A stretch of 64,000 bases of DNA from Escherichia phage EO1. How positions within the stretch are numbered: the stretch's first letter is position 1; each line of letters starts with the position of its first letter. Shown here one piece after another: positions 1-64,000 of the stretch. Under the pieces are notes generated by a model. That model was not told the DNA's origin, made no database searches, and worked only from the letters and a program-made list of their open reading frames with translations. The DNA is taken from sequence record OQ223305.1; one strand, written 5' to 3'. The position numbers were made by a program, and so were the translations under genes.

Positions 1-60
1 AGACTAAGAAAGCAGTGAGCGCTTGGTTCAGTGGAAAAAATTGTGAAAGAAGTTTCTTTT

Positions 61-125
61 AGTTGTTTACAAGACTGTTCCTCTGTGGTACTATACAACT
101 ATCAACTACGGAGGAACAGAAAATG
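61..125 (+). repeat. 65-bp promoter cassette, copy 1 (copy 2 at 52673-52737)
   Basis: 60 of 65 positions identical between the copies; all 5 differences lie in one 8-bp block of the -10 region. Confidence 0.8.
65..96 (+). promoter_or_regulatory. early promoter cassette (-35 GTTTAC, -10 region GGTACTATAC) flanked by inverted repeat
   Basis: GTTTAC at 65-70; -10 region 87-96; inverted repeat CTGTTCCTC (75-83) / GAGGAACAG (111-119) brackets it. Confidence 0.65.
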
Positions 126-650
126 AACGCTAAAGATATTTTCAACTTGGTAAACTACAATGATGGTAAATTTAAATCTGAAGCACAAAGTAAGTTCTTT
201 AATGACATCTCAATCGGAGGTGAAATCACTGTTGATGGAGGACAAATTTACAAATCCCGTTGGAATTGGATCGTTATTATTGATGAGATTGGTATTGTAG
301 AAATTTACAAAAATACGAATAAAAATCGTACATTACACTGGTCTCGTGATACTAACGAACAGTACAAAAAGGATAAAGCATCTAAGTTATCTCGTGTAAC
401 TCAAGAAGATATTGAGTTCATCAAGAAAGATATTTTGATGTATGATAACTTAATTGCTGAAGAGCAAGCTGTTATTGATAAATTTGATGAGATTAAAGCT
501 TCTCATAAAATTCCTGATTTTATGAAAGAATCAGTAAATGAACGATACACTCTCATTTCAGAGCGTATTGAAACTTACAAAAAGCAAAGAGCTGAACGCC
601 AGAATACTCTTCGGAAGTTTGAAGAACGGTTAAAGACGGTACTCGCATAA
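123..650 (+). CDS. hypothetical early protein, helical/coiled C-terminus (175 aa)
   Basis: ATG 123 lies 6 nt after GGAGG and just downstream of an early promoter; the six-frame ORF 63-650 N-terminal extension is read-through of the promoter. No recognisable domain. Confidence 0.55.
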   Translation: MNAKDIFNLVNYNDGKFKSEAQSKFFNDISIGGEITVDGGQIYKSRWNWIVIIDEIGIVEIYKNTNKNRTLHWSRDTNEQYKKDKASKLSRVTQEDIEFIKKDILMYDNLIAEEQAVIDKFDEIKASHKIPDFMKESVNERYTLISERIETYKKQRAERQNTLRKFEERLKTVLA

Positions 651-705
651 CCGCTTTATACCAAGGATGGTATAATGGTTCTAAGCCCTTTTAATTGAGA
701 TTATT

Positions 706-1113
706 ATGAAACAGCTGATAATTAAAAGATTGAATTTATTGATATGTTGTTTATGTATAGTAATTGCATATGGTTATTACGCAATTAATGATTATATGCA
801 TTATAAAGATTATGATGTTACTGTAGTTAATACCCTTACAGGAACTCAAGGAAAGGGGTCTAGTTTATCGTTTATTGCCGTATATGAACTCAAAGACGGT
901 TATAGATTTAGCGAATATATTTCCCCAGAGATGTATTCATCAATAGAAAAAGGCGATAATATTACTGTAAGTTTACGTCCTTTCGACGTAAAACAGACAC
1001 TGTTTGATAATATTGTTTGGTTCTTTGGAATGGTATTAGTTCAATCTGTGTGTGGTGCTTATATAGTCTGTTCCATCTTATTCTGTATATTTAGTAAAAT
1101 TGAAATTGAGTGA
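706..1113 (+). CDS. hypothetical small membrane protein (135 aa)
   Basis: ORF with hydrophobic N- and C-terminal segments (LLICCLCIVIAYGYY; FFGMVLVQSVCGAYIVCSILFCIF); preceded by a TATAAT-like -10 at 671-676. Confidence 0.5.
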   Translation: MKQLIIKRLNLLICCLCIVIAYGYYAINDYMHYKDYDVTVVNTLTGTQGKGSSLSFIAVYELKDGYRFSEYISPEMYSSIEKGDNITVSLRPFDVKQTLFDNIVWFFGMVLVQSVCGAYIVCSILFCIFSKIEIE

Positions 1114-1120
1114 GGAAAAT

Positions 1121-2008
1121 ATGTCAGTAGTAATTAATAATGTCAATGCAGTAATTAAATCTTTAGTTAATAAAAAATTGAATGAATGGACTGTACTTCG
1201 TCGTGGAGAGCCAGATAAATTTTTTCATAGATTTAACCCAACTTTGGATTTGAATGTTATTGACAGAGATGTTCATACAGAAATTTTAGATAAATTTAAA
1301 GTTGATATTGGATTTGGATTAGAAAAACATTTACAGCGAACAAACGGGTCTGGAATGGGTTTATCTAATCGCATCATGAAAGCCCTTAATAAAATTGGAG
1401 CATTGTCTCGTATTAACGCGAGTGAAATCCTTCGTAATTATAATAAAGGATATGACCTTTATGGCCGACTAATGCCGAAATTGTCATTCGATCAAATGAT
1501 TGCGGATTTGTGGGAAAATCAACGACGATTATTAGCATTAGGCGCTAGATTAGCTAAAGGTCTAGATAAACAAATGATTTTTAAAACTAATAATACAGAA
1601 GACCTTAAATGCTTTAAATTTAGTACTCGTGGAGATGACTATTACATCAGAGCTCACTCTACAGATTATGTCAATATGGGGCATCATCTCTGTTTAGCTT
1701 TTGAAGTTTTAAAAGAAGCCGGAACATTAGAATATTCATCTGGGGCAAAATGCCCGATTGGTTCAAATTGTATTTTAATTTATCGCCCGAATGAATCCAG
1801 TTCAACTAAATTGCCTACAAAACCTGTACCAGTTCGTAGTAACGAAAAACATTCTGAGCAAATTGATTATTTTAATAAGCAAATTGAAGAACTGAATATT
1901 TCTATTCAACAATATGACGATGAAATCTTTAGACTATCTGGATTGAGTAGTAAAGCTAAATCTGAGCGTGAAAAGTTAATTAAAATTGTTGATTTACTTA
2001 AATCTTAA
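1121..2008 (+). CDS. hypothetical protein, member 1 of coiled-coil-tailed ORF array (295 aa)
   Basis: ATG 1121 follows GAGGAA; C-terminal ~45 aa are heptad-like (IEELNISIQQYDDEIFRL...EREKLIKIVDLLKS). Confidence 0.6.
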   Translation: MSVVINNVNAVIKSLVNKKLNEWTVLRRGEPDKFFHRFNPTLDLNVIDRDVHTEILDKFKVDIGFGLEKHLQRTNGSGMGLSNRIMKALNKIGALSRINASEILRNYNKGYDLYGRLMPKLSFDQMIADLWENQRRLLALGARLAKGLDKQMIFKTNNTEDLKCFKFSTRGDDYYIRAHSTDYVNMGHHLCLAFEVLKEAGTLEYSSGAKCPIGSNCILIYRPNESSSTKLPTKPVPVRSNEKHSEQIDYFNKQIEELNISIQQYDDEIFRLSGLSSKAKSEREKLIKIVDLLKS

Positions 2009-2016
2009 GGAATACC

Positions 2017-3036
2017 ATGAAAACTCGTTCTCAAATTGAAGATATGGTTCGTAATGCCAGCTATACCCGTAATGTTATGACATTTTTGTGCCAAAATAAT
2101 TTAGACCCTGATAGAGTTAATAGTTCCATTCACTTTAAGTATATGAATAGCAGTGAATGGTTACGTCATTTTAGTAAAGCGGGATATATTACACAAATGA
2201 CTGCTCGTGAGCAGCTCACCGATTTCTGTAAAACTATTGATTATAAAAATCCTCTATTTGTTCAAGGCGTTGGTCAGAGTAAGGTTGATTTATCAACAGG
2301 ATTTTTTAATCCAAATCATTATCGTATTGAATGGAGATTTATTGCTCTATTCCGTAAACAATTAAAGCAAATTTTGTCTACTGCTAGTCGATTAAAAGGT
2401 TCTGACATTAACTTAAAGAACCTGAAATTCGATGGTTATACTCTTCAGATGGAAGTAAGACCATTAAAAGAAAATAATAGAACTGCACGAATTAGCTTTA
2501 AACCTAATACAAAAAATTCTCTTTCAATTTGTGAATGCCTTAAATCACAGTTGACAGAAGCATTTAAGTATATGGATGTTGTTGCCGCTGTTCATTCTAA
2601 GATTTTACCTCATTTTGAGCGAAATTGGGAACATACAACAACGTATGAACTTGATATGATCGTTTCATTTAAATACGATTTTTTGAGAAAGGATGAAGTC
2701 CCGCAAGAGAAAAAGCAGGAAGTACAAGATAACTTAAATTTATCTAATTGCTCATCAAACTATCCTAAATTTTGGATGTATAGCTCAGGTAATGAGGATG
2801 CATGGAAATTCAATAAAGTGAATTTTCTTCCTGTTGAAAATCCGAGTCTTAAACCTGTTGAAAAATGGCACGCGGATGCGATTGAGAAGTCTCTTAAGGC
2901 AGTAGATGATGAACTCGTTAAAGCGACCAATGAAGTGCTAGAAGCTGAAAAGATGCTAGAAAAAGCACAAGAAAAAGTCAAAAATCTTACGAAGCAACGT
3001 TCTAAACTGAACAGTGCACTAAATGCACTGAACTAG
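2017..3036 (+). CDS. hypothetical protein, member 2 of coiled-coil-tailed ORF array (339 aa)
   Basis: ATG 2017 follows TAAGGA; C-terminus LVKATNEVLEAEKMLEKAQEKVKNLTKQRSKLNSALNALN is strongly heptad/charged. Confidence 0.6.
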   Translation: MKTRSQIEDMVRNASYTRNVMTFLCQNNLDPDRVNSSIHFKYMNSSEWLRHFSKAGYITQMTAREQLTDFCKTIDYKNPLFVQGVGQSKVDLSTGFFNPNHYRIEWRFIALFRKQLKQILSTASRLKGSDINLKNLKFDGYTLQMEVRPLKENNRTARISFKPNTKNSLSICECLKSQLTEAFKYMDVVAAVHSKILPHFERNWEHTTTYELDMIVSFKYDFLRKDEVPQEKKQEVQDNLNLSNCSSNYPKFWMYSSGNEDAWKFNKVNFLPVENPSLKPVEKWHADAIEKSLKAVDDELVKATNEVLEAEKMLEKAQEKVKNLTKQRSKLNSALNALN

Positions 3037-3065
3037 TTTACTTTGCCACAAGGATGTGGTATAAT
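3036..3065 (+). promoter_or_regulatory. early promoter cassette (GTTTAC, CCACAAGGATGTGG hairpin, TATAAT)
   Basis: GTTTAC 3036-3041, inverted repeat CCACA/TGTGG 3046-3059, TATAAT 3060-3065; 18-bp spacer; drives ORF at 3094. Confidence 0.65.
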
Positions 3066-3093
3066 GTTCTTACTTTCTACTGAGGAGATTAAT

Positions 3094-4095
3094 ATGACTC
3101 GTAACGAATATATCAAATCATTCAATAGAGTTATTGATGATAAAGTTAAACCCATGTCTAGTCAGAACGCTGTTCTTTCTATTATCAATCAATGGCTCAG
3201 CAGTATTGATGCAAGTATTGTTTCTTCCAGTAAATTTATTCATGAAGTTCGTGAAATTTCTAGCCGTGTAGATAAAGATGATATTAAGATAATCTTTAAA
3301 GGGTCTCGTCTTCTTTCATATTTAGTTAATCGGGATATTCTTGGTAATTTTGGGAAAGAAATTAAACGAACCAAAGATGTAATAGGATACAATTGGTTCG
3401 GTGATGTTAATTCTTATCATCTTAATAATAAAGAAGACCCTGAGAATATTTTTACTCGTCGTTGGATTAGTAATTTCAGACTTTTTAAAGGACAAATTCT
3501 AAAATCAGCTTCTAAATTATGTTATGGCGATTATCGTCAAATTCATCCTTTGGCTTCTGATATGATTATCGTAAAAGAATATGAGCTTGATAAAAATAAA
3601 GTAGCTATTTTTGTGAATTACGAATTTTTTACACCAAACGCTAACCAAAAGAATATTAATAAATTTTTCTCAATTGCTAGCACTATAACTCATCAATTAG
3701 AGACGGCTTTGGATTGTATGGAAACTGTAAAAAGTATTCATACTTATCCTTTTAAGAATATGTGTGGTTGGGAAGGATACAAAATTGTAGTTAGTCTTCG
3801 TGAAGTGAAATGTGCTTATTCACCTACTGATAAAGAAATTTATCAACAAAAATGTGAGGAAATTGTGAATACTCCTAAAGAAGAAACTACCCTTGAGGAA
3901 CTAATGGAATGTCTTGATGATTCACCTGAACCGGTAGAAATTCGTCCAGAAGTTATTGCATTAGAAAAAGCTTATAAAGAAGTTCTAGAAATTTCTAATA
4001 AAGCGCAGAAAGAATACGAGCAGGCTAAAAAGATTTGGGAAGAATCTGTCAATCGCTTGGATCGTCTTGAACAAGCTTTACAGTTAATTAAGTAA
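3094..4095 (+). CDS. hypothetical protein, member 3 of coiled-coil-tailed ORF array (333 aa)
   Basis: ATG 3094 follows GAGGAG and its own promoter cassette (3036-3065); the six-frame start at 3043 is a TTG inside the promoter. C-terminal coiled coil (EKAYKEVLEISNKAQKEYEQAKKIWEESVNRLDRLEQALQLIK). Confidence 0.6.
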   Translation: MTRNEYIKSFNRVIDDKVKPMSSQNAVLSIINQWLSSIDASIVSSSKFIHEVREISSRVDKDDIKIIFKGSRLLSYLVNRDILGNFGKEIKRTKDVIGYNWFGDVNSYHLNNKEDPENIFTRRWISNFRLFKGQILKSASKLCYGDYRQIHPLASDMIIVKEYELDKNKVAIFVNYEFFTPNANQKNINKFFSIASTITHQLETALDCMETVKSIHTYPFKNMCGWEGYKIVVSLREVKCAYSPTDKEIYQQKCEEIVNTPKEETTLEELMECLDDSPEPVEIRPEVIALEKAYKEVLEISNKAQKEYEQAKKIWEESVNRLDRLEQALQLIK

Positions 4096-4147
4096 TTTAA
4101 AGCCAAGGATGGCTCGGAGCATAAATCATTAACCAAGTGAGAAGAAC

Positions 4148-5074
4148 ATGAAAACTCGTAAACATTATATTGATTATTTTGACAGTCTTATTACTAAACA
4201 TCGTAATTATCAGATAGGACACAGAGCAGTAATCAATAATATTCTTCGTGATTTTTTAGACTATATTGGATGGGAAAACCATATTTGTAAAGATACACAA
4301 AATGCGTATTCACATTCTCTTGGTTCTTTGCTCGAGTGGTTCAAACGTTCCCGATTACTATCTTCTGTGATAGCTGTTAATAATGTTAAAAAATTTATGT
4401 ATCCAAGCTACATTAAGACTAATGTATCAAATGCTAGTGTTGTTACATTTAATATTATTAACGACGTGAAAAGAACTTATTTAGAAGAATGGTTTTCTAA
4501 AGATAGTAAAGAAAAATTTGCCAGTGAATTTTCACACGAATTCAATAATAACGTGAATATGCTTTTTAAGCATTCTCGTAGACTGTTTTGTCATGGTGAT
4601 AATCGTACTATTAATGTGAATGTAAAAGACTGGGTTACGGCTAAATTCACTCCATCGTCCCAGAATGGACAATTTGATTTGTCAATTATCATTTGTGCTC
4701 CGCATGAGATATATAAAAATCTTCCGTATATGAAACCACGCGAAGCTAATAAACACAATGAAACTATTAGTTCTTTGTCTTATAATTTGCATGAGTTATT
4801 ATCTAATATGGATGTAGTTAAATCATTTGATGATAATACGAATTATGGTCTTTCACTGTTTGAAACTAAATTTGTTATTAAGTTAAAGGACCCTAGTGAA
4901 TTTAAATCTGCACCAAAACCTAATCATGGGAATGATACTATGAAAGAAGAACGTGAATATCTCAATGCCCGTTTGATTGAAGTTGAAAAACAAATTGAAG
5001 AGCATACTAAAGTTCTTAAGGCTTTAACCGCCAAAGCAAATGGTTTACGTAATGCTATTGAGGTATTGAAATGA
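4148..5074 (+). CDS. hypothetical protein, member 4 of coiled-coil-tailed ORF array (308 aa)
   Basis: ATG 4148; C-terminus [42 protein letters not shown]; stop overlaps next ATG (ATGA). Confidence 0.6.
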   Translation: MKTRKHYIDYFDSLITKHRNYQIGHRAVINNILRDFLDYIGWENHICKDTQNAYSHSLGSLLEWFKRSRLLSSVIAVNNVKKFMYPSYIKTNVSNASVVTFNIINDVKRTYLEEWFSKDSKEKFASEFSHEFNNNVNMLFKHSRRLFCHGDNRTINVNVKDWVTAKFTPSSQNGQFDLSIIICAPHEIYKNLPYMKPREANKHNETISSLSYNLHELLSNMDVVKSFDDNTNYGLSLFETKFVIKLKDPSEFKSAPKPNHGNDTMKEEREYLNARLIEVEKQIEEHTKVLKALTAKANGLRNAIEVLK

Positions 5075-5460
5075 AAAAGCGTTTATTAGAAGACATTGCA
5101 GCTTCAAGTAATTCCAGTCTAATTAAAATTATTATGGCTGGTGAAGAAGACGATTTGGAAATGCGTGGAAAGATTCACGGCTGCGACGATTTAGATTTTA
5201 AACCTCCAGCATGGGATGCTATTATGGCTATGGTTGAACGGCGTGAAAGAGCTTCTAAAAACGTTCCTAATTGCCCTGAATGCGGTACTGAACAAGTTCA
5301 ATTGATTAACTGGCGTAAACCAGAGCTTGAATATAAATGCCGTCAATGTAAACATAAATTCAGTAAGCATGCTCCGGAAATGGTTAAATTGCCTGACTCT
5401 ACTGAGTTCTTTAAAGAACTTGTGAGTGTTCAACCAATGCCTAATAATATTTTGGATTAA
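5071..5460 (+). CDS. hypothetical zinc-ribbon protein (129 aa)
   Basis: Paired Cys motifs CPECG...CRQC typical of a zinc ribbon; translationally coupled to the upstream ORF. Confidence 0.5.
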
Positions 5461-5462
5461 AA

Positions 5463-5705
5463 ATGACCAAGCGTAAAGAATATATGGAGGCTGCTGAAAA
5501 GGCAGTCCGTGAATTAGCAATAGCTTATTATAATGAACATGGTAAATTTCCTGATAGATACAGCGTGCTTAAATCTGCTTTAACTCGTTCATATAAAAAT
5601 ATGCTATCAGAAGTAAGTGATATTATATACAAACATAAAGAACAAACGGGCCAAAGTCTTGATTACGACGAGACTTTTAAACAAGTACTAGGAATTAAGG
5701 AATAA
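5463..5705 (+). CDS. hypothetical protein (80 aa)
   Basis: ORF immediately upstream of nrdC, typical T4-like tight packing. Confidence 0.45.
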
Positions 5706-5706
5706 T

Positions 5707-5970
5707 ATGTTTAAAGTATATGGTTATGATAGCAACATCCATAAATGTGTGTATTGTGATAATGCAAAACGTCTTTTGACCGTGAAGAAACAGCCGTTTG
5801 AATTTATCAACATTATGCCGGAAAAAGGTGTTTTTGATGATGAGAAAATCGCTGAGCTTCTGACTAAACTAGGTCGTGATACTCAAATCGGCTTGACAAT
5901 GCCCCAGGTATTTGCTCCTGATGGAAGTCATATTGGTGGATTTGACCAACTGCGAGAATATTTTAAATGA
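5707..5970 (+). CDS. nrdC: phage thioredoxin/glutaredoxin NrdC (87 aa)
   Basis: N-terminus MFKVYGYDSNIHKCVYCDNAKRLL with CVYC redox motif matches T4 NrdC as recalled; 87 aa as in T4. Confidence 0.85.
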   Translation: MFKVYGYDSNIHKCVYCDNAKRLLTVKKQPFEFINIMPEKGVFDDEKIAELLTKLGRDTQIGLTMPQVFAPDGSHIGGFDQLREYFK

Positions 5971-6182
5971 TGCTCGAAGGAACTGACTATATTCATGATT
6001 ACCGCGGAAGCGCGGTATATGTAGGTGATGAAGTTGCAGTTTATTATGGGTATGGAACTTTGATGACAGCCAAGGTTATTCAAATTAAAAATAATCGTGC
6101 TAAACTCGAAGTTTATTATTCTAATGGTGAAAAGTCTATTTCTAAGTGGAAATACGGCGATTGTATGGTTAAATTGGGGTAA
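5967..6182 (+). CDS. hypothetical protein (71 aa)
   Basis: ATG overlaps nrdC stop (ATGA); ORF only. Confidence 0.4.
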   Translation: MMLEGTDYIHDYRGSAVYVGDEVAVYYGYGTLMTAKVIQIKNNRAKLEVYYSNGEKSISKWKYGDCMVKLG

Positions 6183-6184
6183 AT

Positions 6185-6355
6185 ATGATTTACGATATTA
6201 GTGTATCAAGAACTCCGTCAATGGTTACTATTCCAGCCGAAGAACTAGATCGTCTTCAGAAAATTGAAGAACTTCTTTGGGAAATTGAATGTGCCCTGCC
6301 ATCAGGACTAGAATCCTGGATTGACGATGAAGAACTTAATAAATTGCGAAATTAA
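6185..6355 (+). CDS. hypothetical protein (56 aa)
   Basis: Short ORF, acidic C-terminus; below the six-frame track length cut-off. Confidence 0.3.
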   Translation: MIYDISVSRTPSMVTIPAEELDRLQKIEELLWEIECALPSGLESWIDDEELNKLRN

Positions 6356-6365
6356 TTGGTGAAAA

Positions 6366-6686
6366 ATGACTATTGAAAATAAATTAGATGTTGATGCAGT
6401 TCTGAGCGAAATCATTGAAGACCATGATGCATTTTCGGAAAACTATGATTTCGATTTTTCCGATTATCTTAAACCTGTCGAAATAGAAGACTGGGTGCAA
6501 GATGGTAAATGCCAATATCGTCAGTGTGTTTACTTTAGTCCAAAACATAATGTACATGTAGCGGTAAATGAATCTCGGTCAGGTTCTTATCATTCTGACT
6601 GGTATTATGCAGTTCCGACTGTTGAACTAGTCGAGCCCCGTGAACGTGTAGTAACTCAGATAGTACGAGAATGGATTACGCTATAA
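6366..6686 (+). CDS. hypothetical protein (106 aa)
   Basis: ORF with start 4 nt after GGTGAAAA; no recognisable motif. Confidence 0.45.
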   Translation: MTIENKLDVDAVLSEIIEDHDAFSENYDFDFSDYLKPVEIEDWVQDGKCQYRQCVYFSPKHNVHVAVNESRSGSYHSDWYYAVPTVELVEPRERVVTQIVREWITL

Positions 6687-6809
6687 AACCTTGGTGGGCG
6701 GCTAGATGGGAAACTGTAGAGCCAGAGCTGGAAGAACCGGTTTACACTGATGAAGAAACAGTATATAATGAACCAACGATAAATGACTTAATTGATATGG
6801 AGATGGGAC

Positions 6810-7295
6810 ATGATTACAGTAGATAAGTGGTTTAGAATTAATCGTGCTGATACGGGGCTGTGTAATTACTGGCCGGAACTTAGTGCAGGTACTGTCTTTA
6901 AAGTTCGTGAACTTGCAAAAGAATGTGAAGATGATATAGAGCCTGACACTGGAATTATTGAAATTGAACTTTCTGATGGAAAGATTATTAACATCTACGA
7001 TAAGCCAATTACGTATTGGTGCTTGTGGAATACTGAATCAGTCGAAAATGGCGAAATTGAAGAAGTTGTAGAGCGAACTAATCAAGTTGTTCAGAAGCCT
7101 AAAGCCGATTTTCAAGGTGAACGTATTTCATACGCATTAGCTAAATTAGCTGCGCAAGAAAATAACGATGGCTATGAAGGTAACCTGATGCAAGCTGCCG
7201 CAGAATACATTGAATGGCTTGAAACTCAAATTTCTTTTTCTGACCAAAAGATTCGGCAATATAAGCGATTGAATCAAATGTTTTACAATACTTGA
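6810..7295 (+). CDS. pin: Pin-like protein (protease inhibitor position, 161 aa)
   Basis: ATG 6810 follows GGAG; 161 aa and position between nrdC and gene 49 match T4 pin. Assignment is by size and synteny only. Confidence 0.45.
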   Translation: MITVDKWFRINRADTGLCNYWPELSAGTVFKVRELAKECEDDIEPDTGIIEIELSDGKIINIYDKPITYWCLWNTESVENGEIEEVVERTNQVVQKPKADFQGERISYALAKLAAQENNDGYEGNLMQAAAEYIEWLETQISFSDQKIRQYKRLNQMFYNT

Positions 7296-7307
7296 AAATA
7301 ATAAATA

Positions 7308-7337
7308 CCCTTATCTATTTAAGGTAAGGGTTTTATT
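7308..7337 (+). terminator. rho-independent terminator after the pin-like ORF
   Basis: Stem CCCTTA (7308-7313) / TAAGGG (7325-7330) followed by TTTTATT. Confidence 0.55.
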
Positions 7338-7811
7338 ATGTTATTGACTGGCAAATTATATAAAGAAGAAAAACAGAAATTTTATGATGCACAAAACGGT
7401 AAATGCTTAATTTGCCAACGAGAACTAAATCCTGATGTTCAAGCTAATCACCTTGACCATGACCATGAATTAAATGGACCAAAAGCAGGAAAGGTACGTG
7501 GATTGCTTTGTAATCTCTGCAATGCCGCAGAAGGTCAAATGAAGCATAAATTTAATCGTTCTGGCTTAAAGGGACAAGGTGTTGATTATCTTGAATGGTT
7601 AGAAAATTTACTTACTTATTTAAAATCCGATTACACCCAAAATAATATTCACCCTAACTTTGTTGGAGATAAATCAAAGGAATTTTCTCGTTTAGGAAAA
7701 GAGGAAATGATGGCCGAGATGCTTCAAAGAGGATTTGAATATAATGAATCTGACACTAAAACACAATTAATAGCTTCATTTAAGAAGCAGCTTAGAAAGA
7801 GTTTAAAATGA
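7338..7811 (+). CDS. 49: endonuclease VII (Holliday junction resolvase), gp49
   Basis: 157 aa; MLLTGKLYKEEKQKFYDAQNGKCLICQRELNPDVQANHLDHDHEL matches T4 endo VII as recalled. Confidence 0.85.
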   Translation: MLLTGKLYKEEKQKFYDAQNGKCLICQRELNPDVQANHLDHDHELNGPKAGKVRGLLCNLCNAAEGQMKHKFNRSGLKGQGVDYLEWLENLLTYLKSDYTQNNIHPNFVGDKSKEFSRLGKEEMMAEMLQRGFEYNESDTKTQLIASFKKQLRKSLK

Positions 7812-9625
7812 CAATTGAAAAAGAAATTGAAGGATTGATTCATAAAACTAATAAAGACCTTTTAAACGAGAATGCTAATAAAGATTCTCGTGTTTTTCCA
7901 ACTCAACGGGACCTTATGGCTGGTATTGTGTCTAAACACATTGCCAAAAATATGGTCCCGTCTTTTATTATGAAAGCGCATGAAAGCGGAATTATTCATT
8001 TCCACGATATTGATTATTCCCCTGCTCTTCCATTTACTAATTGTTGTTTAGTAGATTTAAAAGGAATGCTTGAGAACGGATTTAAGCTTGGTAATGCGCA
8101 GATTGAAACTCCTAAATCAATCGGTGTTGCTACTGCAATTATGGCACAAATTACTGCACAGGTTGCTTCCCATCAATATGGCGGAACGACTTTTGCGAAT
8201 GTAGATAAAGTACTTTCTCCTTATGTTAAACGCACCTATGCAAAACATATTGAAGATGCAGAAAAATGGCAAATCGCTGATGCGTTGAATTATGCTCAAT
8301 CTAAAACAGAAAAAGACGTATACGATGCATTCCAAGCTTATGAATATGAAGTAAATACTCTCTTTAGCTCAAACGGACAAACACCTTTTGTAACAATTAC
8401 ATTTGGTACAGGAACTGACTGGACTGAACGAATGATTCAGAAAGCAATTCTGAAAAATCGTATTAAAGGTCTTGGTCGTGATGGGATAACTCCTATTTTC
8501 CCTAAACTTGTTATGTTCGTTGAAGAAGGTGTTAATCTTTATAAAGACGACCCGAACTATGATATTAAGCAGCTTGCTTTAGAGTGCGCAAGCAAAAGAA
8601 TGTATCCTGACATCATTTCGGCTAAGAACAATAAAGCTATCACCGGCTCATCTATTCCTGTTTCTCCAATGGGTTGTCGTAGTTTCTTGAGCGTATGGAA
8701 AGATTCGACTGGCAATGAAATTCTTGATGGACGTAATAATCTCGGTGTTGTAACACTGAATCTTCCTCGTATCGCATTAGATTCTTATATTGGAACACAG
8801 TTCAATGAACAGAAATTTGTTGAATTATTCAATGAACGAATGGATTTATGTTTTGAAGCTTTGATGTGTAGAATTAGTTCCTTAAAAGGAGTTAAAGCGA
8901 CTGTTGCTCCTATTCTTTACCAAGAAGGTGCATTCGGGGTTCGTCTTAAACCTGATGACGATATAATTGAGTTATTTAAAAATGGCAGAAGTTCAGTGTC
9001 TCTAGGATACATTGGTATTCACGAATTAAATATTCTTGTCGGTCGTGATATTGGACAGGAAATTTTAACTAAAATGAATGCTCGTCTTAAACAGTGGACT
9101 GAAAGAACTGGGTTTGCTTTTAGCTTGTATTCTACTCCTGCTGAAAACCTTTGTTATCGCTTCTGTAAACTTGATACCGAAAAATATGGAAGTGTAAAGG
9201 ATGTTACCGATAAAGGTTGGTACACTAACAGTTTCCATGTTTCAGTAGAAGAAAATATTACTCCGTTTGAAAAGATTTCTCGCGAAGCACCATATCATTT
9301 CATTGCGACAGGTGGTCACATTTCTTATGTTGAACTTCCAGATATGAAAAATAACTTAAAAGGTCTTGAGGCTGTATGGGATTATGCTGCACAACATTTA
9401 GACTATTTTGGTGTTAATATGCCAGTAGATAAATGTTTTACATGTGGAAGTACCCATGAAATGACTCCTACTGAAAACGGATTTGTTTGTTCTATTTGTG
9501 GAGAAACTGATCCTAAAAAGATGAACACAATAAGAAGAACATGTGGTTATTTGGGAAATCCGAACGAACGCGGATTTAATCTCGGCAAAAATAAAGAAAT
9601 CATGCATAGGGTTAAACACCAATGA
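7808..9625 (+). CDS. nrdD: anaerobic ribonucleoside-triphosphate reductase NrdD (605 aa), uninterrupted
   Basis: 605 aa; C-terminal glycyl-radical region (RRTCGYLG) and Zn-ribbon cysteines (CFTCGS...CSICG); no intron or intron-encoded endonuclease ORF interrupts it. Confidence 0.9.
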   Translation: MTIEKEIEGLIHKTNKDLLNENANKDSRVFPTQRDLMAGIVSKHIAKNMVPSFIMKAHESGIIHFHDIDYSPALPFTNCCLVDLKGMLENGFKLGNAQIETPKSIGVATAIMAQITAQVASHQYGGTTFANVDKVLSPYVKRTYAKHIEDAEKWQIADALNYAQSKTEKDVYDAFQAYEYEVNTLFSSNGQTPFVTITFGTGTDWTERMIQKAILKNRIKGLGRDGITPIFPKLVMFVEEGVNLYKDDPNYDIKQLALECASKRMYPDIISAKNNKAITGSSIPVSPMGCRSFLSVWKDSTGNEILDGRNNLGVVTLNLPRIALDSYIGTQFNEQKFVELFNERMDLCFEALMCRISSLKGVKATVAPILYQEGAFGVRLKPDDDIIELFKNGRSSVSLGYIGIHELNILVGRDIGQEILTKMNARLKQWTERTGFAFSLYSTPAENLCYRFCKLDTEKYGSVKDVTDKGWYTNSFHVSVEENITPFEKISREAPYHFIATGGHISYVELPDMKNNLKGLEAVWDYAAQHLDYFGVNMPVDKCFTCGSTHEMTPTENGFVCSICGETDPKKMNTIRRTCGYLGNPNERGFNLGKNKEIMHRVKHQ

Positions 9626-10092
9626 ATTACGATAGATTTTATCCCTGTGATTTTGTGAATGGCCCTGGATGCAGGGTCGTTCTTTTCGTTACAGGTTGTT
9701 TGCATAAATGTGAAGGGTGTTATAATAAATCAACATGGAATGCTAGAAATGGTATTCCATTCACTGGAGAGACACTAGAGCAATTAATTGAATGTTTGAA
9801 TAATGATTATATAGAAGGATTAACTATAACTGGGGGTGACCCTCTTTATCCTGATAACAGAGACGTGATTCACTCTGTGGTTCAAACAGTAAAAAATCTT
9901 TATCCCAATAAAAGCATTTGGTTGTGGACAGGACATAAGTTTGAAGATATTAAACAACTAGAAATGCTTAAATATGTTGATGTTATTATTGATGGGAAGT
10001 ATGAAAAAAATCTTCCGACTAAAAAGCTGTGGCGAGGATCAGATAATCAGCGACTTTGGTCAAATACCGATGGGGTGTGGACACATGATTAA
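9622..10092 (+). CDS. nrdG: anaerobic RNR activating protein NrdG (radical SAM)
   Basis: 156 aa; cysteine cluster GCLHKCEGCYNK near the N-terminus; follows nrdD with overlapping stop/start. Confidence 0.85.
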   Translation: MNYDRFYPCDFVNGPGCRVVLFVTGCLHKCEGCYNKSTWNARNGIPFTGETLEQLIECLNNDYIEGLTITGGDPLYPDNRDVIHSVVQTVKNLYPNKSIWLWTGHKFEDIKQLEMLKYVDVIIDGKYEKNLPTKKLWRGSDNQRLWSNTDGVWTHD

Positions 10093-10207
10093 ATTGAATT
10101 ACATTATTGATACTATAAATGATATGATTTTTCATTTTGGTCCAGAATTTTATTCGCAATATAGTTTAGTGCTTATCAATGCTTGGTTAATCAATTAAGG
10201 GTAAAAT

Positions 10208-10423
10208 ATGTATAAATTTCGTAAAGGTTTAGCTGATTTTCTTACAACTGTAACATTCTTTCTGTTTATGGCAGTTGGAGCTATTTTCCTTATTCCTTTT
10301 ATTGTTGTATTTTTCGTTATTAGTTTAATTTCTCCAGAAAAGGGCTTATCTTCTAGTGAGTTCAATGAGCGTCTGGATAAAATTACTAACAAGCTGAATG
10401 CTGTTCTTGATAAAAAGGCTTAA
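10208..10423 (+). CDS. hypothetical small membrane protein (71 aa)
   Basis: Long hydrophobic stretch TVTFFLFMAVGAIFLIPFIVVFFVISLI; ATG follows AAGGGTAAAA. Confidence 0.45.
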   Translation: MYKFRKGLADFLTTVTFFLFMAVGAIFLIPFIVVFFVISLISPEKGLSSSEFNERLDKITNKLNAVLDKKA

Positions 10424-10425
10424 TT

Positions 10426-10737
10426 ATGATTAGTTTTGAGCGGTATGTAGTAGAGAGTTGGAATGGTTTTGATATGTTCGGTAATGACTATTATTTCTAT
10501 GAATGTAGTCTGAACCCAAGCTTCTGGGCTGGACGTGAACAAGACCTCGAAGAAATTAATGCTCGTGCCGATTTGTTAGGTGAATTGCCTACTACTTATT
10601 TCACCTTTGATGAATCCGGCTTCGTTATCCAGGTTTATTTTCCTGAAGAAAACTCTGGTGAGGATTCTGTTAACCCGCCATACTGGGCTTATCAAGGAAT
10701 TATTTCTCGTGGAACAAAACTCGAACTTAAAGAATAA
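10426..10737 (+). CDS. hypothetical protein (103 aa)
   Basis: ORF with T4-like codon usage; contains an NPPY tetrapeptide but is far too short for a methyltransferase. Confidence 0.45.
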   Translation: MISFERYVVESWNGFDMFGNDYYFYECSLNPSFWAGREQDLEEINARADLLGELPTTYFTFDESGFVIQVYFPEENSGEDSVNPPYWAYQGIISRGTKLELKE

Positions 10738-11032
10738 GATTGAAGTCTATGGAATTCCAGATGAAGTAGGTCGTTGTCCTGGATGTCAATCAGTTACAAA
10801 ACTTCTAAAGGAGCTCAATGCTCCTTTTACTTTCTATAAAGTTCTTACTAATAATGGTAAGATTGAGTACGATCGCCCATTGATTGTATCTCTTGCCAAA
10901 CGCGCCGGATTCACATCTCTTAATATTCGGTATCCTGTCATTTTCATTAATGATTCTAGACAAAAGAACATTAAACAATTCAAAGAAACTCTCATTTCAC
11001 TTGGATATGATAGAGATATCATAGAAGACTAA
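10709..11032 (+). CDS. nrdH: glutaredoxin/thioredoxin-like redoxin (NrdH position); start uncertain
   Basis: CPGC redox motif (IEVYGIPDEVGRCPGCQSV); no in-frame ATG nearby, GTG at 10709 preceded by AAGGA is proposed. The six-frame ORF start at 10580 overlaps the upstream ORF and is unlikely. Confidence 0.5.
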   Translation: MEQNSNLKNKIEVYGIPDEVGRCPGCQSVTKLLKELNAPFTFYKVLTNNGKIEYDRPLIVSLAKRAGFTSLNIRYPVIFINDSRQKNIKQFKETLISLGYDRDIIED

Positions 11033-11035
11033 GAC

Positions 11036-11059
11036 GGGCCCTCTGGGCCTTTCTTTCTT
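11036..11059 (+). terminator. rho-independent terminator candidate after nrdH
   Basis: GC hairpin GGGCCCTCTGGGCC followed by TTTCTTTCTT. Confidence 0.5.
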
Positions 11060-11130
11060 ACATTCTGTATATTACCATTCTAAGCTATCGTTCCCTTCTT
11101 ATCATTCCCTAAAATAATTTTCACAAAGTT

Positions 11131-11160
11131 GTTTACAACGAGCTCAAACTGTGGTATTAT
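11131..11160 (+). promoter_or_regulatory. early promoter (GTTTAC ... GTGGTATTAT)
   Basis: GTTTAC 11131-11136 and TATTAT 11155-11160 with 18-bp spacer; follows the nrdH terminator. Confidence 0.6.
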
Positions 11161-11190
11161 TAACACATGAATTGCCTTTGAGGAATTGAT

Positions 11191-11373
11191 ATGGTTGTGG
11201 TTGATAAAGAAATTAAAAAGGGACAGTATTATCTCATTAATGGTAATGTTGTTCGTGTTACTTACGTAAATGGTTATGATGTTTATTATCTTATACTTAA
11301 GTTATATAAACACATGATTTGTGACCGTGCTGTATTTAGTTCAGTTGCTAAGGAAATTAAACTCCATGGGTAA
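11191..11373 (+). CDS. hypothetical protein (60 aa)
   Basis: First ORF after the early promoter at 11131-11160; SD GAGGAA. Confidence 0.4.
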   Translation: MVVVDKEIKKGQYYLINGNVVRVTYVNGYDVYYLILKLYKHMICDRAVFSSVAKEIKLHG

Positions 11374-11659
11374 AACGTATCGTCGTAAAGACTTAAAAGT
11401 GCGTGATTATGACTATTTCGGAAAGCGTAAAGCTCCTGATGGGGTAAGTTATAAAGATATGGTTGAAAACATTTTTCGCTCAGATAAATGGCGTAGAATG
11501 AAAGGTATTGATTCAGAAGTTAAAGATGAGCTAAATCGCCAATTACGTGGTGAAGTAAGAAAGTTGAAAAAATCAGTTTACATTGACGATGATTTTGATT
11601 ATAATACTTCTCAACGAGTTGCTAAACGTAAATCAAACGAGTGTTATCGTTACAGCTGA
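11366..11659 (+). CDS. hypothetical basic protein (97 aa)
   Basis: Lys/Arg-rich ORF; ATG 11366 overlaps the upstream stop. Confidence 0.4.
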   Translation: MGKTYRRKDLKVRDYDYFGKRKAPDGVSYKDMVENIFRSDKWRRMKGIDSEVKDELNRQLRGEVRKLKKSVYIDDDFDYNTSQRVAKRKSNECYRYS

Positions 11660-11666
11660 GGAAATT

Positions 11667-11798
11667 ATGAATATCAAACGAATGCTTTTTAAGCAAGGGC
11701 TATATACTTTAAATGTTATTCCAAAAGGCGATACAACTAAGTGGTCAGTAAATGACTGGATTAAATTCATTGATGAAAACGGTAATTGGAAAATTTAA
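11667..11798 (+). CDS. hypothetical protein (43 aa)
   Basis: ATG 11667 after GAGGAAATT; short ORF. Confidence 0.3.
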   Translation: MNIKRMLFKQGLYTLNVIPKGDTTKWSVNDWIKFIDENGNWKI

Positions 11799-11999
11799 AT
11801 GAATCCTGAATCTAAATTATCGCAGCGAATTGCTGAAGCTCGTCGTCAGTTCTTTGAAAATATGATAGCACAAGGTATTGATGACGAAGTTTTTCTGAAC
11901 TGGTTTTGGAATCACAAATACTCAAAATGCTCAGGAGCAATATTAATATCAGCCGCAATGATGTACGAAGGCTGGAAGGGTGCCAAAAAGTTTAGCTAA
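11799..11999 (+). CDS. hypothetical protein (66 aa)
   Basis: ORF followed directly by the terminator at 12000-12017. Confidence 0.4.
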   Translation: MNPESKLSQRIAEARRQFFENMIAQGIDDEVFLNWFWNHKYSKCSGAILISAAMMYEGWKGAKKFS

Positions 12000-12017
12000 G
12001 GGCTTCGGCCCTTTTTT
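12000..12017 (+). terminator. rho-independent terminator (GGGCTTCGGCCC + T6)
   Basis: UUCG-tetraloop hairpin 12000-12011 followed by TTTTTT. Confidence 0.8.
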
Positions 12018-12052
12018 GGATAATAAAATTTTAATGCAATTGAGGATAATGT

Positions 12053-12379
12053 ATGACTATTCAAATTAAAAACGCCATCAATTCTTACGCATATGATAAA
12101 GTAGTTTCTTTGTTAGAAAAAGGCGATATTGTAACTCCTCAAATTTTAGATAAATGGGAAAAAGAGCTTCATCAGATGATGAAACAGAATGATCAGAAGA
12201 TTGGACGCAATACTGTCCGTGAATTGTTGGTTCAATATATCTTGTCAGAATTTGATGTTAAAGCTTTTGGCGTAGAATCTAAAGCTTATCAAAAGCATGA
12301 AATTTCCGATAAAACTATTCGTCGCATGAAAAATCAACGCAAGAAAAAATTTGCAGACCTGAAAATTACTAAGGTATAA
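12053..12379 (+). CDS. hypothetical protein (108 aa)
   Basis: ORF with SD GAGGATAA upstream. Confidence 0.45.
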   Translation: MTIQIKNAINSYAYDKVVSLLEKGDIVTPQILDKWEKELHQMMKQNDQKIGRNTVRELLVQYILSEFDVKAFGVESKAYQKHEISDKTIRRMKNQRKKKFADLKITKV

Positions 12380-12381
12380 TT

Positions 12382-12597
12382 ATGAACGAAGCTCTTATTA
12401 ACGATTTACGTCTTGCTGGATATGAAGTAAATACAAATGGCATTGGTTTAACTCAAATTGAAGGAAACGGATTCATCCTTGAGTATGAATTTAGCCAATG
12501 GTGGTTATATGCCAATTATGGCGAATTGATTGAATATGTTGACCAATTTGATTCACTAGATGCAGCTCTTGGAGCGGCTAAGCTGATGAATGTATGA
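12382..12597 (+). CDS. hypothetical protein (71 aa)
   Basis: Tightly packed ORF, acidic. Confidence 0.4.
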   Translation: MNEALINDLRLAGYEVNTNGIGLTQIEGNGFILEYEFSQWWLYANYGELIEYVDQFDSLDAALGAAKLMNV

Positions 12598-12863
12598 AAT
12601 TTATTAATATTTCTATTACTATTGAAAATTATGGCATTTTCTATGTTGACCAATACATGAAAATTTCATTTTTCCCAAATAAGACTGGTGTTGGATATTG
12701 GGAAAGTCATGTTTCTGAATTAAATGAAAGTGAATATGTTAGCACACATGAAAAGTTTTTAGACTTTTTATATCATGCTGATTTAACTAGTCATTACATA
12801 GATATTCATGAATTTAAAAAGATGATGGAGAAAGTGTTCCAAGCATACTGCTTACTTAGATAA
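12594..12863 (+). CDS. hypothetical protein (89 aa)
   Basis: ORF overlapping the upstream stop (ATGA). Confidence 0.4.
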   Translation: MKFINISITIENYGIFYVDQYMKISFFPNKTGVGYWESHVSELNESEYVSTHEKFLDFLYHADLTSHYIDIHEFKKMMEKVFQAYCLLR

Positions 12864-12876
12864 CTGATATCCTCTA

Positions 12877-12904
12877 TGCTTTAAGATAGATCTTCAAATA
12901 TTAT
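12877..12904 (+). promoter_or_regulatory. middle (MotA-dependent) promoter candidate for gene 55
   Basis: MotA-box-like TGCTTTA at 12877-12883 with TATTAT at 12899-12904. Confidence 0.45.
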
Positions 12905-12941
12905 GATATAATAGATCTATGAATTGAGCTAAGAGGTGAAA

Positions 12942-13499
12942 ATGTCAGAAACTAAGCCTAAATATAATTACGTAAACAATAAAGAGCTTTTACAAGCTAT
13001 TATTGATTGGAAAACAGAATTAGCAAATAATAAAGACCCAAATAAAGTAGTTCGTCAGAATGATACTATCGGATTAGCCATTATGCTTATTGCAGAAGGC
13101 TTATCTAAACGTTTCAACTTTTCAGGATACACCCAGTCTTGGAAACAAGAAATGATTGCAGATGGTATAGAAGCTTCTATTAAGGGGCTTCATAATTTTG
13201 ATGAAACGAAATATAAAAACCCACATGCATATATAACTCAAGCTTGTTTTAATGCATTCGTCCAACGTATTAAAAAAGAACGTAAGGAAGTTGCAAAGAA
13301 ATATAGTTACTTCGTTCACAATGTCTATGACAGCCGTGACGACGATATGGTTGCGTTAGTAGATGAAACTTTTATTCAAGACATCTATGATAAAATGACG
13401 CATTACGAAGAATCAACCTATAGAACACCGGGGGCTGAAAAGAAAAGTGTTGTAGACGATTCTCCTAGTTTGGATTTTTTATATGAGGCTAACGATTAA
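12942..13499 (+). CDS. 55: late-transcription sigma factor gp55 (185 aa)
   Basis: [24 protein letters not shown] and 185-aa length match T4 gp55 as recalled; ATG 12942 follows GAGGTGAAA (the six-frame start at 12936 is a GTG). Confidence 0.85.
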
Positions 13500-13701
13500 C
13501 CTCTCCGGATTCTTGGAAGAAATACCTGAAGTTGAAGCTATTCCCTATTTACTTAAAATGTATCTCAGGGAAGTTTTAGCTCTTGACATTGATATTGATC
13601 CAGAAAATCCGTATGATACCGCTTTTAAATCTAATGGTGTAGAATTAAACTATCGGTATCATTTAACAGATGATGATTTTTATTTTATATTAGAGAAATA
13701 A
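13483..13701 (+). CDS. hypothetical protein (72 aa); start uncertain
   Basis: ORF overlapping the end of gene 55; no clear SD. Confidence 0.3.
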
Positions 13702-13702
13702 T

Positions 13703-14020
13703 ATGACTGATAAACCCGAAATTAATGATGAAGTGGAAAAGCTTATTTCTTCTATTGAAGAAAAGAACCGTCTTGAAGCAGAAAGAAAAGCAAATAAGTT
13801 ATTGTCTAAAAACAAACGCGAACTGAATCGTCTTTATAAGCACGCTCAGATTGCAGCTGAAAATAATAATTTTGCTCAATACGAATATGCTATCAAGAAA
13901 AGTCGGGATATTCTAAAACAGCCATATAACGATGAACTCATCAGTATTCTTTGGAAGACTACTAGATCGCAGATTGAGGATATGATTGATGCTTACACAC
14001 GTAAAATTCAAGCGTCTTAA
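13703..14020 (+). CDS. hypothetical protein, charged/helical (105 aa)
   Basis: ORF with Lys/Glu-rich helical composition. Confidence 0.4.
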   Translation: MTDKPEINDEVEKLISSIEEKNRLEAERKANKLLSKNKRELNRLYKHAQIAAENNNFAQYEYAIKKSRDILKQPYNDELISILWKTTRSQIEDMIDAYTRKIQAS

Positions 14021-14192
14021 AATTAATGCAGGATTTACTGAATCTTTGAATGGTCATCTTTGTGTGAAAATTTCTGAAAAAGAATACCATGATAGTTCAA
14101 TTAAAGAAGTTAATCCTCCTATTGTAAGAGCAGACCCTAATATGAAAGTGTGGGTTGATTCTTATCAAGTCAAAAAATGGTGGCAGTTATGA
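13989..14192 (+). CDS. hypothetical protein (67 aa); start uncertain
   Basis: ORF overlapping the previous ORF end; ATG at 13989 chosen over the six-frame TTG at 13986. Confidence 0.3.
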   Translation: MLTHVKFKRLKINAGFTESLNGHLCVKISEKEYHDSSIKEVNPPIVRADPNMKVWVDSYQVKKWWQL

Positions 14193-14252
14193 AAGATGAA
14201 CACCCAGACTTCTGAAATAGATTATAATAAAGTTCGTTCCTTTAAAGAGGAA

Positions 14253-14282
14253 ATCATGAGACTCTTTAAAGAGTCTCATGAT
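14253..14282. repeat. 30-bp perfect palindrome
   Basis: ATCATGAGACTCTTTAAAGAGTCTCATGAT equals its own reverse complement; lies in the gene 55 / alpha-gt intergenic region. Confidence 0.85.
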
Positions 14283-14368
14283 AAAGCTAAAGCAGAAGGA
14301 ACTATAACATATAAGCGCATAAAATTTAAAAGTTCTAACGAGCCTCTGTATGGCGTATTATGTGGATA

Positions 14369-14390
14369 GGAGCTTCGGCTCCTATATTGC
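14369..14390 (+). terminator. terminator-like hairpin (GGAGCTTCGGCTCC)
   Basis: UUCG-tetraloop hairpin 14369-14382 followed by a weak U-tract. Confidence 0.45.
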
Positions 14391-14435
14391 TTTATAAATT
14401 TTTGGTAAAATAAACCAAAACAAAGAGGATATTAA

Positions 14436-15638
14436 ATGAAAGTATGTATTTTTATGGCTCGAGGTCTTGAAGGTTGTGGTGTAACAAAATTCTCACTCGA
14501 GCAACGTGATTGGTTTATTAAAAATGGTCATAAAGTGACTTTGGTTTATGCTAAAGATAAATCATTTACTCGTAACTGTGCACATGATTATAAATCATTT
14601 TCAATTCCGGTTTTATTGGCAAAAGAATACGATAAAACACTTAAGCTGGTAAATGATTGTGATATTCTAATTATCAATTCAGTTCCTGCTACTTCAGTTG
14701 AAGAAGACACTATTAATAACTATAAAAAAATTATTGATAACATTAAACCTTCTGTTCGTGTTGTAGTTTATCAACATGACCATTCTTCTCTTTCTTTGCG
14801 CCGAAATTTGGGATTAGAAGAAACTGTTCGTCGAGCTGATGTTATTTTTAGCCATTCTGATAATGGTGATTTTAATAAAGTTCTGATGAAAGAGTGGTAT
14901 CCAGAAACTGTTTCTCTGTTTGATGATATTGAAGAAGCACCGACCGTATATAACTTTCAGCCTCCTATGGATATTGCGAAGGTTCGGTCAACTTACTGGA
15001 AAGATGTTTCTGAAATTAACATGAATATCAACCGTTGGATTGGTCGTACGACTACATGGAAAGGTTTTTATCAGATGTTTGATTTTCACGAAAAACATCT
15101 TAAACCTGCAGGACTAAGTACTATTATGGAAGGTCTGGAACGTTCTCCAGCATTCATTCCTATTAAAGAAAAAGGAATTCCATATGAGTATTATCGTCTT
15201 CATCAAGTAGACCAAATTAAAATTGCTCCTAATTTGCCAACGCAAATTCTCGACCGTTATGTAAATAGCGAAATGCTTGAGCGCATGAGTAAATCCGGAT
15301 TTGGTTATCAGCTGAGTAAATTAGATAAAAAATATCTACAGCGTTCTTTAGAATACACTCATCTCGAGCTTGGTGCATGCGGAACAATTCCAGTATTTTG
15401 GAAATCTACTGGCGAAAATTTAAAATTCCGTGTTGATAATACTCCTTTGACCTCGCATGATAGCGGTATCATTTGGTTTGATGAAAATGATATGGAATCA
15501 ACATTTGAACGTATTAAAGAACTGTCATCTGACCGAGCTCTTTATGACCGTGAACGTGAAAAAGCTTATGAATTTTTGTATCAGCATCAAGATTCAAGCT
15601 TCTGCTTTAAAGAACAGTTTGACATTATTACAAAATAA
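14436..15638 (+). CDS. a-gt: DNA alpha-glucosyltransferase (hmC glucosylation), 400 aa
   Basis: 400 aa; sequence closely resembles T4 alpha-gt as recalled (…CIFMARGLEGCGVTKFSLEQRDWFIKNGH…); flanked by terminators. Confidence 0.8.
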   Translation: MKVCIFMARGLEGCGVTKFSLEQRDWFIKNGHKVTLVYAKDKSFTRNCAHDYKSFSIPVLLAKEYDKTLKLVNDCDILIINSVPATSVEEDTINNYKKIIDNIKPSVRVVVYQHDHSSLSLRRNLGLEETVRRADVIFSHSDNGDFNKVLMKEWYPETVSLFDDIEEAPTVYNFQPPMDIAKVRSTYWKDVSEINMNINRWIGRTTTWKGFYQMFDFHEKHLKPAGLSTIMEGLERSPAFIPIKEKGIPYEYYRLHQVDQIKIAPNLPTQILDRYVNSEMLERMSKSGFGYQLSKLDKKYLQRSLEYTHLELGACGTIPVFWKSTGENLKFRVDNTPLTSHDSGIIWFDENDMESTFERIKELSSDRALYDREREKAYEFLYQHQDSSFCFKEQFDIITK

Positions 15639-15639
15639 A

Positions 15640-15656
15640 GGGCTTCGGCCCTTTAG
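15640..15656 (+). terminator. rho-independent terminator after alpha-gt
   Basis: GGGCTTCGGCCC 15640-15651 followed by TTT. Confidence 0.7.
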
Positions 15657-15677
15657 CTTTATACGGAGTTTGATATA

Positions 15678-15818
15678 ATGATATTTCTTGGATATGTGAT
15701 ACTTTTTCTTGCATTTTATCTATTCACTAGAGCATGTTGGATTGGGTTCTTTAGCACACCAGATGGATTTATTTCAATAATTTTATTTTGCATTTCAATG
15801 ACGGTTCTTGATATATGA
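15678..15818 (+). CDS. hypothetical small membrane peptide (46 aa)
   Basis: ATG 15678 is 9 nt after ACGGAG; hydrophobic; stop overlaps the homing endonuclease start. Confidence 0.3.
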   Translation: MIFLGYVILFLAFYLFTRACWIGFFSTPDGFISIILFCISMTVLDI

Positions 15819-16438
15819 AAAAATATATAACTTATTTAACAATATATAGTGGAGATAAACTTCCTCCTTTTTATATTGGATCTACGTCTTTAGATAGGCA
15901 TTTAGCTGGATATCATGGTTCAGTTTTATCTAAAAAGTATAAGAAAATTTATAATAAAGAGCTTTCAGATAATCCTCACTTATTTGATTCATGCATTTTA
16001 GCTGAATTTGATACGCGTGAAGAAGCTATTAAATGCGAGTTATATTATCAACGATTGCATGATGCAGTTAAAAATCCATTATTCTTTAATATGTCATATG
16101 CTGCTCCAGAAGGTTCATTTGGAAGAGATAATAAAGGACAAAATCATCCATTATATGGTTCTCATAATTGTAAAGGAAATATACATTCACATGATCCATT
16201 AACAGGAAAATCTGCCTTTTTGCCTTATATTCCAGAAGGTTATGTAAAAGGAAGGTCAAATAAATTTAAAGCTTCATCACATAATAAAGGTAAAAAATGG
16301 TATAATAACGGAGTTAAGCAAATGTTATGTCATGAACCTCCTGGTCCTGAATGGACAAAAGGAAAAATTAAAGAACTGGTTTCAAAAGCAGCTAAATTAG
16401 GATGGAAAAGACACCATGAAAATACTAAACTTGGGTGA
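15815..16438 (+). CDS. freestanding GIY-YIG homing endonuclease (Seg-like)
   Basis: N-terminal YITYLTIYSG...FYIGSTS (GIY-YIG), conserved R/E/N positions, C-terminal NHPLYG motif; very AT-rich; 3' end overlaps the gene 47 start. Confidence 0.7.
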   Translation: MKKYITYLTIYSGDKLPPFYIGSTSLDRHLAGYHGSVLSKKYKKIYNKELSDNPHLFDSCILAEFDTREEAIKCELYYQRLHDAVKNPLFFNMSYAAPEGSFGRDNKGQNHPLYGSHNCKGNIHSHDPLTGKSAFLPYIPEGYVKGRSNKFKASSHNKGKKWYNNGVKQMLCHEPPGPEWTKGKIKELVSKAAKLGWKRHHENTKLG

Positions 16439-17435
16439 TTGGCATTTAGGCGTTAAAGCTGATGATGAGTGGATTCGCGGTATTCAAATTGATGGAATTA
16501 AGCAAGCGATAGAATATTCTAAGAAAAATGGAATTACTGTATGGATTCAATATGGTGATATTTTTGATGTGCGAAAAGCAATCACACATAAAACTATGGA
16601 GTTTGCCCGTGAAATAGTTCAAATGCTTGATGACGCTGGAATCACATTACATACTATTGTAGGAAATCACGATCTCCACTACAAAAATGTAATGCATCCA
16701 AATGCCTCTACTGAGCTTTTGGCTAAATATCCTAATGTTAAAGTATATGATAAGCCTACTACAGTAGATTTTGACGGATGTTTGATTGATTTGATTCCTT
16801 GGATGTGCGAAGAAAATACTGGTGAAATTCTTGAGCACATCAAAACTTCATCTGCTTCTTTTTGTGTTGGTCACTGGGAACTGAATGGATTTTATTTTTA
16901 TAAAGGAATGAAATCTCACGGTCTTGAACCTGATTTCCTTAAGACTTATAAAGAAGTGTGGTCTGGTCACTTCCATACTATCTCTGAGGCTGCTAACGTT
17001 AGATATATTGGGACACCATGGACACTAACTGCAGGTGACGAGAATGACCCTCGTGGGTTCTGGATGTTTGATACAGAAACAGAACGAATGGAATTTATTC
17101 CAAACAATACTACCTGGCATCGTAGAATTCATTATCCATTTAAAGGAAAAATTGACTATAAAGATTTTACAAATCTATCAGTACGTGTTATAGTAACTGA
17201 AGTAGACAAAAATCTGACGAAGTTCGAATCTGAACTAGAAAAAGTTGTGCATTCATTACGAGTTGTGTCAAAGATTGATAACTCTGTCGAGTCAGATGAC
17301 AGTGAAGAAGTTGAAGTTCAATCTCTTCAGACATTGATGGAAGAATACATTAATGCAATTCCAGACATCACTGATTCTGACCGTGAAGCACTTATTCAAT
17401 ATGCAAATCAGCTATATGTAGAGGCAACACAATGA
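16416..17435 (+). CDS. 47: recombination endonuclease subunit gp47 (Mre11-like), 339 aa
   Basis: 339 aa; phosphoesterase motifs (GDWHLG, GNHD, GHWE); followed by gp46. Confidence 0.85.
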   Translation: MKILNLGDWHLGVKADDEWIRGIQIDGIKQAIEYSKKNGITVWIQYGDIFDVRKAITHKTMEFAREIVQMLDDAGITLHTIVGNHDLHYKNVMHPNASTELLAKYPNVKVYDKPTTVDFDGCLIDLIPWMCEENTGEILEHIKTSSASFCVGHWELNGFYFYKGMKSHGLEPDFLKTYKEVWSGHFHTISEAANVRYIGTPWTLTAGDENDPRGFWMFDTETERMEFIPNNTTWHRRIHYPFKGKIDYKDFTNLSVRVIVTEVDKNLTKFESELEKVVHSLRVVSKIDNSVESDDSEEVEVQSLQTLMEEYINAIPDITDSDREALIQYANQLYVEATQ

Positions 17436-17695
17436 CTTTTGATGAATTTAAAAATGTTATGATGAGTCAGCATTTTGAATGCGAAGTAAAAGATGATATT
17501 GGACATAAAGAAATTATTGAATATTGGTTTGAACCGCTAGAGGTTGAAGATAATTGTATTAAAAAGGTCACGGTCTGCACTGACTGGGCTGTATCTTTTA
17601 ACTTCAACATTTTAGATAATGACACACCTAAATCATTACGAGATATGGCTGTATCTTGTATTAAGGATGCATACTGTGAAGTTTTCGACATTTGA
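17432..17695 (+). CDS. hypothetical protein (87 aa)
   Basis: ORF translationally coupled to gene 47. Confidence 0.4.
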   Translation: MTFDEFKNVMMSQHFECEVKDDIGHKEIIEYWFEPLEVEDNCIKKVTVCTDWAVSFNFNILDNDTPKSLRDMAVSCIKDAYCEVFDI

Positions 17696-17882
17696 CATTA
17701 ATGATGAATTCATAGCAAACATTGATTATACCGAAGAAGATTCTAGATATGTTGGAATAATTTATATCACATCAAAAACAGCACAAGGTGTTGTTTGCAT
17801 GGCTGAATTTGATGAATACTTTTTAGATTATGATGATATGATAGAATGGTCTAAAAGATACATTAAAAGGAATCTTTTGTGA
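17619..17882 (+). CDS. hypothetical protein (87 aa); start uncertain
   Basis: ORF overlapping the previous one; alternative ATG at 17667. Confidence 0.3.
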   Translation: MTHLNHYEIWLYLVLRMHTVKFSTFDINDEFIANIDYTEEDSRYVGIIYITSKTAQGVVCMAEFDEYFLDYDDMIEWSKRYIKRNLL

Positions 17883-19561
17883 AGAATTTTAAACTTAATA
17901 GAGTAAAATATAAAAATATAATGTCAGTTGGTCAAAATGGGATTGACATTCAATTAGATAAGGTTCAAAAAACTCTTATTACTGGACGAAATGGCGGTGG
18001 TAAGTCTACTATGCTAGAAGCCATCACATTTGGGCTTTTTGGCAAGCCATTTCGTGATGTAAAGAAAGGTCAATTAATAAACAGCACAAATAAGAAAGAA
18101 CTTTTAGTTGAACTGTGGATGGAATATGATGAGAAAAAGTACTATATCAAAAGAGGACAAAAACCGAACGTTTTCGAAATCACCGTTAACGGTACACGTC
18201 TTAATGAATCTGCCAGCAGTAAAGATTTCCAAGCAGAATTTGAACAGCTTATCGGAATGTCATATGCCAGTTTCAAGCAGATTGTTGTCCTTGGTACAGC
18301 AGGGTATACCCCTTTCATGGGTTTGTCGACCCCTGCGCGAAGAAAGCTTGTGGAAGACCTGCTCGAGGTAGGAACATTAGCTGAAATGGATAAGCTTAAT
18401 AAAGCACTAATACGTGAATTAAATTCACAAAACCAAGTGCTTGATGTTAAAAAAGATAGTATTATCCAACAAATTAAAATATATAATGATAACGTTGAAC
18501 GCCAGAAAAAATTAACGGGTGACAACCTTACTCGTCTTCAAAATATGTATGATGATTTGGCAAAAGAAGCTAGAACGCTAAAATCGGAAATAGAAGAAGC
18601 TAATGAAAGATTAGTTAATATTGTTTTAGACGAAGACCCGACTGATGCATTTAATAAAATCGGCCAAGAAGCAGTTTTAATTAAATCAAAAATTGACTCG
18701 TATAATAAAGTCATTAATATGTATCACGAAGGTGGATTATGTCCAACCTGTTTGTCACAATTAAGTTCTGGTGATAAAGTTGTTTCTAAAATTAAAGATA
18801 AAGTTTCTGAATGCACGCATTCGTTTGAACAGCTTTCAACACATCGTGATAATTTAAAAGTTCTTGTTGATGAATACCGAGATAATATTAAAACCCAGCA
18901 GTCGCTGGCAAATGATATTCGCAATAAAAAGCAATCTCTAATCACGACGGTAGATAAAGCTAAAAAGGTTAAAGCGGCTATAGAAAAAGCATCTTCTGAG
19001 TTTATTGACCATGCTGATGAAATAGCATTGCTTCAAGAAGAACTTGATAAAATTGTTAAGACAAAAACTAATTTAGTAATGGAAAAATACCACCGAGGAA
19101 TTTTGACTGATATGCTCAAAGATTCTGGTATTAAAGGTGCTATTATTAAAAAGTACATTCCATTATTTAATAAGCAGATTAACCATTATCTTAAAATAAT
19201 GGAAGCGGATTATGTGTTTACATTAGATGAAGAATTTAATGAGACAATTAAATCCCGTGGTCGTGAAGATTTTAGTTATGCTTCATTTAGTGAAGGTGAA
19301 AAAGCAAGAATTGATATTGCTCTTTTATTTACTTGGCGTGATATTGCTTCTATTGTATCTGGTGTTAGTATTAGTACATTAATACTCGATGAAGTGTTTG
19401 ATGGGTCATTTGATGCCGAAGGTATTAAAGGTGTAGCTAATATTATAAATTCAATGAAAAACACTAATGTTTTTATAATTTCGCATAAAGACCATGACCC
19501 GCAAGAATACGGTCAGCATCTTCAAATGAAGAAAGTTGGTCGATTTACTGTAATGGTTTAA
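17879..19561 (+). CDS. 46: recombination endonuclease subunit gp46 (Rad50/SbcC-like ATPase), 560 aa
   Basis: 560 aa; Walker A GRNGGGKST, central coiled coil with CPTC zinc hook, C-terminal signature/Walker B; GTG start as in T4. Confidence 0.85.
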   Translation: MKNFKLNRVKYKNIMSVGQNGIDIQLDKVQKTLITGRNGGGKSTMLEAITFGLFGKPFRDVKKGQLINSTNKKELLVELWMEYDEKKYYIKRGQKPNVFEITVNGTRLNESASSKDFQAEFEQLIGMSYASFKQIVVLGTAGYTPFMGLSTPARRKLVEDLLEVGTLAEMDKLNKALIRELNSQNQVLDVKKDSIIQQIKIYNDNVERQKKLTGDNLTRLQNMYDDLAKEARTLKSEIEEANERLVNIVLDEDPTDAFNKIGQEAVLIKSKIDSYNKVINMYHEGGLCPTCLSQLSSGDKVVSKIKDKVSECTHSFEQLSTHRDNLKVLVDEYRDNIKTQQSLANDIRNKKQSLITTVDKAKKVKAAIEKASSEFIDHADEIALLQEELDKIVKTKTNLVMEKYHRGILTDMLKDSGIKGAIIKKYIPLFNKQINHYLKIMEADYVFTLDEEFNETIKSRGREDFSYASFSEGEKARIDIALLFTWRDIASIVSGVSISTLILDEVFDGSFDAEGIKGVANIINSMKNTNVFIISHKDHDPQEYGQHLQMKKVGRFTVMV

Positions 19562-19616
19562 TTTATAAGAGATTATGCTTTAATTTATTAGAGTATAATC
19601 TCTATGGAGGAAAAAC

Positions 19617-19805
19617 ATGGAATATTCAACTGGACAGCATCTATTAACTTTTCCTGAAATAAAACGATATATTCTGAGAAATAATTTTTCTAATGAAGAG
19701 CATATAGTTACTGAATCTATGCTTAGGAATGCATTTAAAGCAGAATATACAAAAATAATGTCCAATAGAAATGAAGCTTGGACTGTTACTGATTATTATG
19801 ACTAA
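19617..19805 (+). CDS. hypothetical protein (62 aa)
   Basis: ATG 19617 after GGAGG. Confidence 0.4.
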   Translation: MEYSTGQHLLTFPEIKRYILRNNFSNEEHIVTESMLRNAFKAEYTKIMSNRNEAWTVTDYYD

Positions 19806-19814
19806 AGGTGTATT

Positions 19815-20204
19815 ATGACTAAAATTACTGTGAATTATAACGTTGATGTAAAAGATATTCAGCCAAAACACGTGCGTTCTGAATCAAATCCACAAAACCA
19901 AAATAAAATTCGTCGAGCATGGGTTTTGTCTCTTTCTGATAACGCAATGGAAGTTATTCAAAACAAAATTAAATCTGCACCTGCTCGTCATGCGTATTAT
20001 GAAGCTATCGATCGTGAAGTAAGTAATAAATGGATTGAACTAATGCGCAAACATACTACAGAATCCCTAAACGCCGGTGCTAAATTTATTATGACTTCAT
20101 GTGGTGAACGCCTTGAAGATGATTATTGCGGTAATGCAGATGAACGTCTAATTGTTGCTGCTCAAATTGTTGCGGAAACAATTGCGGCTGATTTTAATCG
20201 TTAA
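19815..20204 (+). CDS. rpbA: RNA polymerase binding protein RpbA (129 aa)
   Basis: 129 aa, located between 46 and 45 as in T4. Confidence 0.65.
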
Positions 20205-20205
20205 T

Positions 20206-20228
20206 TGCTTTATTAAATTAGTTATAAA
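20206..20228 (+). promoter_or_regulatory. middle (MotA-dependent) promoter candidate for gene 45
   Basis: TGCTTTA at 20206-20212 and TATAAA at 20223-20228 upstream of gene 45. Confidence 0.45.
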
Positions 20229-20259
20229 ATTAAATCTCATTTGAATTGAAGGAAATTAC

Positions 20260-20946
20260 ATGAAACTGTCTAAAGATACTACTGCTCTGCTTAAAAATTT
20301 CGCTACTATTAACTCCGGTATTATGCTTAAATCCGGTCAATTTATTATGACTCGCGCAGTTAATGGTACAACTTACGCAGAAGCAAATATTTCTGACACT
20401 ATTGATTTTGATGTAGCAATTTACGATTTGAACGGTTTTCTCGGTATTCTGTCCCTAGTTAATGACGATGCAGAAATTTCCCAGTCAGAAGATGGAAATA
20501 TTAAAATTGCTGATGCCCGTTCAACAATTTTTTGGCCAGCAGCCGATCCGAGTACAGTAGTTGCTCCTAATAAACCAATTCCATTCCCGGTAGCATCTGT
20601 TGTTACTGAAATTAAAGCTGAAGACCTTCAACAACTGTTGCGTGTATCTCGTGGTCTGCAGATTGATACAATTGCTATCACGGTAAAAGAAGGTAAAATC
20701 GTAATTAACGGTTTTAATAAAGTGGAAGATTCTGCTTTGACCCGTGTTAAATATTCTTTGACTCTTGGTGATTATGATGGTGAAAATACATTTAATTTCA
20801 TTATCAATATGGCAAATATGAAAATGCAACCAGGAAATTATAAACTTCTGCTCTGGGCAAAAGGTAAACAAGGTGCTGCTAAATTTGAAGGTGAACATGC
20901 GAATTATGTAGTAGCTCTTGAAGCTGATTCTACCCACGATTTTTAA
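20260..20946 (+). CDS. 45: sliding clamp gp45 (228 aa)
   Basis: 228 aa; MKLSKDTTALLKNFATINSGIMLKSGQFIMTRAVNGTTYAE matches T4 gp45 as recalled. Confidence 0.9.
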   Translation: MKLSKDTTALLKNFATINSGIMLKSGQFIMTRAVNGTTYAEANISDTIDFDVAIYDLNGFLGILSLVNDDAEISQSEDGNIKIADARSTIFWPAADPSTVVAPNKPIPFPVASVVTEIKAEDLQQLLRVSRGLQIDTIAITVKEGKIVINGFNKVEDSALTRVKYSLTLGDYDGENTFNFIINMANMKMQPGNYKLLLWAKGKQGAAKFEGEHANYVVALEADSTHDF

Positions 20947-20950
20947 TAGA

Positions 20951-20965
20951 GGGCTTCGGCCCTTT
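20951..20965 (+). terminator. rho-independent terminator after gene 45
   Basis: GGGCTTCGGCCC 20951-20962 followed by TTT. Confidence 0.7.
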
Positions 20966-20997
20966 ATAATTTACACTAAAACTTGAATGAGGAAATT

Positions 20998-21957
20998 ATG
21001 ATTACCGTAAATGAAAAAGAACACATTCTTGAACAGAAATATCGTCCATCTACTATCGATGAATGTATTCTTCCCGCCTTTGATAAAGAAACCTTTAAAT
21101 CTATTACAAGTAAAGGTAAGATTCCACATATTATTCTTCATTCTCCTTCTCCAGGAACAGGTAAAACAACTGTAGCGAAAGCATTGTGTCATGATGTAAA
21201 TGCTGATATGATGTTTGTAAATGGATCAGACTGTAAAATTGATTTCGTTCGTGGTCCTTTGACTAATTTTGCTAGCGCCGCTTCATTTGATGGGCGTCAA
21301 AAAGTAATCGTTATTGATGAATTTGACCGTTCAGGTTTAGCAGAATCTCAGCGACATCTTCGTTCCTTTATGGAAGCTTATAGTTCAAACTGTAGTATTA
21401 TTATTACTGCTAACAATATTGATGGTATTATTAAACCTCTCCAGTCACGCTGCCGAGTTATTACATTCGGTCAACCGACCGATGAAGATAAAATTGAAAT
21501 GATGAAGCAGATGATTCGTCGATTGACTGAAATCTGCAAGCATGAAGGAATTGCTATAGCTGATATGAAAGTTGTAGCAGCTTTGGTTAAAAAGAATTTT
21601 CCTGATTTTCGTAAAACTATTGGCGAGCTCGATAGTTATTCATCTAAAGGTGTTTTGGATGCTGGTATTTTATCACTGGTTACTAACGATCGTGGTGCTA
21701 TTGATGATGTTCTTGAGTCTCTCAAAAATAAAGATGTTAAACAACTCAGAGCTTTAGCACCAAAATATGCGGCTGATTATTCGTGGTTCGTTGGTAAACT
21801 TGCCGAAGAAATCTATTCGCGTGTAACTCCACAAAGTATTATTCGTATGTACGAAATTGTCGGCGAAAATAATCAGTATCATGGTATTGCAGCTAATACT
21901 GAATTGCATCTAGCTTATCTTTTCATTCAGTTAGCATGTGAAATGCAGTGGAAGTGA
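20998..21957 (+). CDS. 44: clamp loader large subunit gp44 (319 aa)
   Basis: ATG 20998 (six-frame start at 20983 is TTG); Walker [11 protein letters not shown]; 319 aa as in T4. Confidence 0.9.
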
Positions 21958-21958
21958 T

Positions 21959-22522
21959 ATGAGCTTATTTGAAGATGATATTCAATTAAACGAGCATCAA
22001 GTTGCTTGGTATTCAAAAGATTGGACAGCTGTCCAATCCGCTGCTGATTCTTTTAAAGAAAAAGCTGAAAATGAATTTTTTGAAATAATTGGAGCTATTA
22101 ATAATAAAACTAAATGCTCTATTGCTCAAAAAGATTATTCAAAATTCATGGTCGAAAATGCATTATCACAATTTCCGGAGTGCATGCCAGCTGTATATGC
22201 TATGAATTTAATTGGATCAGGTTTAAGTGATGAAGCCCATTTTAATTATCTGATGGCTGCAGTTCCTCGTGGTAAAAGATATGGTAAATGGGCAAAACTG
22301 GTCGAAGATTCCACCGAAGTATTGATTATTAAGTTACTTGCTAAGCGGTATCAAGTTAATACAAATGATGCAATTAACTATAAATCAATTCTTACTAAAA
22401 ATGGAAAACTTCCTTTAGTATTAAAAGAACTAAAAGGTTTAGTCACGGATGATTTTTTGAAAGAAGTGACTAAGAACGTAAAAGAACAGAAACAACTCAA
22501 AAAACTAGCATTGGAATGGTAA
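21959..22522 (+). CDS. 62: clamp loader small subunit gp62 (187 aa)
   Basis: ATG 21959 overlaps the gp44 stop; 187 aa as in T4. Confidence 0.8.
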
Positions 22523-22523
22523 A

Positions 22524-22892
22524 ATGATTGAAATTACTCTTAAAAAACCTGAAGATTTTCTGAAAGTAAAAGAAACTTTGACTCGTATGGGAATTGCTAA
22601 TAATAAAGATAAAGTTCTGTATCAGTCCTGTCATATTCTTCAGAAAAAAGGACTATACTATATCGTTCATTTTAAAGAAATGCTTCGTATGGATGGTCGC
22701 CAGGTTGAAATGACAGAAGAAGATGAAGTTCGTCGTGATTCAATTGCATGGCTGTTAGAAGATTGGGAACTGATTGAAATCGTTCCTGGTCAAAGAACTT
22801 TTATGAAAGATTTAACTAATAACTTCCGCGTTATTTCTTTTAAACAAAAACATGAATGGAAACTCGTTCCTAAATATACGATTGGTAATTAA
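22524..22892 (+). CDS. regA: translational repressor RegA (122 aa)
   Basis: 122 aa; MIEITLKKPEDFLKVKETLTRMGIANNKDKVLYQSCHILQKKGLYYIVHFKEMLRMDGRQ matches T4 RegA as recalled. Confidence 0.85.
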   Translation: MIEITLKKPEDFLKVKETLTRMGIANNKDKVLYQSCHILQKKGLYYIVHFKEMLRMDGRQVEMTEEDEVRRDSIAWLLEDWELIEIVPGQRTFMKDLTNNFRVISFKQKHEWKLVPKYTIGN

Positions 22893-22896
22893 GCAA

Positions 22897-22916
22897 GGGG
22901 CTTCGGCCCCTTATTT
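22897..22916 (+). terminator. rho-independent terminator after regA
   Basis: GGGGCTTCGGCCCC 22897-22910 followed by TTATTT. Confidence 0.7.
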
Positions 22917-22970
22917 GGAGTATAATATATCAAGAGCCTAATAACTCGGGCTATAAACTAAGGAATATCT

Positions 22971-25667
22971 ATGAAAGAATTTTATATCTCTATTGAAACA
23001 GTCGGAAATAACATTGTTGAACGTTATATTGATGAAAACGGAAAGGAACGTACTCGTGAAGTAGAATATCTTCCAACTATGTTTAGGCATTGTAAGGAAG
23101 AGTCAAAATACAAAGACATCTATGGTAAAAATTGTGCTCCTCAAAAATTTCCATCAATGAAAGATGCTCGAGATTGGATGAAACGAATGGAAGACATCGG
23201 TCTCGAAGCTCTCGGTATGAACGATTTTAAACTCGCTTATATCAGTGATACATATGGTTCAGAAATTGTTTATGACCGAAAATTTGTTCGTGTAGCTAAC
23301 TGTGACATTGAGGTTACTGGTGATAAATTTCCTGACCCAATGAAAGCTGAATATGAAATTGATGCTATCACTCATTACGATTCAATTGACGATCGTTTTT
23401 ATGTTTTCGACCTTTTGAATTCAATGTATGGTTCAGTATCAAAATGGGATGCAAAGTTAGCTGCTAAGCTTGACTGTGAAGGTGGTGATGAAGTTCCTCA
23501 AGAAATTCTTGACCGAGTAATTTATATGCCATTCGATAATGAGCGTGATATGCTCATGGAATATATTAATCTTTGGGAACAGAAACGACCTGCTATTTTT
23601 ACCGGTTGGAATATTGAGGGATTTGACGTTCCGTATATCATGAATCGCGTTAAAATGGTTCTCGGTGAACGTAGTATGAAACGCTTCTCTCCAATCGGTC
23701 GAGTAAAATCTAAATTAATTCAAAATATGTACGGTAGCAAAGAAATTTATTCTATTGATGGCGTATCTATTCTTGATTATTTAGATTTGTACAAGAAATT
23801 CGCTTTTACTAATTTGCCGTCATTCTCTTTGGAATCAGTTGCTCAACATGAAACCAAAAAAGGTAAATTACCATACGACGGTCCTATTAATAAACTTCGT
23901 GAGACTAATCATCAACGATACATTAGTTATAACATCATTGACGTAGAATCAGTTCAAGCAATTGATAAAATTCGCGGGTTTATCGATCTAGTTTTAAGTA
24001 TGTCTTATTACGCTAAAATGCCTTTTTCCGGTGTAATGAGTCCTATTAAAACTTGGGATGCTATTATTTTTAACTCATTGAAAGGTGAACATAAGGTTAT
24101 TCCTCAACAAGGTTCGCACGTTAAACAGAGTTTTCCGGGTGCATTTGTATTTGAACCTAAACCAATTGCTCGTCGATATATTATGAGTTTTGACTTGACG
24201 TCTCTGTATCCGAGCATTATTCGTCAGGTTAACATTAGTCCTGAAACTATTCGTGGTCAGTTTAAAGTTCATCCAATTCATGAATATATCGCAGGAACAG
24301 CTCCTAAACCGAGTGATGAATATTCTTGTTCTCCGAATGGATGGATGTATGATAAGCATCAAGAAGGTATCATTCCAAAGGAAATCGCTAAAGTATTTTT
24401 CCAGCGTAAAGACTGGAAAAAGAAAATGTTCGCTGAAGAAATGAATGCCGAAGCTATTAAAAAGATTATTATGAAAGGCGCAGGGTCTTGTTCAACTAAA
24501 CCTGAAGTTGAACGATATGTTAAGTTCAGTGATGATTTCTTAAATGAACTATCGAATTATACTGAATCTGTTCTCAATAGTTTGATTGAAGAATGTGAAA
24601 AAGCAGCTACACTTGCTAATACAAATCAGCTGAACCGTAAAATTCTTATTAACAGTCTTTATGGTGCTCTTGGTAATATTCATTTCCGTTACTATGATTT
24701 GCGAAATGCTACTGCTATCACAATTTTCGGCCAAGTTGGTATTCAGTGGATTGCTCGTAAAATTAATGAATACCTGAATAAGGTGTGTGGAACTAATGGC
24801 GAAGATTTCATCGCAGCAGGTGATACTGATTCGGTATATGTTTGTGTAGATAAAGTTATTGAAAAAGTAGGTCTTGACCGCTTTAAAGAACAAAATGATT
24901 TAGTTGAATTCATGAATCAGTTCGGTAAGAAAAAGATGGAACCTATGATTGATGTTGCATATCGTGAGTTATGTGATTATATGAATAACCGCGAGCATCT
25001 GATGCATATGGACCGTGAAGCTATTTCTTGTCCTCCGCTCGGTTCAAAGGGTGTTGGTGGATTTTGGAAAGCGAAAAAACGTTATGCTCTGAACGTTTAT
25101 GATATGGAAGATAAGCGATTTGCTGAACCGCATCTAAAAATCATGGGTATGGAAACTCAGCAAAGTTCAACACCAAAAGCAGTACAAGAAGCTCTTGAAG
25201 AAAGTATTCGTCGTATTCTTCAGGAAGGTGAAGAGTCTGTCCAAGAATATTACAAGAACTTCGAGAAAGAATATCGTCAACTTGACTATAAAGTTATTGC
25301 TGAAGTAAAAACTGCGAACGATATAGCGAAATATGATGATAAAGGTTGGCCAGGGTTTAAATGCCCGTTCCATATTCGCGGTGTGCTAACTTATCGTCGA
25401 GCTGTTAGCGGTCTGGGTGTAGCTCCAATTTTGGATGGAAATAAAGTAATGGTTCTTCCATTACGTGAAGGAAATCCATTTGGCGACAAGTGCATTGCTT
25501 GGCCGTCGGGTACGGAACTTCCAAAAGAAATTCGTTCTGATGTACTGTCTTGGATTGACTACTCAACTTTGTTCCAAAAATCGTTTGTTAAACCGCTTGC
25601 GGGCATGTGTGAATCGGCTGGTATGGACTATGAAGAAAAAGCTTCGTTAGACTTCCTGTTTGGCTGA
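22971..25667 (+). CDS. 43: DNA polymerase gp43 (family B), 898 aa
   Basis: 898 aa; exonuclease and polymerase motifs (DIE, YGDTDS); uninterrupted. Confidence 0.95.
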   Translation: MKEFYISIETVGNNIVERYIDENGKERTREVEYLPTMFRHCKEESKYKDIYGKNCAPQKFPSMKDARDWMKRMEDIGLEALGMNDFKLAYISDTYGSEIVYDRKFVRVANCDIEVTGDKFPDPMKAEYEIDAITHYDSIDDRFYVFDLLNSMYGSVSKWDAKLAAKLDCEGGDEVPQEILDRVIYMPFDNERDMLMEYINLWEQKRPAIFTGWNIEGFDVPYIMNRVKMVLGERSMKRFSPIGRVKSKLIQNMYGSKEIYSIDGVSILDYLDLYKKFAFTNLPSFSLESVAQHETKKGKLPYDGPINKLRETNHQRYISYNIIDVESVQAIDKIRGFIDLVLSMSYYAKMPFSGVMSPIKTWDAIIFNSLKGEHKVIPQQGSHVKQSFPGAFVFEPKPIARRYIMSFDLTSLYPSIIRQVNISPETIRGQFKVHPIHEYIAGTAPKPSDEYSCSPNGWMYDKHQEGIIPKEIAKVFFQRKDWKKKMFAEEMNAEAIKKIIMKGAGSCSTKPEVERYVKFSDDFLNELSNYTESVLNSLIEECEKAATLANTNQLNRKILINSLYGALGNIHFRYYDLRNATAITIFGQVGIQWIARKINEYLNKVCGTNGEDFIAAGDTDSVYVCVDKVIEKVGLDRFKEQNDLVEFMNQFGKKKMEPMIDVAYRELCDYMNNREHLMHMDREAISCPPLGSKGVGGFWKAKKRYALNVYDMEDKRFAEPHLKIMGMETQQSSTPKAVQEALEESIRRILQEGEESVQEYYKNFEKEYRQLDYKVIAEVKTANDIAKYDDKGWPGFKCPFHIRGVLTYRRAVSGLGVAPILDGNKVMVLPLREGNPFGDKCIAWPSGTELPKEIRSDVLSWIDYSTLFQKSFVKPLAGMCESAGMDYEEKASLDFLFG

Positions 25668-25680
25668 TAGAATAAATCTA

Positions 25681-25701
25681 GGGACCTCCAGGTCCCTTTT
25701 T
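25681..25701 (+). terminator. rho-independent terminator after gene 43
   Basis: GGGACCTCCAGGTCCC 25681-25696 followed by TTTTT. Confidence 0.8.
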
Positions 25702-25783
25702 CATACAAGTAATATAAATCTATACTTATGAAAAACAGATGATTCTGGACATTTAGAATTCCCTAAAAAATTTTCACAAAACT

Positions 25784-25815
25784 GTTTACAAGAATGTTCT
25801 TCCATGGTACTATAC
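25784..25815 (+). promoter_or_regulatory. early promoter cassette with conserved 32-bp core
   Basis: GTTTAC 25784-25789; core GGTACTATACAACTATCAACTACTGATACGGA at 25806-25837. Confidence 0.65.
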
Positions 25816-25850
25816 AACTATCAACTACTGATACGGATTTGGATAATAAA

Positions 25851-26087
25851 ATGAAAATTGTTATGGGTTGCTTAGCAGTTTGTTTAGTTGCATTAGCAGC
25901 AGTTCCATTTGTTAGTGTTGAAAATGATACTCAACCTGTGATTGAATCTAGCACTGTTATTCACACTAATGGTAAAATATCAGTTAAAATTGATGATAAT
26001 CTTCATGTGAATACAAATGGATCTTTAGGTGTGCAAATGGGTAATACCTGCATAAGCACTACTGGAGTAATTACTACTTGCATTTGA
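25851..26087 (+). CDS. hypothetical secreted small protein (78 aa)
   Basis: ATG 25851 after promoter core and GGAT; N-terminal signal-like segment MKIVMGCLAVCLVALAAVPFVSV. Confidence 0.45.
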   Translation: MKIVMGCLAVCLVALAAVPFVSVENDTQPVIESSTVIHTNGKISVKIDDNLHVNTNGSLGVQMGNTCISTTGVITTCI

Positions 26088-26097
26088 GGAAATTATT

Positions 26098-26478
26098 ATG
26101 AAAATCGCTATTTTGGTTATTGCATTAGGTCTTACTGGTTGTGTGGCTCAAGGACCGGTAGTAAATCAGTCTGATGCAGGAAAAATTGTAAACTGTTCAA
26201 GCAAGTTTTATAATCCTAATGTCAAGTGTTATAAAGAAGCTCCAAAGCAAACAGTCGAACAAATGCAGGCGAATTTTGACGAAGCTATTCGTCCAGATGA
26301 ATCTGCTCAAGCATATCGTAATTCGGATGTAATTACACGCGAAGAAAAAATTGAAAACTACTGCGCCGAGCTTTGGGCAAATTGGGCTAATAATTACCAA
26401 TGGCGTACCGGTAAAAATGCTCCGATGGAGTATGTAGTGAATTCTTATAATTCATGCGTAAAAAATTTGACTAAGTGA
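26098..26478 (+). CDS. hypothetical lipoprotein (126 aa)
   Basis: Signal peptide with lipobox-like LTGC (MKIAILVIALGLTGCVAQG); adjacent to imm. Confidence 0.5.
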   Translation: MKIAILVIALGLTGCVAQGPVVNQSDAGKIVNCSSKFYNPNVKCYKEAPKQTVEQMQANFDEAIRPDESAQAYRNSDVITREEKIENYCAELWANWANNYQWRTGKNAPMEYVVNSYNSCVKNLTK

Positions 26479-26485
26479 GGAAAAC

Positions 26486-26737
26486 ATGGAAACTTTAGTA
26501 GCAGGTTCAATTTTTATGGTTTTAGTTTCAGGTGTGTTGGCTATTATTATATACATGCTTCCATGGTTTATCGCCTTGATGCGTGGGTCAAAATCGACAG
26601 TAGGAATCTTTTTCACATCTTTACTGTTTAACTGGTCAATTATTGGTTGGTTTATTACATTTATTTGGTCAATTGCGGGTGAAACTAAAAAGTCTGCACA
26701 ACCAAATCAGGTAATTATCATCAGAGAGAAGGAATGA
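26486..26737 (+). CDS. imm: superinfection immunity protein Imm (83 aa membrane protein)
   Basis: 83 aa, two hydrophobic helices, located between 43 and 42 as in T4. Confidence 0.7.
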   Translation: METLVAGSIFMVLVSGVLAIIIYMLPWFIALMRGSKSTVGIFFTSLLFNWSIIGWFITFIWSIAGETKKSAQPNQVIIIREKE

Positions 26738-26883
26738 AAAGCAAAATTATAGCAGTGTTGCTTTTAATCTTGATGATTATAATAAGTATATACTATAGTG
26801 TAACGGTTCCTCTTATGATTCCAACTATTATTTTAGGTTGGGGTTTATTACTGTTACAAGTTAAATATGAATGTATCAATTGA
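26734..26883 (+). CDS. hypothetical small membrane protein (49 aa)
   Basis: ATG overlaps the imm stop (ATGA); hydrophobic. Confidence 0.35.
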   Translation: MKSKIIAVLLLILMIIISIYYSVTVPLMIPTIILGWGLLLLQVKYECIN

Positions 26884-26890
26884 GGTTTAA

Positions 26891-27631
26891 ATGATTAGTG
26901 ACTCTATGACAGTTGAAGAAATCCGTCTTCATTTGGGGCTTGCATTAAAAGAAAAAGATTTCGTAGTTGATAAAACCGGTGTTAAAACTATTGAAATTAT
27001 TGGCGCATCATTTGTAGCAGATGAACCGTTTATTTTTGGCGCTCTTAATGATGAATACATTCAGCGTGAACTTGAATGGTATAAATCTAAGAGCTTGTTT
27101 GTTAAAGATATTCCAGGTGAAACACCAAAGATTTGGCAGCAGGTAGCATCTTCTAAAGGCGAAATTAACTCGAATTATGGTTGGGCTATTTGGTCAGAAG
27201 ATAACTATGCCCAGTATGATATGTGTTTAGCTGAACTTGGTCAAAATCCTGATTCTCGGCGTGGTATCATGATTTATACTCGTCCATCCATGCAATTTGA
27301 CTACAATAAAGATGGTATGTCAGATTTCATGTGTACTAATACAGTACAGTACCTGATTCGTGATAAGAAAGTCAATGCGGTTGTTAGCATGAGAAGCAAT
27401 GATTGCTGGGCAGGCTATCGTAATGATTATGCTTGGCAAAAATACGTACTAGATAAATTAGTATCTGATTTGAATGCAGGCGACCCATCGCGGCAATATA
27501 AAGCAGGTTCTATTATATGGAACGTTGGAAGTCTTCATGTGTACGAAAATCAGTTTTATTTAGTTGACCATTGGTGGAATACTGGCGAAACTCATATTGT
27601 GAAAAAAGACTATAAAGGTGAGTGGAAATGA
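26891..27631 (+). CDS. 42: dCMP hydroxymethylase gp42 (246 aa)
   Basis: 246 aa; thymidylate-synthase-like sequence matching T4 gp42 as recalled (MISDSMTVEEIRLHLGLALKEKDF…). Confidence 0.9.
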   Translation: MISDSMTVEEIRLHLGLALKEKDFVVDKTGVKTIEIIGASFVADEPFIFGALNDEYIQRELEWYKSKSLFVKDIPGETPKIWQQVASSKGEINSNYGWAIWSEDNYAQYDMCLAELGQNPDSRRGIMIYTRPSMQFDYNKDGMSDFMCTNTVQYLIRDKKVNAVVSMRSNDCWAGYRNDYAWQKYVLDKLVSDLNAGDPSRQYKAGSIIWNVGSLHVYENQFYLVDHWWNTGETHIVKKDYKGEWK

Positions 27632-28470
27632 TTCAATTCGTAATTCCAAGTTATCAGCGTGTCGGGGCAGTTTCTGCCCTTGATATGTTTCCGACTAATT
27701 ATGAACCCCATATTGTAGTGCGTGAACATGAAGAAAAAGCTTATTATGATGCCTATGGGTCTAGAGCTAAAATTATAACTATTCCTGACGATGTAAATGG
27801 AATTGCTGGTACTCGTAAAGCAATTACTGATATGTATGCAGGTCAACGAATCTGGATGATTGACGATGATACTACTATTCGTATGAGTTCAATGCGAAAA
27901 AGAGATGACCGTCGTTGTGTAGATAAAGTCAATCAATTAACCCGTGAACAGTTCTATGAATTGATTCAATACGTCGAAGATGCCATGGATTGCGGGTATT
28001 ATCATGGCCATGCTCGTCTACCTATTTTTAAAATTACTTCATCTTGGGGTAATTATCGTGAAAATTCATATGGATTCACGAATACATGGTATGACCTCGG
28101 AAAACTTACGACAGAACAAATTGGGTATGGAAAAATTGATTTATGCGAAGATATGTATGCATTTCTCAATTTAATTAATCAAGGTTATCCGCATTTGGCC
28201 TTGTTCAAATATCTGGTTGTATCTGGAAAAGCACAAGCTCCTGGCGGGTGTAGTTCAATTCGTAGTAATTCTAAACATAATAGAGCGCTTGAGCAAATCA
28301 ATAGAGAGTTTCCAGAGCAAGCTCGTTGGAAAACGTCGAATATTGAAAAACGAAAATCGTTGGGTGAAGAAGACGAGCCATTAAAGGTTCTTCGTATGTG
28401 TGTTTCGCGCAAAGAAAAATCAGAAGCATTTCATAAGTTTAATGCTATTCATCCGATAGCAGTTGATTAA
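27628..28470 (+). CDS. glycosyltransferase with DxD (GT-A-like) motif at the beta-gt locus; possible beta-alpha-glucosyl transferase
   Basis: ATG 27628 overlaps the gp42 stop; motif IWMIDDDTTI; sequence does not resemble T4 beta-gt as recalled. Confidence 0.55.
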   Translation: MIQFVIPSYQRVGAVSALDMFPTNYEPHIVVREHEEKAYYDAYGSRAKIITIPDDVNGIAGTRKAITDMYAGQRIWMIDDDTTIRMSSMRKRDDRRCVDKVNQLTREQFYELIQYVEDAMDCGYYHGHARLPIFKITSSWGNYRENSYGFTNTWYDLGKLTTEQIGYGKIDLCEDMYAFLNLINQGYPHLALFKYLVVSGKAQAPGGCSSIRSNSKHNRALEQINREFPEQARWKTSNIEKRKSLGEEDEPLKVLRMCVSRKEKSEAFHKFNAIHPIAVD

Positions 28471-28525
28471 TGCCTAAATTTATTGTGTTATAATTACTCT
28501 ATCTTTAACCAGTGAGGAAAATATA

Positions 28526-28582
28526 ATGATGCCTATGGAAAAAATGAATGTCTATTGTAGATTTAAAATCCCGTTTGATTAA
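28526..28582 (+). CDS. upstream ORF (18 codons) overlapping the uvsX start
   Basis: ATG 28526 sits 8 nt after GAGGAA, whereas the uvsX ATG (28548) has no good SD; uORF MMPMEKMNVYCRFKIPFD ends 34 nt into uvsX in another frame. Confidence 0.3.
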   Translation: MMPMEKMNVYCRFKIPFD

Positions 28583-29729
28583 AGCTTCCACTTCTAAAAT
28601 GACTGCTGAACTGACTACATCTAAATTCTTTAATGAAAAGGATGTAATCCGTACAAAAATTCCAATGCTGAATATTGCTATTTCTGGTGCGATTGATGGC
28701 GGCATGCAGTCTGGTTTAACTATTTTTGCAGGTCCTTCTAAACACTTTAAATCAAATATGTCTTTGACTATGGTTGCGGCATATTTGAACAAATATCCTG
28801 ACGCGGTTTGTCTATTCTATGATAGCGAATTTGGTATTACTCCAGCTTATTTGCGATCCATGGGAGTTGACCCGGAACGAGTAATTCATACGCCAATCCA
28901 GTCAGTTGAACAGCTGAAAATTGATATGGTGAACCAGCTTGAAGCTATTGAGCGGGGTGAAAAAGTTATTGTATTCATCGACTCAATTGGTAATATGGCT
29001 TCTAAGAAAGAAACGGAAGATGCCTTGAATGAAAAATCTGTGGCAGATATGACTCGTGCTAAATCACTGAAGTCATTATTCCGTATTGTTACTCCTTACT
29101 TTAGCATTAAAAATATTCCATGTGTTGCGGTTAACCATACAATTGAAACAATTGAAATGTTTAGTAAAACCGTGATGACAGGCGGTACAGGCGTAATGTA
29201 TTCGGCTGATACTGTATTCATTATCGGTAAACGTCAAATTAAAGATGGTTCTGATCTTCAGGGGTATCAATTTGTTCTAAATGTAGAAAAATCTCGTACC
29301 GTTAAAGAAAAAAGTAAATTCTTTATTGATGTTAAATTTGACGGTGGTATCGATCCTTATTCTGGATTGTTAGATATGGCTCTAGAATTAGGATTTGTAG
29401 TAAAACCTAAGAATGGTTGGTATGCTCGTGAATTTCTTGACGAAGAAACCGGCGAGATGATTCGCGAAGAAAAATCTTGGCGTGCAAAAGATACTAACTG
29501 CACTACATTCTGGGGTCCTTTATTTAAGCATCAACCATTCCGAGATGCTATTAAACGTGCTTACCAGTTAGGTGCTATTGATAGTAATGAAATTGTTGAA
29601 GCTGAAGTTGATGAATTGATTAACTCAAAGGTTGAAAAATTTAAATCTCCAGAAAGTAAAAGTAAATCAGCAGCTGATTTAGAAACTGACCTCGAACAGT
29701 TAAGTGATATGGAAGAATTTAATGAGTAA
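28548..29729 (+). CDS. uvsX: recombinase UvsX (RecA-like), 393 aa
   Basis: Near-identical to T4 UvsX as recalled (…DLKSRLIKASTSK…, GPSKHFKSN Walker A). Confidence 0.9.
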   Translation: MSIVDLKSRLIKASTSKMTAELTTSKFFNEKDVIRTKIPMLNIAISGAIDGGMQSGLTIFAGPSKHFKSNMSLTMVAAYLNKYPDAVCLFYDSEFGITPAYLRSMGVDPERVIHTPIQSVEQLKIDMVNQLEAIERGEKVIVFIDSIGNMASKKETEDALNEKSVADMTRAKSLKSLFRIVTPYFSIKNIPCVAVNHTIETIEMFSKTVMTGGTGVMYSADTVFIIGKRQIKDGSDLQGYQFVLNVEKSRTVKEKSKFFIDVKFDGGIDPYSGLLDMALELGFVVKPKNGWYAREFLDEETGEMIREEKSWRAKDTNCTTFWGPLFKHQPFRDAIKRAYQLGAIDSNEIVEAEVDELINSKVEKFKSPESKSKSAADLETDLEQLSDMEEFNE

Positions 29730-30066
29730 AGATGATTTAGATTTAGATCTAGAAATTATCGATGAATCCCCCTCTTCGGAGGGGGAAGAAGAAAGAAAAG
29801 AACGTCTTTTTAATGAATCTCTTAAGATAATTAAATCCGCTATGGAAAATGTTATCCAGGAGATTGTCATTAAACTAGAAGATGGTTCTACACATATAGT
29901 GTATGTGACAAAATTAGATTGGGTTGATGGAAAGGTTGTAATGGACTTTGCTGTTCTTGACCAAGAAAGAAAAGCTGAGTTAGCTCCTCATGTAGAAAAA
30001 TGTATTACAATGCAACTACAAGATGCATTTAATAAAAGGTCAAAGAAAAAATTTAAATTCTTTTAA
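29722..30066 (+). CDS. 40: head vertex assembly chaperone gp40 (114 aa)
   Basis: ATG 29722 overlaps the uvsX stop; size and position match T4 gene 40. Confidence 0.65.
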   Translation: MSKDDLDLDLEIIDESPSSEGEEERKERLFNESLKIIKSAMENVIQEIVIKLEDGSTHIVYVTKLDWVDGKVVMDFAVLDQERKAELAPHVEKCITMQLQDAFNKRSKKKFKFF

Positions 30067-30075
30067 GGAGTAAGT

Positions 30076-31503
30076 GTGGTAGAAATTATTCTTTCTCATC
30101 TCATATTTGATCAAGCTTATTTTTCAAAAGTTTGGCCATATATGGATTCAGAATATTTTGAAAGTGGTCCAGCTAAAAATACATTCAAATTAATTAAATC
30201 TCATGTTAATGAGTACCATAGCGTTCCATCTATTAATGCGTTAAATGTTGCATTAGAAAATAGTTCATTTACTGAAACAGAATATTCTGGTGTAAAAACA
30301 CTTATTTCAAAACTGGCTGATTCTCCAGAAGACCACAGCTGGTTAGTAAAAGAAACAGAAAAATATGTTCAGCAAAGGGCGATGTTTAACGCCACATCTA
30401 AAATAATTGAAATTCAAACTAATGCTGAGCTTCCTCCAGAAAAACGAAATAAGAAAATGCCAGATGTTGGTGCTATTCCTGACATCATGCGACAAGCATT
30501 ATCAATTTCATTTGATAGTTATGTTGGTCATGATTGGATGGATGACTACGAAGCACGTTGGCTATCTTATATGAATAAAGCTCGTAAGGTTCCATTTAGA
30601 CTCAAAATTCTAAATAAAATTACTAAAGGCGGAGCTGAGACTGGAACACTGAACGTTTTAATGGCTGGCGTTAACGTTGGTAAATCATTAGGACTTTGTT
30701 CATTAGCAGCAGATTATTTGCAGCTTGGTCATAACGTTCTTTATATCTCCATGGAAATGGCAGAAGAAGTCTGTGCTAAACGTATTGATGCTAATATGCT
30801 CGATGTTTCTCTTGATGACATTGATGATGGACATATTTCTTATGCCGAGTATAAAGGAAAAATGGAAAAATGGCGTGAGAAATCTACTCTCGGTCGTTTA
30901 ATCGTTAAACAGTACCCTACTGGTGGAGCAGACGCTAATACATTCAGGTCTCTCTTGAATGAATTGAAGCTCAAAAAGAATTTTGTTCCAACAATCATTA
31001 TTGTCGACTATCTAGGTATTTGTAAATCTTGCCGCATTAGAGTTTACTCAGAAAATAGTTACACAACTGTTAAAGCCATTGCAGAGGAATTGCGTGCTCT
31101 TGCTGTTGAAACCGAAACTGTTCTTTGGACTGCAGCACAGGTTGGTAAGCAAGCTTGGGATTCTTCTGATGTTAACATGAGCGATATTGCAGAATCTGCC
31201 GGTCTTCCAGCAACAGCCGATTTTATGCTTGCGGTCATTGAAACCGAGGAGTTAGCAGCTGCTGAACAACAACTAATTAAGCAAATCAAATCACGATATG
31301 GTGATAAGAATAAATGGAATAAGTTTTTGATGGGTGTTCAAAAGGGAAATCAGAAATGGGTAGAAATTGAACAAGATTCTACTCCAACTGAAGTGAGTGA
31401 AGTAGCAGGTTCACAACAGATTCAGGCTGAACAGAATCGCTATCAAAGAAATGAATCTACTCGAGCTCAGTTAGATGCTTTGGCAAATGAATTAAAATTT
31501 TAG
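30076..31503 (+). CDS. 41: replicative DNA helicase gp41 (DnaB-like), 475 aa
   Basis: 475 aa, GTG start; Walker A GVNVGKS; matches T4 gp41 as recalled. Confidence 0.9.
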   Translation: MVEIILSHLIFDQAYFSKVWPYMDSEYFESGPAKNTFKLIKSHVNEYHSVPSINALNVALENSSFTETEYSGVKTLISKLADSPEDHSWLVKETEKYVQQRAMFNATSKIIEIQTNAELPPEKRNKKMPDVGAIPDIMRQALSISFDSYVGHDWMDDYEARWLSYMNKARKVPFRLKILNKITKGGAETGTLNVLMAGVNVGKSLGLCSLAADYLQLGHNVLYISMEMAEEVCAKRIDANMLDVSLDDIDDGHISYAEYKGKMEKWREKSTLGRLIVKQYPTGGADANTFRSLLNELKLKKNFVPTIIIVDYLGICKSCRIRVYSENSYTTVKAIAEELRALAVETETVLWTAAQVGKQAWDSSDVNMSDIAESAGLPATADFMLAVIETEELAAAEQQLIKQIKSRYGDKNKWNKFLMGVQKGNQKWVEIEQDSTPTEVSEVAGSQQIQAEQNRYQRNESTRAQLDALANELKF

Positions 31504-31537
31504 TTTACAAGCTGACGAGACTATGGTATAGTAGTCT
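31503..31537 (+). promoter_or_regulatory. early promoter for dmd with -10 inside a stem-loop
   Basis: GTTTAC 31503-31508; TATAGT 31527-31532 lies between inverted repeat AGACTA (31518-31523) / TAGTCT (31532-31537). Confidence 0.6.
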
Positions 31538-31561
31538 TGTTGGTTAAATGAGGAGATTGTT

Positions 31562-31744
31562 ATGGAATTGGTAAAGGTAGTTTTTATGGGGTGGTTTAAG
31601 AATGAAAGCATGTTTACTAAAGAAACCACAATGATGAAAGATGACGTTCAATGGGCTACTACTCAGTATGCTGAAGTTAATAAAGCATTAGTTAAAGCTT
31701 TCATTGATGACAAGAAAGTATGTGAAGTGGATTGCCGAGGATAA
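31562..31744 (+). CDS. dmd: Dmd (discriminator of mRNA degradation; antitoxin against RnlA/LsoA), 60 aa
   Basis: 60 aa, first gene after 41 behind its own early promoter, as for T4 dmd (61.5). Confidence 0.65.
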   Translation: MELVKVVFMGWFKNESMFTKETTMMKDDVQWATTQYAEVNKALVKAFIDDKKVCEVDCRG

Positions 31745-31745
31745 T

Positions 31746-32003
31746 ATGCATATTGTTTTATTTAAACCTACTCCGTATAACGTTAGGAAAAATACTCAAT
31801 TCAAAGCACTTATTGCAGATACGTGGGAATTGGTGTTAGATATTCCATCAGAAGAAAGTCCTCCATTTGGTCGAGTGGAATTTATTAAGTTTGCTGTGCG
31901 CCCTACGAAGCGACAGATTCGTCAGTGTAAAAGGTATTTTCGTAAGATTGTTAAGCTAGAGAAACAGTTTGTAACATGTGATTATGCAGAAGTTTTAAAA
32001 TAA
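31746..32003 (+). CDS. hypothetical basic protein (85 aa), 61.4 position; possible TifA-like anti-toxin factor
   Basis: ATG 31746 overlaps the dmd stop; basic C-terminal half. Functional call is positional only. Confidence 0.4.
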   Translation: MHIVLFKPTPYNVRKNTQFKALIADTWELVLDIPSEESPPFGRVEFIKFAVRPTKRQIRQCKRYFRKIVKLEKQFVTCDYAEVLK

Positions 32004-32061
32004 TTGTTTACTTTTATTGGAAATTGAGATACTATAAACATAAACTACTGAGGAGATTATC

Positions 32062-32355
32062 ATGAAAAAATTTATCTTTGCTGCAATTTTTGCTTTATCT
32101 TCTTGTGCTGCTCAGCCTGCTATGGCAGGTTATGATAAAGATTTGTGTGAGTGGTCTATGACTGCAGACCAGACTGAGGTTGAAACTCAAATTGAAGCAG
32201 ATATTATGAATATCGTTGAGCGTGATCGTCCTGAAATGAAAGCTGAGGTGCAAAAACAACTTAAGTCTGGTGGTGTAATGCAGTATAATTATGTTCTGTA
32301 TTGCGATAAAAACTTTAATAATAAAAATATCATCGCTGAAGTGGTAGGTGAATAA
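32062..32355 (+). CDS. sp: Spackle (periplasmic superinfection-exclusion protein), 97 aa
   Basis: 97 aa with N-terminal signal peptide MKKFIFAAIFALSSCAAQPAMA; size and position match T4 sp (61.3). Confidence 0.6.
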   Translation: MKKFIFAAIFALSSCAAQPAMAGYDKDLCEWSMTADQTEVETQIEADIMNIVERDRPEMKAEVQKQLKSGGVMQYNYVLYCDKNFNNKNIIAEVVGE

Positions 32356-32981
32356 TGCTCTATCAAATGCACAAGTGTAAAGATACATACAAATATAAAG
32401 GTGCCCAGTGTTATATCATTAATCGTGAAAACGCGGGTCCGGGTCATTCACATCAATCACGGTTTGTATTCGTTAAAAACAATGAAATTATAGCAGTTGC
32501 TAATTATATGCTTGTGACTAATGATGTTAATCCGGTGCCTTTTACATATTATAATCTAATGGATTTGGCGTACGATTATAATTGGTTTAATCATGATAAT
32601 TTGGCTCATATTGAAGGCGTAGGATTTGACATCTCTTATTCTAGTTACTCGTTATGTCCTATAAGCAGAGCTCATAAAGAGCCTGAATATTTTTCATTTC
32701 GTCGGCGTGTAGATTTTAAACACAGCACAGAGTATGTCGGTGGAATCTTTGTTAAAGATGATCGAATTACTCGCATTATTTATCCTTTGGGCTGTGGTCA
32801 AAAAGATATTGATGTTGATTTAGACTTTACTGAAAACATCATTAATCATATTGCTTCTGTGTATTTTGATATTGATCACAAAATTGTAATATGTGGATAT
32901 GAATTACCATCAGAAAAACAGTCTAAAGTAGATGTTTCTATTGATGACCAAATTTTTAATGCTTTTATGAATAGAGGTTAA
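32355..32981 (+). CDS. hypothetical protein (208 aa), gp61.2 position (AdfA-like anti-DarT candidate)
   Basis: ATG overlaps the sp stop; 208 aa; positional equivalent of T4 61.2. Confidence 0.45.
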   Translation: MLYQMHKCKDTYKYKGAQCYIINRENAGPGHSHQSRFVFVKNNEIIAVANYMLVTNDVNPVPFTYYNLMDLAYDYNWFNHDNLAHIEGVGFDISYSSYSLCPISRAHKEPEYFSFRRRVDFKHSTEYVGGIFVKDDRITRIIYPLGCGQKDIDVDLDFTENIINHIASVYFDIDHKIVICGYELPSEKQSKVDVSIDDQIFNAFMNRG

Positions 32982-32982
32982 T

Positions 32983-33147
32983 ATGAAAACATATAAAGAA
33001 TTTATTAAAGAAGATATGGTAGCTGGAGATTCAGGTGGTAATCCTGAAAATATCTCCACTGGAACAACGTCAGGTGCTGTAGTAAATAAAGGTCCTGAAC
33101 AGATTCCTAAAAAGAAAAAAGAGGAATCTAAAGAAAAAGAAGAGTAA
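32983..33147 (+). CDS. hypothetical protein (54 aa)
   Basis: Short ORF with Gly/Lys/Glu-rich tail, immediately upstream of gene 61. Confidence 0.35.
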   Translation: MKTYKEFIKEDMVAGDSGGNPENISTGTTSGAVVNKGPEQIPKKKKEESKEKEE

Positions 33148-33149
33148 AA

Positions 33150-34178
33150 ATGTCATCAATACCTTGGATTGATAATGAGTTTGCATACCGTGCATTGGCT
33201 CATTTACCTAAATTCGCACAAGTAAATAATAGTTCAACTTTTAAATTACGGTTTAGATGTCCTGTTTGTGGAGATTCAAAAACCGACCAAAATAAAGCCC
33301 GTGGATGGTATTATGGCGATAATAATGAAGGAAATATTCATTGTTATAATTGCAACTATCATGCACCAATCGGAATATATTTAAAGGAGTTTGAACCCGA
33401 TTTATATCGTGAGTATATCTTTGAAATAAGAAAAGAAAAAGGTAAAAGTCGTCCAGTAGAAAAACCTAAAGAACTTCCTAAACAACCTGAGAAGAAAATA
33501 ATTAAATCTCTTCCGTCATGTATTAGATTAGATAAACTGGCGGAAGACCATCCAATTATAAAATATGTAAAAGCTCGTTGTATTCCAAAGGATAAATGGA
33601 AATATCTTTGGTTTACAACCGAATGGCCTAAATTAGTTAATAGCATAGCACCGGGAACATACAAAAAGGAAATTTCTGAGCCTCGTCTTGTTATTCCAAT
33701 TTATAATGCTAATGGAAAAGCTGAGTCTTTTCAAGGACGTGCATTAAAGAAAGATGCTCCTCAAAAATATATCACCATTAAAGCTTATCCTGAGGCAACA
33801 AAAATTTACGGTGTTGAACGAGTTAAAGATGGCGATGTATATGTTCTAGAAGGACCTATAGATTCACTTTTTATTGAAAATGGTATAGCTATTACGGGTG
33901 GTCAATTAGACCTAGAAGTTGTTCCATTTAAAGATAGGCGTGTGTGGGTCTTAGATAATGAACCTCGTCATCCTGACACTATTAAGCGAATGACTAAATT
34001 AGTTGATGCAGGAGAAAGGGTTATGTTTTGGGATAAATCTCCCTGGAAATCAAAAGATGTTAATGATATGATTAGAAAGGAAGGTGCAACCCCTGAACAA
34101 ATTATGGAATATATGAAAAATAATATTGCCCAGGGATTGATGGCTAAAATGCGGCTATCTAAATATGCTAAGATTTAA
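33150..34178 (+). CDS. 61: DNA primase gp61 (342 aa)
   Basis: 342 aa; N-terminal zinc-binding cysteines (CPVCGDS...CYNC) and TOPRIM region. Confidence 0.9.
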   Translation: MSSIPWIDNEFAYRALAHLPKFAQVNNSSTFKLRFRCPVCGDSKTDQNKARGWYYGDNNEGNIHCYNCNYHAPIGIYLKEFEPDLYREYIFEIRKEKGKSRPVEKPKELPKQPEKKIIKSLPSCIRLDKLAEDHPIIKYVKARCIPKDKWKYLWFTTEWPKLVNSIAPGTYKKEISEPRLVIPIYNANGKAESFQGRALKKDAPQKYITIKAYPEATKIYGVERVKDGDVYVLEGPIDSLFIENGIAITGGQLDLEVVPFKDRRVWVLDNEPRHPDTIKRMTKLVDAGERVMFWDKSPWKSKDVNDMIRKEGATPEQIMEYMKNNIAQGLMAKMRLSKYAKI

Positions 34179-34375
34179 ATTAACCCAACTAAAGCAAATG
34201 CTAAATCTACAAATGTATCAAGAGTAACTACTGGAATATTAATACCATGCGCAATTGCAACAGGTGATAGAATAAAGTTCCAGAGTAAAATTCCTACCAT
34301 AGCAGAAATAGTAAAAGCTATACGTTTTTTATTACCTTTTATGGCATTAACAAGTGCCATTAATTTTTGTACCAT
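34175..34375 (-). CDS. hypothetical small membrane protein on the opposite strand (66 aa)
   Basis: Minus-strand ORF with strong SD (GGAGG, 4 nt spacer) and T4-like codon usage; two hydrophobic segments; stop overlaps the gene 61 stop. Confidence 0.4.
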   Translation of the reverse strand: MVQKLMALVNAIKGNKKRIAFTISAMVGILLWNFILSPVAIAHGINIPVVTLDTFVDLAFALVGLI

Positions 34376-34388
34376 ATGTCCTCCTTAT

Positions 34389-34412
34389 TGCTTTATATAT
34401 TTATTGTATAAT
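34389..34412 (+). promoter_or_regulatory. middle (MotA-dependent) promoter candidate for gene 56
   Basis: TGCTTTA at 34389-34395, 11-bp spacer, TATAAT at 34407-34412. Confidence 0.5.
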
Positions 34413-34448
34413 TAATCTACTAACCCATGAATTGAAAGGAAAAATAAC

Positions 34449-34967
34449 ATGCCACATTTCAACGAATGTAGTCAACTGATCGAAGGCGCTGATAAAGCTC
34501 AAAATGAATATTGGGATATTCTCGGTGATGAAAAAGACCCGCTGCAGGTAATGCTTGACATGCAGAAATCTCTGCAAATTCGTTTAGCTAAAGATAAACC
34601 TGAATATAATCGTCATCCTGATGACTTGGCTACTGCCGGTGAAGTTGTTGATTGGTTGCGTAATCAGAAAGATTATATTGACGATGAATTCCGTGAACTT
34701 CTGACTTCTCTTGGTGGTATGAGTAATGGTGAAAAAGACGCATCTGCTGTATGGAAACCTTGGAAGTCGCAGCATGGTGAGCGTCGTGAAACTCTGATTA
34801 CTGATTTGTCTCCGCAAGACCAGTTAGAAATTAAATTTGAAATGATTGATATTCTTCATTTCGTTCTGAATATGTTCCAGGGTCTTGGTCTTACAGCTGA
34901 AGAAATCTTTAAACTTTATTACCTGAAAAATGCTGAAAATTTCGCACGTCAGGACCGAGGTTATTAA
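34449..34967 (+). CDS. 56: dCTPase/dUTPase gp56 (MazG-like), 172 aa
   Basis: 172 aa; position after 61 and a MotA-box promoter upstream. Confidence 0.7.
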   Translation: MPHFNECSQLIEGADKAQNEYWDILGDEKDPLQVMLDMQKSLQIRLAKDKPEYNRHPDDLATAGEVVDWLRNQKDYIDDEFRELLTSLGGMSNGEKDASAVWKPWKSQHGERRETLITDLSPQDQLEIKFEMIDILHFVLNMFQGLGLTAEEIFKLYYLKNAENFARQDRGY

Positions 34968-35107
34968 TGTCTCGTTTAAATAAACGTCAACTCAAAAAGT
35001 TGAATAAGAAAAGGGCGAAAGCCCTTACTGCTTTATTACGTAATGAAATAACTAAAGAAATAGACCAAGAGATTATTGAACAACTCTGGAAAGCCGCTAA
35101 ATTGTAA
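34967..35107 (+). CDS. hypothetical basic peptide (46 aa); may be non-coding
   Basis: ORF overlapping the gp56 stop; contains GGGCGAAAGCCC hairpin at 35013-35024. Confidence 0.25.
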   Translation: MSRLNKRQLKKLNKKRAKALTALLRNEITKEIDQEIIEQLWKAAKL

Positions 35108-35109
35108 GT

Positions 35110-35117
35110 TATAAATA
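35110..35117 (+). promoter_or_regulatory. late promoter (TATAAATA) for soc
   Basis: Exact TATAAATA 32 nt upstream of the soc ATG. Confidence 0.7.
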
Positions 35118-35148
35118 CACCTGTAATTAAACAATAAAGGAGTTTATT

Positions 35149-35385
35149 ATGGGTGGTTTCGTTAACATCAAGACCTTTACTCATCCAGCAGGTGAAGGCA
35201 AAGAAGTTAAAGGTATGGAAGTTTCTGTAGCATTTGATGTATATTCAAATGAACACCGTATTGCAGATTCTCATTATCAAATCTTTCCGTCAGAAAAAGC
35301 AGCTTATTCTGATGTAGTTTCCGATGCAGCAACTTGGAAAACTAAGAATGCTGCAATGTTTACGCCTACAGAAATAGGTGGTTAA
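35149..35385 (+). CDS. soc: small outer capsid protein Soc (78 aa)
   Basis: VNIKTF...VSVAF...HYQIFPSEKAAYS matches T4 Soc as recalled; late promoter TATAAATA upstream and strong terminator downstream. Confidence 0.75.
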   Translation: MGGFVNIKTFTHPAGEGKEVKGMEVSVAFDVYSNEHRIADSHYQIFPSEKAAYSDVVSDAATWKTKNAAMFTPTEIGG

Positions 35386-35393
35386 TAATTCAA

Positions 35394-35417
35394 GGACTCC
35401 CTAGGGAGTCCTTTTTT
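35394..35417 (+). terminator. rho-independent terminator after soc
   Basis: GGACTCCCTAGGGAGTCC 35394-35411 followed by TTTTTT. Confidence 0.85.
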
Positions 35418-35483
35418 CATTTTACCGGTTTACTTTCCAAAATGAGTATGGTATAATAAAATTATCTTATAGAGGAGAGCACT

Positions 35484-35690
35484 ATGTTAAATCGTTGGAT
35501 TAAACCAAATGAAGATTTAGATATTATCATTTCACGACATGTAATGAAGAAATATGAACTGCAGCCATGGTCCACAGAAGTTGTTGTGCATTCATTTATG
35601 ATGTACGCAGATGGTTCTGTCGAATTTAATGCAGAGATTCGATATGATTATGGCGAGAAGCAAGTTGAATTCAAGAGAGGTTTTTTGTAG
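35484..35690 (+). CDS. hypothetical protein (68 aa)
   Basis: ORF after GGAGAG SD. Confidence 0.4.
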   Translation: MLNRWIKPNEDLDIIISRHVMKKYELQPWSTEVVVHSFMMYADGSVEFNAEIRYDYGEKQVEFKRGFL

Positions 35691-36022
35691 TGTTTATCTT
35701 TAATTGGTTTAAAAGTTTCTTTACGGATTTTTTCTCTACGACTCCTGGGGAAGGTGTAGTTCCTATTTCAAATGACTACCTTCCTTTAACTGTAGTTGAG
35801 TATGTTTATATGGGAGATGGAACAGTAGAAGCAGTTACTATGACTTATGAAGAAGCCCAAGAATATTATAAAAATCCTTGGCGATGGTCAGTACCTACAT
35901 CTTCTAACGAAGTTAAAAGTTCTAATTCTTCATATGATACAAATGTTCCTGTTCACGTATGGGCAAGTGATTCATGCGGAAGTTCTTGTGATTCTAGTTG
36001 TTCATCTACATCTTGTGATTGA
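35690..36022 (+). CDS. hypothetical protein with Cys/Ser-rich C-terminal tail (110 aa)
   Basis: GTG start overlapping the upstream stop; C-terminus [18 protein letters not shown]. Confidence 0.35.
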
Positions 36023-36030
36023 GGAAAATT

Positions 36031-36516
36031 ATGGAAGCAATTTTGTTTGAAATGTTTATTAATAGTATTAGTATGGCGTTTGTCAAGGATGTTCCAATTA
36101 CTGTAGCAGTAATGATTGACAAAAGATATGACAATAGCATGTATCTAGTAGAAGATTTTATTTCAATGCCAGTTCCAGAAGATGTTGAAATAAAACTTAA
36201 AAAGATCGGAATTATTGAAACTGTACAAAATTCTCCATTTACGTCAATTCAAGCATTTACTAAATCTAACTATATTGATGTTGGTGAAGCATTTTATAAC
36301 AATAAACCGCTGTCCTTCTATTCATATGATTCAGTACATGACTGGAAAATAGATAAGGGAAATAAATTCATAATTGCGGAAGAAATTGCGCTATCATATT
36401 TTATTACTTCTTTATGGAATAAATTAACTCCAAATTTGCTAAAAATTCATAAATTTGACGATGCTCCTACTATTGTTTTAGGTAAAATGAATGAAAGTCC
36501 TAAAGAAAATATTTGA
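36031..36516 (+). CDS. hypothetical protein (161 aa)
   Basis: ATG 36031 after GAGGAAAATT. Confidence 0.45.
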
Positions 36517-36694
36517 ATGGTTTAATCGACCAAACTCAATGTATATTGATGATGGCTGGGTTGAACAAGCAAATAAAGAAATGCAGAATGAATCAGAAGA
36601 GTGGATGAAATCTATGATTAAAGCTGAGCAAGAAAAGAAATTAGAGCGCTCAGCGCTTAAATTGATGAGAGACATCTATGGTGATAAATCATGA
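36491..36694 (+). CDS. hypothetical protein (67 aa)
   Basis: ORF overlapping the previous one; Glu/Lys-rich. Confidence 0.35.
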
Positions 36695-36855
36695 CCAAAG
36701 ATATGACGTTAGAAGAGGCTAAAGCTAAAGCAAATGAAGCCTTAGATTTGCTTCTTAAAATCGGTAGTAAAATGATGGAAGAAAATGAGAAGTATATCCA
36801 GGAAAATAAAATTCCTGACGGTCCATTAGTAGGCAAAAGGAAATCACATGATTGA
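36691..36855 (+). CDS. hypothetical protein (54 aa)
   Basis: Short ORF, ATGA overlap with the upstream gene. Confidence 0.3.
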
Positions 36856-37318
36856 AGTAGCAAAATTATATTCAATAGAATTTATGTCTAAAGAAGGTAA
36901 ATCAGTAAATACACTTGATAAAAAGTGCTCATTAATTATTCCTTTAGCAGAAAATCCAGATATTTTAATTAAAAATATAAAAGAAAGAAAATATCCAGAA
37001 AATGTTATTCTAATTATAAAGCATACTGAAGATATTTTGCAGAATACAGATTCACCATTTTCTTCTTCTGAAGCTTTAACTATTAAAGGCTATAAAAGAG
37101 CTCATGAATATGGTCTTTTTGACATGTTTGAAGACGATAAAGTTAAATTAGCGAGTCAACCTTCTAAAAGTAAAACATTCATTATTGAAGATATTAAAGA
37201 TATAAATGCATTTGTTAGGATGGTCTGGGCTCATTTTGATGTTGGACTACGCTGGAGAATGTCCGAAGAAGAAAGAAAGATCATTGAAACTAATCGTAAA
37301 TTTGGTTTTTATCGCTAG
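36848..37318 (+). CDS. hypothetical protein (156 aa)
   Basis: ORF after AAAGGAAATCAC. Confidence 0.45.
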
Positions 37319-37326
37319 GAATTAAT

Positions 37327-37509
37327 ATGGATTTATTTGAGATGTTAGAAGATAATCATTCTACGAATATCCAGAATGATTCTAGTGATTATAAAAAAGA
37401 GTACCGTATAGTATTACAGAATTATGGAATTGAAGCCCCAGATGCTCTTCTAGAAGAACTAGCTTCATACCATCTTGACCCTCCGCCTTGGGCTCCCTGG
37501 GCAAAATAA
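37327..37509 (+). CDS. hypothetical acidic protein (60 aa)
   Basis: ORF; C-terminus PPPWAPWAK. Confidence 0.35.
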   Translation: MDLFEMLEDNHSTNIQNDSSDYKKEYRIVLQNYGIEAPDALLEELASYHLDPPPWAPWAK

Positions 37510-37520
37510 TTCAAAAAGTT

Positions 37521-37576
37521 GTTTACTTTCCTTTCTAACGATGATATGATAGCTTCTGAAGTATACGGAGGCTATC
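37521..37576 (+). promoter_or_regulatory. early promoter and leader hairpin upstream of the first mod-family gene
   Basis: GTTTAC 37521-37526, -10-like TATGAT 37545-37550; inverted repeat GATAGC (37548-37553) / GCTATC (37571-37576) brackets the SD GGAGG. Confidence 0.55.
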
Positions 37577-38200
37577 ATGATTATTAATCCTGCAGATGTT
37601 GAACAGTTATCTATAAAAGCTGAAAGCGTTGATTTTCAATATGATATGTATAAAAAAGTCTGTGAAAAATTTACTGACTTTGAGCAGTCTGTTCTTTGGC
37701 AATGTATGGAAGCCAAAAAGAATGAAGCTCTTCATCAGCAGTTGAATAAAATCGTTAAAAAGCATTTAACTAAATCACCTTATCAGCTATATCGTGGTAT
37801 ATCAAAATCGACAAAAGAACTCATTAAAGATTTACAAGTTGGAGAAGTGTTTTCAACGAACAGGGTAGATTCATTTACTACTAGTTTGCACACAGCATGT
37901 GGTTTTTCTTATGTTGAGTATTTCACTGAAATAATATTTCGCTTAAAAACTGATAAAGCTTTTAATTATTCTGACTATATCAGCGATATTATACTTTCTT
38001 CTCCTAATACTGAGTTTAAGTACACGTATGAAGATACTGACGGGTTAGATTCAGAAAGAACTGATAACTTAATGATGATTGTACATGAACAAGAATGGAT
38101 GATTCCAATTGGAAAGTATAGAATAACTTCTATTTCAAAAGAAAAATTACACGATTCATTTGGAACATTTAAAGTTTATGATATTGAGGTAGTTGAATGA
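37577..38200 (+). CDS. ADP-ribosyltransferase, ModA/ModB family (207 aa)
   Basis: R-S-E signature (LYRGIS, FTTSL, HEQEWMIP); own early promoter; located between soc and dda as T4 modA/modB. Confidence 0.6.
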   Translation: MIINPADVEQLSIKAESVDFQYDMYKKVCEKFTDFEQSVLWQCMEAKKNEALHQQLNKIVKKHLTKSPYQLYRGISKSTKELIKDLQVGEVFSTNRVDSFTTSLHTACGFSYVEYFTEIIFRLKTDKAFNYSDYISDIILSSPNTEFKYTYEDTDGLDSERTDNLMMIVHEQEWMIPIGKYRITSISKEKLHDSFGTFKVYDIEVVE

Positions 38201-38799
38201 AATACTCAATAATGCAACTAAAAGATTTTAAAATAAAATCAATGGATGCATCGGTGCGTGCTTCTATTCGTGAAGAATTGCTTTCTGAAGGGTTTAATTT
38301 ATCTGAAATTGAACTTTTAATTCATTGTATTACCAATAAGCCAGATGACCATACTTGGTTAAATGAAATAATCAAATCTCGTTTGGTTCCAAACGATAAA
38401 CCTCTTTGGAGAGGTGTTCCAGTTGAGACTAAACAGGTGTTAAATCAAGGAATTGATATTATTACATTTGATAAAGTAGTATCAGCTTCATATGATAAAA
38501 ATATAGCTCTACATTTTGCTTCTGGATTAGAATACAACACACAAGTTATTTTTGAATTCAAAGCTCCTATGGTGTTTAATTTCCAGGAGTATGCTATAAA
38601 AGCTTTACGTTGTAAAGAATATAGTCCGAGTTTTAAGTTTCCGGATAGCCATCGCTATCGTAATATGGAATTAGTTTCAGATGAACAAGAAGTAATGATA
38701 CCAGCTGGAAGTGTATTTAGAATTGCGGATAGATACGAGTATAAAAAGTATTCAACATACACTATCTATACTCTTGATTTTGAAGGATTTAATCTATAA
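38197..38799 (+). CDS. ADP-ribosyltransferase, ModA/ModB family paralog (200 aa)
   Basis: Same motif pattern (LWRGVP, VVSASYD, DEQEVMIPAGS); translationally coupled to the upstream paralog. Confidence 0.6.
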   Translation: MKYSIMQLKDFKIKSMDASVRASIREELLSEGFNLSEIELLIHCITNKPDDHTWLNEIIKSRLVPNDKPLWRGVPVETKQVLNQGIDIITFDKVVSASYDKNIALHFASGLEYNTQVIFEFKAPMVFNFQEYAIKALRCKEYSPSFKFPDSHRYRNMELVSDEQEVMIPAGSVFRIADRYEYKKYSTYTIYTLDFEGFNL

Positions 38800-38855
38800 T
38801 GGAAGGACTTAGATTCATTATACCATGAAAGTTTTAAAGCATTTTTCATAAAGTT

Positions 38856-38885
38856 GTTTACAAGCTGAAGTAAAAATGTTATAAT
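38856..38885 (+). promoter_or_regulatory. early promoter (GTTTAC ... TATAAT) for the srd-position gene
   Basis: GTTTAC 38856-38861, TATAAT 38880-38885, 18-bp spacer. Confidence 0.65.
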
Positions 38886-38915
38886 ATAAGTAGTTAACCC
38901 GTCCGTGAGAAAAAT

Positions 38916-39662
38916 ATGAAACTGTCTAAAAATCAAATTCGTAAAATTACACGTCGTCTAGAGCACACTCAGGCATCTGCTAAAAGACGTTCTAAAGATT
39001 TTAACTTAGACTTCAATTACATTAAGAACATTTTAGATCAGAAAGTTTGCGCTTACTCAGGAGAACCTTTTGATAATCGTATTGAAGGAGAGAAATTATC
39101 ATTAGAACGTTTTGATAATAACGTTGGATACATTAAAGGGAATGTTATTGCAGTAAAGAAAAAGTATAATACATTTCGTTCTGATTATACTTTAGAAGAG
39201 TTGATTGAAAAGCGTGATTTATTTGCTTTGCGAATTGGTCGTTCATCTGCGAAAAAAGTTCATAAACTAAATTTAGATGAAAAGAAATGGGCTAAAATCA
39301 AAAAGACTTATAATCAAATTAAAGCTATACAGAAAAAACGTGAAAACCGAATTGAACACATTTCTCAGCTTTCTAAATCAAAACAAACCTCTGACGTTAA
39401 GCTAACGATTGTATCACTCAAAGCTCGTATTGATGGTTCTCGTATAGCAGAAGGCGCTGAAGTTGTTAAACTGAACGTTCTTCTTAAAGGCTCGGATTGG
39501 AAAATTGTGAAAAAGTTGTCAGAAGCAGAAATGCAATATGATATGTGTGATAAAATTATTCAAGGTGTAGAGCGGTATCAAAATTTGTCTTTTATTGATA
39601 AACTTAAACTGAAAAGAGGATATCCGCTAAATTGTTCAATTTTTAAACTTATCCGAGGATAA
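38916..39662 (+). CDS. hypothetical protein at the srd position (248 aa)
   Basis: Own early promoter (38856-38885); size and position fit T4 srd. No motif confirmed. Confidence 0.4.
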   Translation: MKLSKNQIRKITRRLEHTQASAKRRSKDFNLDFNYIKNILDQKVCAYSGEPFDNRIEGEKLSLERFDNNVGYIKGNVIAVKKKYNTFRSDYTLEELIEKRDLFALRIGRSSAKKVHKLNLDEKKWAKIKKTYNQIKAIQKKRENRIEHISQLSKSKQTSDVKLTIVSLKARIDGSRIAEGAEVVKLNVLLKGSDWKIVKKLSEAEMQYDMCDKIIQGVERYQNLSFIDKLKLKRGYPLNCSIFKLIRG

Positions 39663-39663
39663 T

Positions 39664-39975
39664 ATGGTTTATGTATATGCGATAGTTTACCGAGACAAAG
39701 ACGGATTTACGGCGCCAGTTCCGCTTGATGAACATCGTCCTGCTGTGTTTTTTGAAAGAGAGATTGCTGATAGAGTTTTTACTACTCTCAAAGACCAATA
39801 TAAACTAGCTTTAGGTATGGGAATTCCAAGACTAGTTGAGACTCCACGCAAGTTTTGGTTTAATAAAATAGAAGTTAAACATGTTAAGCCTGATGTAGAT
39901 ACACAAAGATTATATCAACGAATTCTAGATACTGGGCGTATTGTTAGTATTCCAATTGCAGGGACTTTCCGATGA
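39664..39975 (+). CDS. hypothetical protein (103 aa)
   Basis: ORF immediately upstream of dda. Confidence 0.4.
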   Translation: MVYVYAIVYRDKDGFTAPVPLDEHRPAVFFEREIADRVFTTLKDQYKLALGMGIPRLVETPRKFWFNKIEVKHVKPDVDTQRLYQRILDTGRIVSIPIAGTFR

Positions 39976-41291
39976 CATTTGATGATTTGACAGAAGGCCA
40001 GAAAAATGCCTTTAACATCGTTATGAGGGCTATTAAAGAAAAGAAACATCATGTAACTATTAATGGACCTGCTGGTACTGGTAAGACTACTCTTACTAAG
40101 TTCATCATTGAAGCTTTAATATCTACGGGTGAAACTGGTATTATTTTAGCAGCTCCTACTCATGCAGCTAAAAAGATTCTTTCAAAACTGTCGGGGAAAG
40201 AAGCGAGTACTATTCACAGTATTCTTAAAATTAACCCAGTTACGTATGAAGAAAACGTTCTTTTTGAACAAAAAGAAGTACCAGATTTAGCTAAATGCAG
40301 GGTATTAATCTGCGACGAAGTGTCAATGTATGATAGAAAGCTCTTCAAAATTTTGCTTTCAACTATCCCACCGTGGTGTACTATAATTGGAATAGGCGAT
40401 AATAAGCAAATTAGACCTGTTGACCCAGGAGAAAATACTGCTTATATCAGTCCATTCTTTACACACAAAGATTTTTATCAGTGTGAACTTACTGAAGTTA
40501 AACGCAGTAATGCTCCTATTATTGATGTAGCTACTGATGTTCGCAACGGTAAGTGGATTTATGATAAAGTTGTTGACGGGCATGGAGTACGTGGATTTAC
40601 TGGTGATACCGCTTTACGTGATTTTATGGTAAATTATTTTTCAATCGTAAAATCATTAGATGATTTGTTTGAAAATCGCGTAATGGCATTTACGAATAAA
40701 TCTGTTGACAAGTTAAATAGCATTATTCGTAAAAAGATTTTTGAAACTGATAAAGATTTTATTGTTGGTGAAATTATTGTAATGCAGGAACCATTAATTA
40801 AAACATATAAAATTGATGGAAAGCCTGTATCAGAAATTATTTTTAATAATGGACAATTAGTTCGTATTATAGAAGCAGAGTATACATCAACATTTGTTAA
40901 AGCTCGTGGTGTTCCTGGAGAATATCTAATTCGTCATTGGGACTTAACAGTAGAAACTTACGGCGATGATGAATATTATCGTGAAAAGATTAAAATAATT
41001 TCATCTGATGAAGAGCTATATAAGTTTAACCTATTTTTAGGTAAAACGGCAGAAACTTATAAAAATTGGAACAAAGGCGGAAAAGCTCCATGGAGTGATT
41101 TTTGGGATGCTAAATCACAGTTCAGTAAAGTGAAAGCACTTCCTGCATCAACATTCCATAAAGCTCAGGGTATGTCTGTAGACCGTGCTTTCATTTATAC
41201 GCCTTGTATTCATTATGCAGATGCTGAATTAGCTCAACAACTTCTTTACGTTGGTGTAACACGTGGTCGTTATGATGTGTTTTATGTGTGA
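39972..41291 (+). CDS. dda: Dda DNA helicase (SF1), 439 aa
   Basis: 439 aa; Walker A GPAGTGKTT; MTFDDLTEGQKNAFNIVMRAI matches T4 Dda as recalled. Confidence 0.85.
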   Translation: MTFDDLTEGQKNAFNIVMRAIKEKKHHVTINGPAGTGKTTLTKFIIEALISTGETGIILAAPTHAAKKILSKLSGKEASTIHSILKINPVTYEENVLFEQKEVPDLAKCRVLICDEVSMYDRKLFKILLSTIPPWCTIIGIGDNKQIRPVDPGENTAYISPFFTHKDFYQCELTEVKRSNAPIIDVATDVRNGKWIYDKVVDGHGVRGFTGDTALRDFMVNYFSIVKSLDDLFENRVMAFTNKSVDKLNSIIRKKIFETDKDFIVGEIIVMQEPLIKTYKIDGKPVSEIIFNNGQLVRIIEAEYTSTFVKARGVPGEYLIRHWDLTVETYGDDEYYREKIKIISSDEELYKFNLFLGKTAETYKNWNKGGKAPWSDFWDAKSQFSKVKALPASTFHKAQGMSVDRAFIYTPCIHYADAELAQQLLYVGVTRGRYDVFYV

Positions 41292-41297
41292 GGCTAT

Positions 41298-41558
41298 ATG
41301 ATTAACATCAATTCAAAATATTTAAATCGTCTAATAGATGGTATAAGGAAGCATACTAATAAGCAAGATAATCTCGATGTTATGGTAACAGGAGCTGAGC
41401 TCCTTCATAAGCTTTATCTTATAAGTGATACTATATTAGCAATTAAACGAATTGAAAAACAATCATATCACAGTAATACAGATACGGTAATTACACTAGA
41501 TGAAAGTGTCTGTAAATTACTAATTAAATTTGAGGAAGCTATTCGTGGAAATAACTAA
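41298..41558 (+). CDS. hypothetical protein (86 aa), member of a local paralog trio
   Basis: ORF after dda; same size class as the two following ORFs. Confidence 0.4.
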   Translation: MININSKYLNRLIDGIRKHTNKQDNLDVMVTGAELLHKLYLISDTILAIKRIEKQSYHSNTDTVITLDESVCKLLIKFEEAIRGNN

Positions 41559-41790
41559 AGATCAGTTTTATCTGCTTCAAGATAAAGTGAGCGAAATTTA
41601 TGAAATAGCTTATAGTAAAAATCGTAGAAATGTAAAAATTGAATCTAGTAAGTTGAGGCTTCAATTAGAAGAAATTGAACGAGATTTAATTGCGTTAGAA
41701 TTCTTTTGTGGTGAAGTGAAAACTGTTACAATCAGTGATTATGTTTTAGGCGAAATTAGCCATCTTTATAAGGCGATTATTAATGATTGA
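41530..41790 (+). CDS. hypothetical protein (86 aa), paralog
   Basis: C-terminus TISDYVLGEISHLYKAI resembles the next ORF. Confidence 0.4.
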   Translation: MRKLFVEITKDQFYLLQDKVSEIYEIAYSKNRRNVKIESSKLRLQLEEIERDLIALEFFCGEVKTVTISDYVLGEISHLYKAIIND

Positions 41791-42025
41791 ATTAAGTTGG
41801 TATCAGTTTAAATCTCTTATGGCAAATGTTAAAGCTGTCATTGAAGAAAATCCGGGTCCTGAAAATATTACTATTCGCGAAAAAGCTTCAAAGATAGTAT
41901 ACAGTCTTGAAGAGATACAAAAAGACATTGAATCTATGGCAAAATTTATTGATGAGCCTATTAATAAAGTTTATATTCAAGACTATACTGTAGGTCAAAT
42001 TCGCGATTTAGCAAGGAAAATTTAA
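41783..42025 (+). CDS. hypothetical protein (80 aa), paralog
   Basis: C-terminus YIQDYTVGQIRDLARKI resembles the previous ORF. Confidence 0.4.
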   Translation: MIELSWYQFKSLMANVKAVIEENPGPENITIREKASKIVYSLEEIQKDIESMAKFIDEPINKVYIQDYTVGQIRDLARKI

Positions 42026-42709
42026 TGTTTGATTTTATTATAGATTTTGAAACAATGGGAAGCGGCGAAAAGGCAGCTGTTATTGATTTAGCTGTAATTG
42101 CTTTTGACCCTAATCCAGAAGTCGTTGAAACATTCGATGAATTAGTTTCACGTGGCATTAAAATCAAATTTGATTTAAAAAGCCAAAAAGGACATCGTCT
42201 TTTTACTAAAAGCACTATCGAATGGTGGAAGAATCAATCCCCTGAAGCTCGAAAAAAATATTGCACCGTCAGATGAAGATGTAAGCACTATTGATGGTAT
42301 TGCAAAATTCAATGATTACATCAATGCGCATAATATAGATCCTTGGAAATCTCAGGGTTGGTGCCGTGGAATGTCGTTTGATTTTCCAATTTTAGTCGAT
42401 CTCATTCGTGATATTCAACGTTTTAATGGCGTTTCTGAGAATGAACTTGACACATTTAAGTTAGAACCATGTAAATTCTGGAATCAGCGTGATATTCGTA
42501 CCAGAATTGAAGCACTTCTGCTCGTTCGTGATATGACCACATGTCCTCTTCCAAAGGGAACTTTAGATGGATTTGTTGCACATGATTCTATTCATGACTG
42601 TGCGAAAGATATTCTGATGATGAAGTATGCTTTGCGATATGCTATGGGTCTTGAAGATCCTCCGTCAGAGGAAGAGTGCGATCCTCTATCTCTTCCAACA
42701 AAACGATAA
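42025..42709 (+). pseudogene. dexA: dexA (exonuclease A) interrupted by a +1 frameshift in an A7 run
   Basis: N-terminal 83-aa ORF (MFDFIIDFETMGSGEKAAVIDLAVIAF) stops at 42276; continuation is in another frame to 42709. Removing one A from the run at 42252-42258 gives one ~227-aa reading frame. Confidence 0.6.
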
Positions 42710-42715
42710 AAAGTT

Positions 42716-42745
42716 GTTTACTTCCTCGGTTAGTTGTGGTATTAT
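42716..42745 (+). promoter_or_regulatory. early promoter (GTTTAC ... GTGGTATTAT)
   Basis: GTTTAC 42716-42721, TATTAT 42740-42745. Confidence 0.6.
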
Positions 42746-42772
42746 AACACCATAGCTACTGAGGATAATAAA

Positions 42773-43273
42773 ATGAAAATTTATCGTGTTGAATCATCGT
42801 TTAGTATTCTTGATTATGAAGATGCTATAACAATACGTCGAAATCTTTGTGTTCAAATAACGCCGTACAGGAGTATAATAGATTCATGGAGCGAAGAGTG
42901 GCTATTACACGTAGGTTATGACAGACCTAATTTTATGCATCATAGCGATAATAATAAAAGAATTCCTTTACCACACGAAGATAAACTATTAGTTAAAAAC
43001 GCTAATATAGTAATTAATACTAAGTTCAAGAAAGATTATGTTGGAGTAGAATATCATATTCCAGGATGGTTTATAGCTCTTTATCATTTTGCTTTCGCTA
43101 GTGAGTATGATATGATGAGATGGTTCACACGAGAAGAGCGGGAAGAATTATCTTCTAAAGGATTTTATCTCGCTGTATACGAAGTTCCTGAAGATGAAGT
43201 TATCATTGGTGGGCACCAAGTAATGTTCCGCAAATCGCATGCTGAACTCGTAGATTTTATTGAAATGAGATAA
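42773..43273 (+). CDS. hypothetical early protein (166 aa), motB-region
   Basis: ATG 42773 behind an early promoter (42716-42745); the six-frame start at 42734 lies in the promoter. Confidence 0.45.
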   Translation: MKIYRVESSFSILDYEDAITIRRNLCVQITPYRSIIDSWSEEWLLHVGYDRPNFMHHSDNNKRIPLPHEDKLLVKNANIVINTKFKKDYVGVEYHIPGWFIALYHFAFASEYDMMRWFTREEREELSSKGFYLAVYEVPEDEVIIGGHQVMFRKSHAELVDFIEMR

Positions 43274-43393
43274 TTATGAAATTTAATTATAATCCTGAAT
43301 ACACACCAAATCCGGTAGCTAAACTGATTGATTTTGATGTTGTAAAGCACTTATGTATGCCCTGTTAAACCACTGGAAATTAAGGAACCTACT

Positions 43394-43816
43394 ATGACTA
43401 CCGCCATTGAAATCGGCAAAACCTACAAACTGGTTGAAACTGAAATTAAAACTACTGAACTAAATTTGGGTTATAAAGCATTGACTAATGCTTTTGGTGA
43501 AGGCGAGTTTGTGGTTAAAAGCTTTTCAAAAAGTAACTGGTATGATAAGAATAAAGCTTACGTGATTCGAGTACGCCGTTTAGATAATGATGAAGTAATT
43601 AAAACTATAGTTTTTGAAGCAGAGTTCATCCTCTTTCAAGAATGCGATCCTACTGACCTTCTAACTCATGCGGTAGCTATCAAGACCCCATTTATTTCGG
43701 TTTGTGGTTGGGTAACAGACCAATGGATTGAAGATGGTGTTGAACTTCTGAACGTTGTTCATGCAGGTGATTTTAGCGTAGTACCTCGTAGTGCAGTGGT
43801 AGCTATTTTGAATTAA
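43394..43816 (+). CDS. hypothetical protein (140 aa), paralog A
   Basis: C-terminal region VCGWVTDQWIEDGVELLNVVHAGDFSVVP resembles the next ORF. Confidence 0.45.
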   Translation: MTTAIEIGKTYKLVETEIKTTELNLGYKALTNAFGEGEFVVKSFSKSNWYDKNKAYVIRVRRLDNDEVIKTIVFEAEFILFQECDPTDLLTHAVAIKTPFISVCGWVTDQWIEDGVELLNVVHAGDFSVVPRSAVVAILN

Positions 43817-43818
43817 TA

Positions 43819-43853
43819 GTTTACAAACTCTTGGGACCAGAGTATAATGGTCC
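43819..43853 (+). promoter_or_regulatory. early promoter with TATAAT in a stem-loop
   Basis: GTTTAC 43819-43824; TATAAT 43843-43848 bracketed by inverted repeat GGACCA (43834-43839) / TGGTCC (43848-43853). Confidence 0.65.
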
Positions 43854-43892
43854 TGTGGAGTATAAAATCTTTTTAACAAGTGAGAGATAACT

Positions 43893-44390
43893 ATGATTAT
43901 TAATATTGGTGAAATTGCTCGTGTATCTGATAAATCCCGTTCTAAAGCAGCAGGAAAATTGGTCGAAATTGTAAGCATTCAGCTTAAACACGGCGTTAAA
44001 GATGAAGATTCTGAAGTAAAAGTGCGTATCATTCCTAAAGATGGAAAGTCTAAACCTCAGTTTGGTTATGTTCGATGGAAATTTCTTGAGCCTGCGTTTT
44101 TGAAAGCTGTTCCCGCTAAAGGAATTGAAACGATTGATACTTCGCATGTAGGTGTAGACTTTAAGTGGAAACTCGGTCAGGCTATTAAGTTCGTTGCTCC
44201 TTATGAATTCGAATTTACTGAAGATGAGGAAGGGGTTGTTCAAAAACACCGTACTCGCGCTATGTGTGCATACATTACTGATCAATGGGTAGAAGACGGT
44301 GTTAAGCTGTACAACGCGGTATTTTTAGGAACATACAAAGTCATTCCTGAAAGTTGGATTAAACACTACAGCAAAGCTCGCTGTGCATAA
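43893..44390 (+). CDS. hypothetical protein (165 aa), paralog B
   Basis: C-terminal region MCAYITDQWVEDGVKLYNAVFLGTYKVIP resembles the previous ORF; own promoter at 43819-43848. Confidence 0.45.
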   Translation: MIINIGEIARVSDKSRSKAAGKLVEIVSIQLKHGVKDEDSEVKVRIIPKDGKSKPQFGYVRWKFLEPAFLKAVPAKGIETIDTSHVGVDFKWKLGQAIKFVAPYEFEFTEDEEGVVQKHRTRAMCAYITDQWVEDGVKLYNAVFLGTYKVIPESWIKHYSKARCA

Positions 44391-44424
44391 AGTTTAAATT
44401 TTTTTTTTTCATAAAACTATATAC

Positions 44425-44467
44425 ATCAGTAGTTGATTATGGTACTATATCAATATCAACTACTGAT
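44425..44467 (+). promoter_or_regulatory. promoter-like stem-loop element: 13-bp perfect inverted repeat bracketing a -10 region
   Basis: ATCAGTAGTTGAT (44425-44437) and ATCAACTACTGAT (44455-44467) flank TATGGTACTATAT; variant of the 32-bp core; no GTTTAC -35. Confidence 0.5.
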
Positions 44468-44491
44468 ACAGAAAATAACTTGGAGAATAAA

Positions 44492-44761
44492 ATGGAAAAT
44501 TTAATTATCATCGAGCAATCTTTCAATGATTATGGTATGGCTTACGGTTATCGTGCGATAATGGAAGATTCTCGTGGATGTGTTATCGATATTGCTGAAT
44601 GTAAAGATTTACTGCAGCTTTTGAAGATTGTTCGCAAAAATTGGGATTGTGAAAACATTAAAGCTCGTGTTGTAACGGAAGAAGAAACTGTTTTTCATGA
44701 TGTAAAATTCGCCAAAGGTGCTGCTACTCTTCTGAAACGCATTGCTCCACTGTTCAATTAA
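44492..44761 (+). CDS. hypothetical protein (89 aa)
   Basis: ATG 44492 after TTGGAGAATAAA downstream of a promoter stem-loop. Confidence 0.4.
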   Translation: MENLIIIEQSFNDYGMAYGYRAIMEDSRGCVIDIAECKDLLQLLKIVRKNWDCENIKARVVTEEETVFHDVKFAKGAATLLKRIAPLFN

Positions 44762-44774
44762 TGAGGAAATTGTA

Positions 44775-44990
44775 ATGAAACGTAAAATTGTTCAGAATTG
44801 CACTAATGACGAATTTGAAGATGTATTATTCGATCCAGATTTGGTAGTAGTTCAAAAGGAACACACCATCAAGTTTACTCACTTGACTTCGGTTTATGTG
44901 TATGAAAAGGTTGGTGATAAACAACCAATTTACGGTGTATTTCGTGAAATTACTGAAGATGGCACAACTTACTGGAAGGAAATTTATTAA
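44775..44990 (+). CDS. hypothetical protein (71 aa)
   Basis: ATG 44775 after GAGGAAATTGTA. Confidence 0.4.
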
Positions 44991-45415
44991 TGGCTATTAA
45001 ATTTGAAGTTAATAAATGGTATCAATTTAAAAATAAACAAGCTCAAGAAAATTTTATTAAAGACCATACTGATAACGGAATCTATGCACGCCGTTTAGGT
45101 ATGCATCCTTTTAAAATTTTAGATGTTGACCATCTTGGTCGTCCTACTAAAATTGTGACATCTACTGGCACAGTTGGATATGCAACACATGGTGATATCC
45201 TTGACGAAAACTTTATCTGGCTTTCTACTACCGAAGCTGGGTTCTTTGATGAAGTGGAAAATCCATACCAGGCAGCTGAAGAGCAAGAGCAGGAAGAGAA
45301 AGAGCAAGAACAAATAGAAGATTTCACAGAATTCCCGGTCATGAAAGTTACTATTGAAAATAATGAACAGGCATGGTCTTTGTATCAGATGTTGAAAGCA
45401 CACTTTAAGGAATAA
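44990..45415 (+). CDS. hypothetical protein with acidic low-complexity segment (141 aa)
   Basis: ORF with [12 protein letters not shown] tract. Confidence 0.4.
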
Positions 45416-45417
45416 TT

Positions 45418-45594
45418 ATGCCAATGTATGATTATAAATGCCAATCCGAAGATTGCGGGCATGAATATGAAAAAATTAAAAAGATTTCTGAACGAGAAAA
45501 TGATGTTTGCCCTAAATGTCATCGTTTGTCTACTCGTCGGCCTTCTGCTCCTAAGCATGTGAATGGCGGTTTTTACGATTTACTTAAAGGGTGA
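45418..45594 (+). CDS. small zinc-ribbon protein (58 aa)
   Basis: CxxC...CPxC arrangement (YKCQSEDCGHEY...DVCPKCH). Confidence 0.4.
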   Translation: MPMYDYKCQSEDCGHEYEKIKKISERENDVCPKCHRLSTRRPSAPKHVNGGFYDLLKG

Positions 45595-45596
45595 TT

Positions 45597-45971
45597 ATGT
45601 TTAAAATCGGTAAGAAATATCGTGTTCGCGAAGGTGAAGAAAAGAAATATCTACTTTCTGCTAGTAATAGGAATGGTTCTATTAATGCCGTAATATCTAC
45701 AAGCGAATTTATCGTTGAAGATATGAAAGGTCATAATGTTACAATGATTAGTACAGCAACTAGCAGAAATGCTGGAAAAATTCTTCACAGTCTGCGGAGT
45801 GAAGTTCTAATTTATGATGAAGAATTTGACTTCTTCGAAGAAGTCACTGAAGATTTTGATTTTGAATGCACTATCACTATGAAATCTGGCGACCCTCTTT
45901 CTTTTACAGTTAAAGATGAAAGAAGTCGCTTGAGAATTATTAGTCTTCTTCAAGCCATTAAATTTGAGTGA
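45597..45971 (+). CDS. hypothetical protein (124 aa)
   Basis: ATG 45597; no recognisable motif. Confidence 0.4.
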   Translation: MFKIGKKYRVREGEEKKYLLSASNRNGSINAVISTSEFIVEDMKGHNVTMISTATSRNAGKILHSLRSEVLIYDEEFDFFEEVTEDFDFECTITMKSGDPLSFTVKDERSRLRIISLLQAIKFE

Positions 45972-45975
45972 AATT

Positions 45976-46236
45976 ATGAAATATATTAATCGTTCTATCG
46001 CAGCATTAGTATTAGCAGTGTCTTTAGCAGGATGTACTGATGCTGATAATGCAACCAAAATTTTGTCATCAAGCGGTTTTACTAATATTGAAATCACTGG
46101 ATACAATTGGTTCGGTTGCTCTGAAAATGATTTCCAACATACTGGATTTCGTGCTATTGGACCTACTGGGCAGAAAGTAGAAGGAACAGTATGTTCTGGG
46201 TTGTTCTTTAAGGATTCAACTATTCGTTTTAAATAA
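45976..46236 (+). CDS. hypothetical lipoprotein (86 aa)
   Basis: Signal peptide with lipobox LAGC (MKYINRSIAALVLAVSLAGCTD); followed by a terminator. Confidence 0.45.
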   Translation: MKYINRSIAALVLAVSLAGCTDADNATKILSSSGFTNIEITGYNWFGCSENDFQHTGFRAIGPTGQKVEGTVCSGLFFKDSTIRFK

Positions 46237-46237
46237 A

Positions 46238-46254
46238 AGGCCTTCGGGCCTTTA
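46238..46254 (+). terminator. rho-independent terminator upstream of gene 39
   Basis: AGGCCTTCGGGCCT 46238-46251 followed by TT. Confidence 0.6.
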
Positions 46255-46305
46255 GCTTTATGATTACCGGAGTATAATATTCCCGAAACCAAACGAGGAT
46301 AAGTG

Positions 46306-48123
46306 ATGATTAAGAATGAAATTAAAATTCTGAGCGATATTGAACATATCAAAAAGCGTAGTGGCATGTACATTGGCTCTTCTGCTAATGAAATGCATGA
46401 GCGCTTTCTGTTTGGTAAATGGGAAAGTGTTCAGTATGTACCTGGTCTTGTTAAGCTTATTGATGAAATTATCGATAACTCAGTCGATGAAGGTATTCGT
46501 ACTAAGTTTAAATTCGCGAATAAAATTAATGTTACCATTAAAAATAATCAGGTAACAGTTGAAGATAACGGTCGTGGTATTCCACAAGCGATGGTTAAAA
46601 CACCTACCGGTGAAGAAATTCCTGGTCCAGTTGCTGCTTGGACTATTCCAAAAGCGGGTGGTAACTTTGGTGATGATAAAGAACGTGTCACCGGTGGTAT
46701 GAATGGTGTTGGTTCTAGTTTAACTAACATTTTTTCTGTGATGTTTGTCGGTGAAACTGGCGATGGTCAAAATAATATTGTAGTTCGTTGTTCAAATGGT
46801 ATGGAAAATAAATCCTGGGAAACTATTCCTGGAAAATGGAAAGGAACTCGTGTTACTTTCATTCCTGATTTTATGTCATTTGAAACTAATGAGCTGTCCC
46901 AGGTTTATCTTGACATTACACTGGATCGTCTCCAGACACTTGCTGTCGTTTATCCTGATATTCAATTTACCTTTAATGGTAAAAAGGTTCAGGGCAATTT
47001 TAAGAAATATGCACGACAGTATGATGAACATGCTATCGTTCAAGAACAAGAAAATTGTTCTATTGCGGTTGGTCGTTCACCGGATGGATTTCGTCAATTA
47101 ACTTACGTGAATAACATTCACACTAAGAATGGTGGTCATCACATTGATTGTGTTATGGATGATATTTGTGAAGACCTTATTCCACAAATCAAACGTAAAT
47201 TCAAAATTGATGTAACTAAAGCACGCGTTAAAGAATGTTTGACTATCGTTATGTTTGTTCGTGATATGAAAAACATGCGATTTGATTCTCAAACTAAAGA
47301 GCGTTTGACTTCTCCATTTGGCGAAATTCGTAGTCATATTCAACTTGATGCTAAAAAGATTTCACGCGCTATTCTAAATAATGAAGCAATTTTAATGCCG
47401 ATTATTGAAGCTGCGTTGGCTCGTAAATTGGCGGCAGAAAAAGCAGCAGAAACTAAAGCAGCTAAAAAGGCTTCTAAAGCTAAGGTTCATAAACATATCA
47501 AAGCGAATCTCTGTGGTAAAGATGCTGACACTACTCTTTTCTTGACTGAGGGTGATTCTGCTATCGGATATCTTATTGATGTTCGTGATAAAGAACTTCA
47601 TGGTGGTTATCCATTGCGTGGTAAAGTTCTCAACAGTTGGGGTATGTCATATGCTGATATGCTTAAAAACAAAGAACTATTTGATATTTGCGCAATCACT
47701 GGATTAGTTCTTGGTGAAAAAGCTGAAAACTTGAATTATCATAATATTGCTATTATGACCGATGCTGACCATGATGGTTTAGGAAGCATTTATCCTTCTC
47801 TGCTCGGATTTTTTAGTAATTGGCCAGAATTGTTTGAGCAAGGACGAATTCGCTTTGTCAAAACTCCTGTAATCATCGCTCAGGTCGGTAAAAAACAAGA
47901 ATGGTTTTATACAGTCGCTGAATATGAGAGTGCTAAAGATGCTCTACCTAAACATAGCATCCGTTATATTAAAGGACTTGGCTCTTTGGAAAAATCTGAA
48001 TATCGTGAGATGATTCAAAATCCAGTATATGATGTTGTTAAACTTCCTGAGAACTGGAAAGAGCTTTTTGAAATGCTCATGGGAGATAATGCTGACCTTC
48101 GTAAAGAATGGATGAGCCAGTAG
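46306..48123 (+). CDS. 39: DNA topoisomerase II large (ATPase) subunit gp39, uninterrupted 605-aa form
   Basis: GHKL ATPase motifs (IDNSVDEG, GRGIP) and TOPRIM region (LTEGDSA) in one ORF; 605 aa, i.e. not split into 39 + 60. Confidence 0.9.
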   Translation: MIKNEIKILSDIEHIKKRSGMYIGSSANEMHERFLFGKWESVQYVPGLVKLIDEIIDNSVDEGIRTKFKFANKINVTIKNNQVTVEDNGRGIPQAMVKTPTGEEIPGPVAAWTIPKAGGNFGDDKERVTGGMNGVGSSLTNIFSVMFVGETGDGQNNIVVRCSNGMENKSWETIPGKWKGTRVTFIPDFMSFETNELSQVYLDITLDRLQTLAVVYPDIQFTFNGKKVQGNFKKYARQYDEHAIVQEQENCSIAVGRSPDGFRQLTYVNNIHTKNGGHHIDCVMDDICEDLIPQIKRKFKIDVTKARVKECLTIVMFVRDMKNMRFDSQTKERLTSPFGEIRSHIQLDAKKISRAILNNEAILMPIIEAALARKLAAEKAAETKAAKKASKAKVHKHIKANLCGKDADTTLFLTEGDSAIGYLIDVRDKELHGGYPLRGKVLNSWGMSYADMLKNKELFDICAITGLVLGEKAENLNYHNIAIMTDADHDGLGSIYPSLLGFFSNWPELFEQGRIRFVKTPVIIAQVGKKQEWFYTVAEYESAKDALPKHSIRYIKGLGSLEKSEYREMIQNPVYDVVKLPENWKELFEMLMGDNADLRKEWMSQ

Positions 48124-48152
48124 TTTACTTTACCACAAGGATGTGGTATAAT
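48123..48152 (+). promoter_or_regulatory. early promoter cassette (second copy of the 3036-3065 type)
   Basis: GTTTAC 48123-48128, CCACAAGGATGTGG 48133-48146, TATAAT 48147-48152; differs from the 3034-3065 copy by one base. Confidence 0.65.
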
Positions 48153-48177
48153 TAATTGGGCAAATGAGGATATTGAA

Positions 48178-48381
48178 ATGAAATCATATAGAGTAAATTT
48201 AGAACTTTTTGATAAAGCAGTTCATCGAGAATATAGAATCATTCAACGCTTTTTCGATATGGGAGAAGCCGAAGAATTTAAAAACCGCTTTAAAGATATT
48301 AGAGATAAAATTCAATCCGACACCGCAACTAAAGATGAACTACTAGAAGTTGCTGAAGTTATTAAGCGTAATATGAATTAA
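48178..48381 (+). CDS. hypothetical protein (67 aa), rIIA.1 position
   Basis: ORF between gene 39 and rIIA behind a promoter cassette. Confidence 0.4.
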
Positions 48382-48391
48382 TGAGGAAATT

Positions 48392-50569
48392 ATGATTATC
48401 ACCACTGAAAAAGAAACAATTCTTGGTAATGGTTCTAAATCAAAAGCATTTAGCATCACAGCATCTCCTAAAGTATTTAAAATTCTGTCATCTGATTTGT
48501 ATACAAACAAAATTCGCGCAGTAGTCCGTGAATTGATTACCAACATGATTGATGCTCATGCACTTAATGGAAATCCTGAAAAATTTATCATACAAGTTCC
48601 TGGACGTTTAGATCCACGATTTGTTTGCCGAGATTTTGGTCCGGGTATGAGTGATTTTGATATTCAAGGTGATGATAATTCTCCTGGGTTGTATAATTCA
48701 TACTTCAGTTCATCTAAGGCTGAATCTAACGATTTCATTGGCGGATTTGGTTTAGGTTCTAAATCTCCGTTTAGTTATACTGATACGTTTAGTATTACTT
48801 CGTATCATAAAGGTGAAATTCGTGGTTATGTAGCTTACATGGATGGTGATGGTCCACAGATTAAACCTACATTCGTAAAAGAAATGGGTCCAGATGATAA
48901 AACTGGTATTGAAATCGTAGTTCCAGTTGAAGAAAAAGACTTTAGAAACTTTGCTTATGAAGTTTCTTATATCATGCGACCGTTCAAAGATTTGGCTATC
49001 ATTAATGGTCTTGACCGCGAAATTGATTATTTTCCGGATTTTGATGACTATTACGGTGTAAATCCAGAAAGATACTGGCCAGATCGCGGTGGATTATATG
49101 CTATCTATGGCGGTATTGTTTATCCTATCGATGGTGTTATTAGAGACCGTAACTGGCTAAGCATTCGCAATGAAGTGAATTACATTAAGTTTCCAATGGG
49201 TTCACTTGATATTGCTCCATCACGTGAAGCTCTTTCATTGGATGATCGCACTCGTAAAAATATTATTGAACGAGTTAAAGAGCTTAGTGAGAAAGCATTT
49301 AATGAAGATGTAAAACGATTTAAAGAATCTACATCTCCCCGTCACACATATCGTGAATTGATGAAGATGGGGTATTCTGCTCGAGATTATATGATTAGTA
49401 ATTCAGTCAAATTCACGACTAAAAATCTGTCATATAAAAAGATGCAGAGTATGTTTGAACCTGACAGTAAGTTATGTAATGCAGGCGTGGTGTATGAAGT
49501 AAATCTTGACCCTCGACTGAAGCGCATTAAGCAAAGTCATGAAACATCAGCCGTTGCGTCAAGTTATCGTCTGTTTGGTATTAATACAACAAAAATTAAT
49601 ATCGTTATTGATAATATTAAAAATCGTGTTAATATTGTCCGTGGATTAGCACATGCGTTAGATGATAGTGAATTTAATAACACTTTAAATATTCATCACA
49701 ATGAGCGTCTTCTGTTTATTAATCCGGAAGTAGAATCGCAGATTGATTTACTACCTGATATTATGGCAATGTTTGAAAGTGATGAAGTTAACATTCATTA
49801 TTTGTCAGAAATTGAAGCTTTAGTAAAAAGTTATATTCCAAAGGTAGTTAAAAGTAAAGCTCCTCGTCCTAAAGCTGCTACAGCATTTAAGTTTGAAATT
49901 AAAGACGGGCGCTGGGAAAAAGAGGAATTATTTACGCTCACATCAGAAGCAGATGAAATTACTGGTTATGTAGCGTATATGCATCGTTCTGATATTTTCT
50001 CTATGGATGGTACTACATCACTTTGTCATCCATCTATGAATATTTTGATTCGTATGGCTAATCTTATTGGCATTAATGAATTTTATGTTATTCGTCCGCT
50101 TTTACAGAAAAAGGTAAAAGAACTCGGTCAGTGCCAATGTATTTTTGAAGCTTTACGTGATTTATATGTAGATGCTTTTGATGATGTAGATTATGATAAG
50201 TACGTAGGTTATTCAAGTTCAGCTCAACGATATATTGATAAAATTATCAAGTATCCTGAACTAGATTTTATGATGAAGTACTTCAGTACAGATGAAGTTT
50301 CTGAAGAATATACACGACTCGCTAATATAGTTAGTTCATTGCGTGGTGTATATTTTAATGGTGGAAAAGATACCATCGGTCATGACATCTGGACAGTAAC
50401 TAATCTTTTTGATGTATTATCAAATAATGCTTCAAAAAACAGTGATAAAATGGTTGCTGAGTTTACCAAGAAATTCCGTATTGTTTCCGACTTCATCGGA
50501 TATCGCAACTCTTTAAGTGATGATGAAGTTTCCCAAATCGCTAAAACTATGAAGGCCCTTGCGGCCTAA
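48392..50569 (+). CDS. rIIA: rIIA protein (725 aa)
   Basis: 725 aa as T4 rIIA; N-terminal GHKL-like region; followed by rIIB. Confidence 0.85.
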
Positions 50570-50580
50570 TAAGGAAAATT

Positions 50581-51519
50581 ATGTACAATATTAAATGCCT
50601 GACCAAAAACGAACAAGCTGAAATTGTTAAACTGTATTCAAGCGGTAATTATACTCAGCAGGAATTGGCTGATTGGCAAGGTGTATCAGTTGATACAATC
50701 CGTCGTGTTTTGAAAAATGCTGAAGAAGCTAAACGCTCTAAAGTTACTATTAGCGGTGATATTACAGTTAAAGTTAATAGCGATGCAGTTATTGCTCCAG
50801 TTACTAAATCTGACATTATTTGGAATGCATCTAAAAAATTCATTTCGATTACTGTCGATGGTGTAACTTATAATGCAACACCTAATACTCATTCAAACTT
50901 TCAGGAAATTCTCAATCTGCTTGTAGCGGATAAGCTGGAAGAAGCGGCACAAAAAATTAATGTTCGTCGCGCTGTTGAAAAATATATTTCCGGCGATGTT
51001 CGAATTGAAGGTGGAAGCTTATTCTATCAAAATATTGAATTGCGGTCTGGTTTGGTTGATCGTATTCTTGATTCGATGGAAAAAGGCGAAAACTTTGAAT
51101 TTTATTTTCCGTTCTTGGAAAATCTGCTGGAAAACCCAAGCCAGAAAGCGGTATCTCGACTTTTTGATTTCTTGGTAGCAAACGATATTGAAATCACCGA
51201 AGATGGTTACTTCTATGCTTGGAAAGTAGTTCGTGACAACTACTTTGACTGTCACTCAAACACCTTTGATAACAGTCCGGGTAAAGTAGTTAAAATGCCG
51301 CGTACTCGTGTGAATGACGATGATACACAAACTTGTTCTCGTGGTCTGCATGTGTGTTCTAAATCTTATATTCGTCATTTTGGCAGTTCAACCAGCCGAG
51401 TTGTAAAAGTTAAAGTTCATCCTCGCGATGTAGTATCAATTCCGATTGATTACAACGACGCTAAAATGCGTACCTGCCAATACGAAGTAGTTGAAGACGT
51501 TACTGAACAATTTAAATAA
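50581..51519 (+). CDS. rIIB: rIIB protein (312 aa)
   Basis: 312 aa as T4 rIIB; follows rIIA. Confidence 0.85.
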   Translation: MYNIKCLTKNEQAEIVKLYSSGNYTQQELADWQGVSVDTIRRVLKNAEEAKRSKVTISGDITVKVNSDAVIAPVTKSDIIWNASKKFISITVDGVTYNATPNTHSNFQEILNLLVADKLEEAAQKINVRRAVEKYISGDVRIEGGSLFYQNIELRSGLVDRILDSMEKGENFEFYFPFLENLLENPSQKAVSRLFDFLVANDIEITEDGYFYAWKVVRDNYFDCHSNTFDNSPGKVVKMPRTRVNDDDTQTCSRGLHVCSKSYIRHFGSSTSRVVKVKVHPRDVVSIPIDYNDAKMRTCQYEVVEDVTEQFK

Positions 51520-51534
51520 GGGCTTCGGCCCTTA
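51520..51534 (+). terminator. terminator-like hairpin after rIIB
   Basis: GGGCTTCGGCCC 51520-51531; weak U-tract. Confidence 0.5.
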
Positions 51535-51547
51535 ACTAAGGAAAATT

Positions 51548-51742
51548 ATGTTAGGTTATCAAGCACGAGTAAAAGAAGAATACGATCAATTAATGCTCAA
51601 AATTAATGCACTGAGTAAATTTTTAGAAAGCGCAAAGTTTCTAACGGTTAGTGCAGTTGAGCAAGAACTGTTACTTTCGCAGTTTATCTCAATGAAATCT
51701 TATGCTGAGTGTCTAGAGAAAAGAATTGCGCAATTCAAATAA
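51548..51742 (+). CDS. hypothetical protein (64 aa)
   Basis: Small ORF flanked by two GGGCTTCGGCCC terminator hairpins. Confidence 0.4.
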   Translation: MLGYQARVKEEYDQLMLKINALSKFLESAKFLTVSAVEQELLLSQFISMKSYAECLEKRIAQFK

Positions 51743-51747
51743 AATAA

Positions 51748-51763
51748 GGGCTTCGGCCCTTTT
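51748..51763 (+). terminator. rho-independent terminator
   Basis: GGGCTTCGGCCC 51748-51759 followed by TTTT. Confidence 0.7.
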
Positions 51764-51824
51764 GTTTTAAGAGAAATTATGATTTATATGAATATCAGTG
51801 ATTCCGACATAAAGGAAAGTTTAA

Positions 51825-52382
51825 ATGCAGAAAACGAATCCGGGGCTACAGAGACTATTTCAGATTCCGACATTTACCCTATCGAACAGTGACTTGACTA
51901 GTGAAATGAAAGTCAAAATTGCTGATACAGCAAGATACTCTTTAAAACAAAACCCGAACCAGGATAAGGCAGAAGTTATCGAAAGATGCCGTATCGCTGT
52001 GTACGCAGAGTTTTTTGTAGCAGATTGGTTAAGCGGGTATGTTAATAAAGGTCAAGAAGATGTCGATGATCCGTACACATATGCATGGGATGTATTGGCG
52101 CATCCAAAATACTGTGGGCTTCGTGTAGAAGTCAAAACACATCAAACTGACTCACGATGGATTTCGGTAACAACCGGATGCAGCGGAGAGTATCCATACG
52201 GTTCTGGAATAAATCTAGGGCCCATTCTGAATCACCAAGTCGCTGACTGTATAATTATATTCAACACTAAAGAAATTCACCCAGGTGTCATCCAGTACAC
52301 TCCGAAATTCATCGGTGATAGAGAAGACCTTCGTAAGGTTGTAAGAAAAAGCAACTACAACGGATGGTATCTTTCCATTTAA
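51825..52382 (+). CDS. denB: endonuclease IV DenB-like (185 aa)
   Basis: 185 aa and position next to rIIB match T4 denB; assignment by size and synteny. Confidence 0.55.
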   Translation: MQKTNPGLQRLFQIPTFTLSNSDLTSEMKVKIADTARYSLKQNPNQDKAEVIERCRIAVYAEFFVADWLSGYVNKGQEDVDDPYTYAWDVLAHPKYCGLRVEVKTHQTDSRWISVTTGCSGEYPYGSGINLGPILNHQVADCIIIFNTKEIHPGVIQYTPKFIGDREDLRKVVRKSNYNGWYLSI

Positions 52383-52397
52383 AAATTTCACAAAACA

Positions 52398-52451
52398 GTT
52401 TACATACCACAAGGACCGTGGTACTATACAACTATCAACTACTGATACAGA
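52398..52451 (+). promoter_or_regulatory. chimeric early promoter cassette
   Basis: GTTTAC 52398-52403, CCACAAGGACCGTGG 52407-52421 (second cassette type) fused to the 32-bp core at 52420-52451. Confidence 0.6.
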
Positions 52452-52570
52452 TTTGGAGAATAAAATGAAAATCGCTGAGATTGAACTATGAGTTCATTAT
52501 GGTGGTGTTTTGTTTGGTTAATTAGTATTCCAGTAATTTGTTTAACATTTACTTTTGTGATGAGGTTATT

Positions 52571-52669
52571 ATGAAAATTTTGAATTCTGTACTTATTGCT
52601 TGTGCGTGGTGGGTTGCGCAAGTTTCAGCAGTAGTAGTTGGTATTCACATTTATTACGAATATTTTTAA
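52571..52669 (+). CDS. hypothetical hydrophobic peptide (32 aa)
   Basis: ATG after GAGG; single hydrophobic helix. Confidence 0.25.
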   Translation: MKILNSVLIACAWWVAQVSAVVVGIHIYYEYF

Positions 52670-52672
52670 AAA

Positions 52673-52737
52673 AGTTGTTTACAAGACTGTTCCTCTGTGG
52701 TATTATTACCCTATCAACTACGGAGGAACAGAAAATG
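52673..52737 (+). repeat. 65-bp promoter cassette, copy 2
   Basis: AGTTGTTTACAAGACTGTTCCTCTGTGGTA[TTATTACC]CTATCAACTACGGAGGAACAGAAAATG, versus CTATACAA in copy 1. Confidence 0.8.
52677..52731 (+). promoter_or_regulatory. early promoter cassette, duplicate of the 61-125 element
   Basis: GTTTAC 52677-52682; inverted repeat CTGTTCCTC (52687-52695) / GAGGAACAG (52723-52731); -10 block GGTATTATTACC. Confidence 0.65.
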
Positions 52738-52848
52738 AAAAAGATTGTTAAAGCTATATGGAATGTAGTTATAATACTAGTAGTTTTGAGTATATTCCCA
52801 ATCGTTTTAATGATTGATGTATTAAACGTTTACTTTGGATTTATGTGA
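52735..52848 (+). CDS. hypothetical hydrophobic peptide (37 aa)
   Basis: ATG 52735 after GGAGG, behind a duplicated promoter cassette; hydrophobic. Confidence 0.35.
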   Translation: MKKIVKAIWNVVIILVVLSIFPIVLMIDVLNVYFGFM

Positions 52849-52855
52849 GGAAAAT

Positions 52856-53053
52856 ATGAAGCGTAAACGCAGTGCTTTTACATTTATTGAATGGTTTTTC
52901 GATAATATTTTTCCGGCTTTATTCATTTTCATGCTGATTTTTGCCTTAGGTTCAGTTGTAGTTGGAATCTATTTGATGGCAGTAGTCGGAATGGATATTC
53001 ATCAAAATGGTTTAAAATCCGCGGTTGAAACAATTTGGAATGGTGTAAAATAA
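52856..53053 (+). CDS. hypothetical small membrane protein (65 aa)
   Basis: ATG 52856 after GAGGAAAAT; two hydrophobic segments. Confidence 0.4.
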   Translation: MKRKRSAFTFIEWFFDNIFPALFIFMLIFALGSVVVGIYLMAVVGMDIHQNGLKSAVETIWNGVK

Positions 53054-53156
53054 GCATTTGGTTTTATATTCTTATGTTTTACATTGGTGCAAATTTTCCA
53101 TATTGGATGGGATGGTCAACAACTGCATTTGGATTTTATACTCCTTGAGGTGAATT

Positions 53157-53372
53157 ATGAAAAGTTTTAAAGATGTAAAAGTTGGTGAAATTTTCTGTTT
53201 AGATAACGGTGATCAGTTAATTCGTATTTCACCTCTTAAGAGCACTAGCGAGAAACCGACAGTTAATGCTACTTTAGCAAATAACAGTAATGAACGTTTC
53301 TGTATTGAAAATGATACTGAAACTTATACCGTAGAAGAGTTTTGGGAATTGAGCGTCGACTGCGACGATTAA
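53157..53372 (+). CDS. hypothetical protein (71 aa)
   Basis: ATG after GAGGTGAATT. Confidence 0.4.
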   Translation: MKSFKDVKVGEIFCLDNGDQLIRISPLKSTSEKPTVNATLANNSNERFCIENDTETYTVEEFWELSVDCDD

Positions 53373-53432
53373 TTTAATGGCTGCGTGTATTCATGCGGCC
53401 TTGGAGTAGAAAATAATTTAGAGGAAATTAAT

Positions 53433-53891
53433 ATGAAATATATGACTGTTACTGATCTGAATAATGCAGGCGCTACTGTTATTGGTACAATCAAGGGCGG
53501 TGAGTGGTTTTTGGGAACTCCACATAAAGACATTTTATCTAAACCTGGATTTTACTTTTTAGTGAGCAAATTAGATGGTCGTCCATTTAGTAATCCATGT
53601 GTGTCTGCACGATTTTATGTAGGTAATCAACGTTCTAAGCAAGGATTCAGCGCAGTTCTAAGTCATATTCGTCAACGTCGGTCTCAGCTTGCACGTACTA
53701 TTGCAAATAACAATGTTCCATACACAGTATTTTATCTGCCTGCTTCTAAGATGAAACCTCTGACGACGGGATTTGGAAAAGGACAGTTAGCTTTAGCGTT
53801 TACTCGTAATCATCATTCCGAGTATCAAACACTTGAAGAAATGAATCGTATGTTGGCTGATAACTTTAAATTCGTTTTGCAGGCATATTAA
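53433..53891 (+). CDS. ndd: nucleoid disruption protein Ndd-like (152 aa)
   Basis: ATG 53433 after GAGGAAATTAAT; size and position (immediately upstream of stp) match T4 ndd. Confidence 0.55.
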
Positions 53892-53971
53892 TGAGTAATT
53901 TCCACAACGAACATGTGATGCAGTTCTATCGCAACAATCTTAAAACTAAAGGCGTCTTCGGACGCCAGTGA
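53891..53971 (+). CDS. stp: Stp peptide (26 aa)
   Basis: Translation [26 protein letters not shown] matches the T4 Stp peptide as recalled. Confidence 0.75.
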
Positions 53972-53978
53972 GGAAAAT

Positions 53979-54137
53979 ATGAATATCGCAAAATTATTAG
54001 GAGTTATTTCATTTATTTGTTGGATAGTAGCATGTGTTTTAACTATCTGTATCGATGCTAGCAGTGTGTTTTCACAAGCTTTAGCCCAGGGTATGTGTGC
54101 ATATTTAACATTTGTGTTGTTATCTACTAATGATTAA
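53979..54137 (+). CDS. ac: Ac (acriflavine sensitivity) small membrane protein (52 aa)
   Basis: 52-aa hydrophobic ORF between stp and gene 52, as T4 ac. Confidence 0.5.
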   Translation: MNIAKLLGVISFICWIVACVLTICIDASSVFSQALAQGMCAYLTFVLLSTND

Positions 54138-54270
54138 GAAAATCTTGGGCTATTCACTAGCCCTTGCTATTTTATTGATAGCATTATATTATGGAGTAAT
54201 GTTCGGATTAATTCAAGTCGTGCTTTTCATTTCTGATGTTATTATGGCACTACATTCACTAGTATGGTAA
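54130..54270 (+). CDS. hypothetical small membrane protein (46 aa)
   Basis: Hydrophobic ORF overlapping the ac 3' end, immediately upstream of gene 52. Confidence 0.3.
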   Translation: MIKKILGYSLALAILLIALYYGVMFGLIQVVLFISDVIMALHSLVW

Positions 54271-54274
54271 ATTT

Positions 54275-55603
54275 ATGCAACTGAATAATCGCGATTTAAA
54301 AAGTATCATTGATAATGAAGCATTGGCTTATGCTATGTACACGGTTGAAAATCGTGCCATTCCAAATATGATTGATGGATTTAAGCCAGTTCAACGATTT
54401 GTTATTGCTCGAGCTCTTGATTTGGCACGAGGAAATAAAGATAAGTTTCACAAACTCGCTTCTATCGCAGGTGGTGTAGCGGACCTTGGATATCATCATG
54501 GTGAAAACTCTGCACAAGACGCAGGTGCTTTGATGGCTAACACTTGGAATAATAACTTTCCTCTGTTAGATGGTCAAGGAAACTTTGGTTCTCGTACCGT
54601 CCAAAAAGCAGCAGCAAGTCGTTATATTTTTGCTCGTGTAAGTAAAAATTTCTATAACGTATATAAAGATACTGAATATGCTCCGGTACATCAAGATAAA
54701 GAACACATTCCGCCTGCTTTCTATTTGCCTATTATTCCTACTGTTCTTCTTAATGGTGTTTCCGGTATTGCAACTGGTTATGCAACTTACATTCTTCCTC
54801 ATAGTGTTTCTTCTGTCAAGAAAGCTGTATTACAAGCTCTTCAAGGAAAGAAAGTAACTAAACCGAAGGTAGAATTCCCAGAATTTCGTGGTGAAGTCGT
54901 TGAAATTGACGGGCAATATGAAATTCGTGGAACATATAAGTTTACTTCACGAACTCAAATGCATATCACTGAGATTCCGTATAAGTATGATCGTGAAACT
55001 TATGTGAGTAAAATCTTAGACCCACTTGAAGATAAAGGCTTCATTACATGGGATGATGCTTGTGGTGAGCATGGTTTTGGCTTTAAAGTTAAATTCCGTA
55101 AAGAATATTCTTTGAGCGATAATGAAGAAGAACGTCATGCAAAAATTATGAAAGACTTCGGGTTGATTGAGCGTCGTTCCCAGAATATTACCGTTATTAA
55201 TGAGAAAGGAAAACTACAAGTTTACGATAACGTAGTTGATTTAATCAAAGACTTCGTCGAAGTTCGTAAAACTTATGTCCAAAAACGAATTGATAATAAA
55301 ATTAAAGAAACTGAGTCAGCTTTTCGTTTAGCTTTTGCCAAGGCACATTTCATTAAGAAAGTAATTTCAGGTGAAATCGTTGTGCAGGGTAAAACTCGTA
55401 AAGAACTGACCGAAGAACTTTCTAAAATTGATATGTATTCTTCTTATGTTGATAAACTAGTTGGAATGAATATTTTTCATATGACTTCCGACGAAGCAAA
55501 GAAACTTGCTGAAGAAGCTAAAGCTAAAAAAGAAGAAAACGAATATTGGAAAACTACTGATGTAGTTACAGAATACACCAAAGATTTAGAGGAAATCAAA
55601 TGA
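54275..55603 (+). CDS. 52: DNA topoisomerase II medium subunit gp52 (442 aa)
   Basis: 442 aa; gyrase-A-like region with active-site Tyr context; matches T4 gp52 as recalled. Confidence 0.9.
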   Translation: MQLNNRDLKSIIDNEALAYAMYTVENRAIPNMIDGFKPVQRFVIARALDLARGNKDKFHKLASIAGGVADLGYHHGENSAQDAGALMANTWNNNFPLLDGQGNFGSRTVQKAAASRYIFARVSKNFYNVYKDTEYAPVHQDKEHIPPAFYLPIIPTVLLNGVSGIATGYATYILPHSVSSVKKAVLQALQGKKVTKPKVEFPEFRGEVVEIDGQYEIRGTYKFTSRTQMHITEIPYKYDRETYVSKILDPLEDKGFITWDDACGEHGFGFKVKFRKEYSLSDNEEERHAKIMKDFGLIERRSQNITVINEKGKLQVYDNVVDLIKDFVEVRKTYVQKRIDNKIKETESAFRLAFAKAHFIKKVISGEIVVQGKTRKELTEELSKIDMYSSYVDKLVGMNIFHMTSDEAKKLAEEAKAKKEENEYWKTTDVVTEYTKDLEEIK

Positions 55604-55749
55604 GTCCATTCATAGGTATTACAAGCGCAGCGCTAGTATCTGGAGGTGTTTTGCTAGCTGGTCTAGGTGTTGTTCCAGCCGTAGCAGGAGGTCTTCTTGC
55701 GTTCGGCATTCAACGTGTTATCATGACAGTTATCACAGTCATGCAGTAA
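55600..55749 (+). CDS. hypothetical Gly-rich hydrophobic peptide (49 aa)
   Basis: ATG overlaps the gp52 stop; GxxxG-type helix (SGGVLLAGLGVVPAVAGGLLAFG); followed by a strong terminator. Confidence 0.35.
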   Translation: MSPFIGITSAALVSGGVLLAGLGVVPAVAGGLLAFGIQRVIMTVITVMQ

Positions 55750-55754
55750 TTTTA

Positions 55755-55780
55755 GGGAGAGCCGAGGCTCTCCCTTTTTT
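55755..55780 (+). terminator. rho-independent terminator upstream of the motA promoter
   Basis: GGGAGAGCCGAGGCTCTCCC 55755-55774 followed by TTTTTT. Confidence 0.85.
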
Positions 55781-55806
55781 ATTTCAAAAATTTTTTTCAC
55801 AAAAAG

Positions 55807-55860
55807 GTTTACAACCAAAGCATACTGTGGTACTATACAACTATCAACTACTGATACAGA
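55807..55860 (+). promoter_or_regulatory. early promoter of motA with conserved 32-bp core
   Basis: GTTTAC 55807-55812; core GGTACTATACAACTATCAACTACTGATACAGA at 55829-55860. Confidence 0.65.
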
Positions 55861-55877
55861 ATTACGGAGATTAGAAA

Positions 55878-56513
55878 ATGTCTAAAGTAACTTACATCAT
55901 CAAAGCTTCTAACGATGTTCTGAATGAAAAAACTGCTGCGATTTTAATTACTATTGCTAAGAAAGATTTCATTACAGCCGCAGAAGTTCGTGAGGTGCAT
56001 CCAGATTTAGGTAACGCAGTAGTTAATAGTAATATTGGGGTATTGATTAAAAAAGGCCTGGTGGAGAAATCTGGTGATGGATTAATCATTACTGGTGAAG
56101 CTCAGGATATTATTTCAAATGCAGCAACTTTATATGCACAGGAAAATGCTCCGGAACTGCTGAAAAAACGAGCAACTCGTAAAGCTCGCGAGATTACTTC
56201 CGATATGGAAGAAGATAAAGACCTCATGTTAAAACTTTTAGATGAAAATGGATTTGTTCTTAAAAAGGTTGAAACTTATCGTAGTAATTATCTTGCTATT
56301 TTAGAAAAACGCACTTACGGAATTCGCAATTTTGAAATTAACAACAATGGAAACATGCGAATTTTTGGATACAAAATGATGGAACATCATATTCAGAAAT
56401 TTACTGATATCGGAATGTCTTGTAAAATCGCTAAAAACGGTAATGTGTATCTTGACATTAAACGTTCGGCAGAAAACATTGAAGCAGTAATCACTGTAGC
56501 ATCTGAACTGTGA
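55878..56513 (+). CDS. motA: middle-transcription activator MotA (211 aa)
   Basis: 211 aa; MSKVTYIIKASNDVLNEKTAAILITIAKKDFITAAEVREVHPDLGNAV matches T4 MotA as recalled. Confidence 0.85.
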   Translation: MSKVTYIIKASNDVLNEKTAAILITIAKKDFITAAEVREVHPDLGNAVVNSNIGVLIKKGLVEKSGDGLIITGEAQDIISNAATLYAQENAPELLKKRATRKAREITSDMEEDKDLMLKLLDENGFVLKKVETYRSNYLAILEKRTYGIRNFEINNNGNMRIFGYKMMEHHIQKFTDIGMSCKIAKNGNVYLDIKRSAENIEAVITVASEL

Positions 56514-56523
56514 GGAATAAATA

Positions 56524-56853
56524 ATGAACAAGTTAGAAATTGTTAATGAACTTCGTCGTTGCGCAGAACCCACTCAAGAGGGTTGGGACATCTGGTATCA
56601 TGGAGCTTATCTTGGAACTATTGTAAAGATTAAGACTGGTAAATACATGATTATTCGTGAAAGTAAAGATGCTCCAGTAGGTATTCGCAATAATTTTATG
56701 GCAGCGATAAGTTCATTTACGGATGCAGCTTACGAAATTTACCTTGCTGATTATAAAGAATTCCAGGAATCTCAACCAGTTATTCGTTCAATTGGTGTTA
56801 ACAAAGCTCAACAGAAAACGTTGTGGCAGCGTATTAAAGGATGGTTTAAATGA
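56524..56853 (+). CDS. hypothetical protein (109 aa)
   Basis: ORF after GAGGAATAAATA. Confidence 0.4.
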
Positions 56854-57311
56854 AAACTTTTAAAGAACGTTTAGCTCTGTTAGATAAAGCTTTGTTACGT
56901 GAGACTCCGGAAAGTCTGGCTGCTAAATTAGCTTCTTACGGCGGTGAATATACAAAACAAAATGTTTTAGATGAAGTTCCTGAAATCTGTTGGCAGACTG
57001 CATATTGGGATGAAAATCAAAAGTATCAACGACGAATTGTCTGTGCAGCCAACCGTTTTAAATTAAAAGATGGACGAACTCTTATTATTCCAGGTGCTCG
57101 TCATTATTCTAAAGATATGGCAGAAGTTTTAGATGTAGTTAAACCTCAATTAGTTACTCAACAAGTTTGTGATGATGACCAAGGGTTTATTGACCAATAT
57201 AGTAATTATTGGACACGTGAAGAAGCAATGATTATTGCAACTTACGCTGGACAAGTACGTATTGAACGTGGTGGTAGTGAAAAAGAACTTTACTCTGAGG
57301 ACCTTTACTAA
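56850..57311 (+). CDS. hypothetical protein (153 aa)
   Basis: ORF; no motif I can name. Confidence 0.4.
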
Positions 57312-57607
57312 TGAATATTAAAAAGTTTCAAATCGATGGAATTATGAATCAAATCCAGGCGTTGGAATATGCCAATAAAATGATGTCAACTAATTGGGGA
57401 ATTTATACCAATGAGCCGGCATTTAAATTTTGTGATATGGAATTTGCCAAAAAGCTTGTAGGAAAAGATTATGTATGTCCATTTAGTTTTCCAGTAAATG
57501 GAATGCTAAAACCTGCTTTACGCGATCTTTATATTGCGATGAACGAAGAAATGATAAAAGAATTAAAACGTCAACTGAAGGTGATTCAATTTGGCCAGGG
57601 AAATTAA
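57311..57607 (+). CDS. hypothetical protein (98 aa)
   Basis: Translationally coupled ORF. Confidence 0.4.
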   Translation: MNIKKFQIDGIMNQIQALEYANKMMSTNWGIYTNEPAFKFCDMEFAKKLVGKDYVCPFSFPVNGMLKPALRDLYIAMNEEMIKELKRQLKVIQFGQGN

Positions 57608-57809
57608 TTCAAAATCTGATTATTTTAATTCTCTCAATGATAAAGATAAAAATCTAATACGGCATTTTATTGTTGAGATGGGATATACCGATACACGCGA
57701 TTTAAGAGAACATATATTTGAATGTGGTGTAGCTAAAAAGTTTTCATTCACATGCAAATGTTTGAGAGAGGTAATTCAGCACTATGAACAATTTAGTCGC
57801 AAAACATAA
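57591..57809 (+). CDS. hypothetical protein (72 aa); start uncertain
   Basis: ORF overlapping the previous one. Confidence 0.3.
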   Translation: MAREINSKSDYFNSLNDKDKNLIRHFIVEMGYTDTRDLREHIFECGVAKKFSFTCKCLREVIQHYEQFSRKT

Positions 57810-57892
57810 TTTTAATAAAGCTTCTGTTCATAAAGATAAGAAGAAAGCGTTTAAAGAATCTAATCGCAAACAGAAACATAAGGGGAAGGTCT

Positions 57893-58171
57893 ATGATTAT
57901 TGATTCTCAGTCCGTGGTTCAATACACAATCAAAATTGATATTCTAGAAAAGCTATATAAGTTTCTACCAAATTTATACCACTCAATTGTTAATGAATTA
58001 GTTGAAGAACTACATCTCGAGAATAATGATTTCTTGATTGGAACTTATAAAGACCTCTCAAAAGCAGGATATTTTTACGTAATTCCAGCTCCAGGAAAAA
58101 GTATTGATGATGTATTAAAAACTATAATGATTTATGTCCATGATTATGAAATTGAAGATTATTTCGAATGA
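57893..58171 (+). CDS. arn: Arn-like protein (92 aa)
   Basis: 92 aa and position between motA and asiA match T4 arn; acidic. Confidence 0.55.
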   Translation: MIIDSQSVVQYTIKIDILEKLYKFLPNLYHSIVNELVEELHLENNDFLIGTYKDLSKAGYFYVIPAPGKSIDDVLKTIMIYVHDYEIEDYFE

Positions 58172-58320
58172 GTCATAATCTTGAAAAAGTAATCGAGCAT
58201 AATGTAGCTCAGGAACGTGAGTCGTTCAAGGAATTCGTAGAAAAAATTTTTCAAGAAAATAACACAGACCAGTTTACAAAACAAACGTCTGATGATATTA
58301 TAACAAAGTCAACTAATTGA
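58168..58320 (+). CDS. hypothetical protein (50 aa)
   Basis: ATG overlaps the arn stop. Confidence 0.3.
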   Translation: MSHNLEKVIEHNVAQERESFKEFVEKIFQENNTDQFTKQTSDDIITKSTN

Positions 58321-58332
58321 GTGGTATAGTTA

Positions 58333-58605
58333 ATGAATAAAAATATTGATACAGTTCGTGAAATTATTACCGTTGCGTCTATTTTGATTAAATTTTCCAG
58401 AGAAGATATTGTTGAAAATCGTGCTAATTTTATTGCATTTCTGAATGAGATTGGAGTAACGCATGAAGGTAGAAAATTAAATCAGAATTCATTCCGTAAA
58501 ATTGTTTCTGAATTAACTCAAGAAGATAAGAAAACCCTCATCGACGAATTCAACGAGGGTTTTGAGGGTGTATATCGATATCTAGAGATGTATACGAACA
58601 AATAA
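58333..58605 (+). CDS. asiA: anti-sigma70 factor AsiA (90 aa)
   Basis: 90 aa; MNKNIDTVREIITVASILIKFSREDIVENRANFIAFLNEIGVTHEGRKLNQNSFRKIVSELTQEDKKTLIDEF matches T4 AsiA as recalled. Confidence 0.85.
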   Translation: MNKNIDTVREIITVASILIKFSREDIVENRANFIAFLNEIGVTHEGRKLNQNSFRKIVSELTQEDKKTLIDEFNEGFEGVYRYLEMYTNK

Positions 58606-59262
58606 TTATTTAGCCCTTCCTAATATTCTGGCCGCCTGAGCACATATTGATTCAAGGCGGTCATTACTTATATGATCATTTCTATACCAGTACATAGTTA
58701 TCGTTCCAGCATAGATATTATCCAAATTAAAATATGGACAACTGTACATGTAGTTTATTTCGGGAGTAGGCTTTTTAGTTGGTAAAAAAGCAAATTTTGA
58801 GTTGGAATAATAATGACGTCCATTTAAATGAACTGTATATTCATCCATAGTTTTATCAACAGGATATCCTCCAAGTGATTTTTCACTTATTGTTGAAGGT
58901 AATTTTCCTTCATATGCTATAATATCAACAAAATAGTTTAAGTTTTTAGGGCGGAAAGAATACACCGCACTAAAGTCTGCCTCAGATGATATATGAACTA
59001 TCTGGAGTTGTTCCAGGGCGACAGATTCAAAGCGTGCATTTCTTTCCTTTTCAATAATTTCACTGTATGTTTCATACTTTGATTGCTTATAGTACTCAAA
59101 GAAACTATCTCCCCTATACCAAACAATCGCCATTATAAACAAAAGAATTACGACAGCTACCCGGGAAGCAAGAACATTCCCGGTAGCGTTATCTTTGAAC
59201 AAGCGATCTAGAACACCCAACAGAATATCAGAGGGCGAAAATGATATTCTAGGTACTGCCAT
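58606..59262 (-). CDS. t: holin T (218 aa)
   Basis: 218 aa; one N-terminal transmembrane segment and large C-terminal domain; late promoter TATAAATA and AGGAGG SD upstream on the minus strand. Confidence 0.85.
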   Translation of the reverse strand: MAVPRISFSPSDILLGVLDRLFKDNATGNVLASRVAVVILLFIMAIVWYRGDSFFEYYKQSKYETYSEIIEKERNARFESVALEQLQIVHISSEADFSAVYSFRPKNLNYFVDIIAYEGKLPSTISEKSLGGYPVDKTMDEYTVHLNGRHYYSNSKFAFLPTKKPTPEINYMYSCPYFNLDNIYAGTITMYWYRNDHISNDRLESICAQAARILGRAK

Positions 59263-59280
59263 AGACCCTCCTTTTAAGGA

Positions 59281-59288
59281 TATTTATA
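59281..59288 (-). promoter_or_regulatory. late promoter (TATAAATA) for holin t
   Basis: Minus-strand TATAAATA (plus-strand TATTTATA at 59281-59288), followed by AGGAGG SD and the ATG at 59262. Confidence 0.7.
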
Positions 59289-59307
59289 TGCTGAGAGGTA
59301 TTACCAT

Positions 59308-60087
59308 TTAAATCCAGGAACCGTAGATCGTGCCTGTTGCACCCCATGATGGTGAAGAACCAAATACCGCTCTACCTGGAGCACCACCGCCGGATCTAGA
59401 TAAGTGATTACCCCATCCATCTCCACCCCGACCTCCAGCATCACCGCCATTGCCTCCGCCGAATTGGGAAGTGTAACCGGCACCGCCCGGGGCGTCATAA
59501 CTAGCATTACCACCCGGCCAATTAACGCCGCCTCCGCCGATGCCAAATGGTCTACCACCACCGCCACCTGCTGTAGCATTTGGCGCCCAGCTATTCTGTA
59601 ATGACACTGCACCACCACCACCGCCGCCTGATGCAATAACGCCATAGTTCCAAATACGAAGTCTTCCGCCGATATCATTTTGGATTACATCGCCGCCATT
59701 TGTGCCTGGGTTTCCGTTTACAGTACCGTTACCACCTCGTCCCCACATATGAACTCCACCATGAATATTCAAAGTAACATATTCATTTGGCGTATCGCCA
59801 TACATAAAGAATAATGGAACATCTTTACTATATGATACCAAATTTCCGGTGATATTAAACACTATAGGTGCACTACCTGCCTCAAAACATCTATCTCGGA
59901 ACCATTGACCATTGAAGTTATGGTCTGCTCCAAGCGTGTGAATAATTTCTCGTGAGCGACCTGCAAATTGACTCATCCAGCAAGGAACACCCAATCTTAA
60001 TTGACCAGCCGCTTGACTCATCCAGCGCTGTCCAGTTTCATTTGCGGCTGAACTTCCAATCCAACCAGGAACACTAACTACTGCCAT
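59308..60087 (-). CDS. 38: receptor-recognising adhesin gp38, T2-type with glycine-rich motifs (259 aa)
   Basis: Poly-Gly tracts ([39 protein letters not shown]) separating variable segments; immediately downstream of gene 37. Confidence 0.8.
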
Positions 60088-60123
60088 AATTTATACTCCA
60101 AAGGGGGCGTTGCCCCCTTGTTG

Positions 60124-63100
60124 TTAGAATTTAAAATATTTACTAATTTTTCGAGCAATTTTAGTAAAGAAAGGCGTTTTCAATTCTTTAATTTCCTCAC
60201 TCATTTCCTGAATAGCCTTAATTAAAAGAGCATTCACAGCAGAGTTAGAAATTGTCAGAACATCAGATCCATCAACTTCAACTTTAGATACAGCTTCCAG
60301 TAATTCCTTTTCAAGGTCCTGAGCAATAATACCAACTTCACGTTTAATAACACTACGGTCTTTAATAGACTTAACTTTATCGTAAGTATAAACTTTCAGA
60401 CGGCATACTTTTTCAAGTGCTCCGTTTTCTAACTCTTCTTTATTAATCTTAAGACGATCATCAGAACGAATATAAACATCGTTAAAGTTACCATTACCAG
60501 GACAGTAAAAAGTACCATCATGATGGAACTCGAATACAGCTTGAGGATGACCAGCCGCTGGCGAGTTCTCCGCAGATCCAACACGAATGATTGCTTGCCC
60601 CCAATTTTGAGGAACACGACGCATACCAAAATCTACGGCAGTTGTATATCCTTGATTGGTGATTAAACTTCTGCCTTTAATAATTGGATAATAGCTATCC
60701 GGTCCAACATAGCCATGATCGACGAATATCGGAGCTTCTAAGCCCCATTGGTCGTTCCAACCTCCAGATTGACTAGCAGTCCAACGTTCACCATGAACAT
60801 AGAATCGAACGTTATTGACATGAGTCATTTCGATGCCTTTTGGACTTAGCGCGATATCCCCTCCGTTTGTAATGTATATACCGCCTTGCGTAACGTAACT
60901 GTAAAAACCTAGACCATTGTTTGCGCCACCTTTACCAATATACCAATTATTGACCCCGGCCGTATCAGAACGAATAAATGATGAATCACTGGCCAAAGGA
61001 GGATTAAGAACTATTCCAGCAGCATCTTTATTAATCCAAAGAGCGCCGGTCATCGTATCGCCTTCTTTGGCAACACGAGTAGCTATTGCATCACGAATAT
61101 TTGTAGTGTCTCCCGCAGAAGTAAACGTTTTCCAAATATCCGAGAAAATATTACCATTGCGAGCAATAGTAGCTTCACCGCCGCCGACCTGAACGTTATT
61201 GGGGAAATTAACTGTACCATCAGCATTAAATCTTGATGTATGGCCCTGTGATCCATCTTCTTTCAGATGATGTAAAACAAATGTACCCGAATTAATTTCA
61301 GTACCTAAAGACCAAACAGCTTTACTGTTTAAAAACTTCTGTTTAACAATAGGATAATATTTACTTACTGCGTCATCATCGATTTCCTGGAAAATAGGAG
61401 CTGCTTGAACATATTGAATATCATAACCACCAGCGCCTGCGCCGTGACCAGTAAATTTAATATAGCCGTTTGCTGCGAACGTATTGTAACTTGATTGTAA
61501 ATCTGGAATAGTAACTTTACCGGTATCTAAAGCCATACTAAACGGGCGAAGTGGACCGATATCACCATGTTTACCTTCACCATAAGCAGTTGGAATAATA
61601 TGAAGACTACCTTCTGAACGTCTAAAAATGGCTCCATAATCTGCATTCCAAATGCGAAGTGCATTCACAGCCCCAGATGAAATTTCGCCTGTTGTGTGAA
61701 CTCCTCTATTTCCAGCAGTAACACCAGATGATTCAAATGAACCGTTAACGTTCATTTCTATTTCACCGGTAGTAAGTCTTTGAATATAGCTCATCCAGCT
61801 AGTTGCATCGGAAATTTCCATGACATTTTTGCGATTACCTTCGCTAGGATTAGTAAATGTATTACCCCACACAGAAATTGTCATGTTATCCACAGAACTA
61901 CTACCTGTTGTGTTACCTCTAAACATCAGTGTAGAAGCATTATTTCTACCATCGATATTAACAGAACCACCAATAACGTCAATATTGCCTGGAGTAACTA
62001 ACAAACCGCCGTGAGTATTAATGTTTGTAGTGCCCTTGCCGCGGAAATAATGATGATAGTTACCGCCTTGATAATATCCTAAAAGAGTCTGACCATCTCC
62101 AAACGCGTTATTATCATGATATGTAACAACAGTAGCAAGAGCATAATTTTCAGTTGGAGGAGTAGTTAAATCGGTTCCGTTAGTAGAATATCCAGCTACA
62201 AATTTTCTTAGGCTAGTTGTTTCGCTAGGACTAAATAAAAACGTTTTTGTTCCATTATTAACGCTAAAATAATATCCATCTTGATGCCATTTAAATCCAG
62301 TATCATTATCTCCTAAAGCAATACTAGATGGTCCTAATATTGAATAATCTTTATTACCAGGTGTTAAACCAATAGAAATTGAGTGACTTGATTTAATTCC
62401 GCCGCTCCAAGTAAATGACCAAAGATAGGTGTCAAGTCCATCACCTGCATACCAAGTTATTCCATCATTATCTTTAACTTCATGGAAAATACCAGAACCA
62501 ACGGCATTACGCATGACACGAAGATGATTAATAGCAGTAGTGCTTTCAGACAATGGAACATTGTCTGCCATCGAATAGATGTCATAATCACCCGTAGATT
62601 TATTATTAGTAATGACTTTGTTGGTCAGAATTTGTGGAGACGAAATAGATTTCCATGCTGATACTTCAGGTGAAGTAAATAGTCCACTGCCTGAAAATGC
62701 ATAAGTGCTTTCGCTACCAGCGGCGTAGTCTTGAACCCTGATATTAAGTACTTGTGTAGTTAAACCATCATTAGCCGGGGCATAAATGATTCCGCGTTCG
62801 CGACTATTGTTATCGAAAAAACGAACATGCGCTGTACCTGAACTTTTTGTAATAAGTTCTCCGCCTTCAGTCATAATCTGCCCGGCGGCAATAATATCGC
62901 GAGTTACTCGAGCAATACCAGTTAAATTAAAATTACCAGTCTGAGTGAAGACGCCATTTAAAGTATAATCGCCAGTTTGGTTATAATTGCCTGTATGAAT
63001 AACATTCCCGTCAATACTACCGCCTTTAGCAAAACCCAGATCAATAATATTTCCTTGGTCATCTTTAGTAAAAAGTACACGGTCTTTTAAGTTTATAGCC

Positions 63101-63186
63101 AATTCACCTTCGGCTAATACTGAAGCGGCAGGACGTGCTCCTGCAGTTTTGCTTCTTTTAAATTGTATTTGTTTTAAAGTAGCCAT
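60124..63186 (-). CDS. 37: long tail fibre distal subunit gp37 (1020 aa)
   Basis: 1020 aa; N-terminus MATLKQIQFKRSKTAGARPAASVLAEGELAINLKDRVLF; order 36-37-38. Confidence 0.9.
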   Translation of the reverse strand: MATLKQIQFKRSKTAGARPAASVLAEGELAINLKDRVLFTKDDQGNIIDLGFAKGGSIDGNVIHTGNYNQTGDYTLNGVFTQTGNFNLTGIARVTRDIIAAGQIMTEGGELITKSSGTAHVRFFDNNSRERGIIYAPANDGLTTQVLNIRVQDYAAGSESTYAFSGSGLFTSPEVSAWKSISSPQILTNKVITNNKSTGDYDIYSMADNVPLSESTTAINHLRVMRNAVGSGIFHEVKDNDGITWYAGDGLDTYLWSFTWSGGIKSSHSISIGLTPGNKDYSILGPSSIALGDNDTGFKWHQDGYYFSVNNGTKTFLFSPSETTSLRKFVAGYSTNGTDLTTPPTENYALATVVTYHDNNAFGDGQTLLGYYQGGNYHHYFRGKGTTNINTHGGLLVTPGNIDVIGGSVNIDGRNNASTLMFRGNTTGSSSVDNMTISVWGNTFTNPSEGNRKNVMEISDATSWMSYIQRLTTGEIEMNVNGSFESSGVTAGNRGVHTTGEISSGAVNALRIWNADYGAIFRRSEGSLHIIPTAYGEGKHGDIGPLRPFSMALDTGKVTIPDLQSSYNTFAANGYIKFTGHGAGAGGYDIQYVQAAPIFQEIDDDAVSKYYPIVKQKFLNSKAVWSLGTEINSGTFVLHHLKEDGSQGHTSRFNADGTVNFPNNVQVGGGEATIARNGNIFSDIWKTFTSAGDTTNIRDAIATRVAKEGDTMTGALWINKDAAGIVLNPPLASDSSFIRSDTAGVNNWYIGKGGANNGLGFYSYVTQGGIYITNGGDIALSPKGIEMTHVNNVRFYVHGERWTASQSGGWNDQWGLEAPIFVDHGYVGPDSYYPIIKGRSLITNQGYTTAVDFGMRRVPQNWGQAIIRVGSAENSPAAGHPQAVFEFHHDGTFYCPGNGNFNDVYIRSDDRLKINKEELENGALEKVCRLKVYTYDKVKSIKDRSVIKREVGIIAQDLEKELLEAVSKVEVDGSDVLTISNSAVNALLIKAIQEMSEEIKELKTPFFTKIARKISKYFKF

Positions 63187-63194
63187 AAGTCCTC

Positions 63195-63851
63195 TTAATA
63201 ATAGCCGAAATCTTGAACAGAATCCTTAATAACAATTTGGTCAAATCGTGGAACATGCGAGGGTTGAGATGCAGGATTCTGTGAAAAAAGGTTTGGCGCA
63301 GTTAAATTTCCTGTCATAGTGTCTCCAGAGCGTAATACCCTAGAGTTTGCGTTTGCGGTAACAATATTTATTGCTCCATCAACATAATCTTTCCGCGTAA
63401 GGTCATAATTATTTACTGGTGATAACGAAGTTACACGGATTTGTGATGCTTCAATTACGCCCTTTGAACTAATATCTCCGTTTCGCGTGTTAATTACTAC
63501 AGTTCTACCTGCTGCCCCTTGTGATGATTTAAAGCCGATACCATACCATGAAACAATATCCATATTTGTAGTATCATATGTGGCATTATCACCAGGACCG
63601 GCAAAAATGCCGTTGTCACCTGACCCAGCACCAGGAACAGTCATTCCTTTATTAAAAATTACTTTATTTAAATAAGTACCACCATTAGCTTTAGAAACGA
63701 AATCGTTATCAGTTGCTTGTGGTTTATTATATTCTGAATATATTTTAAATGATTTATAGAGTACATCGTCACCGGCTGGATTCAATGGAAAATTTCCTTG
63801 ATGCCAAATGACAGAGCCTCCAGTTGTTGAACCTACTTTTAAATCAGCCAT
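63195..63851 (-). CDS. 36: long tail fibre distal connector gp36 (218 aa)
   Basis: 218 aa; late promoter TATAAATA (rc at 63875-63882) upstream; precedes gene 37. Confidence 0.8.
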   Translation of the reverse strand: MADLKVGSTTGGSVIWHQGNFPLNPAGDDVLYKSFKIYSEYNKPQATDNDFVSKANGGTYLNKVIFNKGMTVPGAGSGDNGIFAGPGDNATYDTTNMDIVSWYGIGFKSSQGAAGRTVVINTRNGDISSKGVIEASQIRVTSLSPVNNYDLTRKDYVDGAINIVTANANSRVLRSGDTMTGNLTAPNLFSQNPASQPSHVPRFDQIVIKDSVQDFGYY

Positions 63852-63874
63852 TGTATGCCCCTTTATTTTAATAG

Positions 63875-63882
63875 TATTTATA
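63875..63882 (-). promoter_or_regulatory. late promoter (TATAAATACTATT) for gene 36
   Basis: Minus-strand TATAAATA (plus TATTTATA 63875-63882) between the gene 35 terminator and the gene 36 ATG. Confidence 0.7.
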
Positions 63883-63883
63883 A

Positions 63884-63908
63884 AGAAAAAGGGAACCCGA
63901 AGGCTCCC
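63884..63908 (-). terminator. rho-independent terminator after gene 35
   Basis: Minus-strand GGGAGCCTTCGGGTTCCC (plus 63891-63908) followed by TTTTTC on the minus strand. Confidence 0.7.
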
Positions 63909-63913
63909 TCAAT

Positions 63914-64000
63914 TTAAACTTCTCTAAATTCTTGTCCAAACACTTTACCAGTTTTAGACGATGCTTGTGTAGGAAGTACCATTATATCTGGAGGCGAAGC
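63914..64000 (-). CDS. 35: long tail fibre hinge protein gp35, C-terminal 28 codons (5' end outside window)
   Basis: Open frame from the window edge to a stop at 63914-63916 on the minus strand, followed by a terminator hairpin; upstream neighbour of gene 36. Confidence 0.5.
   Translation of the reverse strand, partial: ASPPDIMVLPTQASSKTGKVFGQEFREV

Follow-up and report, generated by a model that had tools for sequence, protein, structure and literature searches.

Paralogous early-promoter cassettes before nrdC.8 and ndd.4 of a T4-like phage, with a proposed Shine-Dalgarno mask on read-through RNA

Early promoters of phage T4 are described as combining an UP element, a -35 GTTTAC, a TGn motif and a -10 element (Hinton, 2010; PMC2988021). 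In T4-type genomes, such promoters also occur within promoter-early-stem-loop (PeSL) cassettes, which fill the interval between a stop codon and the next ATG and consist of A/T-rich upstream sequence, a TTTACW-N17-TAYWAT promoter, a stem-loop overlapping the -10 element, and a Shine-Dalgarno (SD) sequence followed by the ATG (Arbiol et al., 2010, PMC2839356; Comeau et al., 2014, PMC4122927). In the PeSLs of RB49 and phi1, the stem commonly overlaps the -10 (PMC2839356), and the ndd.4/.5 region is the example presented in Fig. 6A of the paper comparing PST and T4 (PMC4122927).

Hairpins also act on translation in T4, where the genes e, soc, 49 and I-TevI are established cases of a promoter lying inside a hairpin that masks the SD (Uzan and Miller, 2010; PMC3014915). 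Early SDs are, in addition, targets of RegB, which cleaves moderately at the GGAG of nrdC.8 and efficiently at the GGAU of motB.2 in T4 in vivo and is easily blocked by RNA structure (Durand et al., 2006; PMC1702504). The two cassettes described here, found in a 64,000-nucleotide stretch of Escherichia phage EO1 (OQ223305.1; hereafter the window), have features of all of these systems.

The cassette pair and its promoters

The window belongs to Tequatrovirus: it has an identity of about 97% with T4-like phages, RB51 and PE37 among them, and its first 6 kb shares 95-98% identity with hundreds of Tequatrovirus genomes. Its plus strand corresponds to the T4 minus strand and thus to the direction of early transcription; both cassettes, their elements and the ORFs that they head lie on this strand. 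Cassette A (61-127), 97% identical to T4 at 53.9 kb, extends from the nrdC.9 stop codon (TAG, 60-62) to the nrdC.8 ATG at 123 plus 2 nt, and makes up the entire nrdC.9|nrdC.8 intergenic region in the RB51 and T4 annotation. Cassette B (52673-52739) runs from just past the ndd.5 stop (TAA, 52667-52669) to the ndd.4 ATG at 52735 plus 2 nt and is likewise the whole ndd.5|ndd.4 intergenic region, within the rIIB-denB-ndd-ac region. T4 itself has both. The initial annotation had described the downstream ORFs as unrelated, and this is so: NrdC.8 (123-650, 175 aa) and Ndd.4 (52735-52848, 37 aa, a predicted membrane peptide) produce no alignment and fall into separate PHROG families, both of unknown function.

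The annotated identity of 60/65 between 61-125 and 52673-52737, 52.6 kb apart, is reproduced by direct reading and by an alignment script, and becomes 62/67 when the alignment is extended to ATGAA (61-127 vs 52673-52739). The only mismatches are at 91 (C/T) and 95-98 (ACAA/TACC). The identity ends sharply, on the left at the stop codon that precedes the cassette and on the right just past the ATG.

Three observations concern the surroundings of the pair in relatives. In T4, a C-to-T change within the stem (ACTATGG; T4 166749-166764) has generated an upstream ATG, at which the annotated ndd.4 begins; in the window (52720-52737) and in most relatives this ATG is missing and the start is the SD-preceded ATG 15 nt downstream, so the T4 annotation of ndd.4 is probably five codons too long. 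The distance between the cassettes is 52.6 kb here (123 to 52735) and about 56.0 kb in T4 (53885 to 166749), from which it follows that the window is without some 3.4 kb of T4 sequence between them. In RB51, a seg-like homing endonuclease gene lies between nrdC.10 and nrdC.9 (458-1177 of locus L001), just upstream of cassette A, with none there in T4.

Promoter scans return TTTACA-17-TACTAT with an upstream TG at 66-94 in A, and TTTACA-17-TATTAT with TG at 52678-52706 in B. The -35 element of A occupies 65-71, reading GTTTAC (65-70) in T4 notation and TTTACA (66-71) in the sigma-70 register, and is followed by an extended -10 at 86-94 (TGg TACTAT), which would place +1 near A101. The promoter of B (52677-52706) has GTTTAC(A), with the hexamer at 52677-52682, a 17-bp spacer and TGg TATTAT, and its predicted start is near 52713. 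The A+T content upstream is 0.76 for A and 0.88 for B. As predicted from these elements, TTTACA, 17 bp, TGn and TAYTAT, both copies are T4-type early promoters. They hold every element of the published consensus and point in the early direction, but unlike T4 early promoters in general (PMC2988021), they are identical to each other across the normally variable spacer and leader. For the defining activity of such promoters, transcription by unmodified host RNA polymerase right after infection with a start about 7 nt past the -10, the support is indirect: a -10 and leader module identical to that of the motA early promoter, and the detection of RegB-cut nrdC.8 RNA in T4 (PMC1702504).

The inverted repeat CTGTTCCTC...GAGGAACAG lies at 75-83/111-119 in A and at 52687-52695/52723-52731 in B; this pattern has two matches in the window and none in 100 shuffles, and the cassette halves are likewise confined to these sites and absent from shuffled sequence. 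The annotated elements, GTTTAC, a 9-bp repeat, SD and ATG, are thus all in place, and the repeat extends into a 15-bp RNA stem. In A, the stem pairs 75-89 with 105-119, including G.U pairs 84.110 and 87.107, and encloses a loop of 15 nt; in B, folding pairs 52687-52701 with 52717-52731. Cassette A folds with a dG of -26.2 kcal/mol (z -5.9 vs shuffles) and B with -23.2 kcal/mol (z -4.2), and the spacer/leader duplexes alone score z values of -6.4 and -6.6, respectively. The 5' arm is promoter spacer and the 3' arm is leader containing the SD GGAGGA (110-115 in A, which is also the RegB GGAG site; 52722-52727 in B), while the loop holds the predicted +1 and all but the first base of the -10 hexamer. 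Folding and promoter scan together bear out the earlier description of a repeat that brackets the -10 and carries the SD in its downstream arm. The description of the five substitutions as one block at the -10 needs amending: they are confined to 91 and 95-98 and all fall in the loop, yet only one is in the -10 hexamer, at its position 3, and four are in the discriminator downstream.

No U tract follows either stem, and a terminator scan found no terminator-like site at A or B; given the missing U tract, an intrinsic terminator was set aside as lacking support in the sequence. A search of Rfam gave no matches for A and, for B, only matches far below the gathering score.

Cassette edges and the PeSL comparison

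By structure, A and B are PeSLs as published, and neither the type of element nor, in essence, these particular examples are new. Each fills a stop-to-ATG interval (TAG 60-62 to ATG 123; TAA 52667-52669 to ATG 52735), has a TTTACW-N17-TAYWAT promoter below A/T-rich sequence, and forms a stable stem-loop with a 15-bp stem (-26 and -23 kcal/mol), so the PeSL structure proposed in the initial annotation fits point by point (PMC2839356, PMC4122927). As in published PeSLs, the copies are multiple, lie in hyperplastic early regions and bear evidence of recombination with one another, here in the form of shared haplotypes, shared variants and chimeric cassettes. The differences are that the stem of A and B has no U tract and a 3' arm that is the SD itself, that recombination takes the form of copy-to-copy conversion with no ORF changes at the edges, and that the stem is built around the -10, whereas in the PST/T4 comparison the stem-loops are just upstream of the promoter (PMC4122927).

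ORF gain, loss or replacement at the cassette edges was not seen for A in four genera or for B within Tequatrovirus. The nrdC.9|nrdC.8 junction is intact in all Tequatrovirus, Mosigvirus-like, Dhakavirus and Gaprivervirus loci examined. T4, PST, G9062 and ECP52 are collinear through cassette B, as are 490 of the 627 records that match the B region (at least 80% query coverage), with no breakpoint at its edges within Tequatrovirus; between genera, the sole difference in content at B is the missing ndd.5 upstream in Dhakavirus and Gaprivervirus. The proposal that the cassettes are module junctions is thus not upheld, and the comparison of flanking ORFs with other T-even genomes, in which the edges of A and B miss the synteny breakpoints, largely refutes it for these two copies.

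Two other members of the family, promoters E and C, do adjoin indels. Promoter E (52398-52467, plus strand) precedes ndd.6 and lies 280 bp before B, and directly after its ATG, about 200 bp upstream of B, there is a hot spot (52459-52470) with frequent indels of about +210, +235 and +446 bp; these correspond to the presence or absence of PST ORF268/269 or of a 264-nt ORF (G9062, Lutter) and have ATGAAA microhomology at the joints. PST, G9062, Lutter and most Tequatroviruses carry the 264-nt gene (for example, at 1468-1731 of locus L003, in L150, and at 856-1119 of L153), which is deleted in the window and T4, between two ATGAAA repeats. An 8-codon ORF after promoter E (MKIAEIEL, 52465-52491), which overlaps the ndd.6 ATG, looks like a remnant of this gene (PST ORF268).

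These data bear on the classical account of PeSLs, in which the stem-loop is mainly a terminator or attenuator of upstream transcription and the cassette a portable recombination site that moves ORFs between genomes. Its precedents are direct: terminator activity was reported for one RB49 stem-loop, together with mini-circles formed between neighbouring PeSLs (PMC2839356), and the published Fig. 6A concerns ndd.4/.5 itself (PMC4122927). The recombination of cassettes with each other, the extra ORF, missing from T4, that is headed by the chimeric promoter C, and the clustering of indels beside E also speak for it. For A and B, however, the terminator scan is empty, no U tract follows the stem and the SD itself makes up the 3' arm; synteny is unbroken at A in four genera and at B in Tequatrovirus; and the nearby indels are joined at ATGAAA microhomology and not cassette to cassette. 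A reciprocal crossover between A and B would, moreover, be expected to delete 52 kb including essential genes. We consider this account unlikely for the two copies studied here.

Pairing of the arms and a proposed SD mask

Changes inside the stem preserve it. Among Tequatroviruses, the internal changes affect four pairs (C-G to U.G, U.G to C-G, G-C to G.U, and U-A to U.G), and all of them keep pairing; breaks are limited to the two outer pairs and the loop-adjacent pair. Natural variants with broken pairs are the outer 2 bp of T4 copy A, G88A in RB51, and those of JS98 and ST0. The nrdC.8 and ndd.4 cassettes of Dhakavirus and Gaprivervirus, and in Mosigvirus a locus adjoining dmd, have a different pair of arms, CATCTCCAGTRG/CTACTGGAGRTG, which forms a stem of the same geometry, with the spacer paired to the leader and SD. 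Two pairs in this second family show compensatory double changes, AU<->UA and GC<->UA, among 11 related sequences; this covariation was reached by none of 500 shuffles, and 81% of cells in the alignment are paired, compared to 25-56% in slid registers. The covariation suggests selection on the stem, and, coming from a small sample of related sequences, is supportive rather than conclusive. Pairing is not uniformly of this kind: the Mosigvirus-like nrdC.8 cassette (loci L010/L013) forms no more than a 7-bp hairpin around the -10, in which the SD is not clearly included, and the hairpins at 31503 and at site F (44419) in the window do not mask an SD.

Partition-function folding predicts a strong dependence of SD accessibility on the transcript. 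In read-through RNA, the probability that the SD is unpaired is 0.00; for transcripts that start at the internal promoter it rises to 0.34-0.93 (cassette A) and 0.13-0.83 (cassette B), the SD of the latter being still partly paired in the ensemble. The prediction thus has the SD sequestered in long transcripts and open in those initiated within the cassette. Read-through into the cassettes is plausible: no terminator separates B from promoter E, 280 bp before it, and in RB51 the 1.5 kb preceding A contain no terminator-like site.

The reading that we favor, with a probability of roughly 0.6, is that A and B are paralogous immediate-early PeSL promoters of a strong UP/-35/TGn/-10 type, each set in a 15-bp SD-masking hairpin that gates read-through transcripts, and are kept alike by conversion. 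Read-through RNA would carry both arms, fold, and hide the SD/GGAG from ribosomes and RegB alike. RNA from the internal promoter would start in the loop and be devoid of the 5' arm, because this arm lies upstream of the -10; its SD would be open, allowing translation and, subsequently, inactivation by RegB. The gene would thus be expressed only from its own immediate-early promoter, and the cassette would be an early-promoter version of the hairpins at e, soc, 49 and I-TevI. As in those systems, the long transcripts hold both arms with the SD hidden, and internal-promoter RNA is without the 5' arm; in contrast to them, the internal promoter is early sigma-70 and not late or middle (PMC3014915), so gating would confine expression to the first minutes and not postpone it.

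Our confidence in the SD-gating mechanism itself is moderate, owing to the 7-bp Mosigvirus-like stem and to the window stems that leave the SD outside; it is also not obvious why a gene already fed by an early promoter 280 bp upstream would need such a gate. Translational coupling through a terminating ribosome was considered separately and rejected, as the upstream stops are 13-18 nt before the 5' arm, which, judging from the size of the ribosome footprint, is too far for the pairs of the SD to be opened. A literature search for nrdC.8 and ndd.4 returned only an unrelated mention, and a paper on DksA contains nothing on these genes.

The same structure could serve mainly as a shield, protecting intergenic GGAG motifs of long transcripts from RegB so that the downstream genes survive, with SD hiding a by-product. 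RegB cuts GGAG in early SDs and is blocked by structure, which implies that the stem should indeed shield read-through RNA; nrdC.8 and motB.2 are both cut in T4 (PMC1702504), and the cassette of motB masks a GGAG other than the motB SD. A and B resemble the mapped RegB sites in having GGAG(G) within an early SD. They differ in that the site is base-paired in read-through RNA and that its 3' context, AACAGA, departs from the A-rich consensus, making GGAGGAACAGA of A and B a poor match to GGAGRAYARAA. A change of sequence would presumably also be a cheaper means of avoiding RegB than a 15-bp stem. Protection as the main function seems to us improbable, more so than the terminator and ORF-moving role discussed above.

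Alternatively, the repeat may act at the DNA level, as an operator or cruciform around the -10 for a protein that shuts off early promoters. The repeat does overlie the core promoter, and the shut-off mechanism is said to be incompletely understood (PMC3014915), but the arms differ completely among promoters and genera while complementarity persists, and hence offer no common recognition sequence. Loop length is not constant either: it is 15 nt in the Tequatrovirus cassettes, and those of Dhakavirus and Gaprivervirus range between some 17 nt (PSD2001 ndd.4) and some 23 nt (QL01 nrdC.8). The G.T positions, and transitions that keep only G.U pairing, suit RNA and not duplex DNA; the G.U pairs of A and B would be A.C mismatches on the other strand, which favors a structure in the sense RNA. 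We regard a DNA-level role as very improbable.

Related promoters and exchange between loci

A BLAST search of the window with the cassette identifies four further sites carrying the -10 and leader module GGTACTATACAACTATCAACTAC, at 25783, 52418, 55825 and 44440. The loop of A belongs to this common module and that of B to a different haplotype. The module of A (83-109) is identical in 27/27 positions to 55825-55851, the copy of the annotated T4 motA early promoter, here called promoter D (55807-55880, plus strand), and 25 nt of it are shared with promoter E, in the match at 52418. The match at 44440 belongs to site F (44419-44467), in the region upstream of cef, which has a weak -35 (ATATAC). 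Its -10 lies between the arms of a perfect 13-bp repeat, ATCAGTAGTTGAT/ATCAACTACTGAT (-20.2 kcal/mol, z -5.1), whose 3' arm is the conserved leader and not the SD.

The fourth site, half-cassette C (25783-25853, plus strand), is the T4 imm.1 promoter. Its 5' half, including the arm, is A/B-like, and its 3' half is of the E/D type (GGAT/GAATAAAATG); in T4, the C arm is CTGTTCTTCC, identical to the arm of T4 B. Since its 3' half is of the E type, C forms no stem. Judged from these halves, C is a natural chimera of the cassette family with its junction in the shared core. A 78-aa ORF of unknown function (25851-26087, MKIVMGCLAV..., phrog_4189) lies between promoter C and imm.1 (ATG at 26098) in the window and is absent from T4, where the same promoter directly heads imm.1; ATGAAAAT and the SD region are common to the joints of this ORF, with no further promoter cassette at that place.

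Spacer/leader complementarity with z below -3.5 is found in five of about 20 plus-strand early promoters of the window: A, B, motB.2, motB and 31503. In the motB.2 early promoter (42716-42775, plus strand), the spacer arm pairs with a leader arm containing the SD (GAGGAU), which is thereby masked in a hairpin of -32.5 kcal/mol for 100 nt. The motB early promoter (43819-43895) also has a spacer arm complementary to its leader (-25.9 kcal/mol for 100 nt); what it masks is a GGAG that is not motB's own SD.

The two loci share polymorphisms across phages. A B-type loop precedes nrdC.8 in Yersinia phage ZN18 (loci L012/L029) and in at least nine records (at least 99% identity over 140 nt), and an A-type loop precedes ndd.4 in phage Lutter, in locus L028 and in at least 28 records. 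The variant G119C is present at both loci. Within Dhakavirus, the nrdC.8 cassette of JS98 and the ndd.4 cassette of VR5 begin with the same 43 nt, which leaves a U.C mismatch in the stem of JS98. T4's own copies differ at 9/61 positions, as against 5 in the window. For metagenomes, the pattern GTTTACA-N22-32-CTATCAACTA proved loose, the matches listed being mostly due to chance with a few useful T4-like loci, and IMG/VR yielded only 8, 14 and 6 loci when searched with the NrdC.8 protein and by pattern.

On the evidence of these shared variants, A and B appear to exchange sequence, in the pattern expected from short-tract ectopic conversion among early-promoter cassettes. Such recombination would maintain their near-identity, the 5-base block being a transferable loop haplotype common to other promoters; copy-to-copy conversion accounts for one linked block as the sole difference between A and B. 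Convergence on an optimal strong promoter, without shared ancestry or exchange, could draw on the unusually long consensus of T4 early promoters (PMC2988021) but is the least probable reading of all, since the spacer and leader are identical far beyond that consensus where the other early promoters of the window differ, and since linked multi-base haplotypes and single variants are common to both loci in different phages, which rejects chance or convergent similarity.

A broader proposition would take in the counterparts of the pair. A subset of T4 immediate-early promoters, comprising nrdC.8, ndd.4, motB.2 and the Dhakavirus, Gaprivervirus and Mosigvirus counterparts, may have a spacer that is the antisense of the promoter's own leader and SD, so that translation and RegB sensitivity are set by the promoter used; compensatory change would preserve the arrangement between genera of the Tevenvirinae, and gene conversion would do so between loci of one genome. 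We hold this tentatively, at slightly worse than even odds.

As found, the pair carries limited weight: two orthologues of T4's own early-promoter/PeSL cassettes have been re-identified. What is added is that A and B do not show the published shuffling of ORFs, and instead point to copy-to-copy conversion, or concerted evolution, and that their stem is, with moderate confidence, better understood as masking the SD/RegB site at the RNA level in read-through transcripts. If true, this would extend the logic of e, soc, 49 and I-TevI to early genes and would provide a simple rule that separates immediate-early from read-through expression.

Follow-up and report, generated by a model that had tools for sequence, protein, structure and literature searches.

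The window, a stretch of 64,000 nucleotides of Escherichia phage EO1 (OQ223305.1), belongs to a Tequatrovirus (T4-like) genome and was matched by Tequatrovirus genomes with 97.6% nucleotide identity across 6 kb. Its + strand carries an island of genes from nrdC.8 to nrdC.1, in which four consecutive ORFs were identified as the orthologues of T4 nrdC.6 (1121-2008), nrdC.5 (2017-3036), nrdC.4 (3094-4095) and nrdC.3 (4148-5074), the names being taken from RB51 and T4 annotation. The gene set of this array is already known and is not new. The four ORFs, which had been delimited in an earlier note made from the DNA alone, were confirmed, each with an ATG start and a Shine-Dalgarno sequence, and they encode 295, 339, 333 and 308 aa, respectively. 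The array is preceded by the orthologue of nrdC.8 (123-650, + strand, 175 aa), which has a different body, with a β-rich N-terminus as judged by eye, and a heptad-helix tail at residues 134-175 (nt 522-647), and by the orthologue of nrdC.7 (706-1113, + strand, 135 aa, phrog_2547), a hydrophobic, probably membrane protein that lies inside the island but outside the family. The orthologue of nrdC.1 (5463-5705, + strand, 80 aa, 98% identical to T4 NrdC.1) follows in the same island.

The nrdC.6 protein (phrog_2257, PF26899) is the most divergent paralogue and has its tail at residues 245-295 (nt 1853-2005). The tails of the other members occupy residues 283-339 of nrdC.5 (phrog_2351; nt 2863-3033), 289-333 of nrdC.4 (phrog_1435, PF26897; nt 3958-4092) and 263-308 of nrdC.3 (nt 4934-5071), the last being a T4-type allele that also belongs to phrog_1435. 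The nrdC.5 orthologue was 90.9% identical to T4 NrdC.5 by tblastn (90% by local alignment), and synteny was kept between nrdC.6 and nrdC.4. It matched PF23882 (DUF7235) over its full length, residues 1-339, with 408.9 bits (E 2e-122) against a gathering score of 30 bits; nrdC.3 reached 13.5 bits with its tail only, while nrdC.4 and nrdC.6 gave no match to this family.

Many GenBank records label these ORFs as thioredoxin or glutaredoxin. No such family was found in Pfam or NCBIfam at E <= 1, and the thioredoxin label appears to have been propagated from the gene name 'nrdC.x'. The array ORFs likewise had no match to an enzyme family or DNA-binding domain in Pfam and NCBIfam. Nothing significant was obtained with the PADLOC models, the sole match being of a coiled-coil type, between the tail of nrdC.4 and BrxC (E 0.0046).

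A T4 early-type promoter, GTTTAC-N17-TGGTATAAT, lies on the + strand at 3036-3065, upstream of nrdC.4. It was kept with 0-1 mismatches in all 12 Tequatrovirus loci examined, including T4, and is therefore a resident feature, no recent insertion; the promoter cassette proposed by the earlier note is present but not "inserted". Its spacer contains the palindrome CCACAAGGATGTGG, which was also flagged as a terminator-like hairpin in a scan.

Tails and bodies of the array proteins

A heptad analysis was performed by scoring the a/d positions in 42-residue segments, and all ORFs in the window with a length of 120 aa or more (57) were compared. In all four array proteins and in nrdC.8, the best-scoring segment of the whole protein was the C-terminal tail, with scores of 10 (nrdC.4 and nrdC.5), 8 (nrdC.3 and nrdC.8) and 7 (nrdC.6), against a mean of 3.9 (sd 2.5) over the 57 ORFs, and shuffling of the tails gave p <= 0.003. 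These results bear out the heptad-like tails that had been read on the four ORFs, as well as the similar helical C-terminus of the ORF at 123-650. Among the 57 ORFs, the only other one above 8 was a 546-aa ORF at 17921, whose size and position lead us to regard it as the Rad50-like gp46, so that it serves as a positive control for the score; nrdC.10 and nrdC.11 were negative. A cruder score counting L/I/V/M alone gave a much weaker tail signal.

The 3-4 hydrophobic spacing runs unbroken over at least five heptads in predicted helix, as in canonical coiled coils. AlphaFold2 predicted the nrdC.5 tail as one 56-residue helix (283-338) and the nrdC.6 tail, which has a Gly/Ser break in its middle, as two helices (245-271 and 277-294), with a low-confidence linker N-terminal to the tail helices in both models. 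In each family the tails ranked with the most strongly conserved segments, a/d positions being more conserved than b/c/f, and the motif L-x-x-A-[IL]-x-x-[LI]-[KN] was common to the C-termini of nrdC.3, nrdC.4 and nrdC.5. No clear salt-bridge pattern was observed at the e/g positions of the tails. A 3.5-residue repeat over 40-50 residues does not distinguish a coiled coil from an amphipathic helix packing on another surface.

The earlier note had described the bodies as largely dissimilar. This holds pairwise, since BLASTP among the four proteins found nothing significant (best E 0.02), and the bodies of the other three share less than 25% identity with that of NrdC.5, but it fails at the profile level. 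With the tails removed, HHalign linked nrdC.4 to nrdC.3 with a probability of 97.7% (E 1.6e-12) and nrdC.5 to nrdC.4 with a probability of 84% (E about 1e-6 to 8e-6), and phrog_1435 takes in both nrdC.4 and nrdC.3. The negative controls nrdC.8, nrdC.10 and nrdC.11 remained unlinked (E > 0.05), and profile comparison detected no sequence homology between nrdC.8 and the four array proteins. As judged from sequence profiles, nrdC.3, nrdC.4 and nrdC.5 are diverged paralogues over their whole length. The conserved columns of their alignment are mostly hydrophobic, and neither the alignment nor the family searches pointed to a catalytic signature.

A profile-profile comparison tied nrdC.6 weakly to the enlarged 3/4/5 profile (E 4e-4, probability 35%), with the alignment resting on a '...RL..G.D..' helix-pair motif. 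A bridge was provided by gp085 of Enterobacter phage IME523 (phrog_26858), which was matched by both the 3/4/5 HMM and the nrdC.6 HMM, and also by phrog_2257 (E 7e-6) and phrog_2351; P0236, likewise of phrog_26858, matched phrog_1435 at E 2e-9. The AlphaFold2 models of nrdC.5 and nrdC.6, of moderate confidence (pLDDT 70 and 78.4), presented the same order of elements. In these two models, the shared predicted architecture is a helical N-domain and a β-β-α-β-β domain, followed by a disordered linker and then by a C-terminal helix. Both models matched proteins of the T4-like phages Acj61 (E5E4A2) and Serratia phage CBH8 (A0A1Z1LY96) in BFVD, and nrdC.6 matched a 335-aa IME523 protein there (E 1.3e-6, TM 0.50), within Foldseek TM-scores that were low overall (0.17-0.50); among solved structures, the search with the two models found no resemblance to the family. 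The bridging PHROG, the matching predicted topology and the common structural matches suggest that nrdC.6 joins the family transitively, through links that are individually weak.

Variation among T4-like phages

The 3/4/5 profile, tail included, matched no more than 18 of 1.84 billion representative proteins, and therefore does not behave as a generic matcher of coiled coils or low complexity. On these searches, the family occurs only in T4-like phages (Straboviridae), in whose genomes it lies upstream of nrdC. Within this group the array varies considerably. The nrdC.3, nrdC.4 and nrdC.5 proteins were 90% identical to those of T4, against 96-100% for the flanking genes, and nrdC.3 fell into deeply separated identity classes: even near-identical genomes carry alleles of either at least 90% or about 61%, and RB69-type phages have alleles of about 55%. 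The nrdC.3 alleles were exchanged independently of the neighbouring genes. The family numbers one copy in IME523, three in JS10 and four in T4, and natural losses were observed in LYE-01, where nrdC.4 alone is missing, and in ACG-C40. Such fast, dimorphic evolution and variable copy number are typical of arms-race genes. The earlier view of a family of diversified early proteins in a variable region is supported; they are accessory proteins encoded upstream of nrdC.

Two natural proteins combine parts of the family differently. P0120 is a chimera joining nrdC.5 and nrdC.3, whereas P0235 is a 173-aa metagenomic protein in which an unrelated 118-residue N-terminus precedes an almost identical copy of the nrdC.5 tail. 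No phage record covers at least 80% of P0235, and its N-terminal part had weak partial matches in two records.

Function and alternative explanations

Many early accessory proteins of T4 modulate host physiology. T4 nrdC.5 has been shown to counteract Dsr1 and to restore plating on dsr1+ cells, and the T4 gene expressed alone from a plasmid rescued the plating of a deletion phage on such cells (Srikant et al., eLife 2022, PMC9391042). A function, which the earlier note could not name, can thus be given for nrdC.5 alone, on the strength of experiments with its T4 orthologue (90% identical). The orthologue of nrdC.8 in Bas37, bas37_0203 (98% identical to that of the window), is a reported inhibitor of Druantia III, and T4 nrdC.1 a reported inhibitor of Septu (preprint 10.1101/2025.11.20.689424). 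The idea of testing such genes against defence systems was therefore apt. In transposon libraries of T4 and Bas37, nrdC.3-.6 were non-essential, and nrdC.1-6 can be deleted. Published transposon screens against several defence systems do not list nrdC.3, nrdC.4 and nrdC.6 among the genes singled out in their main text. The literature searched reported no phenotype for these three genes and no mechanism for NrdC.5, whose inhibition of Dsr1 could be indirect.

The explanation that we favour, and consider fairly probable, is an anti-defence island of T4-like phages with a paralogue family of target-binding inhibitors. Of this, the identity of the genes, their paralogy and architecture, the heptad tails and the restriction to these phages are shown here, and dispensability and the anti-Dsr1 activity of the T4 orthologue have been published. 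The four are deeply diverged tandem paralogues of one family, made early from early-type promoters and dispensable on laboratory hosts. Each protein is predicted to consist of a helical N-domain, a small β-β-α-β-β domain, a flexible linker of ~15-60 residues and an amphipathic C-terminal heptad helix, and we infer that it acts on host anti-phage immune proteins by binding, as a non-enzymatic inhibitor. Target specificity would reside in the globular body, diversified through duplication and allelic replacement. The conserved tail may form a coiled coil through which the inhibitor oligomerises or docks on a partner, and we propose that this would give greater avidity for oligomeric defence proteins. 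NrdC.5 would neutralise Dsr1, an SIR2-type NADase, and the other three are predicted to oppose different defence proteins. For nrdC.3, nrdC.4 and nrdC.6 we infer the anti-defence role, and they are good candidates for blocking other host defences.

Alternatively, nrdC.3, nrdC.4 and nrdC.6 might be host-takeover or metabolic accessory proteins without a part in counter-defence, the anti-Dsr1 activity of nrdC.5 being special or indirect. The general role of T4 early proteins and the lack of reported phenotypes fit this account, which we nevertheless hold to be doubtful: the three are homologues of a protein that has been shown to counter a host defence, are flanked by two other reported anti-defence genes, evolve rapidly and dimorphically with variable copy number, and carry no enzyme or DNA-binding domain detectable with Pfam or NCBIfam.

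It is unlikely that the array has a modular design in which inheritance follows an exchangeable coiled coil that serves as a common handle for targeting or interaction and was recombined onto unrelated effector bodies, as the earlier note had suggested with its shared tail. P0235, the P0120 chimera and nrdC.8, with its different body and comparable tail, are what such a design would produce. However, the bodies of nrdC.3, nrdC.4 and nrdC.5 are homologous without their tails, nrdC.6 is connected to them by the bridging family and shares their predicted topology, the tails compared alone between paralogues are only weakly similar (best E 9e-4), and P0235 may be a rearrangement product.

A single hetero-oligomer, in which the four paralogues are joined by their similar tails and act together on one target or process, would agree with adjacent, co-oriented genes with an internal promoter, tails alike in length and register, and the C-terminal motif common to three of them. 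We regard it as quite improbable, as copies vary freely in related phages (1, 3 or 4), LYE-01 lacks nrdC.4 alone, nrdC.3 alleles swap independently of their neighbours, and nrdC.5 suffices by itself against Dsr1 (PMC9391042). That the four are unrelated genes with convergent Lys/Glu-rich, low-complexity helical ends is scarcely credible: pairwise BLASTP was insignificant and Pfam separates PF23882, PF26897 and PF26899, but the profile-profile and PHROG cross-matches, the bridging family, the structure predictions and the narrow reach of the 3/4/5 profile contradict it for nrdC.3, nrdC.4 and nrdC.5.

The array can be compared with several known systems. The ORF at 2017-3036 is the orthologue of T4 NrdC.5 (DUF7235), and nrdC.4, nrdC.3 and nrdC.6 are diverged paralogues with its predicted domain order that fall below the DUF7235 threshold. 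DSAD1 of a Bacillus phage, which binds and switches off the SIR2-type NADase DSR2, is a functional analogue of NrdC.5 (PMC10981675, PMC10973363), although likeness of the array proteins to it in sequence or fold was tested and found absent. The T4 internal proteins IPI, IPII and IPIII are likewise an accessory set with a short common module and divergent bodies, at least some of them anti-defence; IPI counters GmrSD, and IPIII an unknown ECOR17 system. The module common to these proteins lies at the N-terminus and targets them to the capsid, and they are packaged and injected, whereas the array has a C-terminal coiled-coil module, early-type promoters and homologous bodies. The T-even dmd-tifA-adfA 'anti-TA island' also clusters non-essential early genes, each directed against a different host system, in a region prone to deletion, amplification and allelic exchange. 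Its genes are described as analogous and co-located but non-paralogous (PMC9391042), in contrast to the four adjacent paralogues of the nrdC array.

Implications for the island

A further reading, to which we give a rather low probability, is a diversifying counter-defence 'cassette' system, in which the tail, a conserved tethered coiled coil, is a universal handle for oligomerisation or docking, and the target-recognition bodies are swapped when paralogues duplicate, recombine with one another or have their alleles replaced. This direction is indicated by the two forms of nrdC.3 alleles, by the chimeras P0120 and P0235, and by the internal promoter, which is conserved and would re-arm the next gene after a deletion. 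If the cassette reading were true, the paralogues would each target a different oligomeric immune sensor and disarm it. Three inhibitors would then await discovery in nrdC.3, nrdC.4 and nrdC.6, and the tail could be transferred as a module to engineer new ones.

Most genes of the island are still annotated as 'hypothetical' or wrongly as 'thioredoxin', though T4 is the best-studied lytic phage. The relationships found here indicate that three Pfam families (PF23882, PF26897, PF26899) and four PHROGs (1435, 2351, 2257, 26858) should merge into one superfamily. A variable binding body with a tethered coiled coil might account for the retargeting of a single scaffold to different immune proteins. 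Should NrdC.5 indeed have its diverged copies in nrdC.3, nrdC.4 and nrdC.6, these uncharacterised genes are three concrete candidates for counter-defence.

Gene organisation and the early promoter

Over its first 6 kb the window was 97.6% identical to sequenced Tequatrovirus genomes, with 705 matching phage records, and gene names were assigned by mapping the window ORFs onto the annotated RB51 and T4 records. This gave the order nrdC.8 (123-650), nrdC.7 (706-1113), nrdC.6 (1121-2008), nrdC.5 (2017-3036), nrdC.4 (3094-4095), nrdC.3 (4148-5074), nrdC.2 (5071-5460), nrdC.1 (5463-5705) and nrdC (5707-5970), followed 3' by the 49.x genes, pin, gene 49 and nrdD. Each array ORF had an ATG start preceded by a Shine-Dalgarno sequence; the encoded proteins have 295 (nrdC.6), 339 (nrdC.5), 333 (nrdC.4) and 308 (nrdC.3) residues. 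The ATG at 3094 is the sensible start for nrdC.4, giving the 333-residue product; the other candidate, at 3064, lies within the -10 element of a promoter.

That promoter (3036-3065; GTTTAC, 17 nt, TGGTATAAT) was the top extended -10 match in the region, and was retained with 0-1 mismatches in 12 of the 12 Tequatrovirus loci examined, T4 and LYE-01 included. In LYE-01, which is without nrdC.4, it stands before nrdC.3. The spacer holds a palindrome, CCACAAGGATGTGG (3044-3061), which the scan marks as a terminator-like hairpin with T-rich sequence after it, and a second palindrome, CAGTGCACTAAATGCACTG (3012-3030), was located at the extreme end of nrdC.5. The palindrome-bearing element may combine terminator and promoter functions. 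Another match to the T4 early-promoter pattern (GTTTAC-N18-TATAAT) was observed at 6740-6769, inside the 49.1/pin region.

Two further features of the island were recorded. The start of nrdC.2 overlaps the nrdC.3 stop; its 129-residue product is a zinc-ribbon protein (CxxC...CxxC; Zn_ribbon_8 at 26.5 bits, under the cut-off), identical to the RB51 version and 79% identical to T4 nrdC.2 over 77% of its length. In RB51 (locus L001, 1958-2677), a seg-like homing endonuclease gene lies between nrdC.10 and nrdC.9; it is missing from that position in Bas37, Bas44 and LYE-01, which shows mobile-element traffic within the nrdC island.

Homology of the array proteins

The earlier note had described the N-terminal bodies of the array proteins as largely dissimilar. 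This holds for pairwise BLASTP, where no significant similarity was found among the array ORFs, but not for profiles, by which the bodies are homologous. In PHROGs, nrdC.4 (E 1e-166) and nrdC.3 (E 2.5e-100) both fell into family phrog_1435. Family alignments were then built from database homologues and the ORFs of related loci, and the profiles were compared with HHalign after removal of the tails (last 55 residues). The bodies of nrdC.4 and nrdC.3 aligned over 210 columns (probability 97.7%, E 1.6e-12), and those of nrdC.5 and nrdC.4 over 145 columns (probability 84%, E 8e-6). A much stronger nrdC.5-nrdC.3 score (E 7e-29) was discarded as an artefact of a chimeric database protein, P0120, present in both alignments. 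Without it the direct link was not significant (E 0.06-0.1), and nrdC.5 therefore joins nrdC.3 only via nrdC.4. We conclude with high confidence that nrdC.3, nrdC.4 and nrdC.5 are paralogues. As extra members, nrdC.8, nrdC.10 and nrdC.11 were rejected, since they showed no profile link to the array families (probability under 2%, E above 0.05).

The outlier among the four is nrdC.6. Against an enlarged profile combining nrdC.3, nrdC.4 and nrdC.5 it scored E 4e-4 with a probability of 35%, the alignment spanning the helical domain at the N-terminus together with a helix-pair motif present on both sides (NQRRLLALGARLAKGxDKQ in nrdC.6, ILKxASKLxxGDxR in the other three). A bridge was provided by gp085 of Enterobacter phage IME523 (335 aa, phrog_26858), a single-copy relative also situated upstream of nrdC. 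It was matched by both the combined HMM and the nrdC.6 HMM built here, and by two independent PHROG models, phrog_2257 for nrdC.6 (E 7e-6, residues 148-333) and phrog_2351 for nrdC.5; P0236, another database protein of phrog_26858, matched phrog_1435 over its full length (E 2e-9). The AlphaFold models of nrdC.5 and nrdC.6 presented the same order of elements, namely a helical N-domain, two strands, a helix, two strands, a linker and a terminal helix. In Foldseek searches of BFVD, the nrdC.6 model matched a 335-residue IME523 protein (E 1.3e-6, TM 0.50), presumably gp085 from its length and source, and both models matched E5E4A2 of phage Acj61 and A0A1Z1LY96 of Serratia phage CBH8, uncharacterised proteins of T4-like phages. 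Given the enlarged-profile score, the IME523 bridge, the common element order and the shared BFVD matches, we place nrdC.6 in the family as a paralogue with moderate confidence.

Other matches were set aside or simply noted. Tail-terminator and tail-completion proteins matched the nrdC.5 model at E about 1e-2, judged a generic similarity of small alpha/beta folds. In BFVD the nrdC.5 model also drew a match at E 8e-4 to a 175-residue protein of Klebsiella phage KPV15, possibly an nrdC.8 homologue. The nrdC.6 homologue of Shigella phage Sf25 (P0122, 378 aa, 98% identity) is longer by ~80 residues at its N-terminus, perhaps through fusion to the nrdC.7 frame upstream, or as an artefact of annotation.

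The ORF at 2017-3036 belongs to the NrdC.5/DUF7235 family. The nrdC.3, nrdC.4 and nrdC.6 proteins fell under the DUF7235 threshold, yet share its architecture, as modelled for nrdC.5 and nrdC.6. PADLOC and NCBIfam returned weak matches only (E > 0.004), to coiled-coil regions or short unrelated stretches, and a PDB sequence search returned nothing. The product name 'thioredoxin' is attached to nrdC.3-nrdC.6 in many GenBank phage records, and in one a neighbouring gene is called 'Mur ligase domain-containing protein'; neither domain was detectable in the window proteins, and the former label looks like a propagation of the name 'nrdC.x'.

The conserved C-terminal heptad tail

The similar lengths and heptad-like C-termini reported for the four ORFs were borne out by the protein lengths, by scoring of the a/d positions and by the AlphaFold2 helices. 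By eye, the hydrophobic residues of the tails followed a 3-4 spacing without break, with 15 a/d positions in succession in nrdC.5. A first score counting L/I/V/M only was too crude (p = 0.007-0.26, with the nrdC.4 optimum outside the tail) and was replaced by a/d occupancy per 42-residue window, with Ala and aromatics counted and real proteins as background (all 57 ORFs of 120 aa or more in the 64-kb window). The best windows were the tails of nrdC.4 and nrdC.5 (10 each), the ORF at 17921 (9), the tails of nrdC.3 and nrdC.8 (8 each) and that of nrdC.6 (7). In every array protein the top-scoring window was the C-terminal one (tail shuffling, p ≤ 0.003), while nrdC.10 and nrdC.11, scored on the Bas37 sequences, were negative. 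The ORF at 17921 (546 aa, + strand) held the sole window outside the nrdC island to match the nrdC-tail scores (DNVERQKKLTGDNLTRLQNMYDDLAKEARTLKSEIEEANERL); from its size and position it is probably the Rad50-like gp46 coiled coil, and it served as the positive control.

In the AlphaFold2 models, the nrdC.5 tail forms one 56-residue helix (283-338, pLDDT about 80-90) preceded by 58 residues at pLDDT about 30, and nrdC.6 ends in helices 245-271 and 277-294 after a shorter disordered stretch. The tail was among the best conserved segments in each family, the a/d positions being somewhat more conserved than b/c/f; the e/g charge positions, examined for dimer specificity, gave an uninformative pattern. 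A lone amphipathic heptad helix of 45-56 residues, flexibly tethered, would probably not be stable by itself, which suggests homo-oligomerisation or docking on a partner.

Comparable tails were also seen on other bodies. The nrdC.8 protein has no sequence kinship to the array proteins in its body, yet has a heptad helix comparable to theirs at its C-terminus. A metagenomic protein (P0235, 173 aa) joins an unrelated 118-residue N-terminus to a tail almost identical to that of nrdC.5 (DAIEKSIKAVDDELVKATNEVLEAEKMLEKAQEKVKNLTKQRSKLNNALNALN); no record in the phage collection covers most of it, and its N-terminal part gave only weak partial matches, in two records (H66, H67).

Diversification and a proposed counter-defence role

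The combined profile retrieved 18 matches at E <= 0.001 from 1.84 billion representative proteins, the longer of which, when traced in the phage collection, belonged to T4-like phages; a single-protein scan of a viral contig collection found 5 close relatives only. One family copy was present in IME523, three in Dhakavirus JS10 (nrdC.6, an nrdC.5-like gene and nrdC.4) and four in T4-type phages. LYE-01 (locus L014) is without nrdC.4, and ACG-C40 has lost most of nrdC.5 through nrdC.3 by deletion, leaving a 71-residue nrdC.5 N-terminal ORF and a piece of the nrdC.3 tail, apparently out of frame (locus L017, 2501-2716). P0120 (299 aa) fuses nrdC.5 residues 145-271 to residues 134-308 of nrdC.3, the junction falling in a short FN..VN microhomology. 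The three sequences show that the paralogues rearrange naturally with one another.

The window nrdC.3, nrdC.4 and nrdC.5 proteins were 90% identical to those of T4, against 96-100% for nrdC.8, nrdC.6, nrdC.1, nrdC, pin and gp49, and such identities indicate that the array genes evolve faster than their neighbours. Within Tequatrovirus, nrdC.3 is split deeply into two alleles, with at least 90% (139 records) and ~61% (358 records) identity to that of the window; RB69-type phages carry a third class (~55%). Genomes with one or the other of the first two alleles are otherwise 96-100% identical around the gene (window 4148-5074; compare phage locus L008, 7132-8061). The allele differences cluster in residues ~80-260, whereas the 60 N-terminal and 50 C-terminal residues are conserved.

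The gene array has been familiar for a long time, and a role has been published for one of its members. A deletion-bearing T4 clone lost plating on ECOR17, deletion of host dsr1 brought it back, and plasmid-expressed T4 nrdC.5 restored plating on MG1655 with dsr1 (Srikant et al., eLife 2022, PMC9391042). The TPR sensor of Dsr1, a SIR2-type NADase, recognises phage major capsid proteins according to a 2026 preprint (PMC12803255). The HIDEN-SEQ preprint (10.1101/2025.11.20.689424) reports that T4 nrdC.1 inhibits Septu and that bas37_0203 inhibits Druantia III, and places nrdC.3-nrdC.6 and bas37_0198-0201 among the non-essential genes; block deletion of nrdC.1-6 is possible (PMC9825161). Phage KarlGJung is Bas37; its 528-bp gene bas37_0203 occupies the nrdC.8 position and is 98% identical to the window ORF at 123-650. 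DSAD1 (anti-DSR2) is a functional analogue only.

The best-supported reading is that the array encodes a family of binding-type inhibitors, of which we infer the steps beyond the nrdC.5 genetics. Recognition of a host immune protein would fall to the diversifying body, oligomerisation and avidity to the tethered coiled coil; NrdC.5 would target Dsr1, and its paralogues would act on other targets. Three rival readings were considered. Three of the four genes could have functions unrelated to defence; the literature searched gave no function for nrdC.3, nrdC.4 or nrdC.6, and no account of paralogy or tails. The four paralogues could instead build one hetero-oligomeric complex, or the tail could be a freely exchangeable module.

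What appears to be new is the joining of nrdC.3, nrdC.4, nrdC.5, nrdC.6 and phrog_26858 into one superfamily, and the recognition of a conserved tethered coiled-coil tail across its members. As the superfamily is unified with a common tail, nrdC.3, nrdC.4 and nrdC.6 become three, apparently new, counter-defence candidates.

Follow-up and report, generated by a model that had tools for sequence, protein, structure and literature searches.

A conserved GGA-loop hairpin in the spacer of a subclass of T4-type early promoters: a possible RNA element for CsrA

The DNA analyzed here is a 64,000-nt stretch of Escherichia phage EO1 (sequence record OQ223305.1), referred to as the window, and is of the Tequatrovirus (T4-like) early-region type. 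A 32-nt sequence, TAGTTTACTTTGCCACAAGGATGTGGTATAAT, occupies positions 3034-3065 of the + strand, and a copy matching at 31/32 positions is found on the same strand at 48121-48152, with a single G to A mismatch at position 12. The original prediction, made from the letters of the sequence, had described this two-copy repeat, and both the repeat and the placement of its copies were confirmed. Copy 1 falls in the nrdC.6-nrdC.3 paralogue array, where it runs from the stop codon of nrdC.5 towards nrdC.4; copy 2 separates rIIA.1 from gene 39, which is unsplit here (606 aa). Similarity starts abruptly at the TAG stop of the upstream gene (3034-3036 for nrdC.5, 48121-48123 for gene 39) and ends just as abruptly at the last T of TATAAT, and the flanks are unrelated. 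No match to the 32-mer was seen in 100 dinucleotide shuffles (0/100). The motif CCACAAGGA occurs three times in the window where 0.26 are expected, and CCAAGGATGG twice (661-670 and 4103-4112) where 0.04 are expected. A chance origin of the repeat and its related motifs was rejected, as shuffle and expected counts are far exceeded. A search across relatives, which the original prediction had proposed as a check, found both main copies in most of about 640 Tequatrovirus records, usually with two places per record; T4 has both, at about 50.94 kb and 2.44 kb of its genome, and the copy 1 sequence is also present in T4, T2 and T6. The search pattern suggested for that purpose, CCACAAGGNNNGTGG, matches only a third copy described below, and the main copies each have two bases, not three, between CCACAAGG and GTGG.

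Both main copies are almost certainly T4-type sigma-70 early promoters, as indicated by their sequence and by other annotators. Copy 1 consists of a -35 box TTTACT (3037-3042), a 17-nt spacer (3043-3059) ending in the extended -10 TGTGG (3055-3059), and a -10 box TATAAT (3060-3065), all on the + strand; the corresponding boxes of copy 2 are at 48124-48129 and 48147-48152 (TATAAT), also on the + strand. The arrangement TTTACT-17-TATAAT with a TGTGG extended -10 scores 10/12 at both copies and fits the PST/T4 early promoter consensus, TTTACW-N17-TAYWAT (PMC4122927). In a scan of positions 1-6500, copy 1 was among the four top scorers (10/12) and was the sole TG-bearing one of the three on the + strand. 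Copy 2 is annotated as a 'predicted early promoter' in the fPS-2 record. In these compact promoters the -35 overlaps the upstream gene's stop codon or comes shortly after it, and an A/T-rich UP element upstream of the -35 is absent because coding sequence extends to the -35; the 22 nt at that position are coding (gcactgaacta / gatgagccagta). Upstream of the -35, other early promoters of the window carry aaaattttcacaaaa. Each main copy is followed by a GGA-containing Shine-Dalgarno (SD) sequence on the + strand: GAGGAG plus ATG for nrdC.4 at 3082..3096 (SD GGA 3084-3086, ATG 3094-3096), and GAGGAT plus ATG for rIIA.1 at 48166..48180 (SD GGA 48168-48170, ATG at 48178). An in-frame ATG at 3064, positioned 9 nt after AAGGA, was considered as an N-terminal extension of nrdC.4 and was rejected, being found only at copy 1 and not conserved.

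The 32-mer itself is an ordinary T4-type early promoter; the new part is a GGA hairpin in its spacer. Between the -35 and -10 boxes the sequence forms a stem of about 5-8 bp closed by a loop A-N-GGA-N. In copy 1 this hairpin, UGCCACA-AGGA-UGUGGUA (3044..3061, + strand, loop 3051-3054), is the minimum-free-energy structure both alone and in context (-8.2 kcal/mol, z -3.1). It can also be read as a hexaloop, C[AAGGAU]G, with the core ACAAGGAUGU at 3048-3057. In copy 2 the hairpin is TACCACA-AGGA-TGTGGTA (48131-48148, + strand). The loop GGA precedes the SD GGA by 32 nt at copy 1 and by 29 nt at copy 2.

A covariance model built on the hairpin recovered exactly five sites in the 64 kb and nothing else, and at all five the minimum-free-energy fold is the GGA-loop hairpin. 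The proposal of a promoter-cassette family thus stands, with one of its five related members a mosaic. This third member, located after denB (52398..52452, + strand), was recovered although it was outside the training set (19.7 bits, E 0.015). It has GTTTAC at 52398-52403, a -10 TACTAT at 52422-52427 (TTTACA-17-TACTAT from 52399) and the hairpin UACCAC-AAGGACC-GUGGUA at 52405-52423 on the + strand. The hybrid that had been proposed for this site is indeed present: GTTTAC-ATACCACAAGGACCGTGG-TACTAT (52398-52427) is followed by the leader common to the other promoter family of the window (TACTATACAACTATCAACTACTGATACAGA). The third member is kept in RB14 and in T2, where it reads CCACAAGGACTGTGG.

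The two remaining members had been described as degenerate remnants at 661-670 and 4103-4112. They are related sites, but each still forms an intact hairpin with a stem of its own, and neither is a decayed copy. The member after the nrdC.8 stop (654..677, + strand; 27.1 bits) has an 8-bp hairpin, TTATACCA-AGGA-TGGTATAA, at 656-675 with its loop at 664-667; the 3' arm contains TGG-TATAAT, the -10 being at 672-677. A usable -35 at 17 nt was sought at this site and is absent. The site is identical in T4, RB51, fPS-2, KFS-EC3 and N2. The member after the nrdC.4 stop (4096..4119, + strand; 21.2 bits) has the hairpin AGCCA-AGGA-TGGCT at 4101-4114 with its loop at 4106-4109, does not adjoin a -10 box, and differs from the 654 stem by a compensatory A-T to G-C change. 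In 287 kb of related loci the covariance model picked up no additional unselected site, and a search of the window against Rfam gave no family match. The window has 145 perfect hairpins, among which only one tetraloop is commoner than AGGA, and all four AGGA-tetraloop hairpins are intergenic, directly follow stop codons and carry AGGA on the sense strand. Hairpins with the ANGGAN loop are modestly enriched on the + strand (11 versus 6.4 +/- 2.4 in shuffles). Within the family C, A, GGA and G are invariant, the only variable core positions being the two N of A-N-GGA-N; exact ACARGGAUGU occurs in the window only at 3048 and 48135.

The hairpin is conserved, with compensatory changes, in at least six genera of T4-like phages. 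Other genera carry the same promoter, TTTAC-N4-CCACAAGGATGTGG, at junctions that are not orthologous to these: in Jiaodavirus-type Klebsiella phages it lies between motB and cef and between gp43 and phrog_18344, and in Winklervirus CHI14 between gp41 and spackle and between gp43 and a lipoprotein-like ORF. Furthermore, at the orthologous alt to alt.-3 junction a promoter with the hairpin is present in five genera. Here the spacer is better kept than the -10 box and the stem covaries: in an alignment of six sequences (Dhakavirus JS98, Marfavirus, Winklervirus and unclassified contigs), 24/27 columns of the promoter block are invariant, and the -10 hexamer and the flanks vary much more. Across the family, 97% of cells in the stem are paired and 3/5 pairs change on both sides (C-G, U-A, A-U, G-C and G-U), much of this signal coming from the 654 and 4096 sites, which were aligned by anchoring on GGA. 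None of 500 shuffles reached the observed score (0/500), and slid controls were 19-57% paired. One compensatory change is seen between Jiaodavirus 311F (AUCAC/GUGAU) and JS98 (ACCAC/GUGGU). Mosigvirus O157tp3 keeps ACAUGGAUGU but with a 2-nt shift relative to the -10. T4's own alt.-3 promoter is without the hairpin, and in one T4-like promoter AGGATGTGG is present but the 5' arm is missing. Between gene 39 and rIIA, where copy 2 would lie, two phages outside Tequatrovirus (Gaprivervirus RZ and Mosigvirus ST0) carry different sequences together with extra ORFs. Part of the conservation of the 3' arm is promoter-driven because that arm includes the extended -10 (TRTGn).

These comparisons argue strongly that the hairpin is under purifying selection, and the unit selected appears to be the hairpin rather than the whole 32-mer. 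The repeats form a conserved subclass of their own among T4-type sigma-70 early promoters, with start sites assumed to lie about 7 nt after TATAAT, and it would be the hairpin, rather than the promoter boxes or homology as such, that keeps the copies alike.

Selection on the spacer could in principle act on DNA. The palindrome ACCACA-N4-TGTGGT might be the operator of a dimeric protein, or the spacer might tune polymerase binding where an UP element is lacking, as it is in the hairpin promoters. The centres of the half-sites are 10 bp apart, between the -35 and -10, where repressors classically bind; the 3' arm coincides with the extended -10; and the Hinton review leaves unexplained both the 'additional regions of consensus' in T4 early promoters and the mechanism that limits, or shuts off, early expression (PMC2988021). 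However, the position of the hairpin with respect to the -10 varies: it is shifted in O157tp3, stands beside a -35-like box at 4096 and includes the -10 at 654. Arm length also varies (4-8 bp) and half-site spacing changes, whereas the asymmetric centre is always A-GGA on the sense strand, and G-U pairs substitute for Watson-Crick pairs in three sequences. An IMG/VR scan for TTTAC-N13-TGTGGTATAAT gave an unbiased sample of 141 distinct phage promoter spacers, and none has CCACA at the arm position (0/141). CCACA is therefore not a general requirement of the polymerase, and a general phage promoter design was rejected. Overall, we consider a DNA-level role unlikely. Two known DNA sites were also rejected. 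The MotA box has the consensus (a/t)(a/t)TGCTT(t/c)a centred at -30; TTTGCCACA agrees at 7/9 positions but is shifted, and TTTACC in copy 2 removes the TGC. Each Tequatrovirus copy departs from the DnaA box (TTWTNCACA) at one position, and relatives with N4 = AACA no longer match it. In some unrelated phage contigs there are spacers of the form CCACA-N4-TGTGG, but with non-GGA loops.

Another possibility is that the copies are recombination modules of the PeSL type, through which ORFs enter and leave, with the spacer providing homology only. Copies within one genome do share a genus-specific N4 and -10 (TTTG/A with TATAAT in Tequatrovirus, TTTG/A with TACTAT in Jiaodavirus), mosaics exist (the third copy and the Jiaodavirus leaders), and indels occur within 30-70 nt of three sites. 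The original prediction had likewise tied the cassettes to gene gain and loss. This link holds only in part and is weaker than had been suggested: indels do adjoin 3/5 sites, but the main copies are fixed in most Tequatrovirus records and the crossovers lie outside the 32-mer and the hairpin. KFS-EC3 is without nrdC.4, fPS-2 and N2 are without nrdC.5 plus nrdC.4, and the present window is without two ORFs, ORF266c (found after the third copy in T2) and ORF269c (found after ORF266c in RB14). Each of the three events has its crossover in a 6-12 nt gene-start repeat (ACTCGTAA, ATGAAAACTCGT or AAAATG), 30-70 nt downstream of the promoter; deletion of ORF266c (and of RB14 ORF269c) through AAAATG left an eight-codon relic ORF (MKIAEIEL and stop) at 52465..52491 on the + strand. 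For one event the verdict that crossovers avoid the cassette is borderline, because the crossover falls in the SD-ATG end of the third copy. Thus 3/3 mapped crossovers are in start-codon-region repeats and none is in the 32-mer, and the sharp ends of identity at TAG and TATAAT leave no flanking homology for exchange. Additionally, the stem-loop lacks a U-tract and lies within the spacer, whereas that of PeSLs precedes the -35, and neutral homology does not explain why the spacer is more conserved than the -10 at an orthologous site or why the stem shows compensatory changes. A mobile-cassette origin therefore seems improbable to us, and the nearby gene losses would have arisen by recombination between short gene-start repeats, not through the hairpin core.

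Together the results make it somewhat probable that the hairpin acts at the RNA level. The spacer would then have two roles: as DNA it supplies the extended -10 (TGTGG) at its 3' end, and in read-through RNA it would form the hairpin. Since transcripts from the promoter itself begin downstream of the hairpin, the structure is confined to read-through RNA, and it may constitute a protein-binding site on read-through mRNA only. An intrinsic terminator was rejected, as the hairpins lack a U-tract (tails UAAUGUUCUU and UAAUUAAUUG) and a terminator scan weakly flagged copy 1 only. The spacer could pair with the leader or SD downstream of it over only 4 nt (AAGG/CCUU), and such pairing was also rejected.

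If a protein reads this hairpin, the best candidate would be host CsrA, since the core ACA-N-GGA-N-GU is the CsrA binding consensus. In the SELEX consensus RUACARGGAUGU, ACA and GGA are invariant, GGA lies in a hairpin loop, and AC/GU closes a hexaloop (PMC7652899); the related RsmE consensus is (A/U)CANGGANG(U/A) (PMC6849547). The core ACAAGGAUGU matches the SELEX consensus, and CCACAAGGAUGU agrees with it at 10/12 positions, including all invariant ones, a match that is a posteriori because the motif was first compared with many known sites. A CsrA dimer bridges sites 10-63 nt apart (PMC7652899), and a candidate second site over the SD lies within this span in 11/13 contexts. In these 11, which account for 33/37 sequences examined, the SD GGA starts 10 nt before the ATG and the loop GGA is 28-47 nt upstream of it (28-36 nt in 10 of them); in 2/13 contexts the SD lacks GGA. 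This distance test carries little weight, since T4 SDs often contain GGA. Most SELEX ligands have at most 4 contiguous pairs, and CsrA may bind less well to very stable stems (PMC7652899); the stems here are 5-8 bp. A literature search found no paper linking CsrA to T4-type transcripts, and stabilization of CsrB during T4 infection has been reported. On balance, CsrA is a tentative assignment, its binding being predicted from the consensus match.

Other readers of the same RNA were weighed. The exposed SD-like AAGGA might hold the 30S subunit or S1 after the stop codon for re-initiation, or the loop might be a RegB site, a GGAU whose GGA is unpaired and whose fourth base is paired. At both main copies the hairpin begins 7-10 nt after the stop codon, and by our own reading of the sequence AAGGAUGUG is complementary to the 16S 3' end at 8/9 positions. 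GGA and ACA are also S1 SELEX motifs (PMC3014915), and RegB can cut a small RNA unaided by S1 if a looped GGA is followed by a paired base (PMC1702504). Nevertheless, retention of the 30S leaves the invariant ACA and the closing C-G pair unexplained. A RegB site was rejected: GGAUGUGGUAU is without the A-rich RAYARAA of the 3' consensus GGAGRAYARAA, the site is not among the two (55.2 and motB.2) that were cut of 30 T4 intergenic GGAU sequences tested (Durand 2006, PMC1702504), and relatives have GGAC and GGAA, which are poor RegB substrates. We judge any of these readers very improbable.

As CsrA would act here, a single dimer could bridge the loop GGA and the SD GGA, because the latter is only 28-47 nt downstream, and translation of the downstream gene would be blocked on read-through RNA. 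The other promoter family of the window (61-127 and 52673-52739) offers a parallel, in that its spacer and the downstream SD form a 15-bp stem (-23.2 kcal/mol, z about -5) that is possible only in read-through RNA. Our best explanation as a whole, a promoter subclass whose hairpin is a CsrA-read RNA element, assumes read-through and is offered with somewhat less than even confidence. Its general form, that T4-like enterobacterial phages recruit CsrA through spacer hairpins to silence downstream immediate-early genes on later read-through RNA, is more doubtful. The genes silenced on read-through would include rIIA.1, nrdC.4, sp, cef, alt.-3 and others, with own-promoter transcripts escaping. 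Such an element would be a host-factor-dependent temporal insulator, and abundant hairpin-bearing early RNA could also titrate CsrA.

If CsrA or another factor reads the hairpin in RNA, promoter spacers would carry a second, post-transcriptional code, and in the case of CsrA a host global regulator would join the programme of T4. The recurrence of the same 14-26 nt at unrelated junctions in phages that infect Escherichia, Klebsiella, Serratia and Yersinia would then be explained.

The T4 early promoters (Pe), a textbook system, are listed by Wilkens and Ruger and by Miller et al. 2003 (per PMC2988021). The promoters described here resemble them in their GTTTAC-type -35, 17-nt spacing, TGn and TATAAT-like -10, and like them stand immediately before early genes on the early strand. 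In contrast, the spacer is variable in other early promoters of the window but is the best-conserved part of the hairpin promoters. Similarities also exist to the PeSL cassettes (Arbiol 2010, PMC2839356; Comeau 2014, PMC4122927), which likewise combine a repeated early promoter with a stem-loop, SD and ATG and occur as mosaics in hyperplastic regions beside variable ORFs, as do the five sites here in the nrdC, 39-rIIA and denB-ndd regions. The PeSL stem-loop, however, is a terminator upstream of the promoter (G-rich/C-rich, or AGNA...TCNT in PST), whereas ours is in the spacer with a GGA loop, and the crossovers we observed are at gene starts, not between cassettes. Thus the PeSL shuffling model is qualified, as the three mapped losses occurred through recombination between translation-initiation regions and left the promoter driving the next gene.

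At the RNA level, the T4 genes e, soc, 49 and I-TevI have a promoter inside a hairpin, so that only transcripts from farther upstream carry the element (PMC3014915), as would be the case here. In those genes the 5' arm pairs with the SD, as in the other promoter family of the window, whereas the spacer hairpin is self-contained and would need a trans-acting reader. The CsrA/RsmA hairpins of the glgC leader, the CsrB repeats and the SELEX ligands share with it a GGA in the loop of a short hairpin, the same ACA-N-GGA-N-GU core and a second GGA in the SD at bridging distance, and all hosts of these phages are Enterobacterales that carry CsrA. The element described here differs from them in being phage-encoded, embedded in a promoter and present only in read-through RNA, with longer stems than most SELEX ligands.

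The 32-nt repeat named in the original prediction is present at 3034-3065 and 48121-48152 with one mismatch between the copies, and no shuffled sequence contained a match. At either place it starts with the TAG stop of the preceding gene (nrdC.5 and the unsplit gene 39) and ends with TATAAT, and the sequences outside the two copies are unrelated. Annotation transferred from RB51 and T4 gives the order nrdC.8,.7,.6,.5,.4,.3,.2,.1, nrdC at the left end and gene 39, rIIA.1, rIIA, rIIB, denB, ndd region at 46-54 kb; the early-transcribed strand is +. Gene 39 (46303-48123) is a single 606-aa ORF in the window, which lacks the T4-specific 39/60 split as well as mobA and 60.1.

Both main copies consist of TTTACT, 17 nt and TATAAT with TG ahead of the -10, and each scored 10/12 in a generic promoter scan, the regional top score, tied with three other sites per region. 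The PST/T4 early consensus is TTTACW-N17-TAYWAT (PMC4122927) and, judged by sequence, the main copies are predicted promoters of this class; the fPS-2 record labels the gene 39 copy "predicted early promoter". The promoters themselves are known and ordinary. The window has about 15 listed GTTTAC-N17-19-TAnnAT promoters on its + strand and a single one on its - strand. An A/T-rich upstream element (aaaattttcacaaaa) is present in most of them but missing from the main copies, because coding sequence extends into their -35. Mid-spacer sequence differs from one of the other listed promoters to another, and the near-identity of the two main spacers is therefore the unusual feature.

In this spacer ACCACA AGGA TGTGGT forms an inverted repeat, whose hairpin is the minimum-free-energy RNA fold both isolated and in context (-8.2 kcal/mol, z ~ -3). 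The predicted third version was found at 52398 as GTTTAC-ATACCACAAGGACCGTGG-TACTAT, running on into the leader of another promoter family; the search pattern proposed for the repeat was one base out and matched this copy alone. The supposed remnants, CCAAGGATGG at 661 and 4103, are also real (2 seen, 0.04 expected), and are AGGA hairpins whose stems (TTATACCA/TGGTATAA and AGCCA/TGGCT) are longer or shorter than those of the main copies. AGGA is the second loop by count among perfect 4-nt-loop hairpins on the + strand (4/145), and all four, the main copies and the two "remnants", are intergenic and directly past stop codons. UUCG ranks first (10/145); hairpins of the GGGCTTCGGCCC type with this tetraloop and T-runs are terminators in the window (11986-12013, 15632-15662, 20937-20973, 22884-22911, 46231-46261, 51506-51533 and 51734-51770). 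Following the hairpin at 4106, T4 and RB51 carry GGAGTATAAATC, a late-promoter-like sequence with TATAAAT, where the window (4115-4125) has CATAAAT.

The hairpin is not confined to the window. Region 2000-6000 matched 640 phage records by megablast, nearly throughout Tequatrovirus at 90-98% identity (T4, T2, T6 and RB51 among those named). The 32-mer matches 741 phage records, including T4, T2 and T6, usually at two places in each, so that both copies are stable across the genus. The 26/26 matches (GTTTACTTTGCCACAAGGATGTGGTA) in 137 Klebsiella phage records were unexpected, and further matches occur in Serratia, Enterobacter and other phages. Junctions read from the matched loci and from 27 IMG/VR stretches containing TTTAC-N4-CCACAAGGATGTGG place the promoter at differing positions across genera. 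In Jiaodavirus-type phages it lies between motB and cef, between gp43 and a lipoprotein-like ORF, and at a third site; Winklervirus CHI14 has it between gp41 and spackle and between gp43 and an ORF; Dhakavirus JS98, Marfavirus and others have it between alt and alt.-3. At the orthologous motB-cef, post-gp41 and post-gp43 positions the window has early promoters with different spacers, and in Gaprivervirus and Mosigvirus the region after gene 39 has no such promoter. In the window's motB to cef promoter (44403-44473), TATATAC replaces GTTTAC and the spacer CATCAGTAGTTGATTATGG is an inverted repeat of the leader motif CAACTACTGAT; Jiaodavirus has a GGA-hairpin promoter at this junction instead.

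Six orthologous alt to alt.-3 sequences, drawn from unclassified contigs and three named genera, share AGTTTACAA-ACCACA-GGA-GTGGTA (24/27 columns invariant); free variation is seen in the -10 hexamer (TACTAT/TATAGT), the leader and the final Alt codons, a pattern that indicates selection on the spacer. Scans with one element unconstrained, whether the loop or either arm, yielded in T4-like contigs only CCACA[A/C/T]GGA[T/C/A]GTGG, apart from one promoter without the 5' arm. Compensatory changes are seen at alt.-3 in Jiaodavirus 311F (AUCAC/GUGAU) and in Mosigvirus O157tp3 (GCACA/UGUGU), where the motif is displaced 2 nt relative to the -10. Across 14 distinct sequences 97% of cells are paired, with double-sided change in 3/5 pairs; none of 500 shuffles attained the observed score, and slid registers were 19-57% paired. 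A covariance model built from these sequences and run on the window recovered its four training sites and the third copy, on which it had not been trained, and no others; on 287 kb of related loci it returned no unselected site. No earlier description appears to exist of this hairpin, a covarying GGA-loop element that is embedded in the promoter and conserved across genera.

The alt.-3 junction hairpin occurs in Dhakavirus, Mosigvirus, Jiaodavirus, Winklervirus and Marfavirus. T4's own alt.-3 promoter (TAGTTTACAAGTCCCTCGTGTTGTGTTATAGT; T4 122414-123514) has no hairpin motif, which was either lost or never present. Non-T4-like AT-rich IMG/VR contigs (L163, L164, L166-L170, L173, L181) carry TTTACA-N3-CCACA-N4-TGTGGTATAAT promoters with non-GGA loops (AATC, ATAA, GATA and others); complementarity to the extended -10 within the spacer therefore recurs elsewhere.

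The proposed link between cassettes and gene gain or loss held only in part. The nrdC.6-nrdC.3 array is whole in 461/506 records, and its paralogues number 4, 3 or 2 (window 1121-5074 against loci L157, L158 and L156). KFS-EC3 lacks nrdC.4 (junction ATGACTCGTAA|ACATTAT), with the crossover in ACTCGTAA, common to the nrdC.4 and nrdC.3 starts; its promoter is intact and now drives nrdC.3. In fPS-2 and N2, nrdC.5, the promoter and nrdC.4 are missing, with the crossover in ATGAAAACTCGT. From these sequences, copy-number variation in the array is attributable to recombination between the paralogues' first codons (MKTR... / MTR...). Downstream of the third copy, T2 has ORF266c (68 aa) and RB14 has ORF266c and ORF269c, post-denB genes that the window lacks (window 52458-52492 against RB14 locus L316, 1417-1856, and T2 locus L317, 1419-1620). 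The window, whose colinearity here is shared by ECP52 and some three further records only, retains an 8-codon relic ORF (MKIAEIEL*) at 52465-52491 overlapping the next ATG, and the loss used a crossover in AAAATG at the gene starts. Thus indels cluster beside the cassettes, yet the mapped crossovers use translation-initiation microhomology and avoid the hairpin and promoter boxes.

Four features argue for function in RNA over duplex DNA: the register relative to the -10 varies, arm length varies, G-U pairs occur, and the asymmetric loop keeps one orientation, that of the sense strand. Since transcripts from the promoter itself start downstream of the hairpin, the hairpin would be present only in transcripts coming from upstream. 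RegB was considered as a reader because it can cut a loop GGA whose fourth base is paired. Durand et al. tested the 30 T4 intergenic GGAU and found cutting only in 55.2 and motB.2, and the A-rich 3' consensus is missing at the hairpin; RegB was rejected.

The CsrA SELEX consensus is RUACARGGAUGU, with ACA and GGA invariant, and its ligands present GGA in a hairpin loop, a hexaloop closed by AC/GU (PMC7652899). The hairpin core ACAAGGAUGU reproduces exactly what is invariant in this consensus, a match made a posteriori, and also fits the RsmE consensus (A/U)CANGGANG(U/A) (PMC6849547). The positions that vary between phage genera are precisely the two N of ANGGAN. In 11/13 contexts a second GGA, in the SD, lies 28-47 nt downstream of the hairpin GGA, within the 10-63 nt that a CsrA dimer bridges (PMC7652899), although GGA is common in T4 SDs in general, which limits this result. 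A literature search returned no report connecting CsrA with T4-type transcripts; one paper reports that CsrB is stabilised in T4 infection. The match to the CsrA consensus makes the hairpin a candidate CsrA site, a specific lead that can be tested.

Compared with most CsrA SELEX ligands, the phage hairpins have longer stems. The same read-through-only logic applies to a second early-promoter family in the window (61-127 and 52673-52739, also 25780-25846; 93% identity over 67 nt), in which the spacer and extended -10 (CUGUUCCUCUGUGGU) pair with the leader and SD (ACUACGGAGGAACAG) in a 15-bp stem (-23.2 kcal/mol, z ~ -5). By this predicted fold, only read-through transcripts would have their SD sequestered. 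A device of the same logic is known from T4 genes e, soc, 49 and I-TevI (PMC3014915).
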